Below are positions 1 through 64,000 of a DNA stretch of 64,000 nt, piece by piece; position 1 is the stretch's first letter; every line of letters starts with the position of its first letter. The stretch comes from Pelomyxa schiedti. Its lineage: Eukaryota > Protista > Evosea. Below the pieces are notes generated by a model. That model was not told the origin of the DNA. It saw nothing but the letters and a program-made list of their open reading frames with translations, and did no database searches. The translations under genes were made by a program, and so were the position numbers. The DNA is taken from positions 1-64,000 of the forward strand of contig JAHLWZ010000795.1 of the NCBI GenBank assembly GCA_020536535.1. Direction: 5' to 3'.

Positions 1-2087
1 CCACAACCTGTCGACAGGCCGCAATTCCGCAAGGGGGGTTCCCAGTGGACCTTTGGAAGCGCCACCTGTTGGACCTGGCTCCACTTGTTGCTGAGGGCGG
101 GACACACAAACAACCAGGGACTACCACAACGACGACGGCCGCGCCGCCTCCCGAGTGCGTGGAATGCGGATCACACGACGCGCCGTGGTGGTGCCCAACG
201 TGCGGGGTGTTCCTGTGCAACGATGACAAGGCACACCACTCACGTGCGAGGAAGACCGCCTCCCACAATGTAGCGCTGCGGTGTTTATTTTATATCTATC
301 TCCCTCGCCACCGCGCTTCCCACCAGTCAACCAGTTCACTCACATACACGTGGGAATGCAGGTTTTGACTGTGGATCAAATCAGAGCACAGACGAGTGTC
401 ACACCCACTGCACCCAAACCAGCACTTTGTTCCAAGCATCCACAGGAGGACCTGCGGTTGTATTGCAACACCGACAAGTCACTGATTTGCCGTGACTGCA
501 CGTGTGTGGTCCTTTTTCTTTTGTCTGATTTCGGGCCTGTTGCGTCCTTGGGTTATTCCTAACTCCGCAAACAATATCAGATTGATTGACCACAAGAACC
601 ACGACTTTGTGTTTTCCTCTGACCTGAGCTCCAAGTTCAAGGAGAACATCGCCTCCCTGTGCTGCAAGTTATCATTGCACTTGGAGAAGCTTTCACTTTC
701 GAAACACACTGCAATCGTGTGTGTTTTCCATTTCGGTCCAACTCTACAACAACAACAACAAAAAAAAAGGGATGCTGCCAAAACGTAGAAGAAGTTTCAG
801 AGAAAGTTGAAGCAGAGATACGAACTGAATTTGCCAAGATTGTTGCAGTTGTCAATGCCAAGGAGGCACAGCTGCTCTCGGAACTCAAAACAATCACCGA
901 AACATCAAAAAAGGCACGAACTTGTCTGTCGCACCAATCACACACTGACAATGCGGCGTTACCCCTTCAAGATATTCCAAGAACACATTGAAGGATGTGA
1001 CAACAAGATGAAGGTTGCACAAGAAGCACAAGAATACGCACAACAGGCAACAACGAGGTTCTCTGACCTCCAACTCGTGGCTGTCAATGACACTCTCACT
1101 TCTCGTGTCAAAAAGCTTTGCGATTCACGTGCCGAGAATGACTCTCCAGCACCAAATGAATTGAAGGTATCTCTTTTCCGCATCCAAAAAAATGTAAAAT
1201 GACACAAAAAACGCGAACAGGTGAGGTTTGAGTGTGATTCAACTGCCGTTTGTGGGACAATTTCATCATCACTTGGTCGCCTTGTTCACAATTCAACATC
1301 AGGTTCTCTTGTTCCCAAAGCGGCAACGAGGGAGCTCAAACAACTTGGCTCGATGGTGACCTCGACCACGCCCCGTCAGGCACAGAAGCTGTTTGTTGAC
1401 AACACAACCGGAAAAGTATACTGGGGCAGTCACTTCCACACTACACAGCTGACGGAGTTTGAAAGCATGACCAGCTTCTTCAACAACACAAACCCAAGGC
1501 AATTCACACTCGAGGACCCCAGTGGCACATACCAGGCAGTGCACAACGGCCACGTGTACTGCACCCCATACGACCAAGCCACAATGACCAAGGTGCGTGT
1601 GAGTGACGGGTCAACGGTCGCAACTGCCTCGCTCCCAAACGCCGGGCACACAAACCAATCAACGTGGAGCTGGGGTGGAGCCACAAACATCTGCTGGTAT
1701 GTTGATGCAGGGGGTGTGCTGTTCGTGGTCTATGCACCACGACACAACGGCAACATACACATCACGAGGGTGGACCCTGACTCCCTCGCCATCTTGCAGA
1801 CTTGGGAGGTGCCCCGTATCAAGAGGAAGACTGGCTTTGCGTTTGTTGTGTGTGGGAGGTTCTACTTTGGAAAGTCGCACAACAGCAAAGAAATCGACGG
1901 GGTGTTTGACACCATCACTGGTGTTTATGATGGCACTTACAGAAACTCACTCCCAACATTTGGCAAGTACGTGAGGTTGACCTCCTGGGTTCCATCAACA
2001 AACCAGCTCATCGTTGTTGATGCACCCGACAACTCAGGCACAGACTCAGGGTTCCGCGTCTTCCTCATTGACAATGCGGCTCTGTGA
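1..2087 (+). CDS. TRIM-like protein (RING remnant, B-box1, B-box2, coiled coil) with C-terminal olfactomedin-like domain; 5' partial, multi-exon
   Basis: Frame is open from the window start (TTCRQAAIPQGGFPVDLWKRHLLD, resembling a RING C-terminal end). B-box1 CVECGSHDAPWWCPTCGVFLCNDDKAHH; B-box2 CSKHPQEDLRLYCNTDKSLICRDC..DHKNH across an intron; helical coiled-coil exons. The last exon 1221-2087 has OLF-like motifs (VHNGHVYC, LPNAG..STWSWGGATNICWYVD, GNIHITRVDPDSLAILQTW, FAFVVCGRFY). Confidence 0.8.
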
Positions 2088-2136
2088 GAGGAAAAAAAAG
2101 GGAACTGTTTTCTTCCTTTGGCACCAAGACTTCTTT

Positions 2137-5100
2137 CTAGTGTTGGTGCAAAGGAACGTGTTTGTAGTGAACATGTTTGGGGGTGGCAGGGGGTCGGTCA
2201 GCAGACTCAGGTGAGGTCAACAATATCTTTGGTGGGGGGTGGTCCAGGGGCAGCCTCGTCTTGGTGGTGGTAGTCGGCATTTGGGAATACACTTACAATG
2301 TGGCCTTTACCAAGGCATGTGGTGGCAATGATGTTGAAGTACTCGTCGATGCAGAGGCCTTCAAAGGGGCACGGCTGAGAACACAGCGGGCACTTCCATT
2401 TCTCATTGATCCGGTCTTTGTTGATTGAGAGGAACCTGTTGGGAATTACTCCTCAGGAGGACAATAAATAAATGGATGTACGCTAGGAGGTCGAAGCACT
2501 GCAAATGCCCACAGTGGATTCCTCGAGAAGCAGTAACAATTCTTCCCTGTGAGATTGGGCACTTCAACGAGAAATTGAACTGTGACTCTAGAAGATGAAA
2601 TACAAATAAGAAAGAAATGGGGTGGGGGGAGGGCGGCGGGGAACAAAACAAGACCCGTGATAGACTCATTTGCACGAAAAGACTGAATTACTCTCTCTTT
2701 CGCCTCAGTGGCAGTAGAATGAGGAACCACACCACAAAAATCCATGAATGACTTTCCTGCTTTCAAAACAGCACATCTAGTAGAAGTAAAAAGCGTGTTC
2801 AAAAAATAGAAATAACGTACGTGACAGTGCAAAAGTGCGACTGGAAGGCAGGTATTCCTTGGTGTGCTGCCGAGAATTTCTTGTGGCATGATGTGCATTG
2901 TCCATAATCAGGCTTATCGCTTGACAATTACATAAGGAGATTTTAAAAATCAAAGTTAAAAAAAAAGAAGAAATGCCATTTAGACTGGTTGACTTTGTTT
3001 ATTCGGGGACGATTTCTACATAGGAACAAGTAAAAAAGTAAATAATAGTAGAGAGGAGAGACCTGTTATCAACCGCAAAGGATAGGCGTGATCGCATCGG
3101 TGTTGTGGGGATATTCACAGCTGCTTCAGCGGGATGTGACTGCTCAGTAGTGCCCACAGGATCTGGGGAAACCTGCTGTACACGTGTTGGCTCTTGCTGT
3201 GTTGTGTTTGGAGGTGGCATATTGGTAATCACCCTCCCATTGATCCCTCCTGGATCAAGGAAAGAAGGAGTGGCTCTTCGAACAGGGCAGTTGGAGTTGT
3301 TTGGTGGGTAATAAGTGGTTATTGTTGAGTTTCTAATTGGAAGATTGGGAATTGGGGTTTGGTTCGTATTTGTAGGTTTTTCAACTCTCCTCCTTTTTGC
3401 TTCTTGCTCTTTAGCTGGGCTCTGGTTGAGTACTCTTGGACTGGGACTTCGGCTTATACTCCTTCTGGTTTTACTTACACTTCTGCTCCTGCTTCTTTGG
3501 GGCCTGTTCTTACTTGGACTCCGGCTTTTGCTTCTATTTCTACCTCTGTTTCTACTCCTGCTCCTACTTCTGTTTCTGTGTACATCCCCAATCCTGTTTC
3601 TGCTCCTACTTCTACTTCTGGTTAACCTTCTGCATTGACGATCGCGCCTAATCCTGCTTCGACTCCTACTTCTACTGAGACGTCGTCTTCGGCTGTGACT
3701 GTTTCTTGTGCTTTGCCTCGTGTTTGGTGACCTTCTGCCTCTGCTTACACTTCTGCTTCTCCCTCGTTTGCCTCGTCTACTTGTACTTCTGCTTCTGCTT
3801 CGGCGTCGAATGGGGCTTCGGCTTTTGTTTCTTCTTTGGTTCCTGCCCCTGCTTCTGCTTCTGATTCTGCTTCTGCTTCTGCTTCTGCTCCTGCTAGTGC
3901 TTTGGCTCCTAGTCCTGCTCCTGCTTTGGCTTGAGTTTGAGTGAGCGCTTGAGCTGCTGCTACGGCTTCTACTTCTACTTCCACTTCCACTTGCAGGCTT
4001 TGTTGGGCTACTGTTGACTTTGCCCGTTTGGGTAGGCGTGGGTACCAGCGTACTAAGGTTTCCAGCTTGTGCTGTGGATCCTTCAGGGCATGTCTGTGAT
4101 TCCGCAGTAGTCCGCACCGAGTGTTCTTTCTCCACAATGCCAGCTCCTCCATTTTTAGGGTCAGTCTGGACTTCAATCCCAGAATCTTGTGCTTTTCTGT
4201 ACTCCTGCAGGATTTCCAAGCTCTCCTTATTTTGTTCTGTTTCCACTATAGGCTGGCTAGGTTGGGTTGTATGCTCCTCTAAATGGCATCCTTTTACTGC
4301 CCGTGCTGGTTCTGGTGACTCCTGATTTTCTTCAGTTGTATTCCAGTGGTAAAGTACTTTCATGTCGTTTTCTTGAGGCACATCCCATCTGCTTGGTTTG
4401 GAGGTGAGACTTTGCCCAAGTGTTTGATTTCTTTGTTCAATTTGGGTAACATGGAGACTTTGTGTGACTTTCAGAACAGGAATTTGGGTCACTATGTCTG
4501 GGTTGTTTGATGATGCGAAACTGAATTGGGGGCTGGAACTCCTAGTAGGCTCAGTGACGCAATCTTTATTTGAAGAGTGTGGCGTGGGGTGCATTTGTTG
4601 TTCTGTGGGCTTTTCAACAGACTGTACACTCACAGGCAGAACCCGATCGGGCTGGGATGGGCATTCTGTGCATCTGCAGTTAGTTCGATTCACTCAATAG
4701 GATAACCTGTTCCATTGCTGGCAAGTGGGCCGTCCTGCTGTAGGAAAGTCTCTTCGGATTCATCCTCAGACTCACTAACTTCAACGAAGATGTACTCAGG
4801 TTCCACCTCCTCTTCAAAGATTTCAATTTCTTCTCCATCTTCTGTTGTTTGATATGTCCAGTCCATGGAAGAATGTCCGCTCTCTTCGTGACTTTCATTG
4901 GCACCCCCAGAATCTGTGGCTCCACAATTGTTATCCTTGCCAGCAGTTACACTAGTCAATTGCGCTTTAAGATGTCCATTACTGCAAATAAGGGTGCCAT
5001 TAGGACAGAGTTCATTCTGTGTGTGTGGCTCTGGGCATCCTGAAGAGTGCACTGGAGTAGTCTTTGATGATGCACTGATAACTGTGTCATCTTCTTTCCC

Positions 5101-5718
5101 ACAATCACCACAGGCCTCGCTATCAGCAGGGTTGCTTGCCTTTTTTTCCTCTGTTACAACATCCCACAGGACGTTGCCTATGCTTACTGCACTAACACTT
5201 GCATCAGCCACAGATACCAAATCCGTCTCTGGAATATATCTATCCAGATGCCAGTTATCATTTTTGCCTCTCATTTTGCCAGTTATCCCAGCCTTGCTTG
5301 TAGTAACCTGGCTGCCGTCATGTGACTCAGAAGCAGAAAGTCCATTGGTGCCGATTGTAGGCAGTGTGATGGCTATTGGTGATCCATGAGGACCTCCAGG
5401 AAACAGGACAAGTTGTGGGCTCCTAGAACCAAAGATTGACGAGGACTGATGGTGCTTTTCAGATAACCAGGGTGGGGGTTGAATTTGCGAGTCACCAGCT
5501 GTGGCAGGGTGAATCTCGTTTTTGCACGCGCTCCAGTTTACTACAGGAGTTAGCTGAGAATCAAACCTAATACATTTCTGTTCTTGAGGAAAAGCTGTCT
5601 TAGCCCTGCTCCGAGGGAAGAAGTAGTGAACGAAAAAAATGTTAAGGAGCTGTAAGAAATCATACGGAGTGAAAGGGATGGGAGCATGTACGGCCACAAT
5701 ATCCTTCTGGGGTACCAT
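2137..5718 (-). CDS. Arg/Ser-rich protein with C-terminal SP-RING (MIZ) zinc finger, PIAS/Siz-type SUMO E3-like; multi-exon
   Basis: ORFs 4690-5718 and 2999-4693 can be joined by a ~41-nt intron and contain a long RS dipeptide tract. Downstream exons give FSLKCPISQGRIVTASRGIHCGHLQCFDL and WKCPLCSQPCPFEGLCIDEYF, a complete SP-RING motif. The RS-to-SP-RING junction needs a predicted intron near 2920-3060. Confidence 0.6.
3560..3980 (-). repeat. Degenerate hexanucleotide coding repeat encoding the RS dipeptide tract
   Basis: Runs of cttctg/ctcctg/ctactt on the + strand translate to SRSRSRSR on the - strand. Confidence 0.85.
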
Positions 5719-6432
5719 AGGCTAAAGTTGGTTGTTTTTTAGAATTGTTTTTAGTGGTGAGACTGAACTGTTTTTATGTTACAGCCTTTGTGCGTGTGGA
5801 TTGCAGTGCACGATGCATGATATAAGCTTAGGAAAAGATACAGCGGGAAAAACTGTATGATCTGAAACAACTCGCATATTGGAACTGCTGGATGCAAAGT
5901 GCCTATTTTTTCCCGTATCAAAAACCCAACAATTAAGTTAAGTACGTAAAACAGGTTTGGTACCGTTGAAATATTGTTGGGACAACGAATTGCCCAGTGT
6001 GCTGTAGGCCTCCGCAGTTGATCCCGGTTGTAGGCTGTGTTGATATTGTTAAGTTATGCGTTATGGCATGTGAAGTATCAGAGGAACTGTGATCTCGTTA
6101 GGAAAAGGTATCGGACCAGGAAAAAAAAAGGGAGCACGGAGTAGGAAAAATACGACGGAAAGACTGTGGCGGCGTGCGGAACATGAGAAACAACTTCCGG
6201 CGAAGGCTTGGCGCTCGCTGTAGTCCTCGTCTGAGCCGCAAGAGCCTCAAAGACAGATCCAGATACGGTGGTGCGCATTTGTTGCCGGTACAGTACTCTC
6301 GGTCGCTCTTGCGGTAGTCTCGTGTCGGCACCTCCCCGAGTTTTTAGTTTTTTTTTATGTTTTCCTTCATTTGCCGAGAAAGAATATCCGTCGAGGCATT
6401 TCAATGTGACACGACTATTTTTGGAAAGGAAC

Positions 6433-7948
6433 TTAGAACCTTAGGTTTAGAAGCCACGACGACGGAGCATGAGAGTTCGTGGGTGTGTATGTGAGCTTCC
6501 AGCCCGAATTGGGCTCGTGAATAGGGTGTTTGGCCGGAACCTTGAATTCCGCAGTGGCGTGGAATGTTGTGTTTGGCTGGAGGGTTTTTGGTGGTGAGAG
6601 TTCGTGTGTTGATGTCTGTGAAGGTGCGGTTGACTGGGGAGGAGCCACGAGTGTTAGTTGGTAACTTTTCAGTGTAGTCTCCTCTGTTATCTGAGGGGTG
6701 AAGTGAGTTGATTGGACAGCAGAGAGTGATTGCAAACCTGTTGTTCAACTCGAAAAGCTAGTACATTGGGCTTTGGTCTTCTTGCCTCAAGCTGGATTTT
6801 GGGAGGAGAAAGTTTCAACCAGGATACAACAATAATGGTTGGTGGTACCTTTTTGTTGGTTAGATACAATTTGATTTCGAGTAGGGCATACCACTAAGCA
6901 TTCCACATATGCGAAATATATCCACAGATCAAGTTTTACACTTCCCATAGTAGGGGACAAACCTTCACATAATACGTAGTGCAAGATCAGGGGCCAGGTG
7001 GAAACAAGGCATAACAAGGAACAAATTAGGCTCTGTCATCCGTGAGGAAAGACAGCAGCATTAAGAGCGCACAAGACCTTCCATAGGTTTGCGGGTTTGC
7101 CTGAAATAATCTTGCACCAAGATTCGTTTAGGTGAATCGCTGGTGGCGTGAAAGGCAATTGAAAAACAGTTGTCTGGCTCAGTATCATCCAAATAACCTC
7201 AGCGGAGATTCAACCAACAAAGTAAGAAAGAAATAAAACAAACTTGCATTGGCAGAACGGCAACGATGTAGGGAACAATGTTGAGGGAACGTATTGCAAA
7301 TGAAAAGCTAGGCTTGTGTTCATCAATGCAGACGGTTATCCGAGGTCGTTTATCTGCCTCCACATTCGCGGCAGTAGCTGTGATGGAAGGTTATCTGTGA
7401 GCAGTAAGAGTGGTGTGGGTTGTTTATATTATATGGTATATTTATATAGCTATAAATAAACTATCCATTGCCTTAACAGTCAAATCGCACCGTTGTTCAA
7501 AACTTTTTGAATTAAACTCTCAGCCCATGCATAGTACTTGTTGTTATTGATTGTAAGTTGCTCGTAGCTGGCAAAGAATTGATTTCCTTCGTGTGAATTA
7601 ATTTAGTTCACAAAGATATGTCACATGCCAGTATACTTGTGGCCTTTAAAAGTGTACTCATAAAAGAGTTCGGGCACAAAATACTTGTTCTTCTTCATGT
7701 TCATGAAATTGGAGTAGACCGTTTTAATGCTGTTCATATTCACAACAGCTGGAACCCAAAAACCAATACACGATGAAAAAAAAAAAATACATACAGAAAA
7801 AAAGAAAAAAACCTTCAACAGGCTTACACTCCTCAACAATACGTCGTTGGTGCATAACACTAGGCATCGTGAATGCCAAAGACAACGCGCACAACGCGAG
7901 GCCGACATAAACTTCGGCGTGCCGAACCCTCGTCAGACTACCCCACAT
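6433..7948 (-). CDS. DUF3592-like membrane protein, multi-exon; 3' end uncertain
   Basis: ATG at 7948 is followed by a hydrophobic segment (VYVGLALCALSLAFTM), then FVPELFYEYTFKGHKYTG and ITVCIDEHKPSFSFAI. These resemble the DUF3592 Y-x-Y-x-x-x-G-x-x-Y-x-G and V-x-Y-D-P-x-x-P motifs. Further hydrophobic exons follow. Confidence 0.5.
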
Positions 7949-8295
7949 TTTAATTAAAGGCAAGATGGCAGGCTTTCGGAGATCTTGATCGTACGGGGCT
8001 CAGACTCTAGTGTGCCACAAGCGAATCCAAGTGCACAGCCACAAGAAGCGGAAAAGATCTTAGGGAATCGGTTTTCAGGCGTGTTCTGTGCTTTTCGCCC
8101 AGGAAACGTGTCCAACCGGTTGCGAAGTAGACCTCGGGCTTGCCCTGGATCCTGTCGGCAGCGCCGCCTCCACAATGCTCCTCAGAATTGTAAGATATTT
8201 CCGGAAAATCAATTAAATCGACGTTCATGTAACATTCGTTTGAGGAACTCGCCAACAAACAGAAAACAAAAAAACGCTCTGAGAGTCTCCTTTGT

Positions 8296-10086
8296 ATGCG
8301 GTGTGTCACTGCTGTCGCTGTTGCGTTGTTGTTGTGCGTGGGAGTGTCATACGCCACACCGTATGGCGGCAATGTGGCAGTGATGCCGTGTGACCCTGAT
8401 GACACACAGCATCAATACTGGTCTCTCGACAAATTGGGAGGACGTGCGTGAATCCCATGGGTTTTCTTTTTATTTTTAAAATGAATATTTACGCGTAGAT
8501 TTTACTCTTGTGTCTAATGGAATGTGTCTGGATGTGGAAAGTCTCCAGACCTATGACGGCGCGAATGCGCAATTATATGACTGTGATACGTTGAAGCGGA
8601 ATCAAAAGTGGTCATATGACTCTGATACAGTATTTCCTCCCCTTTGCTGTCGCTGTCGTGTTGATTTTGGTACAAGAAACAACTGAAAACTACGCTTGAT
8701 GGAAAATGTTTGCATGTGCAACAGCATTGCACTGGTACATATGCAAATGCAGATGTAGAAACATGTGCTTCAAATAGTGTACGAGAATTGTTCTATCTTC
8801 ATTTTTCTTACGTTTTAACTGGACAGACTGCAGACCAATGGGAATGGAATGGGAAAACATTTGTCTCAGTTCTCAGTGGCCATTGTCTGCATTCAATTGG
8901 CTTGTTAACCCCTGATACCAATAGAACTTCTCCTCTCGTGATAGGTTTTTAAACCATATTTCATTCCTTTCTCACATTACTCAAGGACACAGAGGTCTTC
9001 CCAGTATGTTCCCAGAAAATACCCTGGTTTCTTTCCAAGCAGCCTTGGATAACTTAGCTGATGGATTTGAGACCGACCTGCATCTGACTTCTGTTCGTCT
9101 TCTTCTCCTATTGATTTATAATGTACTTTAAAGGATGGTGTAATCATTCTCATGCATGACACCACATTGGAACGGACGACAAATTGCACTGGTTTTATTG
9201 CCAACAGGCCATATTATGGATGTAATACCCAAAAAAAACGGGAATTATATTGTGACGAGCACAACAAAAAAAAAAAGATATTGATTCCTGTGATGCCGGC
9301 TCTTGGTTTGGCGATGAATTTGCAGGAACACCAGTTCCCCTCTTTGAGCAAGCACTGCAACTTGCCAAGGTTTTGGAATTGTTTATCAGTGCAATCGTAA
9401 TACCTTTCAGAGCTATAATTCCTTTATTATTATGGACCTTAAAGTGGAAGGAATTGAACAACAAATTGCCGACTTGGTCAATAAATATGAGATGCAAGCT
9501 AATGTTATTGCATCCTGCTGGAGTCTTGATGAGGTTTCGTCTCACCTATTGAGAGCATGTTGCTTATTTTCCGCAAAGGCCATAGCAATGGACCAGGTTC
9601 TGCCATCAACATCAAAGCAGCTCCTGCAATCGCAACCAAAGGTTTACGACGATGCCTACTTTGAGGAATTGATCGACTTAGGTAAGGCCAATACTCGCAC
9701 TCATTCCGCCTGAAACACATTAGGTGTTGGGGGTTTCAGCCAATCTTTTGACACGACCACTGTAGACTGTAAGAACCCTCACCCCTTTCACTACTGGCCC
9801 CAAACGGATCTTGTTACACAATCACAGCAGACAAATCCCGTGTTTGCTTAACTTGATCTGTAATACCGGGCCGGTACTAACTACCTCCTTCCAAAAAAAA
9901 AAAAAAAACCCTACAGATGTGAGGTTGGCCCATAGACACCTAATGCCAGTCTTTACCTGGACTGTTGATGCCGAAACCGATTTCATGCATGGAATCCTTC
10001 ATGGTCACGACGGATTCATCACCGACGACTGCATTCTTGGCCTCCAAATGGTTCAACGCGCACGAATGGCCCTAATGAGCCTCTGA
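8296..10086 (+). CDS. Secreted ricin-B (QxW) lectin domain plus glycerophosphodiester phosphodiesterase (GDPD); multi-exon
   Basis: Signal peptide MRCVTAVAVALLLCVGVSYA. Ricin repeats HQYW, MCLDV..QLYDC..NQKW, KCLHV..DQW. GDPD motifs after splicing: IGHRGLPSMFPENTL, DGFETDLHLT-DG..MHDTTLERTTN, DAGSWF, FTWTVD, DGFITDD. Confidence 0.85.
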
Positions 10087-10213
10087 GACCTCCACGCCCA
10101 CCAAACCCAAACCACTTTCAAGCATTCACAACACACAGACAAGGAAGGAGGCACACTTTCGCCGCCGTAACCAAGTTTGTCCATTCGTCTAACAGCCATT
10201 TCGTTGATTGTGC

Positions 10214-13200
10214 ATGGGATCAACGTCAAGTAGCAGCAAGGGAGAAGCTGTGCGGGGCGTGGTAGCCGAAAAACCTACCGTGGTGTCGCCCTCGCCTTAC
10301 GTAGCAGATTCTCAGGACATATCATCGGGAGCGTTTTTGTGTGACTGCTGCGGGTGTGTGACATTTCGTTGTTGTTTGTTGTATTTATGTGCGCCAGTGG
10401 ATCGACTTCTTTGGTGGGGCTTTTAATTGCTTGTTTTGGTTTTGGTTTTTATTTATTCTATTTTTTATTTTTTTTCCCCTCGCTCTGTGTAATGATTTGC
10501 ATGAAACAGGGAGAGAATATATCACAGGAATGTACGTTACACATGTTGTGAGTGCAGGAATAGACTGGAGTCTATCAGTTTCGACATTTGTGTGGCGTGC
10601 ATGGGCAACAACAAATTTTGGGAGAAACACCTGGAGGAAATTCACCCCGGAAAACAATTTTCCCCGCTTGTACTTGATCCTTCTGTGATTCTTACACCTA
10701 ACGCACAACGCACATGTGCAGCAGAAGCTTTACGTGCGTGCATGCTCCTGTTCCGTGAGTGCCCTCTATTTGCTATTCGGTGCACTTTGAGAGATCCATC
10801 TAATGATGTTGCTGGTGGAAGTGCTTCACCTCTTGGCTCGGCTGCATACAGCTGGGTTACTTACCAGGAAGTCTACAGTGCCTCCCGCTCACTTGCAAGC
10901 AACATGATTGTAGAGTGTGGACTAAAACCGCAAATGAAAGTTGCACTGTTTGCTGGCAACTCAGTAGGTTGGTGCACTGTATGTTTTGCCTGTATTTTCG
11001 CTGGAGCTATTCTCGTTCCGCTTCCTGCAGGGAAAAGTGCAGGGGAGTTGGGCTCTCAATGCGTTGCTGACTGTGAACCTAGCATACTGTTTTGCACCCA
11101 TGAGACTGCAGAACCTGTTTGCAAAATTGTGGAGGCCGTTGAGTCTGTGCGATGGGTTGTTCTTATTGATGATACACCTCAAGAAAAGGAGAGAACTTAT
11201 GCTCAACTCAATACTTCATGCACTAGTATTTGTAATGCCCGTGGAGGGAAGTTAGTATGCCTCAGTGACCTCACCTCAATGACATCCTCAGCGTGGACTG
11301 AAATTGTCACCCGCCAGTTGGATGATGTCATGATGCTAATGTACACCTCTGGCAGCAGTGGCAAGCCAAAGGGCGCAATGGTTCCTGACCGATATGTGCA
11401 TACAGACTTAATGAAGCTTGCCCGGGGCCTGCAACCAGTTATCCTACTATTCATGCCTCTTGCTTTTTCTTCCCAATTCCGTATGTTAATTGGCTCCATG
11501 GCTGGCTGTGGGAAGCTCGTCTTTAGTAGTGGGAACGCAGGTACACTCTTAGAGGAACTCCGAGATATCAAACCTACATTCATACAAGCACCACCTTGTG
11601 TGTGGGTTTCTCTTCACTCTCAATTTTTAGCAGAAATGGAAAGATTATGTATTGGGAAGACAACAAAAGAAGAACGACATATTGTCAAGGAACAACTCCG
11701 CAAGAATTACTCGAGCTATTTTGGTAACAAGCTGTCTGCAATAACAACTGGAGGAGCACCAACTCCACCACACGTCATGAAGTGGTTGTACAACACTTTC
11801 TACTCTTGCGACGTTCATGAGGGATATGGAGCAACAGAAGTTGGTGGCATTTCTCGTAACGGTTATTTATTACCGGGAGTGGAAGTGAGACTACAAGACT
11901 GCCCCGAAATGGGATATTTCTCAACTGATACTCCACCAAGAGGAATCTTATGGGTAAGGACTACTGAGATGATGCTGGGGTATTTCAACAACCCGCGGGA
12001 TACCAATGAGAACTTCTCTTCTGATAATTTCTTCTGTACTGGAGATGTTGTTGAATACGAAAAAGACAAAAGGGCAGTCCATATTATTGACCGCGCAAAA
12101 TTTGCAGTGAAGTTGTGCCAGAGTTTGTGGGTACAACCAGAAGCCTTGCAAAAAGTGTTCTGTAAGTCTCCTCTGGTTACAGACGTTTTTGTCTATGCTG
12201 ATAGTTTCCTTCCCTGTGTACTCGCTGCAGCAGTGGTAAATTTTAATGTTCTTAGACAAAGAGCAGGAAGTCTTGGAATCACTGAAACTTTTCCAGATAC
12301 AGTTCTCTGTACAACCCCAAGCGTAGTTTCTCTAATTCGTGCTGATTTTATTCTTCTGGGATCACAAGCCAACCTTCTTCCACACGAAATTCCTCGAGTT
12401 GTTTTATTGGAATCTGATGCTTGGACCACTGAAAATGGCTTCTTAACACCCACAATGAAAAAGAATCGTAGGGTCCTATCTGAAAAGTATGGACCCATTC
12501 TAAAAAGTATGTATGAAACATCTTTTGACGTAGAAGTAGCAGATTCTGTTCAGCTGTCCCCCCCTGGCAACCACTTAGTCGAGTCAACTGATGATGCATT
12601 CTTTGCACAAGCAAATCAAGTGATGGAACGTATTCTAGGTGCTGGCTCTTTTGGATTGGATGCACCACTCAAAACTGTTGGAATTGATAGTGTTACAGCA
12701 GTGAGATTGTCTGCCGTGCTCAACAAGATTTTTGACCTTCGGACACCGTTGAGCCCACAATCATTTCTTGATAGTAAAATTACTCTAAGGCAACTTCTCA
12801 AACGCCACCGAGATGAAAGACTGCACTCCACTTCAAATTCCCCCTTCGATTGGGCTTCTGAATGTGAGCTGAGTATGGCAGATTTATATCCGTGTTCTCC
12901 CCAACCATATCCATGTTCTGGGTCTTTTTTTTTGACTGGCGCCACAGGATTTGTTGGTTCCTACATCCTGCAAGCATTAATTGCGAATACAACTTCCCAA
13001 GTTTTCTGCCTCGTTAGAACTACAAATGGTGTGCCACCTTGTATCAGACTGGAACAACAACTGTCTAAGTATAAAGTCAATTTACCCAATGGCGTCAAAT
13101 GTTGCGACATTTCCAGTTTTACTTCCAGTGACCGTATTATTTGTTTTGGCGGCGATATTTCTGAGTTCCATTTTGGACTGAAAGAGGCGGAATGGAATTT

Positions 13201-14307
13201 ACTCGTAACTCAAGTCACCTGTATAATACATAATGCTGCTGTAACGAGTAGTATACAACCATATTCTCAACTTCGCGCTCCTAATGTGCATGGAACTGTA
13301 CAAGCTATTAAGCTAGCCTGTTCGGTTCCTTCATCCAAGTCTCAAGCAATCCCCCCTAAAAGGCTTGTATATGTGTCATCAATATCTGTGTATGAGGCAC
13401 AGGAATTATCAAGAGGAAAGTCCCTGAAGGAGAGGGTTATTTCAGAGTGCGGGCATGATATGAACGCTTACGGGAGAACAAAAAGAACAAGTGAGATCTT
13501 GATTAACCATGCCAGAGAGCGTCTTGGACTCGATGCAGTTAGTAAGTCCTGCGTACGTACCGATAAAGCCTGATGTTCATTACACTCTCTCTAGTGTGTA
13601 GGTTGGGGACAGTCGCCGGAAGTTGCATGACTGGGGCTTTGAATTCCTCCGATACAGTTAATCGCTTACTGGGCACGTTTTATCAACTTCGGGCCGTGCC
13701 CTATCTCACCTCCTCTGGTGATGAAAAACCTATCATTCCAATGGCTCCCGCGGAGTGGGTTGCCGAATCCATTTGCAAGATCGCTATTGACAGAGATTCC
13801 TGCAAGCTTGGGGTATTCCACATCGTCGGGCCGAGCGTAACTCTTTCTGCATGTGCCACTGCACTTGAATCGGTACTGCGTCTTCAAAGCCCACAACAAC
13901 AGAATTCCGCAGAATCAGTACCGGCAACATCACCCGATCCGAAGGTGAAGAGACTACTTTACCGCGAATGGAGCCACCTCATGTACAAAACAGAAGAATG
14001 TGCCCTATGGCCCATGAAGGCATCCTTCTGTCACTGCGGAGTAGGTGACGGAATCACGCCGTGCCACTGTCAAGGACTCCCGTTTTTGCCGGAATCCCAG
14101 GTTCTGGACCAAACCAACACTCAATCAATACTTCTTGCTCCCTCCCAATCACCACCAAACTGCTGTCCCACCGGTGGCCACAATATCAATCCTTCGCCAT
14201 CACCATCGCCATCACCATCACCGGCACAGAATCCCGCCGTATCACAGTCCACGCTGGCAAAGTACTTCTTGTTCCTCTCCGAACATCTGGAATTCATCCA
14301 TGAATGA
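10214..14307 (+). CDS. Carboxylic acid reductase-like NRPS-type enzyme (adenylation, carrier protein, thioester reductase)
   Basis: A domain: YTSGSSGKPKG, GYGATE, TGDVV..IIDRAK, PTMKKNR. Carrier GIDSV (phosphopantetheine Ser). Reductase: LTGATGFVG, HNAA, NVHGT, YVSS, YGRTK, and CRLGTVAG after a gtaagt..ctag intron near 13544-13593. N-terminus MGSTSSS. Confidence 0.9.
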
Positions 14308-14390
14308 TGAATTCACAGTTCACAGCAACGGAAATGCGCATAAAAATAGTAGTTTGATCGTTACGTGAGGTTGTAGTTCTATCCTTAAAA

Positions 14391-16100
14391 ATGGACGCGG
14401 GGGTCCCAGAATTGCCGTTCTTCCCGGTTTCTGTCACTTCCTCAAAAGGCTGTGTTTCAGCGAAGTCAAACGTGGACGGACAGGAAGGTCGTGGGATCCG
14501 CGGGGTTTGACACATCGAAGTTTCCCTTTTTTTATCTTTTGTTACTCCGATCAAGTTCTTTGGGTGTGAGTCGAACAACAAGAACAACAAGGTGGGACAA
14601 AAAGCACAAAGTGACACCGAGGGGAAAAAAAAATTTTGTCCCCCATTGGTTTTTCGTACTGCCCTCTGGGAACTTGGCAACCAATACAAAATATTCTCGA
14701 AGTTAAAACTGGGTTGTCCATGTAATACATGCCTGGGACCTTTTTTTTTTTTTTTGCTTCCTGGGTGATTACTTACTATGTCTAGTTAAATTGCCTCCTT
14801 AGATATACAGTGATGTGGGAATTGACGATTTCATGTCGGACAATTGCCAAGAGGCGCCGTTTTTCAGTACTGCACCTTGTCTCTCCTTTGCATAGTGGTT
14901 TAAGTCTTCTTTTTCTAATCTTAGATGCACATTGTGGCGCCGCCAGGATGGCGTAACACTGGACTCTCTGAGCAAGATATTTGGGGTGCTGGTTTCAAGG
15001 CAAAGTGCTGCCTTGCAGAGCCGCCATATTCATGTATTTTCGTTTCTTTATTTCCCCGCCTATGTTGATTTGTACTCTCGCCTTGCAGTTGCTTCTTGTC
15101 AGCGATGTTGCCCTGGAAAAAGTGTTGTAATTGTCTCCACACCAAAGGAGTCTCGTCCATTTATTTCTTCTGATGGGAGGGAGTATTTTGAGTTTTCGAT
15201 GTGCAGTGGAAAATGTTCTTCCACGGAAACGTATGACAACCTGCTGTTATTAATGGGTCTTTGACATTTCATTTCAGGCATTTTGGGTGTGACTTAATGC
15301 TAGTAGTCGATACATTACCATGCGGAATGCTCAGGTCACCAACGTTCAAAATTTTTGAACGGCAAAAGCCTTCAGCCCCTTCACCTAATGTCTATCCTCC
15401 AGTATCCGCGTCTGTGATACCCGGGATTTTCCAAAATTGCACACCCACTGGTGGTTTCCAAAATTTCCCACCCCCTGAACCCTTGCACCCAGCTTCCACC
15501 CTCGTCTTCCCAAGGCCAATCCACCCCACAGTCCAGCATTCCGCCTCACCTCCAGCCCTCGTTCCCTGCCCAGCAAAAAGAATTTCACTCCCAGCACCCT
15601 CGTCATTATTACTGCAGCCATCCCCTAATACACTATCCACCCCACCAGGCATTACTTCATCATGCACAACTTCCTCGGTCACAACCACATCTACATCCAC
15701 GTACACAACAACACCAAAACACAGAACAACCAAAACAGAAACACCAGTATCAGCAGAAGCAGAAGAATCAGAAGAAGAAGCAAAAACAGAAACAGCGGAA
15801 ACCACATCACCACTGCACCCCACTCAGCTCCCCAACTTTCCATTGGTTTACCCCACACCCCAGTATCCAAATGGCAAACCCTTGCACCACCCCACAGCAT
15901 CAGCAAAAGCCAAGACAAAACGAAAACCAAAACCAAAAGCTAAACCAAAAACAAAACGCAGTTCAAGCAGTGAGTCACCCCCTCACCATTCCTCTTCTCC
16001 ATCACCATCTTCTTCACCCTCGCCCACTTCTTCCCCTCGGTCTCGCTCCCCAAAGTCCTCACGCCGTGGAAGTTCCTCTAGTTCTGGTACTTCCCTGTAA
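14391..16100 (+). CDS. Putative CudA-like transcription factor with Pro/Ser/Thr-rich tail; multi-exon, start uncertain
   Basis: Exons encode CQRCCPGKSVVIVS..EYFEFSMCSGKCSST..HFGCDLMLVVDTLPCGMLRSPTFKIFERQ, which resembles the amoebozoan CudA core as I recall it. A low-complexity C-terminal exon follows. Confidence 0.45.
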
Positions 16101-16184
16101 ATTGCAAGTAGTGTGTACAAGTGGTGATTTATCCTCTTTTAAAAATTTATTGTGTTGTGGAAGGGGAGGTTCGTGTAGTGGTTA

Positions 16185-17598
16185 CTACTCCACAGCCAAT
16201 TTGAAGTCAAAGGCTGTTATGGCAACACCAAAGGCTTGGCATGGTGTAAAGGGGAAATTGAAATCGAGAGAGAATAGGTTGTCCCCTGTGCGCCCAAGGA
16301 GGAGCTTGACGGCTCCCTCTATAACTATTGAAGAGGTTAGGAAGCAGAGGGCCAAGCATCACTTTACTTGGAACTTCGGTGAGTTGAAAGTTTCGGACTG
16401 ATGCCCGCGTTGCTCTTCCATGAAAGTGTAGGGTGTATTGCTTCAGGTCTGGAGAAATTTGTCACATGAGGAAGGTTAAGTGAAGTACAACTTGCATCCC
16501 AGACTGGTGGTACATTTTGAAAGTGGGTAATATTCTCAGTATGTCCTTCTTTGAACTGTTGGAGGAGGGTGCTCACCCCGGCAGTGTGACCAAGTGAGGG
16601 TATAAGGACACACAGTTTCCTTGGTCCATTAAGCCCCATGGGGTCTGGTACATAAGAAATGGAGACCAGTTCAGAGCGAGGTGTGTCAGTGTTGAGTTTT
16701 GGGTCCGTTCCGTAGTCATACACTGATACAATAAAGTAACAGAGAAGAATTATTTCATGCAGTTAACCTACAAATTCCGTGCCAAAGAAATTTGATCTTT
16801 TGAGAAATTAGTAATTGGCAGTCCAGTTTCCTTATCCTTACGTTACTTCACCAGTGTATTTTTTGCTGATCTTCACATTTTCTGCACGGTCAGTGGAAAT
16901 TACATATGATCGGGAATGTTTTTTTTTCCTTCCCTGTGAAAGTTATAAGGGCTTCATACATAAGTGACTGCGAACTTACAGAAAGCAGGAATTGATTTGT
17001 ACCGTGCACAAAGAGCTGTGATTGAAGTCACATGATGTAGTTGTAGGAACAGTAGGCAACACACCTCATAAGATGGCTTAGTCAACAGGCCTCTCTTTAT
17101 TCGATGAATATCACACTGTATCTGAGCAATTGGTGTATGTACAAGCTCTTCAATTATGTCCTCAGGAATTATGCCACTGACAACATACGGCACAGGCAGA
17201 GTCGCGGACGGTGTGAGTGAATGGCTCACAGCCCCCGCCGATGCCGTTGTTGATGCTGATGATGATGATACGAAAGCTGGTGGGACTGTTGTTGTTGTAA
17301 ATGATGGCGGAGCCGAGGGAGTGGTAGTTTCAGTGTGAATTATCGCGGGGTGTATTTGAGGCACGTCGGAAGTGGTCAATGCAGTCGACGATATGTCGTA
17401 CACCAAAAAGGTATCTGATGAAGCAGAGGACTTGGATTTGCTGGCCTTTGGCTTTGCTAACTACAAGTTTAAAAAAAAAAACGATCGGGAAAGAGGAAGA
17501 TTACGTGGCGTAGAGGCAGCACTCGTGGACGTTGTGTTTGACAAGGGCTGTTGTTCCTCGTCCGAACTGGAAGATCCGCCTTCGCTTCGGTTTAACAT
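16185..17598 (-). CDS. Tubby-domain protein
   Basis: IQCDIHRIKRG, RSNFFGTEF, YDYGTDP..RSELVSISY..MGLNGPRKLCVLIP, LHFHGRATRASVRNFQL and FSLDFNFPFTPCQAFGVAITAFDFKLAVE* match the Tubby C-terminal consensus. Confidence 0.9.
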
Positions 17599-17678
17599 TG
17601 TTTACTGCTCGTTTGTTTTTAATTTTTCGAACGAACTTTTGAAAGATCTGAGCCAGACGTCTGACTCCTCACAGCTCG

Positions 17679-19792
17679 ATGACGATGACGGCGACACAGT
17701 ATACCCGGGCTGCAAGGAATACTTGCGATCTACTGCCGCCCACTCCCATCCCCATCCAATTGGGGGCAAAGTAGTCACTCCCTCCGCCTCGAAGGCGGGG
17801 GCGGCCTAGACGAGGCCCCCTCGTCGCCGCGCCTGTGCGCCTTGCTTCTGCGGCAAGTTATATGGAGCATCGCTGAACACCTTCCCCTGGCCCTGAACAT
17901 CATCGCAAGCCGGGAATTGCTCACCTGTTGCAACAGTAACCTGGGGAGTGCGTTGCCTCGGTTGGTGAATGAGGCGAGGCCTGCGACACATGTTGGTGTC
18001 TCATGCTTGGGGATTCAGAAGCTGATGTGGCGACTTTGCAAAACTTGCTCTGTTGGTGGAAGGTTGGGACTCGCTAGTTATGCTTATCACCAGGGGTTAT
18101 TGAGTTCCTAAGGAAGAGCACTATCACTACTCGGCTCATCACTCCAATCTCCAAGCTTGGACAAGGTTTTCACTGAATCTTCATTCACAGATGGATTTTG
18201 GCATGCTATACGACGGCGGATTCATCGGGACATTCTTTCCAAGTTGAATATGCTGTGCTTTTCAGATCCTCTCAATGGCAACAAGGTCATTCTTGGCTTC
18301 GTGGGTTGTCGTATTGAAGAAAGAACCTGTTCCTCAAATCTATCTCCGCGTTGCTTATCGTCCCTGTGATTGTAGCTGGAGACCTATTTGAGGAGGCATT
18401 GGAAAAGCATAAACAAGTGGTGGAAGGACTTCTGCTTCAGATGTTGAGGTTTCGTGCCTTTCAAATCAAAGACCTTCCTCTGTTTGTGGATTTGGCCAAT
18501 GAATTAACTCTCAACAATCTCAAAACAAGTTACGGAAACGATCCCAAAAAGATACCAGGGAACTTAAGATTCTGTCCAGGCCGGTAGAATGCGGGGGAAA
18601 AAGGCACAATGCAGAGCTTCACATAAAGGAACATACAATTCCTGTTGATGTGGAATCGTACTCACGGCTTGCCTTCTGGTTGCATCATCAGTACACCAAC
18701 AGAAGAGAGCTCATGAAAGAAATATGCAGCAAGGTTACTTCACAAATCCACAGAAGAACATTAGTGGGTGAACTTGGACCGCTCGCTCCCTGCGAACCAA
18801 GAAAGCTTCCTCCGGCCCTGCTTTCTCGTGACGAGACTAAAAGGCAAGAGTTACTTAAACACCCCACAATTACCGGAGCCTCAGTACATTGACGAACTGG
18901 AACACGGTGCCACCAAACAACTGTGACTACCCCTTGTCAAAGTTGTTCCTTTGCTCCACGTCATTCCCCTTTGTAATATCCCACTGAACCAACAATGCAC
19001 AAACCCTTTTTTTTTGAATTGCTCCAGGCCACCACAAGCTCCAAGTTGGGTTCATCAGAAGTGTTTCCCAACGGAAACCTTGTTCTGCTCACTACAGTCT
19101 CAGAAACATAACTACAGCGGATCATTTCGAACTACAGAGCGAGTACTCCTCTGGGAGCAAAATTTTACGTAAAATTTTTCTCCCAGAGGAGTACTCGCTC
19201 TGTAGTTCGCCAAAATTTTTACTTTTTAAGGGAAAATTTGTTTTTTAGAAAAGTAAAAAGAAAAAAAGAAGGTGGCAGACAAACATTTGGAGCGGTGGTG
19301 CATTTGGAGCAATTTGGGAGCTTGGTGCATCATTTTGGGGATTGTATAGAGTGGGAGTGGGTGTATTGTATTGCAAACCTGATATTCCAGGCGGGGGAAA
19401 ATATTATTAATGCCTCGTGCTCAGCACCACCCTCACTCAGTGAGGGTGAAGAGGTTCCCCTACAAGCCACCTCTCTATTGCACAGAGAGGCGAGGCTAAG
19501 TGCCTGCTATCAGAGTCAATTCAATCAATTATTAACCCACGCTAATATTGACAACAGAACATAGGATGGTGCTGTATATAAAAAGCGGTTCTATGAACGA
19601 GATATTCTCGCTCTTGACGAGGCAGTGTCAATTGTGCAGAAGTGGAATGATGCACACATCGTCAACAAACCGATACTCGTGAACAGAGCGGAGGTCTGGG
19701 TATGTCATGGGGAGCGGGAGGGTGAGAAGATTCTTGTGGAGCCAAAGCAAAAAAAAAACTACAAAGAAAATTTTGTCTTGGAACTCATGTAA
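17679..19792 (+). CDS. Hypothetical multi-exon protein, possibly with an F-box-like N-terminal motif; boundaries approximate
   Basis: Chain of protein-like exons (17842-18111, 18157-18369, 18351-18587, 18650-18892, 19238-19564) separated by GT-AG segments. No family recognised. Confidence 0.45.
19128..19209. repeat. 82-bp near-perfect palindrome (one mismatched pair)
   Basis: cgaactacagagcgagtactcctctgggag-c-aaaattttacgtaaaatttt-t-ctcccagaggagtactcgctctgtagttcg. Confidence 0.95.
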
Positions 19793-19809
19793 ACGTGGTC
19801 AAAATCGGC

Positions 19810-22800
19810 CTACTTCTCTGAGTCGAAGTGACACCAAATGTTGAGGAGGCAGGCCATTGAGGGCCTGGAAGCAGGATCCACAGTCCAGCAGCACTCCATC
19901 ACTTGCTTGGCCCACAGCGGCACTTCCGGGGATTCAAATGTGGTAGTGAATGCTACTGCCGCAGCGGTGGCCGATTCGGCTATTGCCATCACGGCACTGT
20001 GCAGGCGGTGAATGTCCACTATGAGTGTGGAATTGGTTTTGGTTGGAGAGGGCGGCGGAAAGTTGTTGCTGTTGCGCGCTGTTTTTGGTAGAAGTGATGA
20101 TGGGTGGAATGGACCGGCGGAACGCCCGGTAGTGATTTGAACTTCAACGAGCGGATTGAACGGCGATACCAGCTGGTGAACGAGAACCCCTGCGTTGAAC
20201 GTTAAAAACTGTAAATTCCGGAGTGTTAGGGTGGAATGGGCACCAAAGTTCCACACATCGGTCTTGGAGTCACCTCGGCCGGGAATCCGATTGTTTTGGT
20301 AGTTGTCGTTGGGCAGAGCTTGGAGAGTCAGCACTGTCTCTTCTTCTACTTGACCTAAGTAAGCCACCTGATTGCTGTGTGAGTTAATAAGCATGGAAAT
20401 TAACTACTGCACCTTTGCCCAAGGGCCGGGTGCTGATTCTAGTAGAGAAGAGACAAGAATGGTCCCTGTGGATAGCTGTAAAAAGTACGGGGTATAATTC
20501 AGCTAACCAGCTTCGAGCAAGAAACCGCCGTGGATGAGAGGAGGATGTTGAGAGTGGAGGAGAGCAAGACCTTTTGCAACGTCTCTCAGTATTTTAGCCC
20601 TCAGGCTCATCGGCAACACTTGATCAATGAACGAAGTCAGATTTGGTTTCAGCCCGATGGCCTTGGGTCTATCCATGCAGAATTTGATCAGATCCCTGAG
20701 GTTCAAAGGTGAGCCCTTTCTTTGGATACCAAGGATTTCCTCCGTGAAGCGTGGAGGAATAGTGGGGGGAAACGGTTCCGTAACTGTCATAAAGTACCGT
20801 CCATTGCTATAGCGTGCCCCAATATAATTGACAACCCTGGAGTGCTTCGGAATCTCCCTCAAAACGGAAATTAGTGGCATTACCCGTTCCGCTGTTGTGG
20901 AAACTCTCCTTCCCGCTTCAATCAACTGGTAACATTCACTTGCACTATTTTCATTCTCCTTCGTGATTACCATCCCAGGGGGGGTGTCACAAGGCAATTC
21001 TGAGGTACCAATTTTGTCAATTTTCAGAAAAGAAAGTTCTGGAGCCACATGAGTCAGGTTCACAGGTGCATCAATTGCCTCCTGATTTGGGCATTTGAGG
21101 GAGGTATTTCCAGACAAAGTTGTGTCAAAAACATCGCTGCTTTTGAAGTAGTGTATATTAGGCATAGTACTGTGTTCAATCTGCAGCTTCAAACAATGGG
21201 GACAGGGAAAGAGCTCATGCACCGGGAGGTTGTTGGTTTCACAAAATTGGCGGATCCACATAATTATATAAGCCCCCAAGTTTTGGGCATGGCCAATGGG
21301 TGTATCACCATTCTCAGCTATCTCAAGCGTTGTCCTCATGAAAATGTCAATTGGTAATTTGTCAGGAAATGCCACAAGGACATCTTGTGAAATTCCCTCA
21401 CTTTTCTTGGATACCCATATTCTGGAATCCCCAACAAACTGTTGCGTCAGGCGTGGCACCTGGCGTAAAATGTTCATAATTTTTCTGGACAATTCGTCAT
21501 GGGTGCATCCGATATCAATTGACCTCCCGTTAAATATGACTTGGCTTCGCTTTGATGGTTTTATTGCGTAAATACCTCCCCAGAACGCATTAATAAAATT
21601 CAAACCACTATCACTCGCGCCAGTCGGCAAAGAGTAGGAAAGATAAGGCACGTTTTCACATAAAAATACTATGTTCAGCTCCCTCAGAAGCGATAGAAGC
21701 AATGGAGAGTATGAAGGTAACTCTCGTAAGTGCTGGAAGAAGTGAGTCGATTCCGTAGCTCTCTCATTGGAGGGAGACTCTTCCTTATCATTAACAGCAA
21801 GGATACTGGAATTTGAGCTTCTAGTGCTCTGAATGCTATCAGCTAGGTCATTGATGATTTGATTGAACCACTCCAGCTTAAGCACAACGAATTGAGACAA
21901 ATCACGTTGTGACTTTGACCAGCATGGATGCCTGAAGTGGATGATGGCACCTGTGTCCGACAGGAAATCACAACACATTTGGATGTCAACTTCTGGGTTT
22001 CTCCCTCCTCCAAGTGGTGCACCAACACCAAAAAAGAGGGCCATTTGAACAAAGACAGTCCATTTGATGACACATTCTCTTACCTTTGACAGTCTATGTG
22101 CTAGGTTGATCCATCGTGGTGAAACTGGTGTAGAACTTGCAGTGCTCACAATAGTTTCCAAAAGTTCACATATACTTGCAGCTGGTGTTCCTACAGAGAC
22201 TCCTCGCTGACAAATAAATGGTGCAGTTTCAGAAAACGAGGCACTTGTCATAGAATAATTGAGACTGTAAACGCCACGTAGAGTAAGATTTGTTTTCCAA
22301 ATAGGGGACTGTAGAATGGGTTCCAATAGTTCATTGACCGGTTTGTGTAAATCAAAGTCTTTGAATGGACTATATGCAACAATGATAATTTGGGCACGCC
22401 CACATACATTGGCTTGCATATGACCTTGGGCAATTTCTTGAAGCCAGAAGTGTAATCTGTGGATCTGATAGGAGTTGGGATTCATGCACACAAATAAAAT
22501 GAAAACAGACTTGCTGTGAAAGAAGCATGAATAAAACGGATGCGCATGTCCATCTTTTAAGGCAGAAATGAGGTATTACTAAACATGAGTGGAAAGAGTG
22601 ACACACTCAAGTTCCATGCAGTCCATGTCCGCAATGATTTTTTGGAAGTCTTGAAAGGTAGATGTGTGGAAATAACTGGTGGGGCACAACTTTTTAGCGT
22701 ATTTTTCATCTTGAATTTGTGTCTATTGTCCATCAAGCACTTCAAGAACTCAGCCTGCAGTATAGTGTTATCCCCAATGATAATGAGTTTGTGGGAATTC

Positions 22801-24000
22801 GGAAATGTGGGCTCCTCTCCGAAGAGCATACAGTGCTTCACAACATTCCAACTCTTTCCCCTCAACGGTGGTGGGATGCACTCATACCCCAAGAGAATGG
22901 TATCCACGTCGGCATGGAGCAGCCACTGAGGCAGATGAGTGATGGAATTGCCGCGCAAGTCCAACTTTCGACATGTAATTCCTGTAAGCTGTTCTGGGAC
23001 CGCTTCCAAGGACAGTTGTGACAAGTTAACGGTCTTATCACCGACAGCTTGTGCGAGTATAAGCTCCGTGACTGCAGGCCAGTTCTTCACTTGAACCCAC
23101 CTCCGGAGTGCCACATTAGCAATTGAGCCCGCGCCAGAAGTATCTGTACTGAGATACTGCAATACACCCTGGACTGCTGACGGAGTCATCTCAGTGATGT
23201 CAAGAGCTGTTCCAAATTCAGGGGCCATCCCATTGTAGTCTATCCTTGGGACTTGTTGAAGTAAAAAAAAAAAACAAAGAAATTATGTGAATGGTTACCA
23301 TAACCTGGGACTCTTGCTGTTTCTAGAATTAACGAAATCAATAGCTCCAGAGAAGCAAGGTTATGTTCTGTACTCCACTGCATCAATTTGTAGGCATATA
23401 CCTATTTGACCACCAGGAATTAGCTACATAGACCGTAGACATAGAAAAGAAAAGAAAAAGCCCCACCTCCAAAGCCATTCCAAGTGCGGCACTCTTCATT
23501 TTCCTGCCATAACAAATCCCACAATCCACGAGCAGCAGGTTCCTGTTGTCACTAAAACCAGCCCCATAAACCGTCCTCAAATCCTCGGCTACATCGTCCG
23601 GCAATCTAATATCCGGCGACCTCACCATCGCCACAACAACAACAGATCTCGCTCCCCGTTTATTCGGTGCATCCTCAGGTCTCGCAGGTGGCAGCACCGC
23701 GCATTCCTTCCCATAACTCGATCCCGCCGCCCTCGTCTGCAGCCTCAGGGTCACTCCCGGGCCTGACGACGTGCTCCACATTCCCTTGGGGTCGTGGTCC
23801 GGCAGATTTACGGTACAGCATGAACAGCCGACGTCGCTCGTGCTCGGCGTCGGACGCGGCACCCCGATTTCGGCGAGGGCGTCGAACAGGGACTGCACGG
23901 AGGCGGGGTCGCCAATTAATATGCAATTCACCTCAAATGGCTCAAAGTGCTCTGAAACGATTGTACCTGGCTCGAGTTGACGTGGCGAGGAAGAGGTCAT
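19810..24000 (-). CDS. ROCO-like protein: degenerate small-GTPase-like N-terminus, LRR, degenerate Roc, COR, pseudokinase
   Basis: LRRs (VNLSQLSLEAVP, KLDLRGNSITHLP). Roc-position strand KLIIIGDNTILQAEFL lacks GKT. COR motifs GAIIHF..FVVLKLEWF, FPCPHCL, VAPELSF. Kinase lobes LRDVAKGLALLHSQHPPLIHGG, KTDVWNFG, RPSM. Confidence 0.75.
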
Positions 24001-24408
24001 TGAAGGCTCAATGGGTACATAAAATGGGAGAGTAAAATAAACTCCGGACCGTCGCGTATGCCGACAATGACGAGGTTAATCAGTGATCACTTGATTGCAA
24101 GTTGGTTGAAAAATTCTGGAAATTCAGCCATTTTTCCCTTTTTCTATTCTACAGACAGTTGCAGCTGAAATTTTTCGAGGGTTTGTTCAGAGATTTTACA
24201 CAATTTTTCGCACTTTCCCTCACAACAACCAATGAATGCTCTTCATTCCTTTGTTTCAATCCTGTTCCTCCCCTTGCTTTGCCCAGCATTACCATCCCCA
24301 CCTTGGGGTTGTCTGATCTGATTCTAGCATACCCAAACTGAAACTTGCAAGCCGACTCCGAAAACCTCGTCATCCTAGGCACACGCGACGGTCCGTCGAT
24401 TATTTTAA

Positions 24409-25716
24409 TCAGCCAAGTTTGTCAAAGCGAACGTCAGGGGGCAACAGAATGTTGAAGATTCCAACTTTCGAGGCAGATATGCCATCGTGAAGAGTGAACT
24501 GGATAGTCGCTGGGGAATGCTGGGAGGACTTGGCACTTCTGTGATTTGTTGAGAGGATGAGGCCTGACGAACTACTGGCCCTTACCCAGGTGCATGGAAC
24601 ATACAGCGATCGCTCTGAAAAGCTGTTTCCTGTGTGGTAGACTTGGAACTGCTTGGGATCCGGTAGCTCAACAACAAGGGCATGATTCTTGCCAATTGGT
24701 TTGGCTTTGATGTCGAAGGGTAATTCTGGAAAATACATGTCAGGCATGTCAGTTCTGCGATCCACCAAGTAGTATCTGGATTGCATAGTATGTAAAGCGC
24801 ATGGAGTTCCATCAGCGAGCCACATCACACCCACCGGGAAGGCACCACAGTGCGCAATTGCCAATATTGTCACCAACGTATTCCTTGTGAAGCTTGCTTC
24901 CAAATCGACAAATCTGATGTGGCCAACATTGCTCAGCACTATAGCGACATCATTGCACAACGGTGAGAATTTGAGCCAACTTTCTAGTGCTGGAATGTCA
25001 CCAAGGGAGTACTCTCCTTTTTGGTCTGGAGTATCATTTAGAAGCTTCCTGACATACAAGAAATCTCCCTTGACCCTTTTGAGCAAGCCCACAACCCAAG
25101 TCCTGTTGCACTTAACAGAACCCAACCAAGGTGCGGTGAAAAGGGTTGGCCCCAGTGAGAATGGTGACGGCGAACTGAGGTCCAGAATCGAGAAATCGTA
25201 TTCTCTTTCCGGATCAGTCTGTGAGCCTCTGCAACTCACCAACACCCTGGACAGCCCCACGCACCCACACACAATGAGCGATGGAGTCCTTTTAACTGCA
25301 CATCCAATCACCCCCAGAGTGGTATCTGACACAGTCACACACAACAGGTGCTTCGCCCGGAATGCCAACGGACTGATTGTGATATCACTGAACGGCAGCC
25401 GGAACAGGGAATCCCGTACCTTCCCAAACACCCACTCGTCGGCCCAAGTTCTCAGCAGCGTAGATGACTGTGCCCATTGAACCATCGACGATGCACAGGC
25501 CGGTATGGGACGGGTGCGCCGGCGCCGTCCCACAAGTCTGGCACAACAAACGGCAAGGACTTGGGCCTTGGCGGTGGTAACCACCGATGTCGCGGTTATT
25601 ATGGGAGAGGGTGGCTGAACATAATTCCCTTCTAACAGCAGCTGGTAGCGATACATTGCGAAGGGGTTTTCTTTTTGCCAATTGGACAAAACTGATCCAT
25701 CAGTTTCTGGGAACAC
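24409..25716 (-). CDS. Intronless hypothetical protein (435 aa), beta-rich C-terminal part
   Basis: Single long ORF starting at ATG with protein-like composition (WADEWV, CNRTWVVG). No known family recognised with confidence. Confidence 0.7.
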   Translation of the reverse strand: MFPETDGSVLSNWQKENPFAMYRYQLLLEGNYVQPPSPIITATSVVTTAKAQVLAVCCARLVGRRRRTRPIPACASSMVQWAQSSTLLRTWADEWVFGKVRDSLFRLPFSDITISPLAFRAKHLLCVTVSDTTLGVIGCAVKRTPSLIVCGCVGLSRVLVSCRGSQTDPEREYDFSILDLSSPSPFSLGPTLFTAPWLGSVKCNRTWVVGLLKRVKGDFLYVRKLLNDTPDQKGEYSLGDIPALESWLKFSPLCNDVAIVLSNVGHIRFVDLEASFTRNTLVTILAIAHCGAFPVGVMWLADGTPCALHTMQSRYYLVDRRTDMPDMYFPELPFDIKAKPIGKNHALVVELPDPKQFQVYHTGNSFSERSLYVPCTWVRASSSSGLILSTNHRSAKSSQHSPATIQFTLHDGISASKVGIFNILLPPDVRFDKLG

Positions 25717-25776
25717 CTGGTTTTTGTCTCTTATCGCAAGAGGAATCGATTCAAAAAGAAAAGCCAGATTTTGGGG

Positions 25777-27489
25777 ATGCGGTCGTTATTCGTGCTCATC
25801 GTGGCCGTTGTTTGTTGCGTGCAAGGTGTCACGATAAACCGCTGTAATTCGCAGAAGGCCACATCCACGGATTTCTGGTAGTGAATTTGTTCCTCTGGCT
25901 GTGCAATTGGGTTTTTGTCATAACTTTTCGGTCTCCTTGTTCAATTGCCAACTTCTTTTGAAGGTATACTGCACAGTTGGTGGACCACTTTGACCGAGAG
26001 AACACTGACACTTTTTCTCAGAGATATTGGGTAAATGACACGTACTGGACACCAGGGCAGCCCATTTTCCTCGCCTTTGCAGGAGAGGGTGATTTGAGTG
26101 AATTTTATGGCGTTACCAGCGGTATAATCGTTGATAATGCTGCGAGACACGGAGCTCTGTTGGTTTACCTCGAACACAGGTATGAGTCCTGCGTTTGTTT
26201 CTTTATTCAGCTGTCAAAAATTTCCTAAAACGAAGCAAAAATTACTAGGTATTATGGCCAAACTCAGCCTGAGGGAGACAATTTGTTATATGGTTCCTAC
26301 AAATTCTTGAATGCTGATCAGGCAATGGCAGATGCTGCCAGATTCCTGGAATGGTTATTTAGCGTGAATGGCCTACAAAGGGGCTCGACTAAGGTAATCT
26401 AATTTTATCTTCTGGAGACGTCTGAGTCCCTACAGGTTGTGGTATGGGGCTGCAGTTATTCCGGCATGCTCAGTGCCTGGTTTAGAATAAAATATCCGCA
26501 CATAGCACTTGCTGCCATTTCTGGAAGTGCCCCCGTCCTGGTTCCCTTCCCTTTTCTGTTTCTTCCCCATACCAACTTTTGCTAGGCCCAAGCCGACTTC
26601 CCTGAATTTGATGTTACTGTCCGACAAACACTTGGTGATAAATGCTCTACTGTTGTTCATGACGATATCTTCGGAGAAACTGAGACCAAGCTTCTGACTG
26701 AGGCAGGGAAGCGTGAACTGCACGCCCTCTTCCCAATTTGTGAGGAAGTGTTTGACGGTGTCAAACTTCTACGTGCCATGCAAGATGTTGTGGAGAACTG
26801 GGCGCAAGTATTTTTTTTCAACGAGGATATGCACACAAATAACAAATGCAAAACAGGGAAACAATCCCGACGCCGGGTTTCCAGCCGACGTGATGTGTGA
26901 TACTGTAGTTCGCACCATAGATCCCTTGCGTGAATTCGCACTTCTTGGCCAGAGCACTTACTGGGGCTCTTGCCTGGAAACAGATCCCTACCGCCACACT
27001 GGCACTGCAAGGAGCTGGTGGTTCCAGTCTTGTACAGAGTATGTAATACGTCTGTTTATATTCTTTTACCTAAAAAACTAAGGTATGGCTACTTCATGAC
27101 CAACTATGAGGCAAACCTGTTTTCTGATAATGTTACCCTTGAGTGGTATTTGGGTATGTGCGCATCAGAATTCGAGCAAACCTCTCTCGCTCCCGACACT
27201 GAATGGACCAACTGGGCCTATGGAGAATTGGAACCATCTGCCACAAACATCCTCTTCACTAATGGAAATTTCGACCCGTGGGCAAATCTGGGTCTGAAAT
27301 CTGTAGGGAACCTAATTACACATTTCCAGGCCTAACAAAATTCTTCAGGCGCCATCCAGTGGGATCCAGGTGGAACTCTATGATGCAGCACATTGTGCTC
27401 CATTCCACACACCAACAGATGAGGATCCAGACAACCTTGTAGCAACAAGACAAGCAATCTTTGACTTTGTTGATGCCGTTTTGGCTTGA
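25777..27489 (+). CDS. Secreted serine carboxypeptidase, family S28 (PRCP/DPP7-like)
   Basis: Signal peptide MRSLFVLIVAVVCCVQG; QLVDHF..TFSQRYW, GEG, LEHRY, LNADQAMAD; nucleophile GCSYSGMLSAWFRIKYP..SAPV; NGNFDPW; AHC. Confidence 0.92.
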
Positions 27490-27540
27490 GAACCACTCAA
27501 CAACACCACGCTTTGTGGAAATAAAAACATTTTTCTCTTC

Positions 27541-30141
27541 TCACATTAAAAGACATTTATCCTTAGTTGTGGTGTTTGCCTCCTTCAATTCCCTCAGTCT
27601 TCCCATTTCCAGCACGCAAGTACGAAATATCGACTCAACGAGATCCCTTTTTCCACATCAGACAAGGATTGAGGATGCAGTTGCATGCATACCTATCTTT
27701 GGCCGTGATTTCAAGGAAAGGACACCCATAGTGGATAGCACGGGCTTGTCCTTCTGCGGTACTGACTACGCGATCGGATTCCAAGTCACACTGTGGGATG
27801 GTGAGGCAACATAATTCATGAGTGAAGGTGGGTGAAAGAGGAGTTCACCTTGTTTCCGCATAGTACAACAGCTGGCCAACTGGGACCATATTCTGCTGGT
27901 AGGCTCCTTACTTTGGCCAAAACGCGCAGAACTTCTTCAGTTTCCACGAAAGATTTCCGGTCTGTGATTGAATAGACAAGAACTATTCCAGAGGCAGAGG
28001 TCATGAACTCTTGTGTCATTGCACAGTCGGGTAGGAAGGAAATCTTGGCTGAGGTATCCGCTGGGGCCCAGTCAAGAACATCCAACCTAAGGAGTTGATG
28101 AGCCTCAAACGGAGCGAGAAAGAACTAACTGACATAAATAGACCACCATAAATTTGCCACCTTTTACGATAAGAATCACAAATTGTTGGATCATACTCCT
28201 GGGCACTAGGCAGGGTCGGTATAAATAACGAAAAGAGGAGCTTTACAAGTGGCCACACATGAATTGAATCAAAATGGTGGACTGCAAACAAAAAAAAAAA
28301 AAAAAAGGTAAGCACAAAGTAACAGGAATTGGGTAAATACTTTTCCGACACCCATACACCCTATAAAATTGTTAGTAATTCATGGCTTCACTTTTCTAAC
28401 CTAAAGTGCAAATCTTGAGCTCAGTTTCTTGCCCATTTCTTTTACTTGAGGAAAGACTCTGTATCAACTTTTTTTTATGTGTAAAGACACCGGTTCTGTA
28501 GAAGGAGCTCTGGCGTTTCAAAAAATAGTAATAATCACGTATTGCCGTGGAGGCAGAAAGCAAGGTGGGTGATGAGGTCAATGAGTGCCAATCAACCCCA
28601 TTCTATTTGAATTAGTGCTTTGAAAGTATGTGGGACAGATACCAGCAATACTGTTATATGATTCTGCCATAAGAGGTTACTTGACGAGAATAGTCTCATT
28701 CTCTGTGAAACTCTCCCCACTCTTCCCAACTCAAAAGAACTTGTATTGTAGTGAATAGATAGATATTTGGGAGAAGGCCACATACGATAGAAACGAAAGA
28801 ATATGCGTTAAAACGTCATCTGGGAGTTTTTCAACCCAGCTCAACTCGCCAACCATCTCTATATTGATTGATGACACAAAGTACAAGTCTCCAATAGTTC
28901 CACATGGCCCAATACCCCCAAATATCCATGAACACCGGGATCCCTCCACCACTGTATGAAAGTATATTTCGGGAGAACCCTGTGGAGCAGAGACAGCCTC
29001 CCACGTGCCTGTTTCAGTTGAATATAACCAGGTTTCTTTCGAGATTCCTGTCTTTGAGTTTTTTGTGGTTCATGCTTGAGTAGTAGGTTGTTATTTTTGA
29101 GATGGGGTAATGTTTGTGGGATGAGTTACTATAATGAATCAAATCACAATTTGAGAGAAAAGAAGCATCCTCACCTTCGATTTTCCACCATGGAAGATAA
29201 TGACGTTGCCATTGATAAAACCTGCGATCCCTCTCATCAAACCGAGGGCAGGAAGAGGCTTTAATTCGTGCCATCTCAATGTATGGAAGTCAAGGCAAAA
29301 TAATGTTGGCCGGGTTGTGCTGTTTGTTGATGCTGTTGTAGTAATTACAAGGAGGAAGGAAAGGTCTCCACACACCAAATAAAATGAACCACTTTGTATC
29401 TGAGGATACAGAACAATGAAATGCCCGTGGTGGTGGAGAGTTTGAAGTCGGAACACTATCCCATGTGGAAGTCACAAGTGAAAAGCGATATATGTCTGAG
29501 GTAGCTCCACTTGAGGTATTACCTCCAAATACATAAATGCAATCCTGAGTAATATGTTGGACACTAATTTCTCTTTTGTGGATGGTGAAGGAGGGAAACA
29601 TTGTAAATAGTGCCAGAGTAGCCCCAAGCAGCAGGGGGTGTCATAGGAGATTCAGGAAGTAGATTCCAAACACCATCAGAGTAACACCACAGCTCATTTG
29701 TCAAAGAACCAAGGCAATTTCCCCCAAACATGTAAACATCCCCATGATATGTCACGCAACATGTTTGCTGCCTGCCTCTTGGCCACTTATTCTTCTTAGT
29801 TCCTCGTTTTTTCACCTTATCATGTCGTAACCCAGTTTTTTTTAAAAAAAGGGAAGTGACCTGAGACCAAGTTCTCGTTGACAAATTGAACTCGTGAGTG
29901 TCATCAAGTGAGGCTCCAGAGTCGTCAGTACCACCAAAAATCATCATGCTATCATTCCCACAATGAGCCGACACCTGGCATTCATCCCCCAGTCAACAAC
30001 GAGTGGAGCCAAACGAAGAGTAAGAAGACGAGAAAAAAAAAATTCATAAAGAATAAGGGATTCCACATGAGAATTTCTCCCTGGAGGAGTGTTGTCAAGT
30101 GCCACCTTGTCGAATCTAATCTCCATGGAATTAGTGCACAT
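27541..30141 (-). CDS. Kelch repeat, F-box, Ras-like GTPase fusion with CAAX tail
   Basis: About 5-6 Kelch repeats (PGRNSH..MIFGG, VYMFGG, IYVFGG, WIFGG). The last repeat shares an exon with F-box LPDDVLTHILSFLS. In-phase exons then give GCMGVGKS, EYDPTICDSYRK, GNKCD, EITAK and terminal CLLM*. Confidence 0.8.
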
Positions 30142-30180
30142 ACGTTTGATTGATCTCCTGTGATGGTTGGCCTGCGAACT

Positions 30181-30190
30181 GAACCGGTTC
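30181..30190. promoter_or_regulatory. 10-bp palindrome GAACCGGTTC in an ~89-nt divergent intergenic gap
   Basis: Lies between the ATGs at 30141 (-) and 30231 (+). Function is inferred. Confidence 0.3.
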
Positions 30191-30230
30191 CGCTTTCTCG
30201 TCCGTTGAAAAGGCACCACCCACAATCACA

Positions 30231-31583
30231 ATGAGCAGCGCCGCCCGCTCAGTTAAAGTGCCCAGCAACGTAAACAACGAGAGGTGCTCCCGCGTCACGG
30301 TGTACGTTGAGTCCGTAACGGCACTATGTGCAGGTGTGTGGATTGAGGATTGTGGGATAGGAAGAACAAGCCCTTTTTTTTTTTGACTTGTAGGCTGTTG
30401 TTGGTTTTGTTTGAATCAGGGATGCATCCAAGGGTTGGTGTGAACTCACTTGTGAACAAATTGACACCTTATTTGTGCCGTTATATTGCGTTGTGGATTA
30501 AACCGCAGTCAAATTCTCTTCCGGCCTTGAGTATATCAGTGCGGGTATGTCCTTCAAGGGGACATGTAGCACTAACAGTTGGTTTGTGGGATTTTGCAAT
30601 TAATACATTCTACTCACTCACTCTCTCTCTCTTTTTTTTTACCACCAACGCAATGCAGATGGTCATAATCTTCTTGGTAGAGGGAGCTGCATTGGATCTT
30701 TTGAGAGGTTGTTTCAGGGTATAGACAACACACAGTTGTATGAAAATGCTGTGCGGAGGGCCATAGACAACTTCATTCTCACCAACGCCCCTCTGGCTAT
30801 TGTGGCTTATGGGCCAGGAGGTTGTGGAAAAACCTACTCACTGTTTGGAAGGGGTGGTGACGGAGTTTTGTGGAATATTGCACGACACTTGCTTGAGCAC
30901 ACTGATGTCTTCACTACTCACTGCTATGAGTGGACAAAATTGAATCCCAAGAAAAACCTCACATTGGGGCTGGTGACAAATGAGCGAGAATTTGGCGATT
31001 TAGTGGCCAGAGCCATGCAGTTGCGGCAGGTATGACTGCATTCCCAATACTGAAATACACCCACTCTATCTATTGGGTTCACACATTGGCAGGTTGCCGC
31101 AACAAATATGAACTTTGCAAGCACCATCACCCCACTATTTGTGGAGTTTGTAATCCCGGGAAAAGCTCCACTTTTTGTTGTTGACCTGCCAGGCGTTTGC
31201 CGGCTGACAAAAACAGGCTCCGAAGGATCACTATTTAAACAACTTGTATCCTCAAATCAGGCATTGTCATCCTACACCCAGGTTCAGAACTTTCCCATTC
31301 ACCAAGGTGTCTACTAATGTGGTGTTTTTAACCAAACACTTTCTAGGTGTTACGCCAAATAGCCGTTGAGGCACCGTTTATAGCATACCGTTCTTCAGAA
31401 ATAGCTCGAGTACTGAAGGATCCAATTTTGTCCGGAAACACTGTGCTTCTGGCCCACATCTCACCAGATGACAACTACTTTGAGGAATCCTTTGCTGTTA
31501 TTAACCTCCTCTGCTCTTTGCAATCCAGTGATGCAACAAAACCAAAAAAGCCCCCAACCGTCACAAAGAATCGCAGATTGTGA
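30231..31583 (+). CDS. Divergent kinesin motor-domain protein
   Basis: IVAYGPGGCGKTYSLFG (P-loop), ATNMN, VVDLPG..SE, YRSSEIARVLKD..LLAHISP..EES. The switch I SSRSH motif is missing. Confidence 0.75.
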
Positions 31584-31622
31584 AGAATTAGAACATAAAA
31601 CATTTGTCTTTATTGTCTACTA

Positions 31623-33341
31623 CTACAAGGCATCACCAATCTCGGTCACATTGTCAAAGAGGAAAAACTGGAACTCCGACTTGGGCGGAGCGATGTCAAT
31701 GACGAGGAGCTGGTTTGTTGATGGTGCCGCAGAGCTACACACCATTCTCCTGAGTGGTGTCAGTATTGGGGTACCTGTTGTGTTTGAGTGGGGTGATGAC
31801 CACGAGGAAAAGAAAACAGATACCTACGACAGAACGACTTGTGGGCGCACCCCCAAGTTGGACGGGGAGGAATACTTTTCTTGAGCCTTGGCCCGCTCGT
31901 CGAACTATGGGACAACTAAAACCACACGCACATTGGGCCCCAATCAACACACACTGGCCTTCCTCGATAGATCAGGCCGTTGGCCTTTCGACACTGCCAT
32001 TGTTGCTTCAAACATTACATAGACATTAAGACCGCATCACTTCACCTGAAATTTACAGTTAGACTGGAATGGAGTTTTCCCGGCAACTTGACACAAATTG
32101 TCGTTGACATTGGGTGGCATCTTTCCTTGCAGCAATTGCAGTCACAATGTCTGTTGAATTGCCTGATTCTTGATGATACTCTGTGGTGGCAGGTCAGGTT
32201 TATTTGAGGAATTGCTTAGATACAAGGAACCACTGAGCCAAACACCGAGGTGGTTGTCCATTGGGGAGATTGAGATTTCAGTTGGCTTCCATAGGTAAAC
32301 TGGGTATGTCTCCTTTCTTTCTTATTCTTTCTTTTTCTTATTCTGGTTTTTTTTTGTTTCTTATATTTAGAACTGACAAACTCTTCTGCGCTTCTAGCTC
32401 TTCAGTGGCTCCTGCCAGAATAAGTTTGTACTAATACAGACGTGTTGGATGAACCTACTTGGTTGATCACCTTGCCTTGCTCAGACAAGTGCTCAATCCA
32501 CTTTTTTTTTTGTCACTGTCTACGCAAAAGATGTTAGTTAAGAAAGATGATAGTTCGATAGCTTCATCTTTCTTTGCCTCCGACGTGTCAGTATTATCCA
32601 CTTTCGAACAAGAAACGTGAGTAACTCATGAAAGTATGCTAGGTGTCTAACTCTAAGCGCTTCAATCGGTTGAAGGTCGTTGTTTTATCTGTTTCAGTGA
32701 GTTCTTCATTCATCTCTGCTTGTGGTAGAAGGCTCCGTTGAAACAAGAGAATTGGCTGTACTGGTAGTAGGACTTGGCTGAATGTCCTGGCTTAGCGTAT
32801 TTGAGTCAACACAGGTCCAGTTAGTGGTGGTATCGCAGTTATCAAAGGAGTGCAATCACTTGACGCGCAGGTTTTACTGGTTTTGGAGAAGAGGCTCTTG
32901 TACTTCGTGCGTGGGCGCTTGGCAGGGGTGGGTGCTGGGTCCACAACACCCCCATGTCCGAGTATTTCCCACAACCTCCACACAGGACGGCACAGTATTT
33001 GTAACGTTTATTTGCATGTCTGTATGTGTGGTATGTGGTCTGCAATTCTGGATGGAAGAACAGCTGGGGTCTTAATACAGCATTCTTGGATATTCCATCG
33101 TGAACAAGAGCAGGGCAAGTAAAGTGGAAAGCCTTGAATGTTCCTCCCAACACACACTTAATCTAAGAACTTGGAATTTGAGAGTTTGGGCTCAACTCTG
33201 ACTTCATTGGGTTGGTGCAAGCACGGCAAAAGCATGGTAATCGATGCCTCTATGAAAATGGAGGAGAATGCACCTTGGGTCACGGAGGAACGAGGAACAA
33301 CAAGGGCACGTTATTTGCGCGATGAGTCTGTTTGGGTCCAT
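31623..33341 (-). CDS. Hypothetical multi-exon protein with RING-like N-terminus
   Basis: MDPNRLIAQITCPCCSSFL..LLPCLH..TCP. Many minus-strand GT-AG introns. The exon chain is not fully resolved. Confidence 0.4.
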
Positions 33342-33371
33342 CACTTCCACGAAGCAGTAATAAACTAAACC

Positions 33372-33379
33372 TCACGTGA
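33372..33379. promoter_or_regulatory. TCACGTGA palindrome (E-box/G-box-like) in a ~65-nt divergent gap
   Basis: Lies between the ATGs at 33341 (-) and 33407 (+); ATTGG (reverse CCAAT) is nearby. Confidence 0.3.
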
Positions 33380-33406
33380 AGCAATCTTTGGTTTATTGGG
33401 CCGAAA

Positions 33407-36400
33407 ATGTCGCTGCAGACATTGGTTGCCTGCGACCAAGTTCCCCTTCGTCTACTGGCGGATTACTTCACAAAGTCACTCGAATCGTCGTCCTCCGTTG
33501 CCCTCCCTGATGCTCTCCCCTCGCTGTCCAAGCTGCCATCCTCGACACCCACAAACGCCAACTCGCAGCACCCGCAACGGCCCACAGCGTCATCGACAGC
33601 GGCAGCGACGGCGACGGCAACGACAACGACGACAACAGCAACGCGGGGAGGGGTGGAGTTCTTCCCCCTGCCCGTCCTGGTGGACAACCCCCACAGCAGC
33701 CGCGCCCCCCACACTCCCCACCAACACAGGGTCTCCCCTCCCCAGGACCGCCGCCACATCACCTCCTCCTCGTCCCCCTCCCTCGTGCACTCGTCCTCGG
33801 CCCCGAACGGCGCCATCTCCACAGCGTCCTCCTCCCAGTCCCTCAAGGCACCCACAACAACAACTACAACAACCACGACGACTACCTCGTCGGTGGGGGT
33901 GCTGCCCGTGGGCGGCATCACCAACACGTCGAGCGGGGGCTGCAGCTCGTCGTCCGAGTCGTCGACGCTGCCGCGCACCACGTCGTTCTACTCGTCCCGC
34001 TCCATGTCGCCCAAGAGCGCAGCCTCGCCGTTCTTCTTCCCCAGGACGCCCAAGTACCCGCCGCCGCCGCCGCCTTTCCTCCTCGCCGCGCCGTCGTCGC
34101 CCCCGCTCTCGCCCAAGCCGCCGCCGCCGCCGTCGCAGTCCCCGTCGTCGTCGTCCCCGTCGCTGGCGGCGCTCTCGCAGTCGCCCCCGATTCGGCGGCC
34201 GCCGACTACGAGCTCGCTGTCTATTTCTCAGGCACAGCTGCATTATGGGAGGGGCGCTGCGGCTTCTCCTGCCCCTGGTGGTGGTGCTGCCTCTAAAAAG
34301 AACACGAAAACGGCGGCGAGGTTTGGATTGGATGCACTGGAAGTAAGGCTCAAGGCATGCTCAAAGCAGTTTGTACATTTCTGATTATGGGGCATGGGGA
34401 AGTTTCACTTCTCCCAGTATCTCTGGCTTGGACTTATTCATTTTGTTTTTTTTCCCCTCCCAAAGGTTGGAAAAAAGTTCGCTTCTGTTATTGCAAAACC
34501 TTCACAGTGCTATGCAGAGTCCTGCGCCACAGCTGCCACAGGGATGCTCCCGCCATGCAATATCGTCATCTGTGCTCAGACATTGCTCAACTATGCTCTC
34601 CAAGCACCCAGAAACACTTTTTAGAGGAGTAAAAGGGCAAACTCCCTCAACAATCGTCTCCACACAGGGAACCCCACTGAAGGAGTGTGTCACCTATTTG
34701 AACACTTTGCTCAATGCTGGGCAGTTCGAAGGTGCCCTGGCAATGTATGCTGTGCCAACACTTACTCTTTTTCTTTACTTGTCATTCTTCTTCTCTTCAC
34801 TTCTGATTTTTTTTGTTCCCCACTTAATCTTAATGAAGGTTGCTCCACATTGAACTTGCGTACCCAGTTACACGTCTACTCACCATTTTCCCCTTCTGAT
34901 TAGTTCTTTTGCCTAGGTTAGCACTGCAGTTGTTGGGCAAACAGTGCATCATGCCAGATTGAACCTTGCTGAGCACTACACAGCCCGCGTGCAGCAAACT
35001 GTGCACCGGCCTCGAGTGCAACAGAACACCCTTTTTGGCGGTGACCCTGAGGAAATAGGGCTTCGACACCGATTAATTGGAAGCCTTTGTGTTCTTGTCA
35101 CCTTACCCAAGGCACTGGGCATTGTAAGTATTGGAACTCCTTTTAGGTTTAACGAGAGTGATGATATCTTCAAGGTTACCAAGCAGTGCCATGAGGAGCT
35201 AAGTGACTGGAAACAGCACAATTCACTTCTCAAGGGCTTTTCTCTGTTACAGGCTGCAGGAAAGTATATTGTCGAAATTATGGTCCAGGTGACCGTTGCT
35301 TTTTTCCACTCCAAGGGACCGATTTAATTGTATTGACCAGGAAGATGTAAAAGTTCTGGCCGATTATTTCACCACGATAGGCACTCCTGTTTCTCTTCTG
35401 CAAACTCTCTATTTTCCATTTTATTCTCAAATATTTGAAGAAGTTTGCACTGCTGCACATTTATATTGTAGGTTGTAATACTGCTTTATTGCTTGGGCTT
35501 TCTTAAAAAATATTTTGCAGCTCATGGAAGCATCCACCCAGTGGGTCCAAACCCCATCATTTCTTTGAGGAGATTGCTGAAATTCTGAAAGAGTCCCTCT
35601 CGTATGCATCTTCAGTATTTTTCCCTCATACTAAGACAACTATCCTGTTTATTTTTTCTTTTTGCAGCTTCAGACAGCAATTGTGTGATGTAGTCTCTGC
35701 ATACTGGCCTGTTCATACACCAGAAGCAACTTTCCCCCTTCCACACATTCCCACATTTTTAACTGCCTTGATCTCGTGTATGACAGGTTTGTTTTCCCTC
35801 CCATCTCTCTTTTTTTTTATTTGGTGGAGCAATGACTTCCTTCAAGCTCAAATTAGTAAGACATTTCAGCAGCTTATCGATGATGATATGGCTAGTTACC
35901 AGTCAAGTGGAGATTACCCACACATAGATATAAATGAAACAATATTTGCATCATATTTCCCTCTCGAAGGAAGTCCAACCAATTGTCCCCGTTCTGTCAC
36001 CCCTGCAGCATTTAACATAGCAACATTTTTGACTGGGTTTCGTACCTTGCTTGAAACTTCTGAATTTGAAGGTATTTTCTTCGTTTCCAAACTTCCGGCC
36101 TGCTTACAATGGAGAAAAGATGCCCACCATCCCTATGCTGATGCTGTTGACTCAGGGTTCTGCGTGCTGTCTCGTAGATACAAGCATCTCGTTCGTAGTG
36201 GTATTCCTTTTGAGAAAGAGGCAAACACTCTCTGTAATACTTCTTCTCCTTTTTAAACAACTTACTTTTCACTGGAGAGAATAGGTCTCCTGATGAACAG
36301 CAATTCCTTTCTTCACACTATTTTGAGTAATCAGCTTCAGTTACTTCAAAAGCAGTCTTCAAGTTACACTACACAATCTTCAGAGTCTTCCCTGACTTCC

Positions 36401-37784
36401 GCCATCTCACACGTGAAAGCCTCCTTGAACAAAATTTCTGCCCAACTCCTTTCACACCACACCGACTTGCTGCAAGACTATGTTTTTTCTGGCTTATCAG
36501 AAATTGAATGGAATAACTACAGGCCCTTTGTGAGTTGCACGCCGTTGCAGTGTAGCTATGCAATTCAAATGTGGAATTTTTATTTGAAGGTGAGTTTCCA
36601 ATACGCACACGATTGTAATGCCAACCTAAAATGTAAATTCCAGAATTTGTACACAAATTTTCAGAATGTATTGCACAAGAGTGTACTGGAGTGGTTAATG
36701 AGTGAAATTATTATTTATTCCATCAGTTTCTTCTCTTCAGTGTTTTCCACAGTTGTACCATCCAGAGTCTTCAAGAAACAATTTGTGGTTTGCTTCCACC
36801 TGGACTTAACCTTAAGAATTCACGGAAAAAAAAAAGACTGACATTTGCCACATTGTATCCATAACCCGCTCCTTTTACCCTTGTATTCCAGATACATATA
36901 CAAGCGGGAAGGCAATTGACAACAGAATCACACAAATGCATGTCGAAAGTAAGCTGCCCACAAAATTGCCAACACTGACTCTGGCTCCAAAAAAGATTTC
37001 TGTACCACCCTTCTTGTGCGGATGGCTATCCTATGCTGCCCAATCAAAACCTTGTGCGACTTCCTTGATCTCCATGCCAGAGGGGGAATCATTGGCCTTC
37101 TCGAATCCTACGTTGTTTACCCTGCTCTTTTGTTGCCTGATTTGTCCCCTCAGTCCGATAGTTCTGCGGAGGTATTCTGCTCACTGAAACCTCTTTTTCA
37201 CAAAACCACAGATATGCACCATGCTGCTTAATCCTCTACTGCCAGTCCAAGCTCACAGGAGCATCGGCGCACGCGGCAACGCTGAATACATGGAAAAGCA
37301 AGAAGCGAACATAGACTGGATCAGCCTCCTGTATTGTATGCGGGTGTTCCTCACCAAAGGAATTTGCCCAGACCCTCCAGCAACAACACTAGCAACCACA
37401 TCCACAACCTCATCCATGGCATGTTCATCAACACTGCCCACAACAGCTTCCGCAAATGTAGTAAATGTAAATACTCCCCAACCCACCGCATCATCAGCAA
37501 TCCACCCACCAACAACCGCAGCAACGGCAACATCCACAGATACTGATTCTAGTCAAAAAAGCACCACTACATCATCGGGAAATGATGAACTGCCAACCAC
37601 AACAACCAGCAGTGGGAGGTGCGGAACCTCCGCGGTTGATGGGGAATATGATGACGAGGAATCCATATCCCTGCTGCTGGAATTCCTGCATGACCGTGAT
37701 GAACTGAGACCAGATGAATTCCCCCCTCTGTCTGAGGAGGATGCCCTGGAAGCGGCTCGACTAGCAGCAATGCTCTCATCCTGA
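33407..37784 (+). CDS. Large hypothetical helical protein with Ser/Thr/Pro-rich N-terminal exon; multi-exon
   Basis: ATG at 33407 opens a 325-aa ORF, followed by many helical-looking exons through ..LEAARLAAMLSS*. No family recognised; this may be more than one gene. Confidence 0.55.
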
Positions 37785-38067
37785 ACAACAACTAGCCACC
37801 TAGTATTTAAAACATACTTTTTTTTACTCTTCTGAAGATTATTCCATAGGAATGTAAATGACGTTAGCTAACGTGCGTGCTACTGTTCCTAGTGGCATGG
37901 TTTTTTCCACAAAAAACCGAACCAAAGGGAGCAAGGTGCACGCACGTCCGCACCGACCAGCACCCCAGAGCAGCCCCGCTTTTGTTTAGTGATAACACCC
38001 GTTTTTTTTTTTTTTGTTTCCCCTAAGGATGACTCAAGTTTCTCAGGGTATGACCACGCCAAAACCG

Positions 38068-41000
38068 CTAGAAAAGGGCAAACTTGGGCCCAACGCACTT
38101 TGTTACCCAAGGCACCTGGGTTCCTTGCGAGGTTTTCTTCACTTTCACAAGTGTCTCCTTGATAAGGTCATTAAATGGTGTTCCCGTTGGCACACTATTC
38201 AACTCTGCCAAGAAAAGTAAGTAGTTCATGTAATGAAAGGAGTCAGTACCTTCAATGAGGCAGGCAGTGAATAGAGTGTTTTTTTGTGGGCCTCCGTCCG
38301 GTTCGGTGTGAGGCAATGCTGTCTGGGGTGCTGCACGGAATGTTTTTTTTTTGTAAGATTGTGGTATTCAATTGAAGTGAGATAACCTGAACTCCTGGAA
38401 TAGACAAGGTAATAGCCGGCCGGAAGATTGTTTTGGACTAGGCGGTGCATGCGGCCTGCTTTATCAAAAAGAGGCCCAGAGTGTGTCTGGAGAGAAGTAG
38501 CATTAATGGAAATGGAGAAAACTCTCCGCGGAGCACACCCATTGTCCCCCAAGAGGGTCGTTGGAAGGGAATGCATCAATTACTACTATGACTAAGTGAG
38601 ACCTTGCAGCAAGGTTGTCCACTACATTTCCAAGTACGGCAACTTCACTGCCCAAAAATAAACAGTGATCCGAGTCCATTTGTTTCGTATGCCCGGCAAA
38701 GTAAAAAATGGTGGCAAGCTGCTCGTTTGTAGGTCACTACAAATTCCTGAAAAGGTAAGGCACACCTTATTGGTATCTGACAGGGCAGGCAGTGTGCCTA
38801 GGAAATCCTGAAAAGTACCCTTCCATGTGCCCCAGTCTGAGTTTGTTTTACATGTTACCTTGAAGTGGCATTGCGTTTCCAGAAACTACCAGGAAAGTAG
38901 CGAAGGGAAGATGAGAGAAAACATAAAAAAGATAAAGGCACAAAACTGTAGCAATATCTGTAGAGCCGCTTTCTGGATTTTTTAAGCTATTCCCAACCAC
39001 CAAGGCAAAGCACTCATAACCCAAATCGTGGAGGGTTCTGGCCCCTTTCATTATGAGAAGGTAAGTTTAACAAATTATTATAACGAGGGAGAAGCTCACT
39101 AAAAGTGTCACCAACCATGAAGCTAACTGCTGTATTTAAATCAAGTTGTTCATTTCTTTTGACCATTTTATATTGCCGGTTGTCTACATTCTGGATTTTC
39201 AGCCAGTCACAGAGCTGTTTCTCCTCGGTTGTGAGAATATGAATAAGTGAAGGACTTCTAGTGTTCAATGGAGCAAGTGGTGGTTCCTATTGTTTTCATT
39301 TAAAAAAAACCATGTTGGTTATATGACTAGTGTTTTTGTCATCTTACTCGTGAGTTGCTTGTTCCTCTCTCATCCAGTCCCATCGATGAGTTGGCAATAA
39401 TCTTCCCTGTGTTTGGTGTAGAGGATGTGCTCACTTGTCCACCTATGGGTTCTTGCCTCTGTCTGTTCCCCACATGGGAATAAGGGTCTGTCTGTATACC
39501 ATCACTCACAGCTGAATTCATGCCATTTCCTCTGATGGCATCCTTGGTAGGATCATAGGTACCTTGCCTCACTCCTATATTACTAGTAATGTCAGCCCCG
39601 AGGGTTTGTTGGATAGCTGTGTTTTCAGAATCTTTGGTTATTGCAGACAGTTCTTGGGAATCCCGTTCGGTTACTTTTTTTTTCACTTCATCACGCACCC
39701 AATTTGCAATCCACAGGTGGGTATCCAAAATATGAAATTCCGCTTTTCTACGACAGTTTACCTGTCTCATGCGCAAACGAAGTTTGAGAATGAAGAATCG
39801 GAAAATCTTGTCATGCTGGACCTGAGTTTTCCACATACCGTATGGAAGTAGAAGTAGGTCAAATGGATGTGGACGATTCCTCCCACAAGAAGTAGCAACA
39901 ACACAGAGCACTTCACTTAGTTGTTTCCTGCGCCTGTCGGAAAGCAGTCCTCCACCCTGGACATTCTCATGGGCATTGGTTATTTCAGTGGGCTTGGTTA
40001 GTGAGGAAACATAGTCATCCAATTCCGATAACAAAAACTCCACCTCGGACCCATAGGCTGAGACATCTGCTGGAGACCGGGCTGCATCCCACCCTCCGTT
40101 TATGGCCCAGCCACTGTGGTTCATATGCTGATGCAGCCTCACAATATCGGCAAAGTTCAAGTGACGTTTCTCAGGAACTTCTGGCCGTCTCCCCCTTAGT
40201 TGAGGCGAGTACATCGTCATCTTGTTCGAAATTGGGCATACTAGCACCCTTAGCAAGAATCGGTCGAACAGTGCCCCCTGGTTTGCATCCATTGGAACTT
40301 CATTGCTTGCGGCAAACACAGTATGCAAAGGGAGGTGAATGAGCTCTGTCCCGTCAAAGAAATCACGTTCATTGAGGATTGGGAGGAGGACGGTAAGCAC
40401 CTGCCTCTGTGCCTTGAATATTTCATCAATAAACGCAAACAGAGTATGCTCTCCACACAACTTGTTTTGCTTACAGCGGACCAAAATGTTCCGGTCCAGT
40501 GCCTCCAAATCAATTGTTCCCACCAAATCATCCAACGTCGTTCCAGCATGTAGCACAATGTTGAAGAAACTCCTTTTCCCCACCTCAGTGTGGATCACCT
40601 TGCACACATCGATACAAACGGCGCTTTTCCCAGTCCCGGGAGGCCCAAAAAGTAGCACATGTTGCCTGCAAAGAACTGCAAGCATGCAAATCTTGATTGC
40701 TTCATCGCGTTCAACAAAGGACCTCTCAAGTGCCTTGAACAGTTTATTGAGGCGTTTGCTGAAAGAATCCATCCAATTTGAGCCGCCACTTGCACAGGAT
40801 CCACTGTTTCCCGGCACTAAGAGAATTTCGTCGTTCCACTCCTCTTGGTTTTTGGGTATTGCTGGTTCATCATCTTTATCTTTTGTGGTTGGAACTTTTT
40901 CAGGGACGCCCGCAGTTGCATTCACTGACAGTGCCGTTGTTGGGGAAGATGAGACTGCTTGCGTGGACGTCGTTTCCGTTGTGTGAGATGTTGAACCCTG

Positions 41001-41255
41001 TTGTGTGTTGTTGCCGTCATCGTGTCGAGGCGGCGTACCCTGTGGTACAACTTCCGGCTTCTGCGAACCACTGCTGGCTCTGATCCTCGTAACAGGCGGT
41101 GGTGTTGTTGTTTTGTCATTCCGCTCGATTTCGGGTGGCGGTTGGTTCGCGGTGGAATTTGGGTTGAGCGACGCGGTGGATTCCGCCGACGGCGCAGAAA
41201 TTGAGTGGCTGGGCGGCGCCGCTGATCGGGTTTCGTCTTCTTTCGGCTGAGCCAT
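38068..41255 (-). CDS. RavA/MoxR-family AAA+ ATPase fused to a SAM-like segment and a caspase-like (peptidase C14) domain lacking the catalytic Cys
   Basis: AAA: GPPGTGKS, FIDEIFKA, LNERDF, ASNEVP, LFDRFLLR, SDRR. A phase-0 intron 39347-39287 (gtaaga..caatag) links it in frame to QLCDWLK.., then FALVVGNS-LKNP, FYFAGH, VIDAF, YYLVYS, TLFTACL, QVPW. Confidence 0.8.
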
Positions 41256-41607
41256 TCGTGGTACCCTTGTGGTTGTAGGATTTTTTTCCTCCCCAAACCC
41301 AAGTTGGAGCTGTGATCATGTCCTGTCGCCAGAAACCCCCACGGGACTTGCTGTTTCGAGTCCCCAGGAGAGTTCGCCGGGGAGTATTTGCTGTATCTAA
41401 TCATGATTATTCCAGGAGTCTTGATACCTGACAGAACTCTTTGTCCACATCCAGGTTGTTTTCAAGATCTCTGGTGTTTGTTTCTGATATCCCGATGGGG
41501 CTCCCCACGGACACGGCATCGTGCCTGCTTGCCTATCGTGGTTTTTAATCAGCGCAGAAGTTTTATCCACTAAACGATTCGGATAGTCAGTACAAGAAGA
41601 AGTTTGA

Positions 41608-43084
41608 TTGTACAAACAAGAAGAGAAAAAAGGGAAAAAACAAATGAACAAGTCACCAAAGGGCTACGCTGGTCTGAGAACAGAGGAGTGTATTGACCTG
41701 CCAACCATCCAAGTTCCAGACGGGTCAGCCTACTCACTGGTATCACGGGAATTATGGGAGAGGTGTGCTACTACTTTCCAGAGCATGTTGCCAGCAGGTT
41801 TTTTCCCTTCTTTATGATTGTCATGACAGGGAACTATTTTGGCTTATTCAGTGAAAAGGTGCATTAACAATAAGCCTGAGTGAGGTGAAAAGACAGTGGA
41901 AGGATGAAAATCCGTACAGATCCACGTTTGAAGTGTCGGCAGCGGAAAGTAGGGTCGGAATTGTAGGAAGCGAGGTCAATTTGCCGCAGTTTGCTCTCGG
42001 AAGTTTGTTGCTTTCAAGAACGTCGAATTGTCCAAAGTTATGCTCAGTTCAGCAGTATATTGACAGGTATGTGACCATTCTTAACTGCAGTCGTTCTAAT
42101 ACTATTTCTCAGTGGATTCACAGGATCTACTATGTTAGTTTCTTGCTGTGAGGGAAAGCGGTTCTGGTTTCTAGTCTTTGTAATGCTACTCATTGTCAAC
42201 ACCATAGCTTCTGTAGGTGATACAAATTACTTCCTTCGGGTAAATCATAGACAGGTTGCATCAATGGCGGTTTATTGGATTTCTCCTCTCTGTCTCTTGA
42301 CACTGGGAATAGGAACGTATTTGTTTTACACCTGGCATCGTGTCTTTTTTATATGGAAGAATGAACACCTACCTGGTAAGAACGACTTAGCCTACTTCAC
42401 TATCTTGACTAAAGTGAAATAAGGTACTACTATGGTTTTCTCAGTATATGGCATCATGCCCTTGACGCTCGGGGTCTTTGCCGGCATTGTGTTTGAGGAA
42501 TGGTACAAATTCTGGTACTGGTGGTGCACCTTGCAGCTTGTTTACTTCTGTCTGAGCACAGTACTCCTTGCACACACATGTCTATTACTGAAGAATCTGT
42601 CTCTTTCCACCCAAATCCCAGTTCCACAGGTACCACTATCATTATTTTCCTGAACCCCGATATCCCACAAGCAGCCAAACACACGCCCCACACGCTCACA
42701 TAACAAACTCACGGCACCACTTTCCAGGTGGCACATTGCACGACACACATGGCCACGGCGTGGGGCCTCCTGGCAGTCGACACCGCGTGCCTGGCCGCGG
42801 CCATCGTGTCCAGCGCGTGCGTGTCCGACATGCACGTCATCGCGGTGGCCGGCACCGTCGTCCTCACGGCTTTCTTCGTGGCCCCGGCGGCGGCTCTGTT
42901 CGCGGGGGCGGGGCCCAAGGGGTACCCCAGGAAGCTGTGGCTGGGCGGCCTGGCGGCCTGCGCCCTCGCGCTCGTGGCCAACGCGGGCGTGTGCGTCGCC
43001 TTCGTGTTCGCCCCTGGTTCTTTCACGCCTGGCAGCAACGACAACAACGATGTATCCTGGCATGACTTTTCTCTAGACAGCTAG
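41608..43084 (+). CDS. Hypothetical multi-pass membrane protein; boundaries uncertain
   Basis: Successive hydrophobic exons (42132-42422, 42432-42653, 42728-43084) preceded by soluble exons. Confidence 0.5.
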
Positions 43085-43174
43085 CTCGTTCAGCCGTTGG
43101 ACTGCAACGAGTTTGTACATAGAAAAACTGAAAGTTGCTGGATAGAAAAACCAATTGGGGTTGTTTTTTTTGTT

Positions 43175-46100
43175 TTATGTGTTGAGCTTGTTTTTGTAGT
43201 ACCCCATTTCCCTCACCTTCCAAGGTACTTGATCCAGGGGAGCATCGTGGCATCCCTCCCCAACTTTTGGTGGCTGCCGGCATATGCTGCAAATCCCAGG
43301 TGTGCACCTGGTGCTTTCCCACTCAGATTGAGGCACATTGCAAACTGCACATGTCTCCATGCACACTTCACTTCGAGCCTGTTCCATTGTGAGTGTTTTT
43401 CCACACCGCGAGCATTGCCCAGGTGCTCTGGGGCACCTCCCTTTGGCACATGGGCCATGGCACAGGGGACAACTGGTGCAAATGGGTGACTTGACATTTA
43501 GCCCACAGCAGGTGTATATGAACGGGCTCGTGAATATGGTGCTGATTCCAAGTGTGAATGCGGCAAGTGCTGTGTTCTCTGCGTCCCTTTTTTTCTTGCC
43601 CCAGTGCTCATTGGTGGTTATGTGAGGTCCGAGTACCATCTGATGAGGGACCGCCTTCAGTGCGTGATGATAGAGAAGACTAGAATGCGCTGTGACTGTG
43701 CGTTTTTGGCATGTGTAGAGCCGGTGGTGGTTCCATGAACTGAGCGGAACTTTTTGACCGCATTTGCAGTCCTTTCCGGACTGTCCGCATTCGTTTGCCA
43801 AGTGGTTTTCCTCTTCGGGTAAGGAAATCTCCTTCTGGCACCTCTTGCATGTACTCATGCGTTTCGGGCATTCTTTGGTGTGCTCAGTGTACCTTTTTTT
43901 TGGGCCATTCCATATCCCACAGAATTCGCATGTTACTTTATTTTCTTCACACGCGTGTTCCATGTGGTGAGTTAGATCTCTTCTCAAGAATTTTACAGGG
44001 CAAAGTTTGTAGCGGCAGGACACCTTGTAGGAAATACAAATGGCTTTTCCGGCATCCGGTATCAAATGCTCTTCCAGCCCACAAATCGGTACTTTCTTAC
44101 AACAAAAGCTTGCCGATTTGGGTATGGATGCCGAAGTAGCCAAAATCTCTCTTTCTTCAGCAGCTCCAAGAGGACAGCTCCATGAGCAAAGCCGACATTG
44201 CGTTGCATAGTGAGAACCCTGCAGAAGCTCTTTACTTGTGCACAGCTTGGAACAGAACCCACAGGTAACAGATACACAGCTGCGATCACATTTCATCAGG
44301 AGATGAGAACTGTATTCTGTCACGGGTAGCTGTTGCTTACAGTAAGGGCAAACGATGATACTACGTGCACAACCACTCAGAAGGTGTATATCTAAATCGC
44401 GGTATGGCAACCGGATATTACAATTTGGGCATTCTATGAAGAAGTGTTCTCCCCTACATTCATACAGCCAGTGACGAACCATTTCATCTATACGTATACC
44501 GTCACTGCAATAGATGCATGGAATTGGAATCCGTCTAAAAGGGCAATAAGGAATATGCCGGGATAAATCACGCACATGGTCACGGCAAAAAATACATAGT
44601 TCTCTTTCTGGGCAGAATATAGCATGCCTTGTTTCATCACGCTTTTGGAGGTGAAAGGCTTTTTTTTCCTCCTTCATCTTGGAACATAAGGCTGTATACA
44701 GTGCTCCTTCAGCGTAACTCTCCCCACAATCTGTGCGGTCCTTTGCTGAAGTGTAAAGGTTTTTGACTGTGTGATACACACCAGTATTATACATTTCAAT
44801 GCTCGGTTGGTTAGGATATAGCAAACGTGCTTCGTCGTAGGAAACACGAAAGTGAACAGGCTGTGTGCACCCGGGGTTGTAAATACATAGACCTTTTGAC
44901 AGATAGCACTGCCCAGTGATATGTTCAAACATGTATCTCATAACCCCTGTGTAACCACATTGTTGCGGACATGGTTGAACATACTTGGGACACTCGAATT
45001 TCAGGTGGTCATCCAGGAGATGCGCTGGCATGGACTCATAACAGAACTGGCACTGTGCCATATTTACCCCTTCTTCGTGCTGAGTCAATTCCTCCGATAT
45101 CAATTTTATTATAGCAAGCTTGCGCAATTTACCCATTCCCACCAAGTGCTTTCTCTCCATAGGGATAAGATTCTGGAGGTTATTGCCAAAGGTTGTTGAG
45201 GCGAGACTACAATCGGGAGGATTGTTGGTTGGCCTTATTGTTATATGTTCCTTCCAGTGCTGCTTTTCATCCTTCTTCACTACTTGTTGGTTACACATTT
45301 GGCAGGAAACGTAGAAACTATTGCATTGCTGATTTAAGTGCGTTTCCAATTCGGCAAGAGTCATCTGATTAGCTGTACACGCAGGAAAGATACAAGAAAC
45401 TTTGACTGCTGGGCATTGACGCAAGTGACCAGGAAGTTCTCTCATTACGAGGGCCTCACGACAAAGGAAACAAGAAACATTAAAACCTTTACATTCAAAC
45501 TGCAAGTGCTTCAGCTGGTGTTTCAATATAATATGTTTTTGGCAAAAAACGCACTTCCTGAATGCTTTGGCGCATTTACGCATATGAAAACCAAGGGAAA
45601 TGTTTGCAGTACTACCATTTGTGGTAAAAAAGCACACTGGATCCATACAGTGGGGACAGGGGAGTGGAATCGAACACGAAGCAGATTTCAAAAAATGTTC
45701 ATGTAGAGTTCCAAGAGTAAAACCATTGGCGCCACACAGAGTGCAGGATACATGAAATTGGGTGCAAACACTGAGGTGTGCAGCAATTTCATGTCTAAGA
45801 AATTTCATGTGACAGAACGGACAGTGTAGAACAAAATTTAGGCATAATCGTTGGAGATGGTCCCGAAGTACCCGTGGTCCACAACAAGAAGCTGAACAAT
45901 AAGGGCATGAATTGTCATTCTCAACAGAATTGTATACATCATTCTCAAGTTTGAGACAACAGTCTTTAGCTTTACAAATTTTGAACCTTTGTTCACACTT
46001 GAGCTTGTGGTCAGACATTGTATCCAATTGGAACAGTTGCAAGCAGTTGTGACACATTACACGGGGATTTGTGCACTGCGCAACATGCTCGCTCTTCTTT

Positions 46101-49100
46101 TCACGGGCTGAGCGAGGGGTCGGCGGTAGAGTACAGTTACAGTCTGCACATGTAATTGGAACTGCAGTACAGTCGCTATCCAGATGGTTTGCCATAACCT
46201 CAGTCGGAATTAGACTTGCGCAGTGCTTGCATTTCTCTAGAGGATCGCAGAAATGGTTGGTGCAAGTGTCAAAAGTATTCCTGCATATAAGACAGAATCT
46301 TTCTGCGCTGCAAACATGTGGATTCCCTTTAAAGCATTTGCATTTCTCACAAATGTCCTCTGGTTTCCCACTTGGACACCTAGTGAGGTGTTCACGTTGG
46401 TCTTTTCTCTGTATTGGACATAGGCAGTTTGGGCATTTCCAGTGTCCCTCGCAGTCTGTATTATAATGCTTAAACCTCATTGAAGGCTTAATCTCTGTCC
46501 TACAGTACTCACAAAATGTAAGAGTTTCCTCCCGTTTGGGGCAAACCTCGGCCATGTGCCTTTCTTGGTCAACAACCCTTACTTGTTCATTGCATTGGGT
46601 ACATTCTACCGTGGTCCTTAGGGCACAGAGCTTTACATGCCTGCTGAAAATGAATGGAGGAACATCTGTTTTGCATACAGGGCATGCAACAGGTAGGTTT
46701 TTTATACACGGTACATCTGAGAGCCATGGGTCACTTAAATCTGTTGTGGTCAGAGCAAATGCCTCTTCTGGAGAAATGGTATGGCGCAGATCGAACTTCC
46801 GAGACACATCATTTACTAGAGAACGGATTTCCTCTCGAGCAGGATCTTTCATTTCTTGATCAGGGAGTGTGAAGGCACTTGGTACAAGGGTATCAAGCAT
46901 ATTGGTCGAACCATCCTTCGTACTGCACTTAATAAGGGGTTGCTCATTCTCCTCAGCGAAGAAGATAGAGTTATCACTGTCCACATCATCGGGCTTATTC
47001 CCATTTTTTTTCCACTTCAGTACAAATTGAAGCAACTAAAGTTGGTGGTGTTCAACACAACTGAGCAAAAAAATATGAGTGAAAAGAAAGACTACCTTTT
47101 TGCAGATATCAATTATAAGAGTTTTCAAGTTCACATTCATTGACCCTTGGAGCTCATGTCCAAACAGACTGATATCAATCTTAACCATTACAACCACAGA
47201 CTTATCGTCAGAGGTAACTTCCCCCATTACTTGTAAGTTATTCACAACCAATACGCCCTCACATAGGGTCTTCAATCTTGTAAGTAGAGAGTCAAGAAAT
47301 TCTCCTCCTACTGCGTCAGCAACAAAGGAAGCCATTTGAATTGCACCAACTATCAACCACTTTACGAACCCAGGGGCCCACTTAGAAACTCTCCTTTGGG
47401 CTCTTTGTAGTGCCTTCTTGCATACTTTGAAAATCTTCCCAATGCAGTAACGCAATCCACCCACAATTGCAGATACAACCATGGCAGCATTCAGATTCCG
47501 AATACCAAGTTCAGCACGGATGTTTGGTACAATCTTAGTCCAGGTGACTTTCAAACTGCCAGATAACTCAATTTTATTGTTTTGTTCTTCTGCTCTAGTC
47601 ACTTCAATAGCGTTATCTTCAGATTGGGGATCTTCTCTACTCAAAGAAAGTCGGACAGCAACATTCAAAGATGGTCCCTGACCTTGTCTGCGTTCAAAAC
47701 CAATTTTGGTGCCGATGGTAAGACCAAGACTCTTTGGAAGAATAGAAACTTTGGCATCAAAAAGAAACGCAACTTCCCTGGTCCCTGTATTCACGGTCAA
47801 GTCGACTGAGAGCTCTTTGTTTGAGCCTCCAAGTATAAATAGAACAGTTGATCCCACTTTACATGTCCACTCTTGAATGAGGAGCTGGAGTTTAAGGAGA
47901 AGAGATGGGGAAGTAAAATCAATAGTATTTGCAAGTGAACAGAATAAAATTTTGGCATCTAGACCGAGCCATGACATCTGAGCTACAAAGCCTAAGAACA
48001 TATTCTCCCTTTGTAATAGGGGAATGCCTTTTCGGCCTGTGCTCTGCTGTATAATAGATAGGAGAGAGTTCTGGTTCTGTGCGGGCTTGATTTCCATTGA
48101 GGGGATACTTGTGAGCTCTTCCCTATCAAGCTTGATCAGTAGACCTAACTCTTTGACTTGTGGGAAGGCATGATCGAGAGTCTCAACATCCTTGTAGGAG
48201 CATCCAGTGAATAATCGGACAATTGAGCCCAATGTTACTTCTTTACAAAATAGGTAAATAGTTGAGATCGTAGGTTGTCCGGCAATCAATGAAACCCTAA
48301 GTAAAGCTTCAAATGCTGGCTTTGGCCCATCATCCCAAAGGGCTCGTATGGCACCACCAAACATGAATGAAATGGTGAGGGGTGCTGAAATACTAAGTGC
48401 CCCTCGTATTCCATAAACAGCAAGGTGTTTCAATTTGGGAATAAATAGAGAAAGAGGAATTCCTGTCTCACGATTACCATCCAGCTTCAGGGAAGCCGTA
48501 AGTGAAGGTGGAATTAATAGCCCTTTGAGAGAAGCTCTCAACTTCAGATCATGTGCAAAGAGAAGACAGGTCTTGAGTGAAATTGATAGAGGATTGACAT
48601 CAATTCTCAAGGTACAAGTACCAGCTTTTAGACCAGCACAAGGAAGTTCAAATTTCTTTAAAGCAACCATCATATATGCAGATGAGTCTGCAACTACAAA
48701 ATCAGCTTTAAAAGGTTCCCCTGTAAGCCCAATCCATTCAAAAAGTTGCCCAGTTAGAGAAATAGAGACAGCGAGGCAAAGAAAGGAATTTTCCTCCCGT
48801 AAAAACAAGTGCCTTGCACCATCAGTGCATGAGGAAACCAGATTTGTGATTTCAGTACCATCGTCAGTAATTTGTGGTTTTGCACCATGCAACCACTCAA
48901 ATCGCTCGGGAGATACATCAATAGGTAGAGAAGGCAATGATGTACCAAATAAAACAGATACGATTCTAGATAAAGACAGATTGCTGAACTCTAACATAGC
49001 ACATGTTCTGGACATATGGTGCAGTAAACAGGCCTTGCAATCAATTACTTCAGAAAGGCCTTTTATGGAAACACAAAGAGAAAAAGCAAAGGAAGATGAA

Positions 49101-50491
49101 AGCAAAGATTGCGCTGAAGAGTCCTTCACCTTTTGCAGCTGCAATAATAATGTGTAGTCTCGGAGAACTATCTTTTTCAGAATTTCTTGGGTGTCCCCAT
49201 TTCTATCTTCAAAGATGCCAAGCTCATGTAAAATGTCAAGAAGGCTAATACTATTGGCATCTGGTTTTTCTCCGATTGTTTTTAACATAGTTGGTTTGCG
49301 TAGATGCAAGAATAAATGTGGATTACTATCCCCAAGATCAAAACCAGACTCCATATCCAGAGGGATGCCAAAGAGATGAATACCTTTGACAGAAATTGTC
49401 AAATGTTTCACATTCAAACCCTGGCCACCGCTCACTTCAAGTTCGATATTCATATGAAACAGGGTTGCTTCAGGCAATTTCAATATTTCAGTCTGTGTAA
49501 CCCTTTGCAACACATCTGCTACGGTGTGGAGGCCAAGTATCTCGTCCATAAACTTCACCACTTGCCCCATTCGTACTCGAATTTTTCCTTTGAAACATAG
49601 CAGTGACCTTGAGCCTGACTTTGTCACCACACTTGTTGTTGGTGGATGAGAAAGAAGTGGCCTTGAACCCTGCGGTATCGGAAACGAGCTTTGATCCACA
49701 GCAGATTGGTTACTGTCATTCACCATTTTTGTGGCCATCTTGAGATGCAACCACTCACCAAAACTGACCTTAAATAGCTCAATCTGTATTTCAGGGGGAG
49801 ATCCGAATTGAATGTCAGCATCAAGGGAAACTTGGATCTCAGCCTCTGCGATTTTCTTAAAAAGCTTCTTCACACCCACAAGGGCCTCTCTCGGGAAAGC
49901 ATGGCCAATATGTTCGAAAATCTTCCTGAGAGATGCACCCTTGCATGTCAGCTTCGCACCAGTTTTGGAGACTAGGACTGAAGCAAATGGATCCCCTTTC
50001 GCTTTTTTTCGTTTTGGTCCTTCTCCTTCTGTTCCTGGTTTCTTTTTTTCCCGTTCTTCCTGGGGTGGAACTTTCCACATCTGTTGAGAACATGTCCCGC
50101 CATCTACCTGATCACTACTGCTTCCAGCTCCATGAATTTCGTCATGAGGTGCACTAAACTGCTGAAGCAGTGAAATTTTCGCAGCCCATGATACAGAGTC
50201 ACCAACCGAGACCTTCTCGAGCGTGCAGCTCACGTCCTGGTCCCGGAGTCCAAGGAATTCCAGTGTAGTTCTGCACTGAAATTTGAGCCCTTCTTCGCAA
50301 TAGAACCAATCATCTCTGACTGGAACAAGCTGTGCTGGTTGCGGGGCTATGGTTATGTCTTCCTCTTCATCTTCTTCCTTGAAGGTACATGAAGAAGCTG
50401 TTAAATGTGGTTGACATGCGTGCTGGGAAACGCATTTATTTAGTCGTTTTCTGTTTTCTTTTCTTTTTTAGGAGTGTTTAATACCTTGCAT
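43175..50491 (-). CDS. Giant (~2,390 aa) protein: ~1,100-aa beta-strand-rich region, about 30 TRAF-type zinc fingers, and a hydrophobic/Cys-rich tail
   Basis: ORFs 47036-50233 and 43175-47035 are in the same frame and are joined by a 60-nt phase-0 intron 47095-47036 (gtagtc..ctttag). Start exon ATG CAA G at 50491 with intron 50484-50398. Repeated CxxC-x(10-12)-H-x(3-5)-C units. Confidence 0.8.
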
Positions 50492-50546
50492 CGGTTTCAG
50501 TTAAAAATACCGTCCTCGTTTTGGGAGCAAATTCTCGTTATGCGGC

Positions 50547-50575
50547 TCTACCGCGTACGCGCGTACCACCGTAGA
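50547..50575. promoter_or_regulatory. Palindrome GTACGCGCGTAC (50555-50566) with outer TCTAC/GTAGA arms, in the divergent promoter between the two paralogues
   Basis: Directly visible dyad symmetry in the ~230-nt gap between the ATGs at 50491 and 50721. Confidence 0.4.
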
Positions 50576-50720
50576 TACGACTTTTTAGGGTTTTCCAACT
50601 TGTTTTCTGTTGACAAACAACTTGATAACTGATCGTTGTTCTCGAAAAGAGAAAGAAAAAAAACAAAACTTTCCCTGTTGGCCTCGTACTGGAACTAATC
50701 TCTCAGCATTTGGTCTTACT

Positions 50721-52644
50721 ATGGGTACCTTCCCTTTTCCGCCCCTGCAACAAGTAACGATCCAAAATCGACAGACACGAGTTCTGCCGTAAGCACCAAA
50801 ACCACTGGTGTAAGTGCCAAGGAAGCACCCAAAATCGAAAACGACGCCATCACAAAGCATGACAACGACGAATCCGAGGAAGAGGAAGAAGACATAACGA
50901 TAGCCCCGCAACCATCGCAGCTCGTTCCAGTACGAAATGATTGGTTCCACTGCGATGAGGGTCTCAACTTCCAGTGCAGAATGACACTGGCTCTGCTTGG
51001 ACTGCGGGACCAGGACGTTAGCTGCACGATCGTGAAGGACTCTAGCAACTCTTCGTGGGTTGCGAAGATTTCACTGGTCCCGCACCTTTGCTTGACTGAA
51101 GAGGAAATCGAAAGCAGTGCGGGTCGCTCCGACCTGCTCAGCTCAAAAGAATTGATGACAGTTCCACCCCCGAAAGGACAGGAAAAAGTCAAGAACGAGG
51201 AAACGAGTGCCTCAGTAGTGATCTCCAAAACAGGTGCCAAGCTGACCTGCAGATGCGCATCTCTCAGGAAGATTTTCGAACATATTGGCCATGCGTTACC
51301 GCAAGGGGCCCTTTCTGGTCTAAAGAGGATATTCGAGAAAATTTCGGAGGTTGACACCAAAGTGTCCCTTGATGCCGACATTCAATTTGAAAATCCTCCA
51401 AAAATACACGTTGACTTATTTGAGGTCAATGTTGGTGAGTGGTTGCATCTCAAAATGGTCACAAAGATGGTACCACAACCAAAACCATCAGCAGCATCAC
51501 CAAAACCATCGGATGCCACACCTCCTCTTCCAGCACCAGAAGAACCGAATACTGAGCCCACTGCGGAGACAACTGCAGAGAAAACTGAGACAACTGCGAC
51601 AACCAAAGTCGCTGAAAAACAAGAAACATTGCGACAGTTCTGCTTTGAAGGCAAAATTCGAATCCGCATGGGTCAAGTTGTGAACTTTGTTGACACCCTT
51701 GGCTTTCAGATCGCTGCAGGTGTATTGAAAAGGGTCACACAGAGTGGAATATTAGTGCTGTCAGATAGATCTCTCTTCCGCCTCAGTTTTGAACTTGATG
51801 TGGGTGGTGGGGAGGGTTTCCAGATGAAACGGTTAGATATTGCCGCTCAAGGTATTCATCTCTTTGGCCTTCCCATGACCATTGCCTCTACCTTTACTCT
51901 TGGAGATGATGTCCATCTTTCAGAGCTGAGATTGACGCTTGCGAAGCCAAACGTGAAGAGAGCGATACCAGAAAAACCGCCAACTCTGTGGAGCGTGATT
52001 CACAGCCTTAATCTACAACCTCCTGAATGGGTAGTGGAAATACTGCAAAAGTTCGAACTAAGCGAGTACAATTTGACGGTATTGCTTCAAAAGCACCAGA
52101 CAAAAGATGCTGCTAAATCACCAGCAGCCAAACCACCGTTAAATTCCACACCAGAATCGGCTTCGGCACCGGAACCGAATTCCAACCCAGACTCCACTTC
52201 AACGCCACAATCGGATTCCAAAGTCGAATCAGCCTCAGCCTCAGCTTCCACACCACCAAAATCAGGCACGTCGCCCTCGTTTTCTTCGCTTTCACTTCCT
52301 TCAAAGTGGAAGGTAAGTACGTCCACTGCAATGCCGCACTTTGGCACCTCCGCACTCGGACATATATCAAGATAGCCTTTAACAACCTGACTTTGTCTGA
52401 TATCATGGGCCCATCCTTTCACTACGATGGCGTACAGCTGTATCTCAACTGTTTCGAGTGGGTTTATGGTGCACCACTACCTCAGGACGAAGACGTCAGT
52501 TTTTTCCCATCCCCGCCCAAAAATCTCACCACAAGCACTGACAAGGCTACAAAAGTAGACGCCACCACCAGCAGCAGTTCTTCCTCAGGTGCCAACACAA
52601 CAACCACAGAGAAAACAGCCCCACCTGACCACACCGGAGAATAA
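50721..52644 (+). CDS. Truncated inverted paralogue of the beta-rich N-terminal region of the 43175-50491 gene (~600 aa if spliced; otherwise a frameshifted pseudogene)
   Basis: Shared blocks: EEEDITIAPQP, GLRDQDVSCT, SKTGAKLTC..ASLRKIFEHIGHA, SLDADIQF, GEWLHLKM, RMGQVV, GIHLFG, FEW..GA. Predicted introns 50725-50774 and 52313-52371. Confidence 0.7.
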
Positions 52645-53005
52645 TAACTTATTAGTTGTATCACTATCCAACAACATTGCCACGGGGAAAAAAAAAATGA
52701 TGAGTCGTAGTCCTCCTGCCGCCATCTTTGCGTTGCACCAGGGACCGCCCCAAGTACTGCGTCCCACGTGGCACCTCCCCACGTGCTGTGCCCTGCCCAC
52801 CCGCCGCGCAGCCTCTCTCCCCGCAACTCAAGGACCACTGCATGCAGGAGGAGGCAGCGGCGATTTGCCGTGCTGCGGAGGGGGCCCACCAGACGACAAG
52901 AAGAAGGAGGAGGCAGGTGAGAGGGGGAGGGAGCGGGGGCCGCCCGTAATTGCGCAGCGGGGCCAGGCCCAGGCCCGGGCACGGGCACGGGCGGATGCGT
53001 TCAGG

Positions 53006-53512
53006 ATGGCAGTGAGGGGGTGGGTGAGGCCCCTCCGTGGGGGGGTTTTGTGGACGCCCAGACTCAACAGGAAGATATACTCGTACTCTGCGGTGGGGTT
53101 GTCTGTTCTTCTGCCTTGTACCGTACCTATCTCGGCTTTTTTTGGTTTTTTTTGTTTTTAGGATATATTGTTAAGACTGCGTGGACTAGTTTCTTCTCTG
53201 ATATCTTTTGCCACATTTTCATTTCTAATGGAACTACTAGTATGTGTTACGACTACAAGTGGCAAGTTGAACTCTATCAGTAACCACGCTGTTGGGCTAT
53301 TGTTACCATTGCACTTCTTCCTTGGCTGTTCAAGAATCACACAGGACTATGTGTTTGCCCCGAAAAAAAGAGCTGCAACCATGTTTGCAGTTTCTTCTTT
53401 TTCTATTCTCACAGCAGTATGTTATTCACTGTGTGACACACATTACTCAATAACACACAGTTTGCTGCTCTCCATTGCAATCGAAACCAGGGTGGAATTT
53501 CAGAAGCAGTGA
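53006..53512 (+). CDS. Small membrane protein resembling the succinate dehydrogenase cytochrome b small subunit (SdhD/CybS); start could be 52697
   Basis: Arg-rich N-terminal exon spliced to three hydrophobic segments containing LLLPLHFFLGCSRITQDYV, similar to the CybS H-x-x-x-G-x-x-x-I-x-x-DY motif. Confidence 0.45.
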
Positions 53513-53604
53513 AGTTTTTTTGGAGACTATGAATACCGAAAATATCAGTGATGTAATTGTACAGCCAAATAAACAACCCCTTTGTGTTTTATCCTTAAGG
53601 GTTG

Positions 53605-55521
53605 TCAAGTCCAAGGCAAACCATTTGTGAATAGAAGGGGTCCCATGAGGTTATAGGCCAAAAAATAGAACAGTATAAGGCGAGACGGAATTGTACTTCC
53701 AGCCCGGGCTTGACCTTTTTTCCCTTTTGTATCATCCCTGAAGTCACAGAATTTTGTGGCACACCACCAATAGAGGGGAGGCACTGCTGACAAAAATCTA
53801 GTGATGACTTGTACGTGCATGAAGGTGATAGCGAACGCAACAAGGAACAGCCAGTAACACACATAGGGAAGCACTTGTGGTGATGACAAGTAGGGATTGA
53901 GGCAGTTGCTACCAAAGGCAATGGTTGAGTGCTTGGTGGTGGTTTTTTGTTTAGTTGCGAATGCCTTGTGATGCACTTGTGCCACATAAGTTCTGAGATA
54001 TGCCACAATTCCACATAGAGACATAATTACCATAGGTGTGGCTAATAAGAAGTTCGGAAGCTGCTTGGACTGATAGTAATGAAAGAATCCTTGATTCCTG
54101 AATGAATATAAGAAAAAGGCAGGCTGTCTATTCCCCTTGTAGTATGAGAAGTTACCAGTAATAGCTCTGAATAAATCCATAAAAGCCAGGTATTGTAGAA
54201 TTGCACCATGACATGTCCACTGGAGCGGGATGATCAACTGAGCAATAGCGGTACCGTCCATACAGTTGTATACCAATGTAGGGAAGGGACATTAAACCAA
54301 CGCGGAAAAGTGTGAACAACCAATGAGCACCAATTTTCTGATTTTGAAGTGAGGATTTGTAAAGGGAGACATAGTAGATACCATCAATCTGTGATACACA
54401 GTGGGAACGAGGAGATTGGAAAAAGGGAAAAAGGAATCCACAGCTTCAAACAATAAGAACCCAGCACAAACAATCCCGTTCCCACGCGTAGCTACCGTGA
54501 GTGCAAAAAAAACAGTACTCCCTGAATAAGGAGTTCAAGGTTAAAAAACGAATGGCGTGGCAGTACCTACCCCAAAACCTCTTTTTGTGCAGCATCAAAC
54601 AAGCACCAAAAAAAAGCATTGCAAAAGGGCTTTCTGTGTATCTGCAGATGTAAATTACTAAAGCAGTTGGAAAGTGAGAGCCCCACATTGAAGACATGAA
54701 TATGTTGGCAGGATTCAAACAAAATAATATGCTTGAACAGAATGCAATTTTCTCATTTTTGAGAACTGCCAGTGATAACCTGAGGCGTAAGTAAAGTAAT
54801 ATGATGGTTTTTTAAACCCTCATATAAAAGGGCTCAAAATACTTTCACTTGTATCATACCAGTAAAAGAGTACTGAGGCTAAAATAAAACAACAGTTTGT
54901 AAACAAAAAACCCGAAAGCATTGTGATTGTAAACTGGTTTGCTGGGAGCCATGAAAGCCCTATCAAAGATATAATTCAGTGCAGGCTTTCCACAGTAATA
55001 TTAACAAAGCAAGAGCAAACGAATTTCAATTTTTCAAATTCATCCACCCTAGGATGGACACACATAACTGGGCTACCTTTTGACAAAGCCCTAACGCACA
55101 AAGGCAGCAACGGGAAAAAAGCGTGGGCCTGCTCGGTCTCATACCCCCGCTCCGAAATCCCCACAAAGTACACAGCGTCCCACGAGTGCAGCCCCTTCAG
55201 CCCCGCGCCTACGCCCCAGTCCACCCACGACCCGCCCCCCATAATAATGATTCCCCCCTCTCCCTCTCCCTCTCGCTCTCCCTCGCGAGGGTTGCTGCCA
55301 CTGCGGAATGGCAGGCTCCCCGATGTGTCATAGTCGTCCACAAGGGAGTCCAGCAACACGCACGCCAGAAGCACCACGAGCCGCACCGACCCCGCCACCC
55401 CAGCAACTCTCCACGCTCTCGACAACATCAATGATGGCGTGACGTCGACTTCTCGGATGGAGGGTGGCACAGTTGTGCTTTGTGCCAAAAGATATTGCAC
55501 CACAACGCCTACTGTAGGCAT
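53605..55521 (-). CDS. PIGV: GPI mannosyltransferase II
   Basis: WDAVYFVGISERGYETEQAHAFFPLLP, QLPNFLLATP, FMHVQVITRFLSAVPPLYW, and multiple transmembrane segments. Confidence 0.9.
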
Positions 55522-55740
55522 AGCAGTTGGGTGTGCTGTGGGTCCTTGGATTCAGTTAGTGAAATAGAAATAGCTTGCGAGAGGGCATGGAATCTTGTTC
55601 ATGATTCCTGTGGACACAGGCAGAATTCAACAACAAACCAAACTGACAACAACGACCCGGCTTGAAGGTGAAAAAAAGGCTTTATGTTGAATAACGATGC
55701 TTTGTAATTCGATTTGTGGACTCGGTCACTAATGCCGGCA

Positions 55741-57421
55741 CTAGACGACGTTGAACACTTTCATCGCATTCCCTGCAGCAATATTGTAGGCTGCCTGCGG
55801 CGATCGTTTCGCCACTTGGCGTAAAAGCTTGTGGTACCTCCCAATGGTTCGGGCATAGAAGTCTTTAGGCTTCCCCGTAACATCTTTCCAGTGGCCAGTC
55901 AGGTCACTCCCAATCATGATCCTGTCCGAATGATTGCAACAGAATCGTACCCAAGCTGGTATCACCTTGCCGTTCATTAGTATAAGGATCGGAACCAACG
56001 TCATTACCTTTGGTTCTTTGTCTTTCCGATGAATGCACATGACATCGTCATACACAACCCAACTGATGTCCACATAAAGGTTGTCATACTTTTGTATTGC
56101 CAAAGGGTTAATGAATGAAAATTGATGTTGGAGGAAAAAACCAGAGGAAAAACTGATGTCTCCAAGAATTCGATGTAGTCTTTAACATGAATTCCAAGGG
56201 AGATCCCAATGTGAGCCCACACTATTGGGAAATGGTATTTATGATTTTTGCAACTTTCAAGTGCTTGCTTTAGCTCCCAGAAATACCTCATGTTCCTCGG
56301 GGTCGCAGCTTCAATGTCTGTTGGCAGTGACGACCTTCGCCAGTTGTCATAATAAGTTTTATTTTTATTTATCTACGTACGAGATAACTGTGACATTAGA
56401 GATATTCTGGTGAATGAGCAATGGCAAGCTCATTTCTTCACATAATGCGAATATTGGATCCATTGCTGGGTGGGCAACCGCTTTTTTTCCCTTAGATTAC
56501 TGTATAAGATCCTGCAAAATACATGCGGTTTCTTCACGAGTGAGCATCGTGAGGTAGTCATGCCGCAATAAAACTTCACCAACACCTTTCCAAAAACCAG
56601 GAGTCTGTTGAAGGCGCTGTCGGATGTATTCAACAGCATCAAGATCAGTGGGGTTAAATCCCACAAGAAGAGGGATGAATTTCTTTTGATCGGCTATGGG
56701 AAGGCGAGAAATTTGTTGTTCAATAATGTCATCAGTGTGGGCGTAATAGTAGCACCTAGAAGGAATCTGAGGGAAGTGAATAAAAAAATGACAGGGAAGG
56801 AACTTGGAATCGTCTGAAAGGTAGGACGCAGGACCATAGCGATCCTTCAAGTCGTGATATGTCAAGGGAACTGATAGTTTCGTGGGTGGATTTCATTTTG
56901 TGATTACGTTCACTTACCACTCTGGCGGGCAGTAGCGAGTGCATCAGGAGGAATTTCAGTCCAGTCAAAGCGTTTTTTTACCGGGAGACCAAATATAACT
57001 GAATGCGTGACATTACTCCTATGCATCTGCCTCACAAGCTCGTCGAAGCCGTCAGTCTGTGGAGAAAATTAAACTATAATACACGGTTTGCCAGTGGAGC
57101 ACAGACCCTTTGGAGGAAGTCTACACCATGGATGTGTGCATCTACCACTGGGTGCGCCAAGCGTTCCACGGCACTAACATGTTCTGTTGGGCCTCTTTCA
57201 GCTGTGCAGATCAGGAAAAAAAACAAACCAAAAAACAACAGACCTGGGGGATTTCCCCTCAATAGTAAGGACGTTTCAGCAGCCATTCTCGCCAGTTTGG
57301 TCACGCACAGTTCCACCCTGTCCAGTGGCCACTGACTGAGGATCATCTCGTGGACCGGATCAAATTCAATGTTGGGTTTTTCAGCCGCTGCACCACTTTC
57401 TGCTGCTGACGTTGTTGCCAT
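55741..57421 (-). CDS. Metal-dependent amidohydrolase (TIM barrel), bacterial-type family; multi-exon
   Basis: VVDAHIHGVDF, GFNPTDLDAV, GVGEVLLRHD, LPLLIH, IVWAHIG, NLYVDISW, DRIMIGSD. Confidence 0.85.
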
Positions 57422-57661
57422 GAGCACGACGGTTTTTTTTTGTTTTGTGAACAGAAAAAGATTTGCGTTTAAAAGGAGAAGACTTTCGTTTCATCAGGTT
57501 CCAGCCTCGGAAGCCGTTTGGTTATGTATTCCAAGAAAACACGGTGTTTTGCCTTGTGGTTGCCTGTTGTTTGTTTGAAAAAAAAGTTGGCTCTAATCAA
57601 AAACAACAACCAGGTTTATTGCACAATCAAAATTTTGTTTGGGAGACATGGTGTGTGTTCC

Positions 57662-59368
57662 TTAAGCGTAGAACTGAGCTACAAAGGCTACAGAGTCTGA
57701 ATTGGGTGATATGGCCGACTTGAGTTCCTCAATGGTGCAGAAGGTGGGCCACTCAAATGCCATGGTTGACGATGGCGCTTCTTGGTTGATTGTCATCTCA
57801 CACCGTTTCAGGGCTCTTTCTCTCGAGGGTGAAAGGAGTGACAGAGCGGCCTTCAGAACCAGTGGGAATCTCAAGTCCTCATGCGATTTGATTTGAATGT
57901 CCAGGTTGCACAGCTCCAGTGCAAGCAAAACATTGCCATCTTTGTGTGACAGAATGAACCTGAAGGGGTACCCATGCTCATGGGTGTGAAGCATGTGGCT
58001 TCTGACATTTGCGGATCCCCTTCCAGCTAATTTCTGAGCATTACGTACAATCCAAGTGATGCCAGAAGCTCTTGATACCTGCTCTGTCAGTAGCGCTATA
58101 GTTCGCTGTTGCTCATTCACACACTTCACAAGGCAAGAGAAATGGAATTGCTGTGACGACGCAAGGTGCTCGGCATGAAGCTTGCGCTTTGCGGTGAAAG
58201 TACATCCAGTAACTTCACATTGAACAGTTGTTTCAGGGCAGTCATCTCTGACGTGCTTTTCCATTGTACTTCTAGGGGAACTTACTCCGCATCCACTTGG
58301 GCACGTGAGAGGAAGTAATGGGCAAACGGAACGGTGCTCTTCAAGCTTCCCGGATTCTATTTCAGTAACACCACAGGATAATGGGCAAGGAACAAGCTGA
58401 TGTGGGCATGCTTTCTGGTGATCACGCATACTTTCTCTTGGGAGTGTTGCGTCACAACCTTTAAATGTGCACGCAATAGGTTCCTTTGGACATATTCTAC
58501 GGTGGGTAGCAAGTGCTTCAAGACTAAATACGGCAGGGCAGCCCTTTGGACATTTCAATTGTAGTCTGCAGTTACTAAGAGCGAAACAAAAGCAGTGGGA
58601 TTTCTTACTTGTTGTAGGAATTTAAGACGATCCTAGGAAGTGGCTTCATTGTCTTTCGGGTTATACTCTTCCTGCAGGTTGGGCAAGCGCTCCTCCCTGA
58701 TCTCAACATGCTATCAATGCAAGAGCGGCAATACACAGTAGCCTGCAAGAAATAGAAGGTTAAAACCCCAAAGATAGCCGCACCACCAAAAACAGACCCA
58801 CAAGCAAGCACAAGCAATCCCACAAGCACAGACACAAAGCCAAAACCTCGTCGTTCTCAGCGTGATACACGGGGTCCGTGGCCAACCTCAAGCACACAGG
58901 GCACAAGAACTTTTCCCTCTCAGCCTGGTCAACAAACAGCTCCAAGTCCGGCACCCTCGCCTCTCCCTCTCCCTCTCCCCCGCTCCCGGACCCGCCCCCG
59001 CCCCCGCCCCCGCCCCCGGCCCCCTTCTCCTTCCCCCCTTGCCGCTGCGTCCCCCCCTTGCCGCCCTTGCCTCCCCATCCCCATCCCCCTGCCCTCTTTG
59101 GCGCCGATGCAGCCCTCGTGTAGTCCTCGCGGTCCCCCACGACGTAGCAGTCGTCGTCGTCGCGGCCGCGCGGGGATCTCGGCATGTAGTCGTACTCGGA
59201 GGAGCCCGTGGAGGACGACGAGGAGAAGCCGTCGCGGGAGTCCTCCTCGCTGCCCCACCCCCCGCCGCGCTCCCCCTCCGAAGACGACGAAGACGACGCG
59301 TAGTGGTGCTTGTCGTGATAGTGTCGGTCTCGGTCTCGGTCTCGGTCTCTGTCGCGGTCTCGGCTCAT
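57662..59368 (-). CDS. TRAF-like protein (RING, TRAF zinc fingers, MATH-like domain) with RD/Ser/Gly-rich N-terminus
   Basis: CPVC..YCRSC..CPTC RING-like; 4-5 zf-TRAF units (CPKGC, CTFKGC, CPLSC, CPSGC, CEVTGC); coiled segment; ITWIVRN..GYPFRFIL MATH-like strands. Confidence 0.85.
59325..59363 (-). repeat. (CGGTCT)n coding microsatellite encoding RDRDRD
   Basis: Four perfect units plus degenerate units immediately after the start codon at 59368. Confidence 0.9.
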
Positions 59369-59598
59369 TGCCTATTTGTCTCAACTTGGGGTTTTGTTTT
59401 TTTCCATTTGACTTGTAGGATTTGATGAGGCCAAGCGAAAGAGTGATGAATCGGATCCCAAAAAGTAGGGTGGACTTGGACAGTTTTGGGCTCCTCAGCC
59501 TACCTCCATCCAGTTGTCGAAAACGGGAATTCATTGGGGTAAAGACAGACTTTCTTTATCATCAGTGGTATGGATTCGTAGAAGAGTACAGAATAGGC

Positions 59599-61334
59599 TT
59601 AGGTGTTGTGTTGTAAGATTTTTTCCCTGAGGAGGGGGAGCAAGTCTGGTATTTCGTCTTCACTGAAGTGCCCTTTGTTGGGTAACTCATGATACTCTGA
59701 ATTGAGGTTTTTGGCCAGGAGCCTGGCATCATCTACTGACACGACATCGTCATCTGGTTGTGAAAATGGCGGCTTAAGTTCGATTGGTAGATAAGGGGTA
59801 AATAGTATTACCGACTGAGTGAAGGTGAATTATCCAGTTGCAGTTCAACTTGATTGCACTCCAATTGAGCTCCCTGGTGGCTTTGCCTTGGGAGGCTTTT
59901 TCCTGCATTTTGCCTGTATTGCAAGGTAAAACTCTTTGAGAGAACTGAGGGCAGGTAATTTTGCTTACGCTTATCAAATTCGGTGGGACCACCTGAAACA
60001 ATCACAGCGCCAAGTACCCGCTCAGTCCTGTAAATGTAAGTTTTGCGTATTAGGAAAAAGGAAACAACTCCATAGTCGCTAGAACTGCGTCAGCACCTGA
60101 AGAGTGGCCAATGAGAATAGTATCAAGAGGATTAGATCCTATGGACCCCTTTATACATGGAATCCAGGTCCTAAAAGTAATTACTATTGGTTCGGTTCAA
60201 GATAGATCGATGCACACTTACTTAAGTTTAGCATTGTTGGGGTCTGGAAGGTCCCGCCAACATACTCCTGTGCCACTGGCCATACTTGTTTCAACACCAA
60301 ATTCTGATGCCAGCTCCCAAGCCAGCGATGCGTACCAATTTACTTTAAATGCGTGTACTGACCCAGAACACGGTGCAAATATGATCCGTTTCACCCCTCT
60401 CCTTGTTGAGATATCTGGAGCTCTGAGCAATACAAGTTCTTGCTCAACAGCTGCCCGAGAGCGGTCAAGTTGCGCTTCCATGCGAAGGAATGCCTTATCA
60501 TCCATGTTTGCAGCCTTCAATTGATGTGCAGTCGTACCTGATGTGAGTTGGAGCGCTTTGTTTCAGTAATCCAGGCTGGATCGAGGTACAAGGGATTTGA
60601 TGGAGTGTGAACAATGATTTGTGCAGTGGCAGAGTGTCCTAGAATAGTGTTGACTACACCTTGTAACACGGCATACCATTTAAGTATGCTACAGCCTCCG
60701 GTGTATTGCCACATGAGTCCAGTGCATCGCATTTTGCTCCTAAAGTGCAATGCTTTGAATTACGGAGAGGAATACTGAAAACTTGCCTTTAGAGATGAGA
60801 AGCCGCACCATCCCATTTTTTCCATTCTGAGCCGCAACGTGAAGAGGAGTGCGACCACCAGGAGTATAAATTCCCCATAACACTGAATCATCTTTCAAAA
60901 GAGTTATGGACTATAAACTCGGCAATATGGAGATACAAGTTTCCGCCTGCAAATTGGCGCCAATATTCAAAAGAGCAATCACATCTTCCTCTGTACCATT
61001 GGCAACAACTGTGTGAAGTGCCGTAAACTGGCAAAATTTAATATTCATAAGAAAGAGGAACTAGAATGACCCCAGTTTTAGGTTCTTTCCAGTCAATTTG
61101 TGCCTTGGTGGCAGCAGCTGAATCCCTGGCACACAAAGCCACTATTTCTAATTTTTGGTTGATTGTTTGACAATTGGGTACCGAAAAGCAAAACAAAGGA
61201 AAAGAAAAGAAGCAAAGCGAAAACCAACCGGCAAACCACTCTTGGTCACACATCGCCACCGAAGCAAACAAGTCAGGGGGCGTAGAAACGGGGTGCGACT
61301 GACGGTACCTCGACAAACCCTCACTCCCACTCAT
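59599..61334 (-). CDS. Ankyrin repeats fused to an RBBP9/YdeN-like alpha/beta hydrolase
   Basis: FTALHTVVANG, GRTPLHVAAQNG, GNTPEAVA (ankyrin). Then IIFAPCSG..NWY, DLPDP, ILIGHSSGADA (G-x-S-x-G), VIVSG, NWSAIK..IIHLHS, KGHF. Confidence 0.8.
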
Positions 61335-61672
61335 GTTGTGTCCTTATCTCTGGTTTTTTTTTTTGTTTTTCGTTGTAGGGTGGTTTTGTGAGGGAACCAA
61401 CTTGCTCAGTCCCCCTTGGAGTTCCAAAACGGGAAAGAATAGATAGTGAGAAGTGAAGAAGGGGTCGTTGCTTGAGACAAGTGTGGTTGTACCCTCTGTT
61501 GCTTGCACAAGTGAAGCCCGCCAGAGACTGAACCCCTTTTCTTGTGTGCTTTTAGTTTGGTGTGCAAAGGAGAGGACGAGAAATTGTCTGCATTTCTCAA
61601 GTTTCCGGGCGATTTCCTGTGTTCCCCTTTTTCTTCGCTTCACTTTTTTCCACAAAATCGAATCGTTGTCTC

Positions 61673-62932
61673 ATGGCATCCACACGCCCACGATGCGACA
61701 AGTGCGTGTACCCAATTGTTGTTGGCATATCTGGTCCCACTAGAAGTGGTACGGTGCTATTGTGGGATTGTGGTGTTTTAGTTGTGTTTTGGGTTGGTTT
61801 TGTTTTGTTTTTTTTCTTGTTTCTAGATAGTCGTTAATGATTCGGTAAGGCAAGTCGACTTTGGCCAGGTCACTTGCTACTCGCTACAAATCGAGGATTT
61901 CCGTCCCAATCATTCCTATGGACTGCTTTTTTAATGTTCTCCTCATTCCCTTTTCCCTAAACAAAGTCTGTGCAAATTATCTAGTAACTAGCTCTTCGTG
62001 GCAGGAAAATAAAATTGGCAAGGCTCACGTCAAGTCACAACTGAGGTTCCCAAACTGGGAGTGCCCCGAGGCAGTGGACATCCTTGAACTACAAGTGCAT
62101 AGCTCTTTTAATTCATATTATACAATCCGAATCATAAAAACGAAGCTTCACTTGACTCTCCTCAGTTAGAAATAGAGCACCAAGTGGCACTCTCCACGAA
62201 ACAATGTGCCGAGTGCAAAGCCCGGGGGACCCCACCGGATTCCCCTGTCACAAAGGAATCACGCCGCTGGCTGAGATACAAGGAAAACTGGGATGTGCAC
62301 AGGGCGGAGGAGCCATTGAGTGACGAGAGGCAAATCGTTCTTGTGGAAGGATTCCTATTACTCATTGACAATCCTGTAATTTATAACTTTGACAAGAAAA
62401 TTTTCCTAAGGTACATGGCCCCTTCGCCACATTATATTCACATACTCTCAATAGTGCCAATCACGGCGTTTGTCATGACCGGCGTATGTCAACAACATCT
62501 GTTCCTGAATCCTATTTTGATGCCATGATTTGGCCCAATTGTATCTAAGCTGTCCATCCATTTGCCGTCCGCTGCTAACATTACAAATATGTAGATATAA
62601 AATACAATACTCATTTGAAGAAATGGTGCCAGGATGGAATGGATCTGTGTGTTATTGATGCCACACTTTCCCCAAACGAAGTGGAACATGTTGCCGTAGA
62701 ATATATCGAAGGGCGTCACACAATTGATCACAGTGAATCACTCAAGCTTCTGGATATTTCGCAAGTAGCACACGATTTCGACCAATCCCTCCTGCAGCCT
62801 ATTGACTTCGACAGCCTTCTTCCAGTAAAAAGGAATAAGCCTTCATCCTCCAAAGCATTCTTTATGCTGGCCTCTGTGTCTTTGGTTATCCTGCTGTTTT
62901 CGTCAGTGCTTGTGGCACGAAAGTACTTATGA
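61673..62932 (+). CDS. Nicotinamide riboside kinase / uridine kinase-like P-loop kinase with C-terminal hydrophobic anchor
   Basis: IVVGISGPTRSG|KSTLA, PMDCFF, NWECPEAVD, VLVEGFLL, SYFDAMIWP; tail FFMLASVSLVILLFSSVLVARKYL*. Confidence 0.8.
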
Positions 62933-63099
62933 TGGGCTATAATAGCAATTACAATAAAGTTTTTTTCCTGAACAAAAAAGAAAACCACAATTTTTATAAC
63001 AACAAGTACAAGTGAAGGCAAAGTAAACCTCCACCTTTTCGGGATCGGCCGGAATTGTGTACATTTGTATGGTGGTGTGTGAATTATTAACTGCCGCTG

Positions 63100-64000
63100 T
63101 CAGTGTGTTGTGGTGAGGGTTGTTGAGTTGTTGTGGAGTAGTTGAGGTGAAGGTTCAGGTGCTCGACTGCCTTGACCGCTCCCTACGTTTTGGTGAGGAG
63201 CGAACAGCGCGAAGCTAGTTAACTGTAACCTGATCAATGGCATACTTCCACAGTCTCACGGCTTCTCTAATATCCTTGCAAACTCCTGTTCTTCTGTTAT
63301 GACTGAGAAAGAGTACAAGACCCTTACCATGCCCATTCTCGTAGCATATTCCCAGACGCATCAAACTTTGTCCGTGCCCCTGGTCCGCAGCTAGCGCATA
63401 CAGTTTGATTGCCTCTGTGGTATCTTTTGGTATGCCATCTCCAACTTCATGGCGTTGTGCAAGATAAAACTGTGCCCTAAAGAATATAAGAAAGCAGTGT
63501 ATAACTTGATATTGGCGTTCCTTGGGTACCCATTCTCCGCAGATAATTTGTAGAATTTAACAGCTTCTGGAATATCCTGTCCATTACATTAACAATTCAG
63601 AAAGTGAGGAGGGATTAGAAAGATGCCTTCTGTACTCCCTTACCGTTTGCGTAACACACTCCAAGGCAGCAGAGCGCGCGTGCCAGACCGCGCTCTGCTG
63701 CTAGTCGGTAAAGGCGAACTGCTTCCTCTGGGTTCTTTTTGGATATTAAACATGTGATTTGTTTGTATTCGTAATTAGACTTACATGGCTTACAGCAACT
63801 CCATTTTCATAACATACACCAAGGCAACAGAGAGCTTGGGCTAAGCCCTGATCCTCTGATGCAGCTAACATATACAATTGTACAGCTTTATTTACATTCT
63901 ACCCCCTGTGAAAAAAAAAAGGAAAAAGATACTAGAAGCACCTTTTCTACTCCACGTCCATTCTCATAACAAACGCCAAGCCAACACTGACCCTAGAAAA
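63100..64000 (-). CDS. Sel1-like repeat protein, 3' part only
   Basis: AVQLYMLAA..LCCLGVCYENG; AQFYLAQRHEVGDGIPKDTTEAIKLYALAADQGHGQSLMRLGICYENG. Confidence 0.8.

Follow-up and report, generated by a model that had tools for sequence, protein, structure and literature searches.

A single spliced nuclear gene of the anaerobic amoeba Pelomyxa schiedti, on the minus strand of contig JAHLWZ010000795.1 (41255 -> 38068), unites a AAA+ ATPase open reading frame with a caspase-fold tail and has a predicted product of 936 aa. Coordinates are those of the window, the whole 64,000-nt stretch that was analysed (positions 1 to 64,000 of the contig), and all features of the gene lie on its minus strand. Our preferred reading, held with a little better than even confidence, is that of a product built from a disordered N-terminus, a RavA/bpMoxR AAA+ module, a linker, a small conserved domain and a caspase fold that has Phe where the catalytic Cys would be, working as a ring-borne, non-catalytic scaffold.

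The AAA+ frame runs for 638 codons (41255-39339) and its 3' end reads ...TCA CGA|GTAAGA TGA. The downstream frame opens with TTG and is preceded by an acceptor, caatag|GAA (39288-39287|39286), in the phase of the upstream AAA+ frame, and taking out 39347-39287 (61 nt, GT...AG) unites the two. The earlier note had proposed that this intron joins both ORFs into a protein of about 930 aa, and both points have held: the frame check, the splice in GenBank model P0001 and the architecture of the paralogue P0002 agree on the intron, and a homology-guided model, with the paralogue as guide, divides the gene into 8 exons and 7 introns and gives a protein of 936 aa, whose stop at 38070-38068 brings it to the same end coordinate (38068). 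Each of the seven introns has canonical GT-AG borders, measures 45-61 nt and keeps the frame. The GenBank model, at 860 aa, splices intron 1 as we do; its 3' end is mis-spliced, with exons 6, 7 and 8 absent, and this public model is corrected by the 8-exon prediction presented here.

Exon 1 (39348..41255, aa 1-636), defined by its ORF and Pfam domains and 100% identical to P0001 aa 1-636, contains no intron and encodes the disordered, S/T/P-rich N-terminus, the AAA+ core, the lid, a helical extension and most of an S/T/G-rich linker. Beyond intron 1 (39287..39347, 61 nt, GTAAGA...CAATAG, phase 0), exon 2 (39100..39286) carries the end of the linker and the small conserved domain, which starts at SLIHIL (aa 649) and matches positions 1-56 of tail profile A1 (E 1.5e-17). 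The caspase fold starts in exon 3 (38947..39044; profile positions 57-91, E 1e-10) with strand beta1, ALVVGNS (39006-38986), and extends through exon 4 (38766..38885; E 3.2e-13) into exon 5 (38539..38718; E 3.1e-26), where hhalign and MAFFT alignments to bacterial C14 place the His-site and Cys-site motifs. Among the exons not in P0001, exon 6 (38387..38486; …LPAGYYLVYSRSS) was found by tblastn with P0002 (E 2.8e-4) and by profile positions 194-234 (E 3.4e-12), its GT-AG borders and frame being checked; exon 7 (38250..38330) was placed by GT-AG and frame checks and by intron comparison with the paralogue; and exon 8 (38068..38204; …PTGTPFNDLIK…KFALF and the stop) by tblastn with P0002 (E 1.5e-9) and profile positions 241-289 (E 3.5e-20).

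The paralogue, which lies on another contig and has the same ATPase and tail architecture, shares five intron positions with this gene. Introns 2, 4, 5 and 7 are identical in position and phase, the match being exact for the intron before exon 8, and intron 3 coincides too if a non-GT-AG intron annotated in P0002 is re-read by eye as GT-AG 6 nt upstream. The intron just before exon 7 (38386-38331) is found in this copy and not in the paralogue, and the corresponding linker of P0002 holds an intron of 52 nt, as against the 61 nt of intron 1. The paralogue's location and architecture rule out an assembly chimera, and bacterial contamination is ruled out by the spliceosomal introns and by the gene's place on a 164-kb contig that also bears kinesin, Ras, Kelch and TRAF genes.

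We considered whether the fusion might be an annotation artefact, the ATPase terminating at a TGA just within intron 1 and the tail being expressed as a protein of its own. The in-frame TGA (39341-39339) lies 6 nt past the donor, so that retention of intron 1 would yield a 638-aa ATPase-only product, and exon 2 holds an internal ATG (the Met codon of ...YKMVK...) from which a tail could start. The conserved small domain, however, begins upstream of that ATG, and in both paralogues about 100 non-conserved linker codons remain open as far as the donor. The same splice was picked by independent annotators, and in five of five tail genes the module forms the C-terminal end of a larger protein. Two products are thus very improbable.

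The ATPase is a AAA+ protein of the RavA/bpMoxR class with a complete set of motifs: Walker A (aa 204-211, 40646-40623), Walker B (aa 275-282, 40433-40410), sensor 1 (aa 315-319), Arg finger (aa 330-333) and sensor 2 (LSDRRRK, 39944-39924). In Pfam scans the core (aa 168-344, 40224..40754) matches PF20030 (bpMoxR; 9e-35, 120 bits vs GA 27) and PF07728 (AAA_5; 2e-19, 70.4 bits vs GA 22), and the lid that holds sensor 2 (aa 432-484, 39804..39962) matches PF17868 (AAA_lid_8; 1.3e-07, 31.8 bits) and forms a second stretch aligned to RavA. As in E. coli RavA (PDB 3NBX, 6Q7L; partner ViaA), a AAA+ core is followed by a lid, and GPPGTGKS, FIDEIFKA, AASNE, FDR and the sensor 2 SDRR all align to 3NBX (E 1.6e-24); together with the bpMoxR score, this alignment bears out the earlier description of a RavA-like ATPase with intact motifs. 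Unlike RavA, the protein reaches 99.3 bits where the NCBIfam equivalog NF010054 requires 681, by which orthology to RavA was dismissed, it gave no match to PF20265 or PF12592 (the RavA C-terminal/LARA domain) in the Pfam scan, and no ViaA-like gene lies nearby. The Pfam scan likewise returned no NB-ARC or NACHT match of the kind expected for a STAND core, and the NTPase core is of the MoxR clade. RavA assembles as a hexamer, and by analogy the Pelomyxa ATPase would assemble as an ATP-dependent ring, presumably also a hexamer.

Between the ATPase and the small conserved domain lies a disordered linker of ~110 aa. The small domain had been taken for a SAM-like segment, an assignment that finds no support, there being no consistent signal in profile, PDB or single-sequence searches. 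Pfam scans of the segment gave no SAM family match at E up to 10, the best PDB match of the small-domain profile (the ASK3 SAM domain, 30 residues covered) is non-significant at E 1.2, and single-sequence searches with the domain matched unrelated proteins. In an AF2 model of the paralogue, where the domain was modelled along with the tail, it is predicted to adopt a beta-alpha-beta-beta arrangement (pLDDT ~80), unlike the five-helix bundle of SAM domains.

On profile and modelling evidence, the C-terminal tail is a bacterial-type caspase fold (the caspase-hemoglobinase fold). The Pfam C14 model scores 22.5 bits on the P0002 tail, against a cutoff (GA) of 21.4, and 19.4 bits against the same cutoff on the partial tail of P0001. 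A tail profile run against 5.8e9 proteins matched bacterial Peptidase_C14 proteins only, and hhalign aligned the tail to a bacterial caspase with a probability of 96.5% (E 9e-10). Because sequence and profile searches with the tail gave no match in the PDB, the fold is established through hhalign and structure comparison. For the P0002 tail, AF2 reached a pLDDT of 35 from the single sequence and 66.9 with rows for paralogues and bacterial C14, an 8-row alignment whose bacterial caspases bias the model towards the caspase fold. Foldseek with this model gave MALT1, metacaspase and c-FLIP as leading matches (E 2e-5), and VIA comparisons gave Z 14.8 for MALT1 (rmsd 2.9 Å, 173 residues) and Z 14.6 for c-FLIP (179 residues). 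A C14 fold, which the earlier note had asked to see in profile or structure searches, was thus found by Pfam, hhalign and VIA alike.

The tail is closest in structure to the MALT1 paracaspase, and the bacterial Peptidase_C14 'orthocaspases' are its only significant sequence relatives; it shares with them the motifs ALVIGN, FY(Y/F)AGH, (I/V)(L/I)DA, PTG and GKQxPW. MALT1 and the bacterial C14 proteins are active Cys proteases with a DAC(R) motif, whereas in the Pelomyxa family the motif is DAF, DAV or DAP. Thus, of the bacterial-type p20/p10 motifs noticed at the outset, the fold stood and the Cys motif, VIDAF rather than DAC, did not.

A phmmer search of 1.8e9 representatives at all lengths returned only five Pelomyxa proteins with the tail. 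No members were added by a region search with P0099 or by an HMM scan, in six frames, of the window together with all retrieved loci. Besides the two MoxR paralogues, the tail is found on P0099, a URGCP/RHD3-like GTPase, and on P0100, which is small GTPase-like. It is present on none of 95 other bpMoxR homologues, and literature and database searches (bpMoxR; Pelomyxa and caspase; eukaryotic MoxR-caspase fusions) found no description of the fusion, in keeping with the initial impression that no eukaryotic protein of this architecture had been described.

In exon 5, the Cys-site motif VIDAFPS places Phe821 (38571-38569) at the catalytic Cys position, and the His-site motif FYFAGHT places H781 (38691-38689) opposite the GHG His of bacterial C14. 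Across the family the Cys position is occupied by F/P/F/F/V and the His position by H/Q/T/I/T, the His being kept in this copy only. The tail is, on this alignment, a pseudo-caspase with its catalytic Cys replaced. The earlier suggestion amounts to a single-polypeptide apoptosome, in which six working caspase domains, brought together by the ATPase ring, would be switched on by induced proximity. The real caspase fold, the intact ATPase and the retained H781 would all suit such a machine. The nucleophile site, however, holds Phe in this protein and F/F/V/P in the rest of the family, the alignment of the five tails holds no other invariant Cys near the site, and the same-architecture paralogue has neither catalytic His nor Cys. 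We regard activation by clustering as highly improbable and do not retain it. Given its retained His, this copy may have residual non-Cys chemistry; with the catalytic Cys lost, the tail probably serves as a docking module on an ATP-driven ring instead of as a protease.

Loss of the dyad, in a tail that is diverging faster than the ATPase, would also fit a decaying relic of a once-active caspase with no present function. This seems to us very improbable: every exon is intact and in frame with canonical splice sites, and the non-catalytic motifs PTGTPF, GYYLV and KFALF are kept across the five genes. Between sister tails, in pairs linked to GTPases and not in the MoxR fusion gene itself, dN/dS is 0.23-0.30, a sign of purifying selection, which indicates that the domain is a maintained pseudo-protease.

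The membership of the ATPase family is mostly prokaryotic, and a horizontal origin of the Pelomyxa ATPase is plausible. In a quick tree the Pelomyxa pair sits on a stem of 2.5 substitutions without a sister, and grouping the pair with the dinoflagellate and Cymbomonas sequences as one eukaryote clade was not rejected by an AU test (p 0.755); we therefore make no claim on the donor or the number of transfers. A vWA gene adjoins and overlaps that of the nearest bacterial relative. In Pelomyxa, as had been remarked of the window, we found no such partner among the genes annotated within 10 kb of each paralogue, among the long ORFs of the window or by phmmer with the bacterial partner vWA.

These features invite comparison with the bacterial MoxR-vWA ternary conflict systems, of which the beta-propeller type defines the Pfam family bpMoxR (Kaur, Burroughs, Iyer & Aravind 2020, PMC7159879). 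There, MoxR is a stand-alone protein encoded beside a vWA protein; in several systems the effector network includes caspase-like domains, which are carried by the vWA, VMAP or iSTAND component. For the beta-propeller type, 'no conventional effector modules' are described (PMC7159879). The Pelomyxa ATPase resembles these proteins in scoring well above the bpMoxR profile threshold. It differs in its predicted covalent fusion to a caspase fold that appears inactive, and in belonging to a spliced eukaryotic gene with no vWA or propeller gene adjacent. An adjacent vWA(-beta-propeller) gene with a third variable component, the hallmark of the MoxR-vWA-beta-propeller ternary system, was not found among the annotated genes within 10 kb or the long ORFs of the window.

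The missing partner raises another explanation, in which the protein is a MoxR remodelling chaperone for housekeeping complex assembly or maturation, with no immune or death role, and its pseudo-caspase tail is a substrate-targeting adaptor only, a covalent stand-in for the vWA co-chaperone. As assembly chaperones, RavA and other MoxRs depend on an adaptor; the closest relative in bacteria has its vWA gene alongside, and neither Pelomyxa paralogue does. The tail, on the other hand, is common to GTPases of types usually tied to immunity, and the family is lineage-restricted and fast-evolving (between paralogues, identity is 40% in the tail and 37% in the small domain vs 66% in the AAA+ part), which is more typical of conflict systems. 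We think a purely housekeeping role unlikely.

The scaffold reading that we favor has a precedent in the c-FLIP(L) protease-like domain (PDB 3H13, 3H11), likewise a caspase fold without the catalytic Cys. That animal protein, which is recruited by its DED domains, heterodimerises with an active caspase, caspase-8, on an oligomeric platform. It differs from the Pelomyxa protein in sequence (~10% identity) and in having no fused NTPase. In the mechanism we envisage, the RavA-like ATPase would form an ATP-dependent ring presenting six flexible, non-catalytic caspase-fold modules. These would offer binding or dimerisation surfaces, whether to target proteins or, in the manner of c-FLIP with caspase-8, to active caspase-like proteases, and might stand in for the separate vWA protein that serves bacterial MoxR as its adaptor. 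The protein would then be a threshold-setting scaffold, not a protease, in an immune-like or symbiont-control pathway.

Animal cell death and immunity centre on platforms in which an NTPase concentrates caspase-fold domains, and parallels in bacteria have been predicted. The Pelomyxa fusion is a further form of such platforms. The apoptosome and inflammasomes (Apaf-1 or NLR with caspase-9 or caspase-1) are built from STAND NTPases, non-covalent CARD/PYD adaptors and active caspases; in Pelomyxa, a MoxR-clade AAA+ protein, which would supply the oligomer, is covalently linked to a caspase fold predicted to be inactive. Pelomyxa hosts several intracellular prokaryotes, and a broader proposal, speculative and on balance rather unlikely, is that it has made an immune-like or symbiont-control layer of its own. 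Here three unrelated P-loop NTPases (the MoxR AAA+, the dynamin/URGCP-like GTPase and the small GTPase) would share a pseudo-caspase adaptor tail that, on NTPase oligomerisation, recruits and switches active paracaspase-like proteases by c-FLIP-style heterodimerisation, death-platform logic having evolved independently, with a MoxR ring taking the part of the STAND NTPase.

In this gene an amoeba has wired a bacterial-type MoxR ATPase straight to a caspase-fold module, and that module is a conserved pseudo-enzyme also carried by GTPases. If the tail is a regulatory adaptor, the family would offer a tractable protist case of pseudo-caspases combined with NTPase thresholds, and of horizontally spread conflict-system parts domesticated in an endosymbiont-filled host.

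The 638-aa ATPase ORF on the minus strand (41255-39339) is 100% identical to the deposited 860-aa protein P0001, 'AAA family ATPase [Pelomyxa schiedti]', and its contig, JAHLWZ010000795.1 of assembly GCA_020536535.1, whose positions 1-64000 make up the window, bears unremarkable eukaryotic genes that encode kinesin, Kelch, F-box-Ras and TRAF zinc-finger proteins. With its spliceosomal introns, the gene is nuclear and not of bacterial symbiont origin. The ORF terminates ...TCA CGA|GTAAGA TGA, and since caatag|GAA at 39288-39287|39286 shares its phase, excision of 61 nt (39347-39287) would fuse both frames, as the earlier note had predicted; the same splice is present in P0001 (…TSNSR|EPPLAPLN…). 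An independent start for the tail is disfavoured, because some 100 poorly conserved linker codons stay open in both this gene and its paralogue of the same architecture, P0002, with the frame shutting just past the donor, and because the conserved small domain starts upstream of the sole internal ATG in exon 2. Judged from the sequence, ATPase and tail are a single, real fused gene.

Past residue 831, P0001 leaps 559 nt from 38539 to an exon at 37979-37892 (minus strand) that has no counterpart in any relative. With P0002 (860 aa, contig JAHLWZ010000601.1, locus L001) as guide for the exon search, three extra exons passed over by P0001 were recovered (tblastn E 2.8e-4 and 1.5e-9); the exons left out within 37892-38538 (minus strand) are conserved in four paralogues. 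Because these three conserved exons are skipped, the C-terminus of the deposited 860-aa protein is wrong, and a 936-aa version corrects the public gene model. The guided model has eight exons (41255-39348, 39286-39100, 39044-38947, 38885-38766, 38718-38539, 38486-38387, 38330-38250 and 38204-38068, all minus strand), seven GT-AG introns of 45-61 nt, and a stop at 38070-38068 that agrees with the end originally assigned to the gene. Introns 2, 4, 5 and 7 match P0002 in residue and phase, intron 1 lies within the unalignable linker in both paralogues, and intron 6 is peculiar to this copy, without equivalent in P0002. Intron 3 is 2 residues off the annotated third intron of P0002 (L001:12095-12153, plus strand), which has neither a GT start nor an AG end. 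Moving both borders of the latter 6 nt upstream by eye gives a GT-AG intron and the same Val-Leu, and with this re-reading the intron 3 positions coincide; the P0002 annotation is ambiguous here because the dipeptide is repeated.

The ATPase half matches bpMoxR (PF20030, 9e-35, aa 168-344), AAA_5 (2e-19) and AAA_lid_8 (aa 432-484) in Pfam, and its nearest solved structure is E. coli RavA (E 1.6e-24). The motifs read earlier as intact and RavA-like all align with that protein: Walker A GPPGTGKS, Walker B FIDEIFKA, sensor 1 AASNE, Arg finger FDR and sensor 2 SDRR. By these matches the ATPase is an intact MoxR-class enzyme. Assignment to RavA proper was rejected, since the protein scores 99 bits on the NCBIfam equivalog, whose cutoff is 681; unlike E. 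coli RavA, the Pelomyxa ATPase has no LARA domain.

Against Peptidase_C14 of Pfam, whose cutoff is 21.4 bits, the P0002 tail scores 22.5 bits over profile positions 105-232, and the P0001 tail, which is partial, scores 19.4 bits over positions 3-126. A1, a profile built from the Pelomyxa tails, retrieved only three bacterial proteins from 5.8 billion proteins, each with a full Peptidase_C14 domain; hhalign of A1 with one of these three gave 96.5% probability (E 9e-10), and the multiple alignment matches the columns ALV(V/I)GN, FY(F/Y)AG, (I/V)(I/L)DA, LPxGYY, PGTPF and Q(V/C)P(W). An AF2 model of the paralogue tail (pLDDT 66.9, pTM 0.61) was built from an 8-row alignment that included bacterial caspases, so that the structural results are not independent of the sequence evidence. 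Its best Foldseek matches in the PDB are MALT1, T. brucei metacaspase 2, procaspase-1 and c-FLIP(L) (E from 2e-5), and VIA-align of model residues 52-271 gave Z 14.8 for MALT1 (173 residues, 2.9 Å) and Z 14.6 for c-FLIP(L). The tail is a caspase fold, as the earlier note had proposed.

The column of the bacterial DACRN catalytic Cys is occupied by Phe821 here (VIDAFPS, 38571-38569, minus strand), by Pro in P0002, by Phe in P0098 and P0099 and by Val in P0100, the last three being other Pelomyxa tail-bearing proteins. The catalytic His (GHG) column holds H781 in this gene, Gln in P0002, Thr in P0098 and P0100, and Ile in P0099, and the alignment of the five contains no invariant alternative Cys. 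As read from these residues, the tail is not a protease, its nucleophile having been lost. Activation of six caspases by induced proximity, as first envisaged, is unlikely with the catalytic Cys replaced in all five proteins. The domain is nevertheless maintained by purifying selection, because Nei-Gojobori dN/dS is 0.30 (P0099 versus P0098) and 0.23 (P0099 versus P0100) in the GTPase-type sister tails.

The ~55 residues ahead of the caspase fold, previously described as SAM-like, are conserved in all five proteins. Pfam returned no SAM family match for this segment; its profile has as best PDB match the ASK3 SAM domain (E 1.2, 30 residues), single-sequence searches led to unrelated proteins, and AF2, modelling it as part of the paralogue tail, gives beta-alpha-beta-beta at pLDDT ~80. 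SAM-mediated polymerisation is without support.

In an all-length phmmer search of 1.84 billion representatives, the tail occurs in five Pelomyxa proteins only, and it is absent from 95 of 95 other bpMoxR homologues. By Pfam assignment, it follows MoxR in P0001 and P0002, a URGCP/RHD3-like large GTPase in P0099, and an MMR_HSR1-type small GTPase in P0100; P0098 looks like a P0099-like gene whose model has been cut short. Exon breaks fall at similar profile positions in the five genomic copies. The tail is a reusable module behind different NTPases. P0098 (542 aa) opens inside a stretch with homology to P0099 aa ~640-740, so its model probably lacks the 5' part of a second GTPase-tail gene on JAHLWZ010000900.1, the contig that carries both loci (L007:10001-11958 and L003:10001-13520, respectively). 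GenBank names P0099 'e3 ubiquitin-protein ligase trip12'; its Pfam matches are to GTPase and caspase-like domains only. P0100 is annotated with a truncated C-terminus (…SPFSDLKKQVPR), and the last tail exon is still encoded at L006:11121-11273 (plus strand, JAHLWZ010000807.1; profile 243-289, E 1e-16). The genes flanking P0100, L006:5427-7958 (811 aa, faint RsgA_GTPase match) and 11384-13764 (777 aa, no Pfam match), may form a tandem GTPase family with it; a profile scan of the locus found the tail in neither. Single long exons encode the NTPase halves (window 39348-41255, L003:10005-12578, L006:8059-10341), and the ~1.2 kb past exon 1 (window 38068-39286, ~900 bp of it tail coding) holds 6-7 introns.

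The 97 homologues retrieved for the ATPase are nearly all prokaryotic, and the closest comes from Fusobacterium, where a vWA gene overlaps it on the downstream side, the arrangement expected of a MoxR. Eukaryotic members are few (dinoflagellate Clp_N fusions, Cymbomonas). A quick ML tree places the Pelomyxa pair (99%) on a 2.5-substitution stem without a sister, and the grouping of every eukaryotic sequence in a single clade was not rejected by an AU test (p 0.755). Prokaryote-to-eukaryote transfer, in one or more events, is plausible. The exon layout may mean that an intron-rich tail cassette was attached to NTPase genes that are poor in introns and perhaps of recent acquisition.

No vWA gene was found within 10 kb of either paralogue or among the long ORFs of the window, and a similarity search with a bacterial partner vWA gave no match, in keeping with the initial reading of the window. 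ORFs seen during this check encode an olfactomedin-like domain (1221-2084, plus strand, 7e-31) and a PIG-V mannosyltransferase domain (53608-54276, minus strand, 7.6e-29). Two TRAF-type zinc-finger proteins are encoded near the gene, one a neighbour of ~2,000 aa with faint zf-TRAF matches (43175-50491, minus strand) and one with clear zf-TRAF and zf-TRAF_2 matches (57665-58558, minus strand). TRAF domains are signalling adaptors.

In bacterial MoxR-vWA ternary conflict systems, caspase-like domains are carried by the vWA, VMAP or iSTAND component, never by MoxR, and the beta-propeller type is without a conventional effector (Kaur et al., 2020; PMC7159879). The Pelomyxa fusion, in contrast, has the caspase fold on MoxR itself. 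Literature searches turned up no publication that treats caspase-like proteins of Pelomyxa or a MoxR-caspase fusion in a eukaryote, in agreement with the earlier note, which knew of no described eukaryotic protein of this architecture. By analogy with RavA, we suggest that the ATPase would build an ATP-dependent ring displaying six pseudo-caspase modules via flexible linkers, and that these modules might offer surfaces for docking or dimerisation in the manner of c-FLIP, or replace the vWA adaptor by a covalently attached equivalent. The Pelomyxa MoxR fusion belongs to the theme of NTPases combined with caspase folds, to which it brings a new variation.

Follow-up and report, generated by a model that had tools for sequence, protein, structure and literature searches.

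The gene Pelo_10359 of the anaerobic amoeba Pelomyxa schiedti lies on the minus strand of the 64,000-nucleotide stretch of DNA that was analyzed (the window), and its product is deposited in GenBank as a "hypothetical protein" (KAH3757807.1). It is composed of a 7-nt exon, an 87-nt intron, a 3.3-kb exon, a 60-nt intron, and a 3.86-kb exon; all features below are on the minus strand unless otherwise stated. Mapping the GenBank protein onto the window places the start ATG at 50491, in an exon 1 (50485-50491) whose sequence, ATGCAAG, encodes Met-Gln and the first base of an alanine codon, and which is followed by GT-AG intron 1 (50484-50398). Two ORFs downstream (50233-47036 and 47035-43175) share the same frame and are separated by a single stop, TAG at 47038-47036, which is contained in an in-frame GT-AG intron (intron 2, 47095-47036) so that removal of this intron joins both ORFs. 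This junction, proposed in a preliminary description made from the sequence alone, is also present in the GenBank model, and its position between …CKK and LLQF… is kept in the paralogs Pelo_7632 (47 nt) and Pelo_2337 (45 nt). The spliced sequence, in which …CKK is joined to LLQFVLKW, aligns without gaps to relatives, and the module order of Pelo_10359 is preserved in P0007, an ORF of a Diplonema transcript, and in P0010, a metagenome ORF without introns, each of which combines the beta core, the fingers, and the tail. Given the conservation of the intron position in three paralogs, together with the gapless junction and this common architecture, the beta region and the zinc fingers are parts of one polypeptide encoded by one real gene. 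The expectation of a single protein of about 2,390 residues is thereby borne out, the reading of the preliminary description (2 + 1101 + 1286) giving 2,389 aa.

The GenBank model, which yields only 2,076 aa, was rejected in favor of a continuous third exon encoding 1,286 aa. The reading frame stays open through a 753-nt "intron" annotated at 45233-45985, which specifies about 8 fingers and is in all likelihood coding sequence, and the homologous 747-nt "intron" of Pelo_2337 is likewise open and finger-coding. Moreover, the relatives P0004 and P0006 retain segments that GenBank annotates as introns in Pelo_10359, and the same argument casts doubt on three small annotated introns (46664-46708, 46456-46546, and 46325-46377). 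We favor the 2,389-aa reading because the finger-coding sequence that GenBank splices out is open and conserved in relatives. Public gene models for this family are wrong in several places, with finger-coding sequence annotated as intron, and the model of one paralog is truncated at its N-terminus, which calls for caution on the part of those using the Pelomyxa proteome.

The preliminary description had viewed the N-terminal 1,100 residues or so as alternating-hydrophobic strands punctuated by short helices. AlphaFold and DSSP do predict about 44 amphipathic strands, with a mean length of 10 aa and helices between them, but the first ~135 residues are not part of this beta region because they are acidic and predicted to be disordered. 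This N-terminal segment (approximately residues 3-137; 49994-50397) has a pI of 4.7 and pLDDT values below 50 at residues 1-36 and 81-135, and carries an EEDITIAPQP...DW motif that is conserved in an alignment with the neighboring paralog P0001. It is followed by module A (approximately residues 138-535; 48794-49993), defined by the AlphaFold/DSSP assignments and by domain matches to P0001, P0008, and P0009, in which groups of about 4 amphipathic strands are predicted to be followed by 1-3 helices in units of roughly 100 aa; this module is also found on its own in short paralogs. Module B (residues 538-1103; 47096-48793), with matches in P0003-P0007 and P0010, is the conserved core of the family and contains its most conserved motif, R..TGCSYKDV..LD..FP. 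Its AlphaFold model contains long beta-meanders, including one of 11 consecutive strands. Within module B there is a predicted antiparallel helical hairpin of 75 aa (47261-47488) with a pI of 10.2, its helices being assigned by DSSP to residues 971-1007 and 1010-1046 (439-472 and 475-510 in the module B model), and VIA-align matches it to other helical hairpins with an rmsd of 1.6 Å. Both hairpin halves are hydrophobic, and the equivalent helix of P0007 reaches 2.05 on the Kyte-Doolittle scale. The basic amphipathic helix KIFKVCKKALQRAQRRVSKW, at which the beta region was earlier thought to end, is present in this hairpin, but three further strands and one helix follow before intron 2.

Modeling supports the view that the beta region is truly and strongly amphipathic, with an alternation far above chance. 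Averaged over the 44 predicted strands, Kyte-Doolittle values are +2.5 for the hydrophobic face and -0.8 for the opposite one, with just 3 strands having two apolar faces. The difference of 3.30 between the faces compares with 1.66 ± 0.20 after within-strand shuffling, more than 8 SD above the shuffled values. About 210 helix residues are interspersed among the strands. The AlphaFold models are of moderate confidence (pLDDT 62.8 and pTM 0.43 for the full N-terminal model; pLDDT 74.1 and pTM 0.62 for module B) and are based on alignments of 9-12 sequences. When 11 segments were compared profile-to-profile using hhalign, probabilities did not exceed 7%, and no internal sequence repeat was detectable.

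An acidic linker of 117 aa (46685-47035; pI 4.5), which is conserved with P0006, connects the beta region to the first finger of an array of approximately 27 TRAF-type zinc fingers (43700-46684) having the pattern C-x2-C-x11-14-H-x3-5-C and a period of about 27 aa. The preliminary description was correct in regarding this array as TRAF-type and exceptionally long, but its count of about 30 was slightly high, 19 fingers conforming to a strict pattern (C-x2-C-x9-16-H-x3-6-C) and ~27 to a permissive one. These fingers are arranged in four blocks of 16, 2, 5, and 4 separated by three non-finger inserts. The Pfam family zf-TRAF (PF02176) is matched with an E-value of 1.8e-8 and 35.4 bits against a cut-off of 27, a TRAF4 finger (2yuc) is matched with an E-value of 3.4e-7, and matches to CEP104_ZnF are sub-threshold. 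Pfam scans of both pieces of Pelo_10359 and of the GenBank protein revealed no RING or MATH domain, in agreement with the initial reading. In addition, the array aligns end to end and collinearly with P0004, P0007, and P0010, and the columns of Cys and His ligands are invariant in paralogs, Diplonema, and the metagenome ORF, which marks the array as an ordered structure rather than a drifting repeat. It ranks among the longest ordered TRAF-type arrays found, with each finger being conserved individually across distant protists.

The hydrophobic stretch and Cys-rich tail that had been noted at the C-terminus are both present. The tail (43175-43699; 174 aa and the stop codon) has 11 Cys that are invariant in the alignment of relatives and ends in a conserved ...D.V.W...E.GY(F/Y) motif. 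We rejected its assignment as a RING or IBR, the matches being non-significant and the Cys spacing non-canonical. The hydrophobic stretch TALAAFTLGISTIFTSPFI (43517-43573) corresponds in relatives to only ~10-12 hydrophobic residues preceding a conserved (Y/M)(T/N)CCG motif. A transmembrane anchor at ALAAFTLGISTIFTSPFIY, as implied by the earlier proposal of a membrane-anchored protein, was rejected, given a 19-residue Kyte-Doolittle mean of 1.50 and a hydrophobic run that varies in length among relatives.

A head-to-head neighbor, Pelo_10360 (P0001; 594 aa; plus strand, 50721-52644), is a partial paralog consisting only of the acidic N-terminus and module A. The start codons of the two genes are 229 bp apart, and Pelo_10360 is closest to the adjacent Pelo_10359, with a score of 352 bits, no other long paralog scoring above 125 bits. 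Partial paralogs have emerged beside full genes on repeated occasions and, in one paralog, URGCP-like (large GTPase) domains follow the fingers; for these reasons the family looks like a lineage-specific, fast-diversifying system. Searching 1.84 billion protein representatives gave 11 relatives at E-values of 0.001 or better; these are paralogs in Pelomyxa, a single transcript from Diplonema, and two contigs of environmental origin. No sequence family was matched by the beta region in Pfam, NCBIfam, or PDB profile searches, scans of JGI metagenome contigs yielded no relatives, and word-indexed homolog searches with the full-length profile or the finger region returned nothing beyond the query's own cluster. 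An ORF upstream in a metagenome contig was considered as a divergent module A and dismissed, its similarity being undetectable. There is also no match among BFVD viral structures at an E-value of 0.001 or better, so a giant-virus origin is unsupported. By the measure of these searches, Pelo_10359 belongs to a protist family that is undescribed to date and very sparse in its distribution, with an apparently new beta region.

As for structural relatives, Foldseek matches the full N-terminal model best to the lipid belt of ApoB100 (9e9r), with an E-value of 9e-6 and a probability of 0.99 but a TM-score of 0.14. VIA-align superimposes module B on an ApoB100 segment (9coo_A) over 308 residues (Z 11.6, rmsd 13.6 Å) and on lipovitellin (1lsh_B) over 134 residues (Z 8.8, rmsd 4.1 Å). 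Membrane barrels give Z-scores of 11-13 with rmsd values of 14-20 Å over ~250 residues, the topology of neighboring strands alone being shared, and the flat G-box sheet of CPAP gives a Z-score of 8.9. Structural matches are weak overall, with TM-scores of about 0.14-0.2 or rmsd values of 13-20 Å (13-36 Å for ApoB100), which argues for a generic antiparallel meander rather than a shared fold. The resemblance of the models to the ApoB100 lipid belt and to beta-barrels is probably generic only.

These results bear on the suggestion in the preliminary description that the beta region is reminiscent of the RBG-type lipid-transfer proteins (AsmA/TamB/VPS13/ATG2), whose continuous groove has a hydrophobic concave and a hydrophilic convex side. 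An RBG unit of at least 150 residues is a 5-strand meander with a sixth element, a helix and loop, that crosses back (PMC7613979). The strongly amphipathic predicted strands, and a meander of ~1,000 aa having helices between strand groups, loosely recall this unit (PMC7613979), but in the module B model runs of 6, 4, 1, 11, and 3 strands lie between helices, in place of five plus a crossing element. The first domain of RBG proteins is homologous to Chorein_N (PMC7613979), and a mimivirus Chorein_N protein is matched very weakly in BFVD (E 0.12, probability 0.08). Neither Chorein_N nor any other Pfam family is matched by the 1,046-aa N-terminal piece at E-values up to 0.1, however, and 9 aligned module B sequences match no Pfam family at E-values up to 1 and no NCBIfam family. 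No VPS13, ATG2, BLTP, or TamB chains are among the top 50 matches listed by PDB Foldseek and VIA-align. Furthermore, the N-terminus of Pelo_10359 is acidic and predicted to be disordered, in place of an amphipathic helix or transmembrane segment, and a conserved membrane anchor is absent in its relatives. RBG families occur throughout eukaryotes and derive from the last eukaryotic common ancestor (PMC7613979), whereas among 1.84 billion proteins only 11 belong to this family. We consider it very unlikely that the beta region forms an RBG-kind groove carrying lipid between two membranes, with the fingers serving as a tether.

Two further explanations of the beta region were considered. The top VIA-align Z-scores of 11-13 to the 16-19-stranded barrels of maltoporin, OmpT, Tom40, and VDAC, and the ~10-residue strands with one apolar face, would suit a membrane-inserting, pore-forming effector in innate immunity or conflict, in which the fingers would serve for sensing or regulation. 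Immune adaptors typically carry fingers of the TRAF type, and the URGCP-like GTPase fusion, the paralog expansion with truncated copies, and the hydrophobic hairpin halves (including the P0007 helix) point in the same direction. Such an effector nevertheless seems distinctly improbable: judging from the rmsd values of the barrel matches, the model probably does not close into a barrel of 16-19 strands, Pfam and PDB profile searches show no homology to gasdermin, MACPF, or aerolysin, and the immune context is circumstantial. To our knowledge, single-chain barrels with at least 25 strands have not been described in any cytosolic eukaryotic protein. It is a little less doubtful that the beta region is a purely proteinaceous structural or adaptor scaffold (a two-layer sheet, solenoid, or oligomer) in which the apolar face is buried and lipid plays no role. 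Amphipathic strands are also the rule for beta-sandwiches and alpha/beta two-layer folds, the interspersed helices could cover part of the sheet, and conservation and prediction quality both peak in a strand-helix-helix-strand element (pLDDT 85-89) of the beta region. Matching to the CPAP G-box also means that non-lipid meanders can score. By a rough estimate from the predicted structure, however, the helices could cover less than half of the 44-strand sheet, and it is a belt bound to lipid that Foldseek ranks first. Packing as a sandwich would be expected to give confident compact domains and matches to known sandwiches, neither of which is seen.

Our best guess, which is tentative and held with low confidence, is that Pelo_10359 combines a cytosolic beta-belt binding lipid or membrane surfaces with a long zinc-finger interaction scaffold. 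In the predicted structure, the beta-meander would display a single long, uninterrupted hydrophobic face only partly covered by its own helices, and this face most likely lies on or around lipid, be it the surface of a membrane, a droplet, or lipid that is enclosed, in a manner nearer to the amphipathic beta-belt of ApoB100 than to an RBG groove. A counterpoint to a lipid belt is that a two-layer sheet, packing against the helices, or oligomer formation could bury the hydrophobic face instead. By analogy with the TRAF-type fingers of TRAF proteins, the zinc-stabilized fingers and the C-terminal Cys domain may form a long scaffold for protein interactions or signaling, so that a lipid surface would be the base from which Pelo_10359 tethers or signals, in contrast to a housekeeping lipid bridge. 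We infer a cytosolic location: the 107 Cys and 53 His of the finger array imply a reducing, zinc-containing compartment, and the acidic N-terminus lies outside the 12 most hydrophobic 19-residue Kyte-Doolittle windows (1.48-1.53 for the top 5). Pfam and NCBIfam families and Kyte-Doolittle windows revealed neither a lipid-related domain nor a transmembrane segment or targeting motif in Pelo_10359.

A bolder and unlikely version of this proposal is that the beta region founds a non-RBG class of cytosolic proteins coating or channeling lipid (an "ApoB-like belt"), hard-wired to a ~27-finger rod and a Cys-rich, possibly E3-like head, which could mark or tether lipid surfaces in protists, for instance those of droplets or of vacuoles holding symbionts or prey, for signaling of the TRAF or ubiquitin type. 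Were the beta region to bind or carry lipid, it would constitute a lipid-handling beta-sheet architecture independent of the five universal bridge-like families and couple lipid handling directly to the finger type of TRAF immune adaptors, which would be of interest in the fields of membrane contact sites and evolutionary immunology. With so small a family, an organism that is difficult to handle, and a function that is predicted only, the immediate impact is moderate.

Comparison with known systems places these features in context. Like the RBG proteins VPS13, ATG2, BLTP1-3, and AsmA/TamB, Pelo_10359 is predicted to have a very long cytosolic amphipathic antiparallel beta-meander, with helices between strand groups and one hydrophobic and one polar strand face; unlike them, it has no Chorein_N-type first domain, no sequence or profile match, and no terminal amphipathic helix or transmembrane anchor, and it is fused to zinc fingers and restricted to a few protists. 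The ApoB100 belt and the lipovitellin sheets share with its models ~10-residue amphipathic strands in a gently curved open meander, and ApoB100 provides both the best Foldseek match and the longest VIA-align alignment. TM-scores of 0.14-0.17, rmsd values of 13-36 Å, and the absence of sequence similarity separate the two proteins, as does the lack in Pelo_10359 of a Pfam match to the vitellogenin-N domain of ApoB and other large lipid-transfer proteins. ApoB is a secreted protein, whereas the N-terminus of Pelo_10359 is acidic (pI 4.7) and has no signal-peptide-type hydrophobic stretch in Kyte-Doolittle windows. RNF213, a giant E3 ligase active on lipid droplets and bacteria, resembles Pelo_10359 as a giant cytosolic protein and by a weak, non-significant match of the tail profile to its E3 region (E 0.08-0.16), the RING domains of TRIM21, CBL, and LNX2 giving non-significant E-values of 0.5 or worse. 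Pelo_10359 differs in having no AAA+ modules and a tail with Cys spacing that is not that of a canonical RING, and the apparent likeness of the tail to RNF213 is a lead only. TRAF proteins and XAF1 have 4-7 fingers, compared to ~27 here, and consecutive fingers of TRAF6 form a rigid elongated unit. Pelo_10359 differs from TRAF proteins in that RING, coiled-coil, and MATH domains are lacking, three unique inserts split the array, a different Cys-rich domain ends it, and a beta region of ~1,000 aa, present in no TRAF, precedes the fingers. The fingers themselves are of the same type, with a period of ~27 aa, as those of TRAF4, TRAF6, XAF1, TRAFD1, and CEP104.

Pelo_10359 (minus strand, 43175-50491) lies on a 163.9-kb Pelomyxa schiedti contig, and an exhaustive HMMER search returned a GenBank protein that is 100% identical to the N-terminal query (KAH3757807.1, "hypothetical protein Pelo_10359", 2,076 aa). 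A 7-nt exon 1 (start ATG at 50491, minus strand) is followed by an 87-nt intron. Downstream, two same-frame ORFs on the minus strand (50233-47036 and 47035-43175) are separated by one stop, which falls within a 60-nt, canonical GT-AG intron (47095-47036, minus strand) that the preliminary description had placed exactly where the GenBank model has it. The spliced junction (…IIDICKK joined to LLQFVLKW…) aligns with relatives without gaps, and short introns occur at the same place in the paralogs Pelo_7632 (47 nt) and Pelo_2337 (45 nt). Moreover, the beta core, finger array, and tail occupy one frame both in the ORF of a Trinity transcript from Diplonema ambulator and in a metagenome ORF that has no introns. 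Taken together, these comparisons make two separate transcripts very unlikely, and they support the proposal that the beta region and the finger array belong to one protein.

The GenBank model splices four additional segments from the last exon, one of 753 nt, and two small removed segments jointly put 26 codons into another frame. Read continuously, the last exon gives 1,286 stop-free residues that are collinear, end to end, with residues 578-1847 of the Pelo_7632 protein (39.6% identity), residues 877-2138 of the Diplonema ORF, and residues 647-1818 of the metagenome ORF. In addition, the 753-nt annotated "intron" (45233-45985) encodes about eight complete fingers, and a 747-nt annotated "intron" of Pelo_2337 (12554-13300 of that locus) is open, finger-coding, homologous, and at the same position in the array. 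Because the continuous reading is free of stops, is collinear with three relatives, and includes a finger-coding segment with a counterpart in Pelo_2337, we favor the originally proposed length of 2,389 aa over the 2,076 aa of GenBank. The annotated introns of about 750 nt in the two genes are either a systematic annotation artifact or coding sequence that is spliced out optionally (an exitron).

The first ~137 residues are acidic (pI 4.7), with disorder predicted for most of them, and are followed in the AlphaFold model by approximately 44 strands with a mean length of 10 aa (residues ~138-1103). The full region was modeled from a 12-sequence alignment with pLDDT 62.8 and pTM 0.43, and module B alone (residues 538-1103; 47096-48793) from nine sequences with pLDDT 74.1 and pTM 0.62. 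In the model of module A (residues ~138-535), about four strands precede one to three helices; in module B, the meanders reach as many as 11 strands in succession. The amphipathic character ascribed to the strands is borne out and is striking: Kyte-Doolittle values average +2.5 for one face and -0.8 for the opposite one, and the difference of 3.30 compares with 1.66 ± 0.20 after within-strand shuffling of residues. The basic helix of the preliminary description is also present, within a predicted 75-aa antiparallel helical hairpin of pI 10.2 in module B, but it does not end the region, as three strands and one helix come after it. By our rough estimate from the model, the ~210 helical residues would be too few to cover all of the apolar face of the ~44-strand sheet, so that this face would have to pack against itself, partners, or lipid.

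A 117-aa acidic linker joins the beta region to approximately 27 fingers of the form C-x2-C-x11-14-H-x3-5-C, arranged in four blocks of 16, 2, 5, and 4 with three unique inserts between them. These fingers are of the TRAF type (Pfam E 1.8e-8; TRAF4 finger structure E 3.4e-7), in agreement with the claim that a very long TRAF-finger array shares a protein with the amphipathic strands. The ligand columns do not vary among the Pelomyxa paralogs, the Diplonema ORF, and the metagenome ORF; the fingers are therefore individually distinct, and together they make up an ordered array. The Cys-rich tail contains 11 invariant cysteines and has no significant match, the best being the RNF213 E3 region at E 0.08. 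The C-terminal membrane anchor that had been proposed is not supported, since the top 19-residue hydropathy windows of the protein reach only ~1.5 and the hydrophobic stretch upstream of the conserved YTCCG motif spans just ~10-12 residues in relatives. The acidic N-terminus, which lacks a signal-peptide-type hydrophobic stretch, and the 160 zinc-ligand residues make a cytosolic location almost certain.

Of 1.84 billion cluster representatives, only 11 proteins match with E of 0.001 or lower. Pelomyxa accounts for five long paralogs and three short proteins that have module A alone; the others are the Diplonema transcript, a metagenome cluster from ENA, and a Logan assembly fragment. Scans of metagenome contigs yielded no further members. 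Module B, the fingers, and the tail form the conserved core, and module A is seen in Pelomyxa only among these 11. The Logan fragment (1688-2029 of a eukaryotic contig from SRR22803256) is a single exon-like piece covering only the most conserved motif region of module B. Just upstream of the metagenome member lies a 627-aa ORF (1155-3038, plus strand) that has no Pfam match and does not detectably resemble module A; even so, a strongly diverged N-terminal part of that member might lie there.

Head to head with Pelo_10359, with start codons 229 bp apart, is Pelo_10360 (50721-52644, plus strand; 594 aa), which comprises an acidic N-terminus, module A, and a Ser/Thr-rich tail. Both genes have tiny first exons (ATGG and ATGCAAG), each followed by a short intron. 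Because Pelo_10360 matches its neighbor best (352 bits, versus at most 125 bits to other long paralogs), its sequence identifies it as a fairly recent inverted partial duplicate. Pelo_2338 and Pelo_2337 form a second short/long pair, in tandem. The GenBank model of Pelo_7632 (1,849 aa) is N-terminally truncated: module A, with homology to residues 16-520 of the Pelo_10359 protein, is encoded in an open frame leading directly into the annotated start (6354-8000 of its locus), and the true Pelo_7632 protein is therefore similar in size. In Pelo_16943, on a 12-kb contig, six fingers are followed by URGCP and URGCP-like large-GTPase domains (residues 2339-2940) and a second P-loop at the protein end; this could be a genuine fusion, or two genes could have been merged in the model.

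The lineage-specific expansion, truncated copies, GTPase fusion, and TRAF-type fingers hint at a role in conflict or surveillance, which would be of interest given that Pelomyxa schiedti is an amoeba full of prokaryotic symbionts. Conventional TRAF-like genes are also nearby, as an ORF at 57662-58558 (minus strand) encodes TRAF-type fingers of the usual sort (zf-TRAF E 4e-18, zf-TRAF_2 E 9e-12). Other minus-strand neighbors are an ORF at 39339-41255, whose ATPase part is of the MoxR-type AAA+ class (bpMoxR E 9e-35, AAA_5, AAA_lid_8), and two exons (53605-54276 and 54976-55521) of a PIG-V type GPI mannosyltransferase (PF04188).

The family is uncharacterized and very rare, and its architecture is without precedent. 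Sequence and profile searches found no match for the beta region. Foldseek placed the ApoB100 LDL belt first for the full model (E 9e-6, probability 0.99, with a TM-score of only 0.14), followed by outer-membrane barrels, and gave no match at E 0.001 or better for module B alone. VIA-align superimposed porins, Tom40, and VDAC at Z 11-13 with rmsd of 14-20 Å, aligned 308 residues with an ApoB100 segment (Z 11.6), and matched lipovitellin locally (Z 8.8, rmsd 4.1 Å over 134 residues). We would describe the modeled region as a large, gently curved, all-next-neighbor antiparallel meander of no specific known fold.

Of the functions considered, we tentatively rank first a lipid- or membrane-surface-binding beta belt joined to the finger scaffold. 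A purely proteinaceous scaffold, with the apolar face buried within protein, is a less probable second choice, and a membrane-inserting, immune-type effector is an unlikely third. Ranked fourth, as improbable, is a true bridge of the repeating-beta-groove (RBG) kind. The preliminary assignment to the RBG/AsmA/VPS13 kind is not supported, as VPS13, ATG2, BLTP, and TamB structures are absent among the Foldseek and VIA-align matches listed. RBG proteins have been present since the last eukaryotic common ancestor and have a Chorein_N-type first domain, and Levine's RBG unit is a five-strand meander with a crossing sixth element (PMC7613979); of the testable features, strand amphipathicity alone is common to them and the Pelo_10359 protein.
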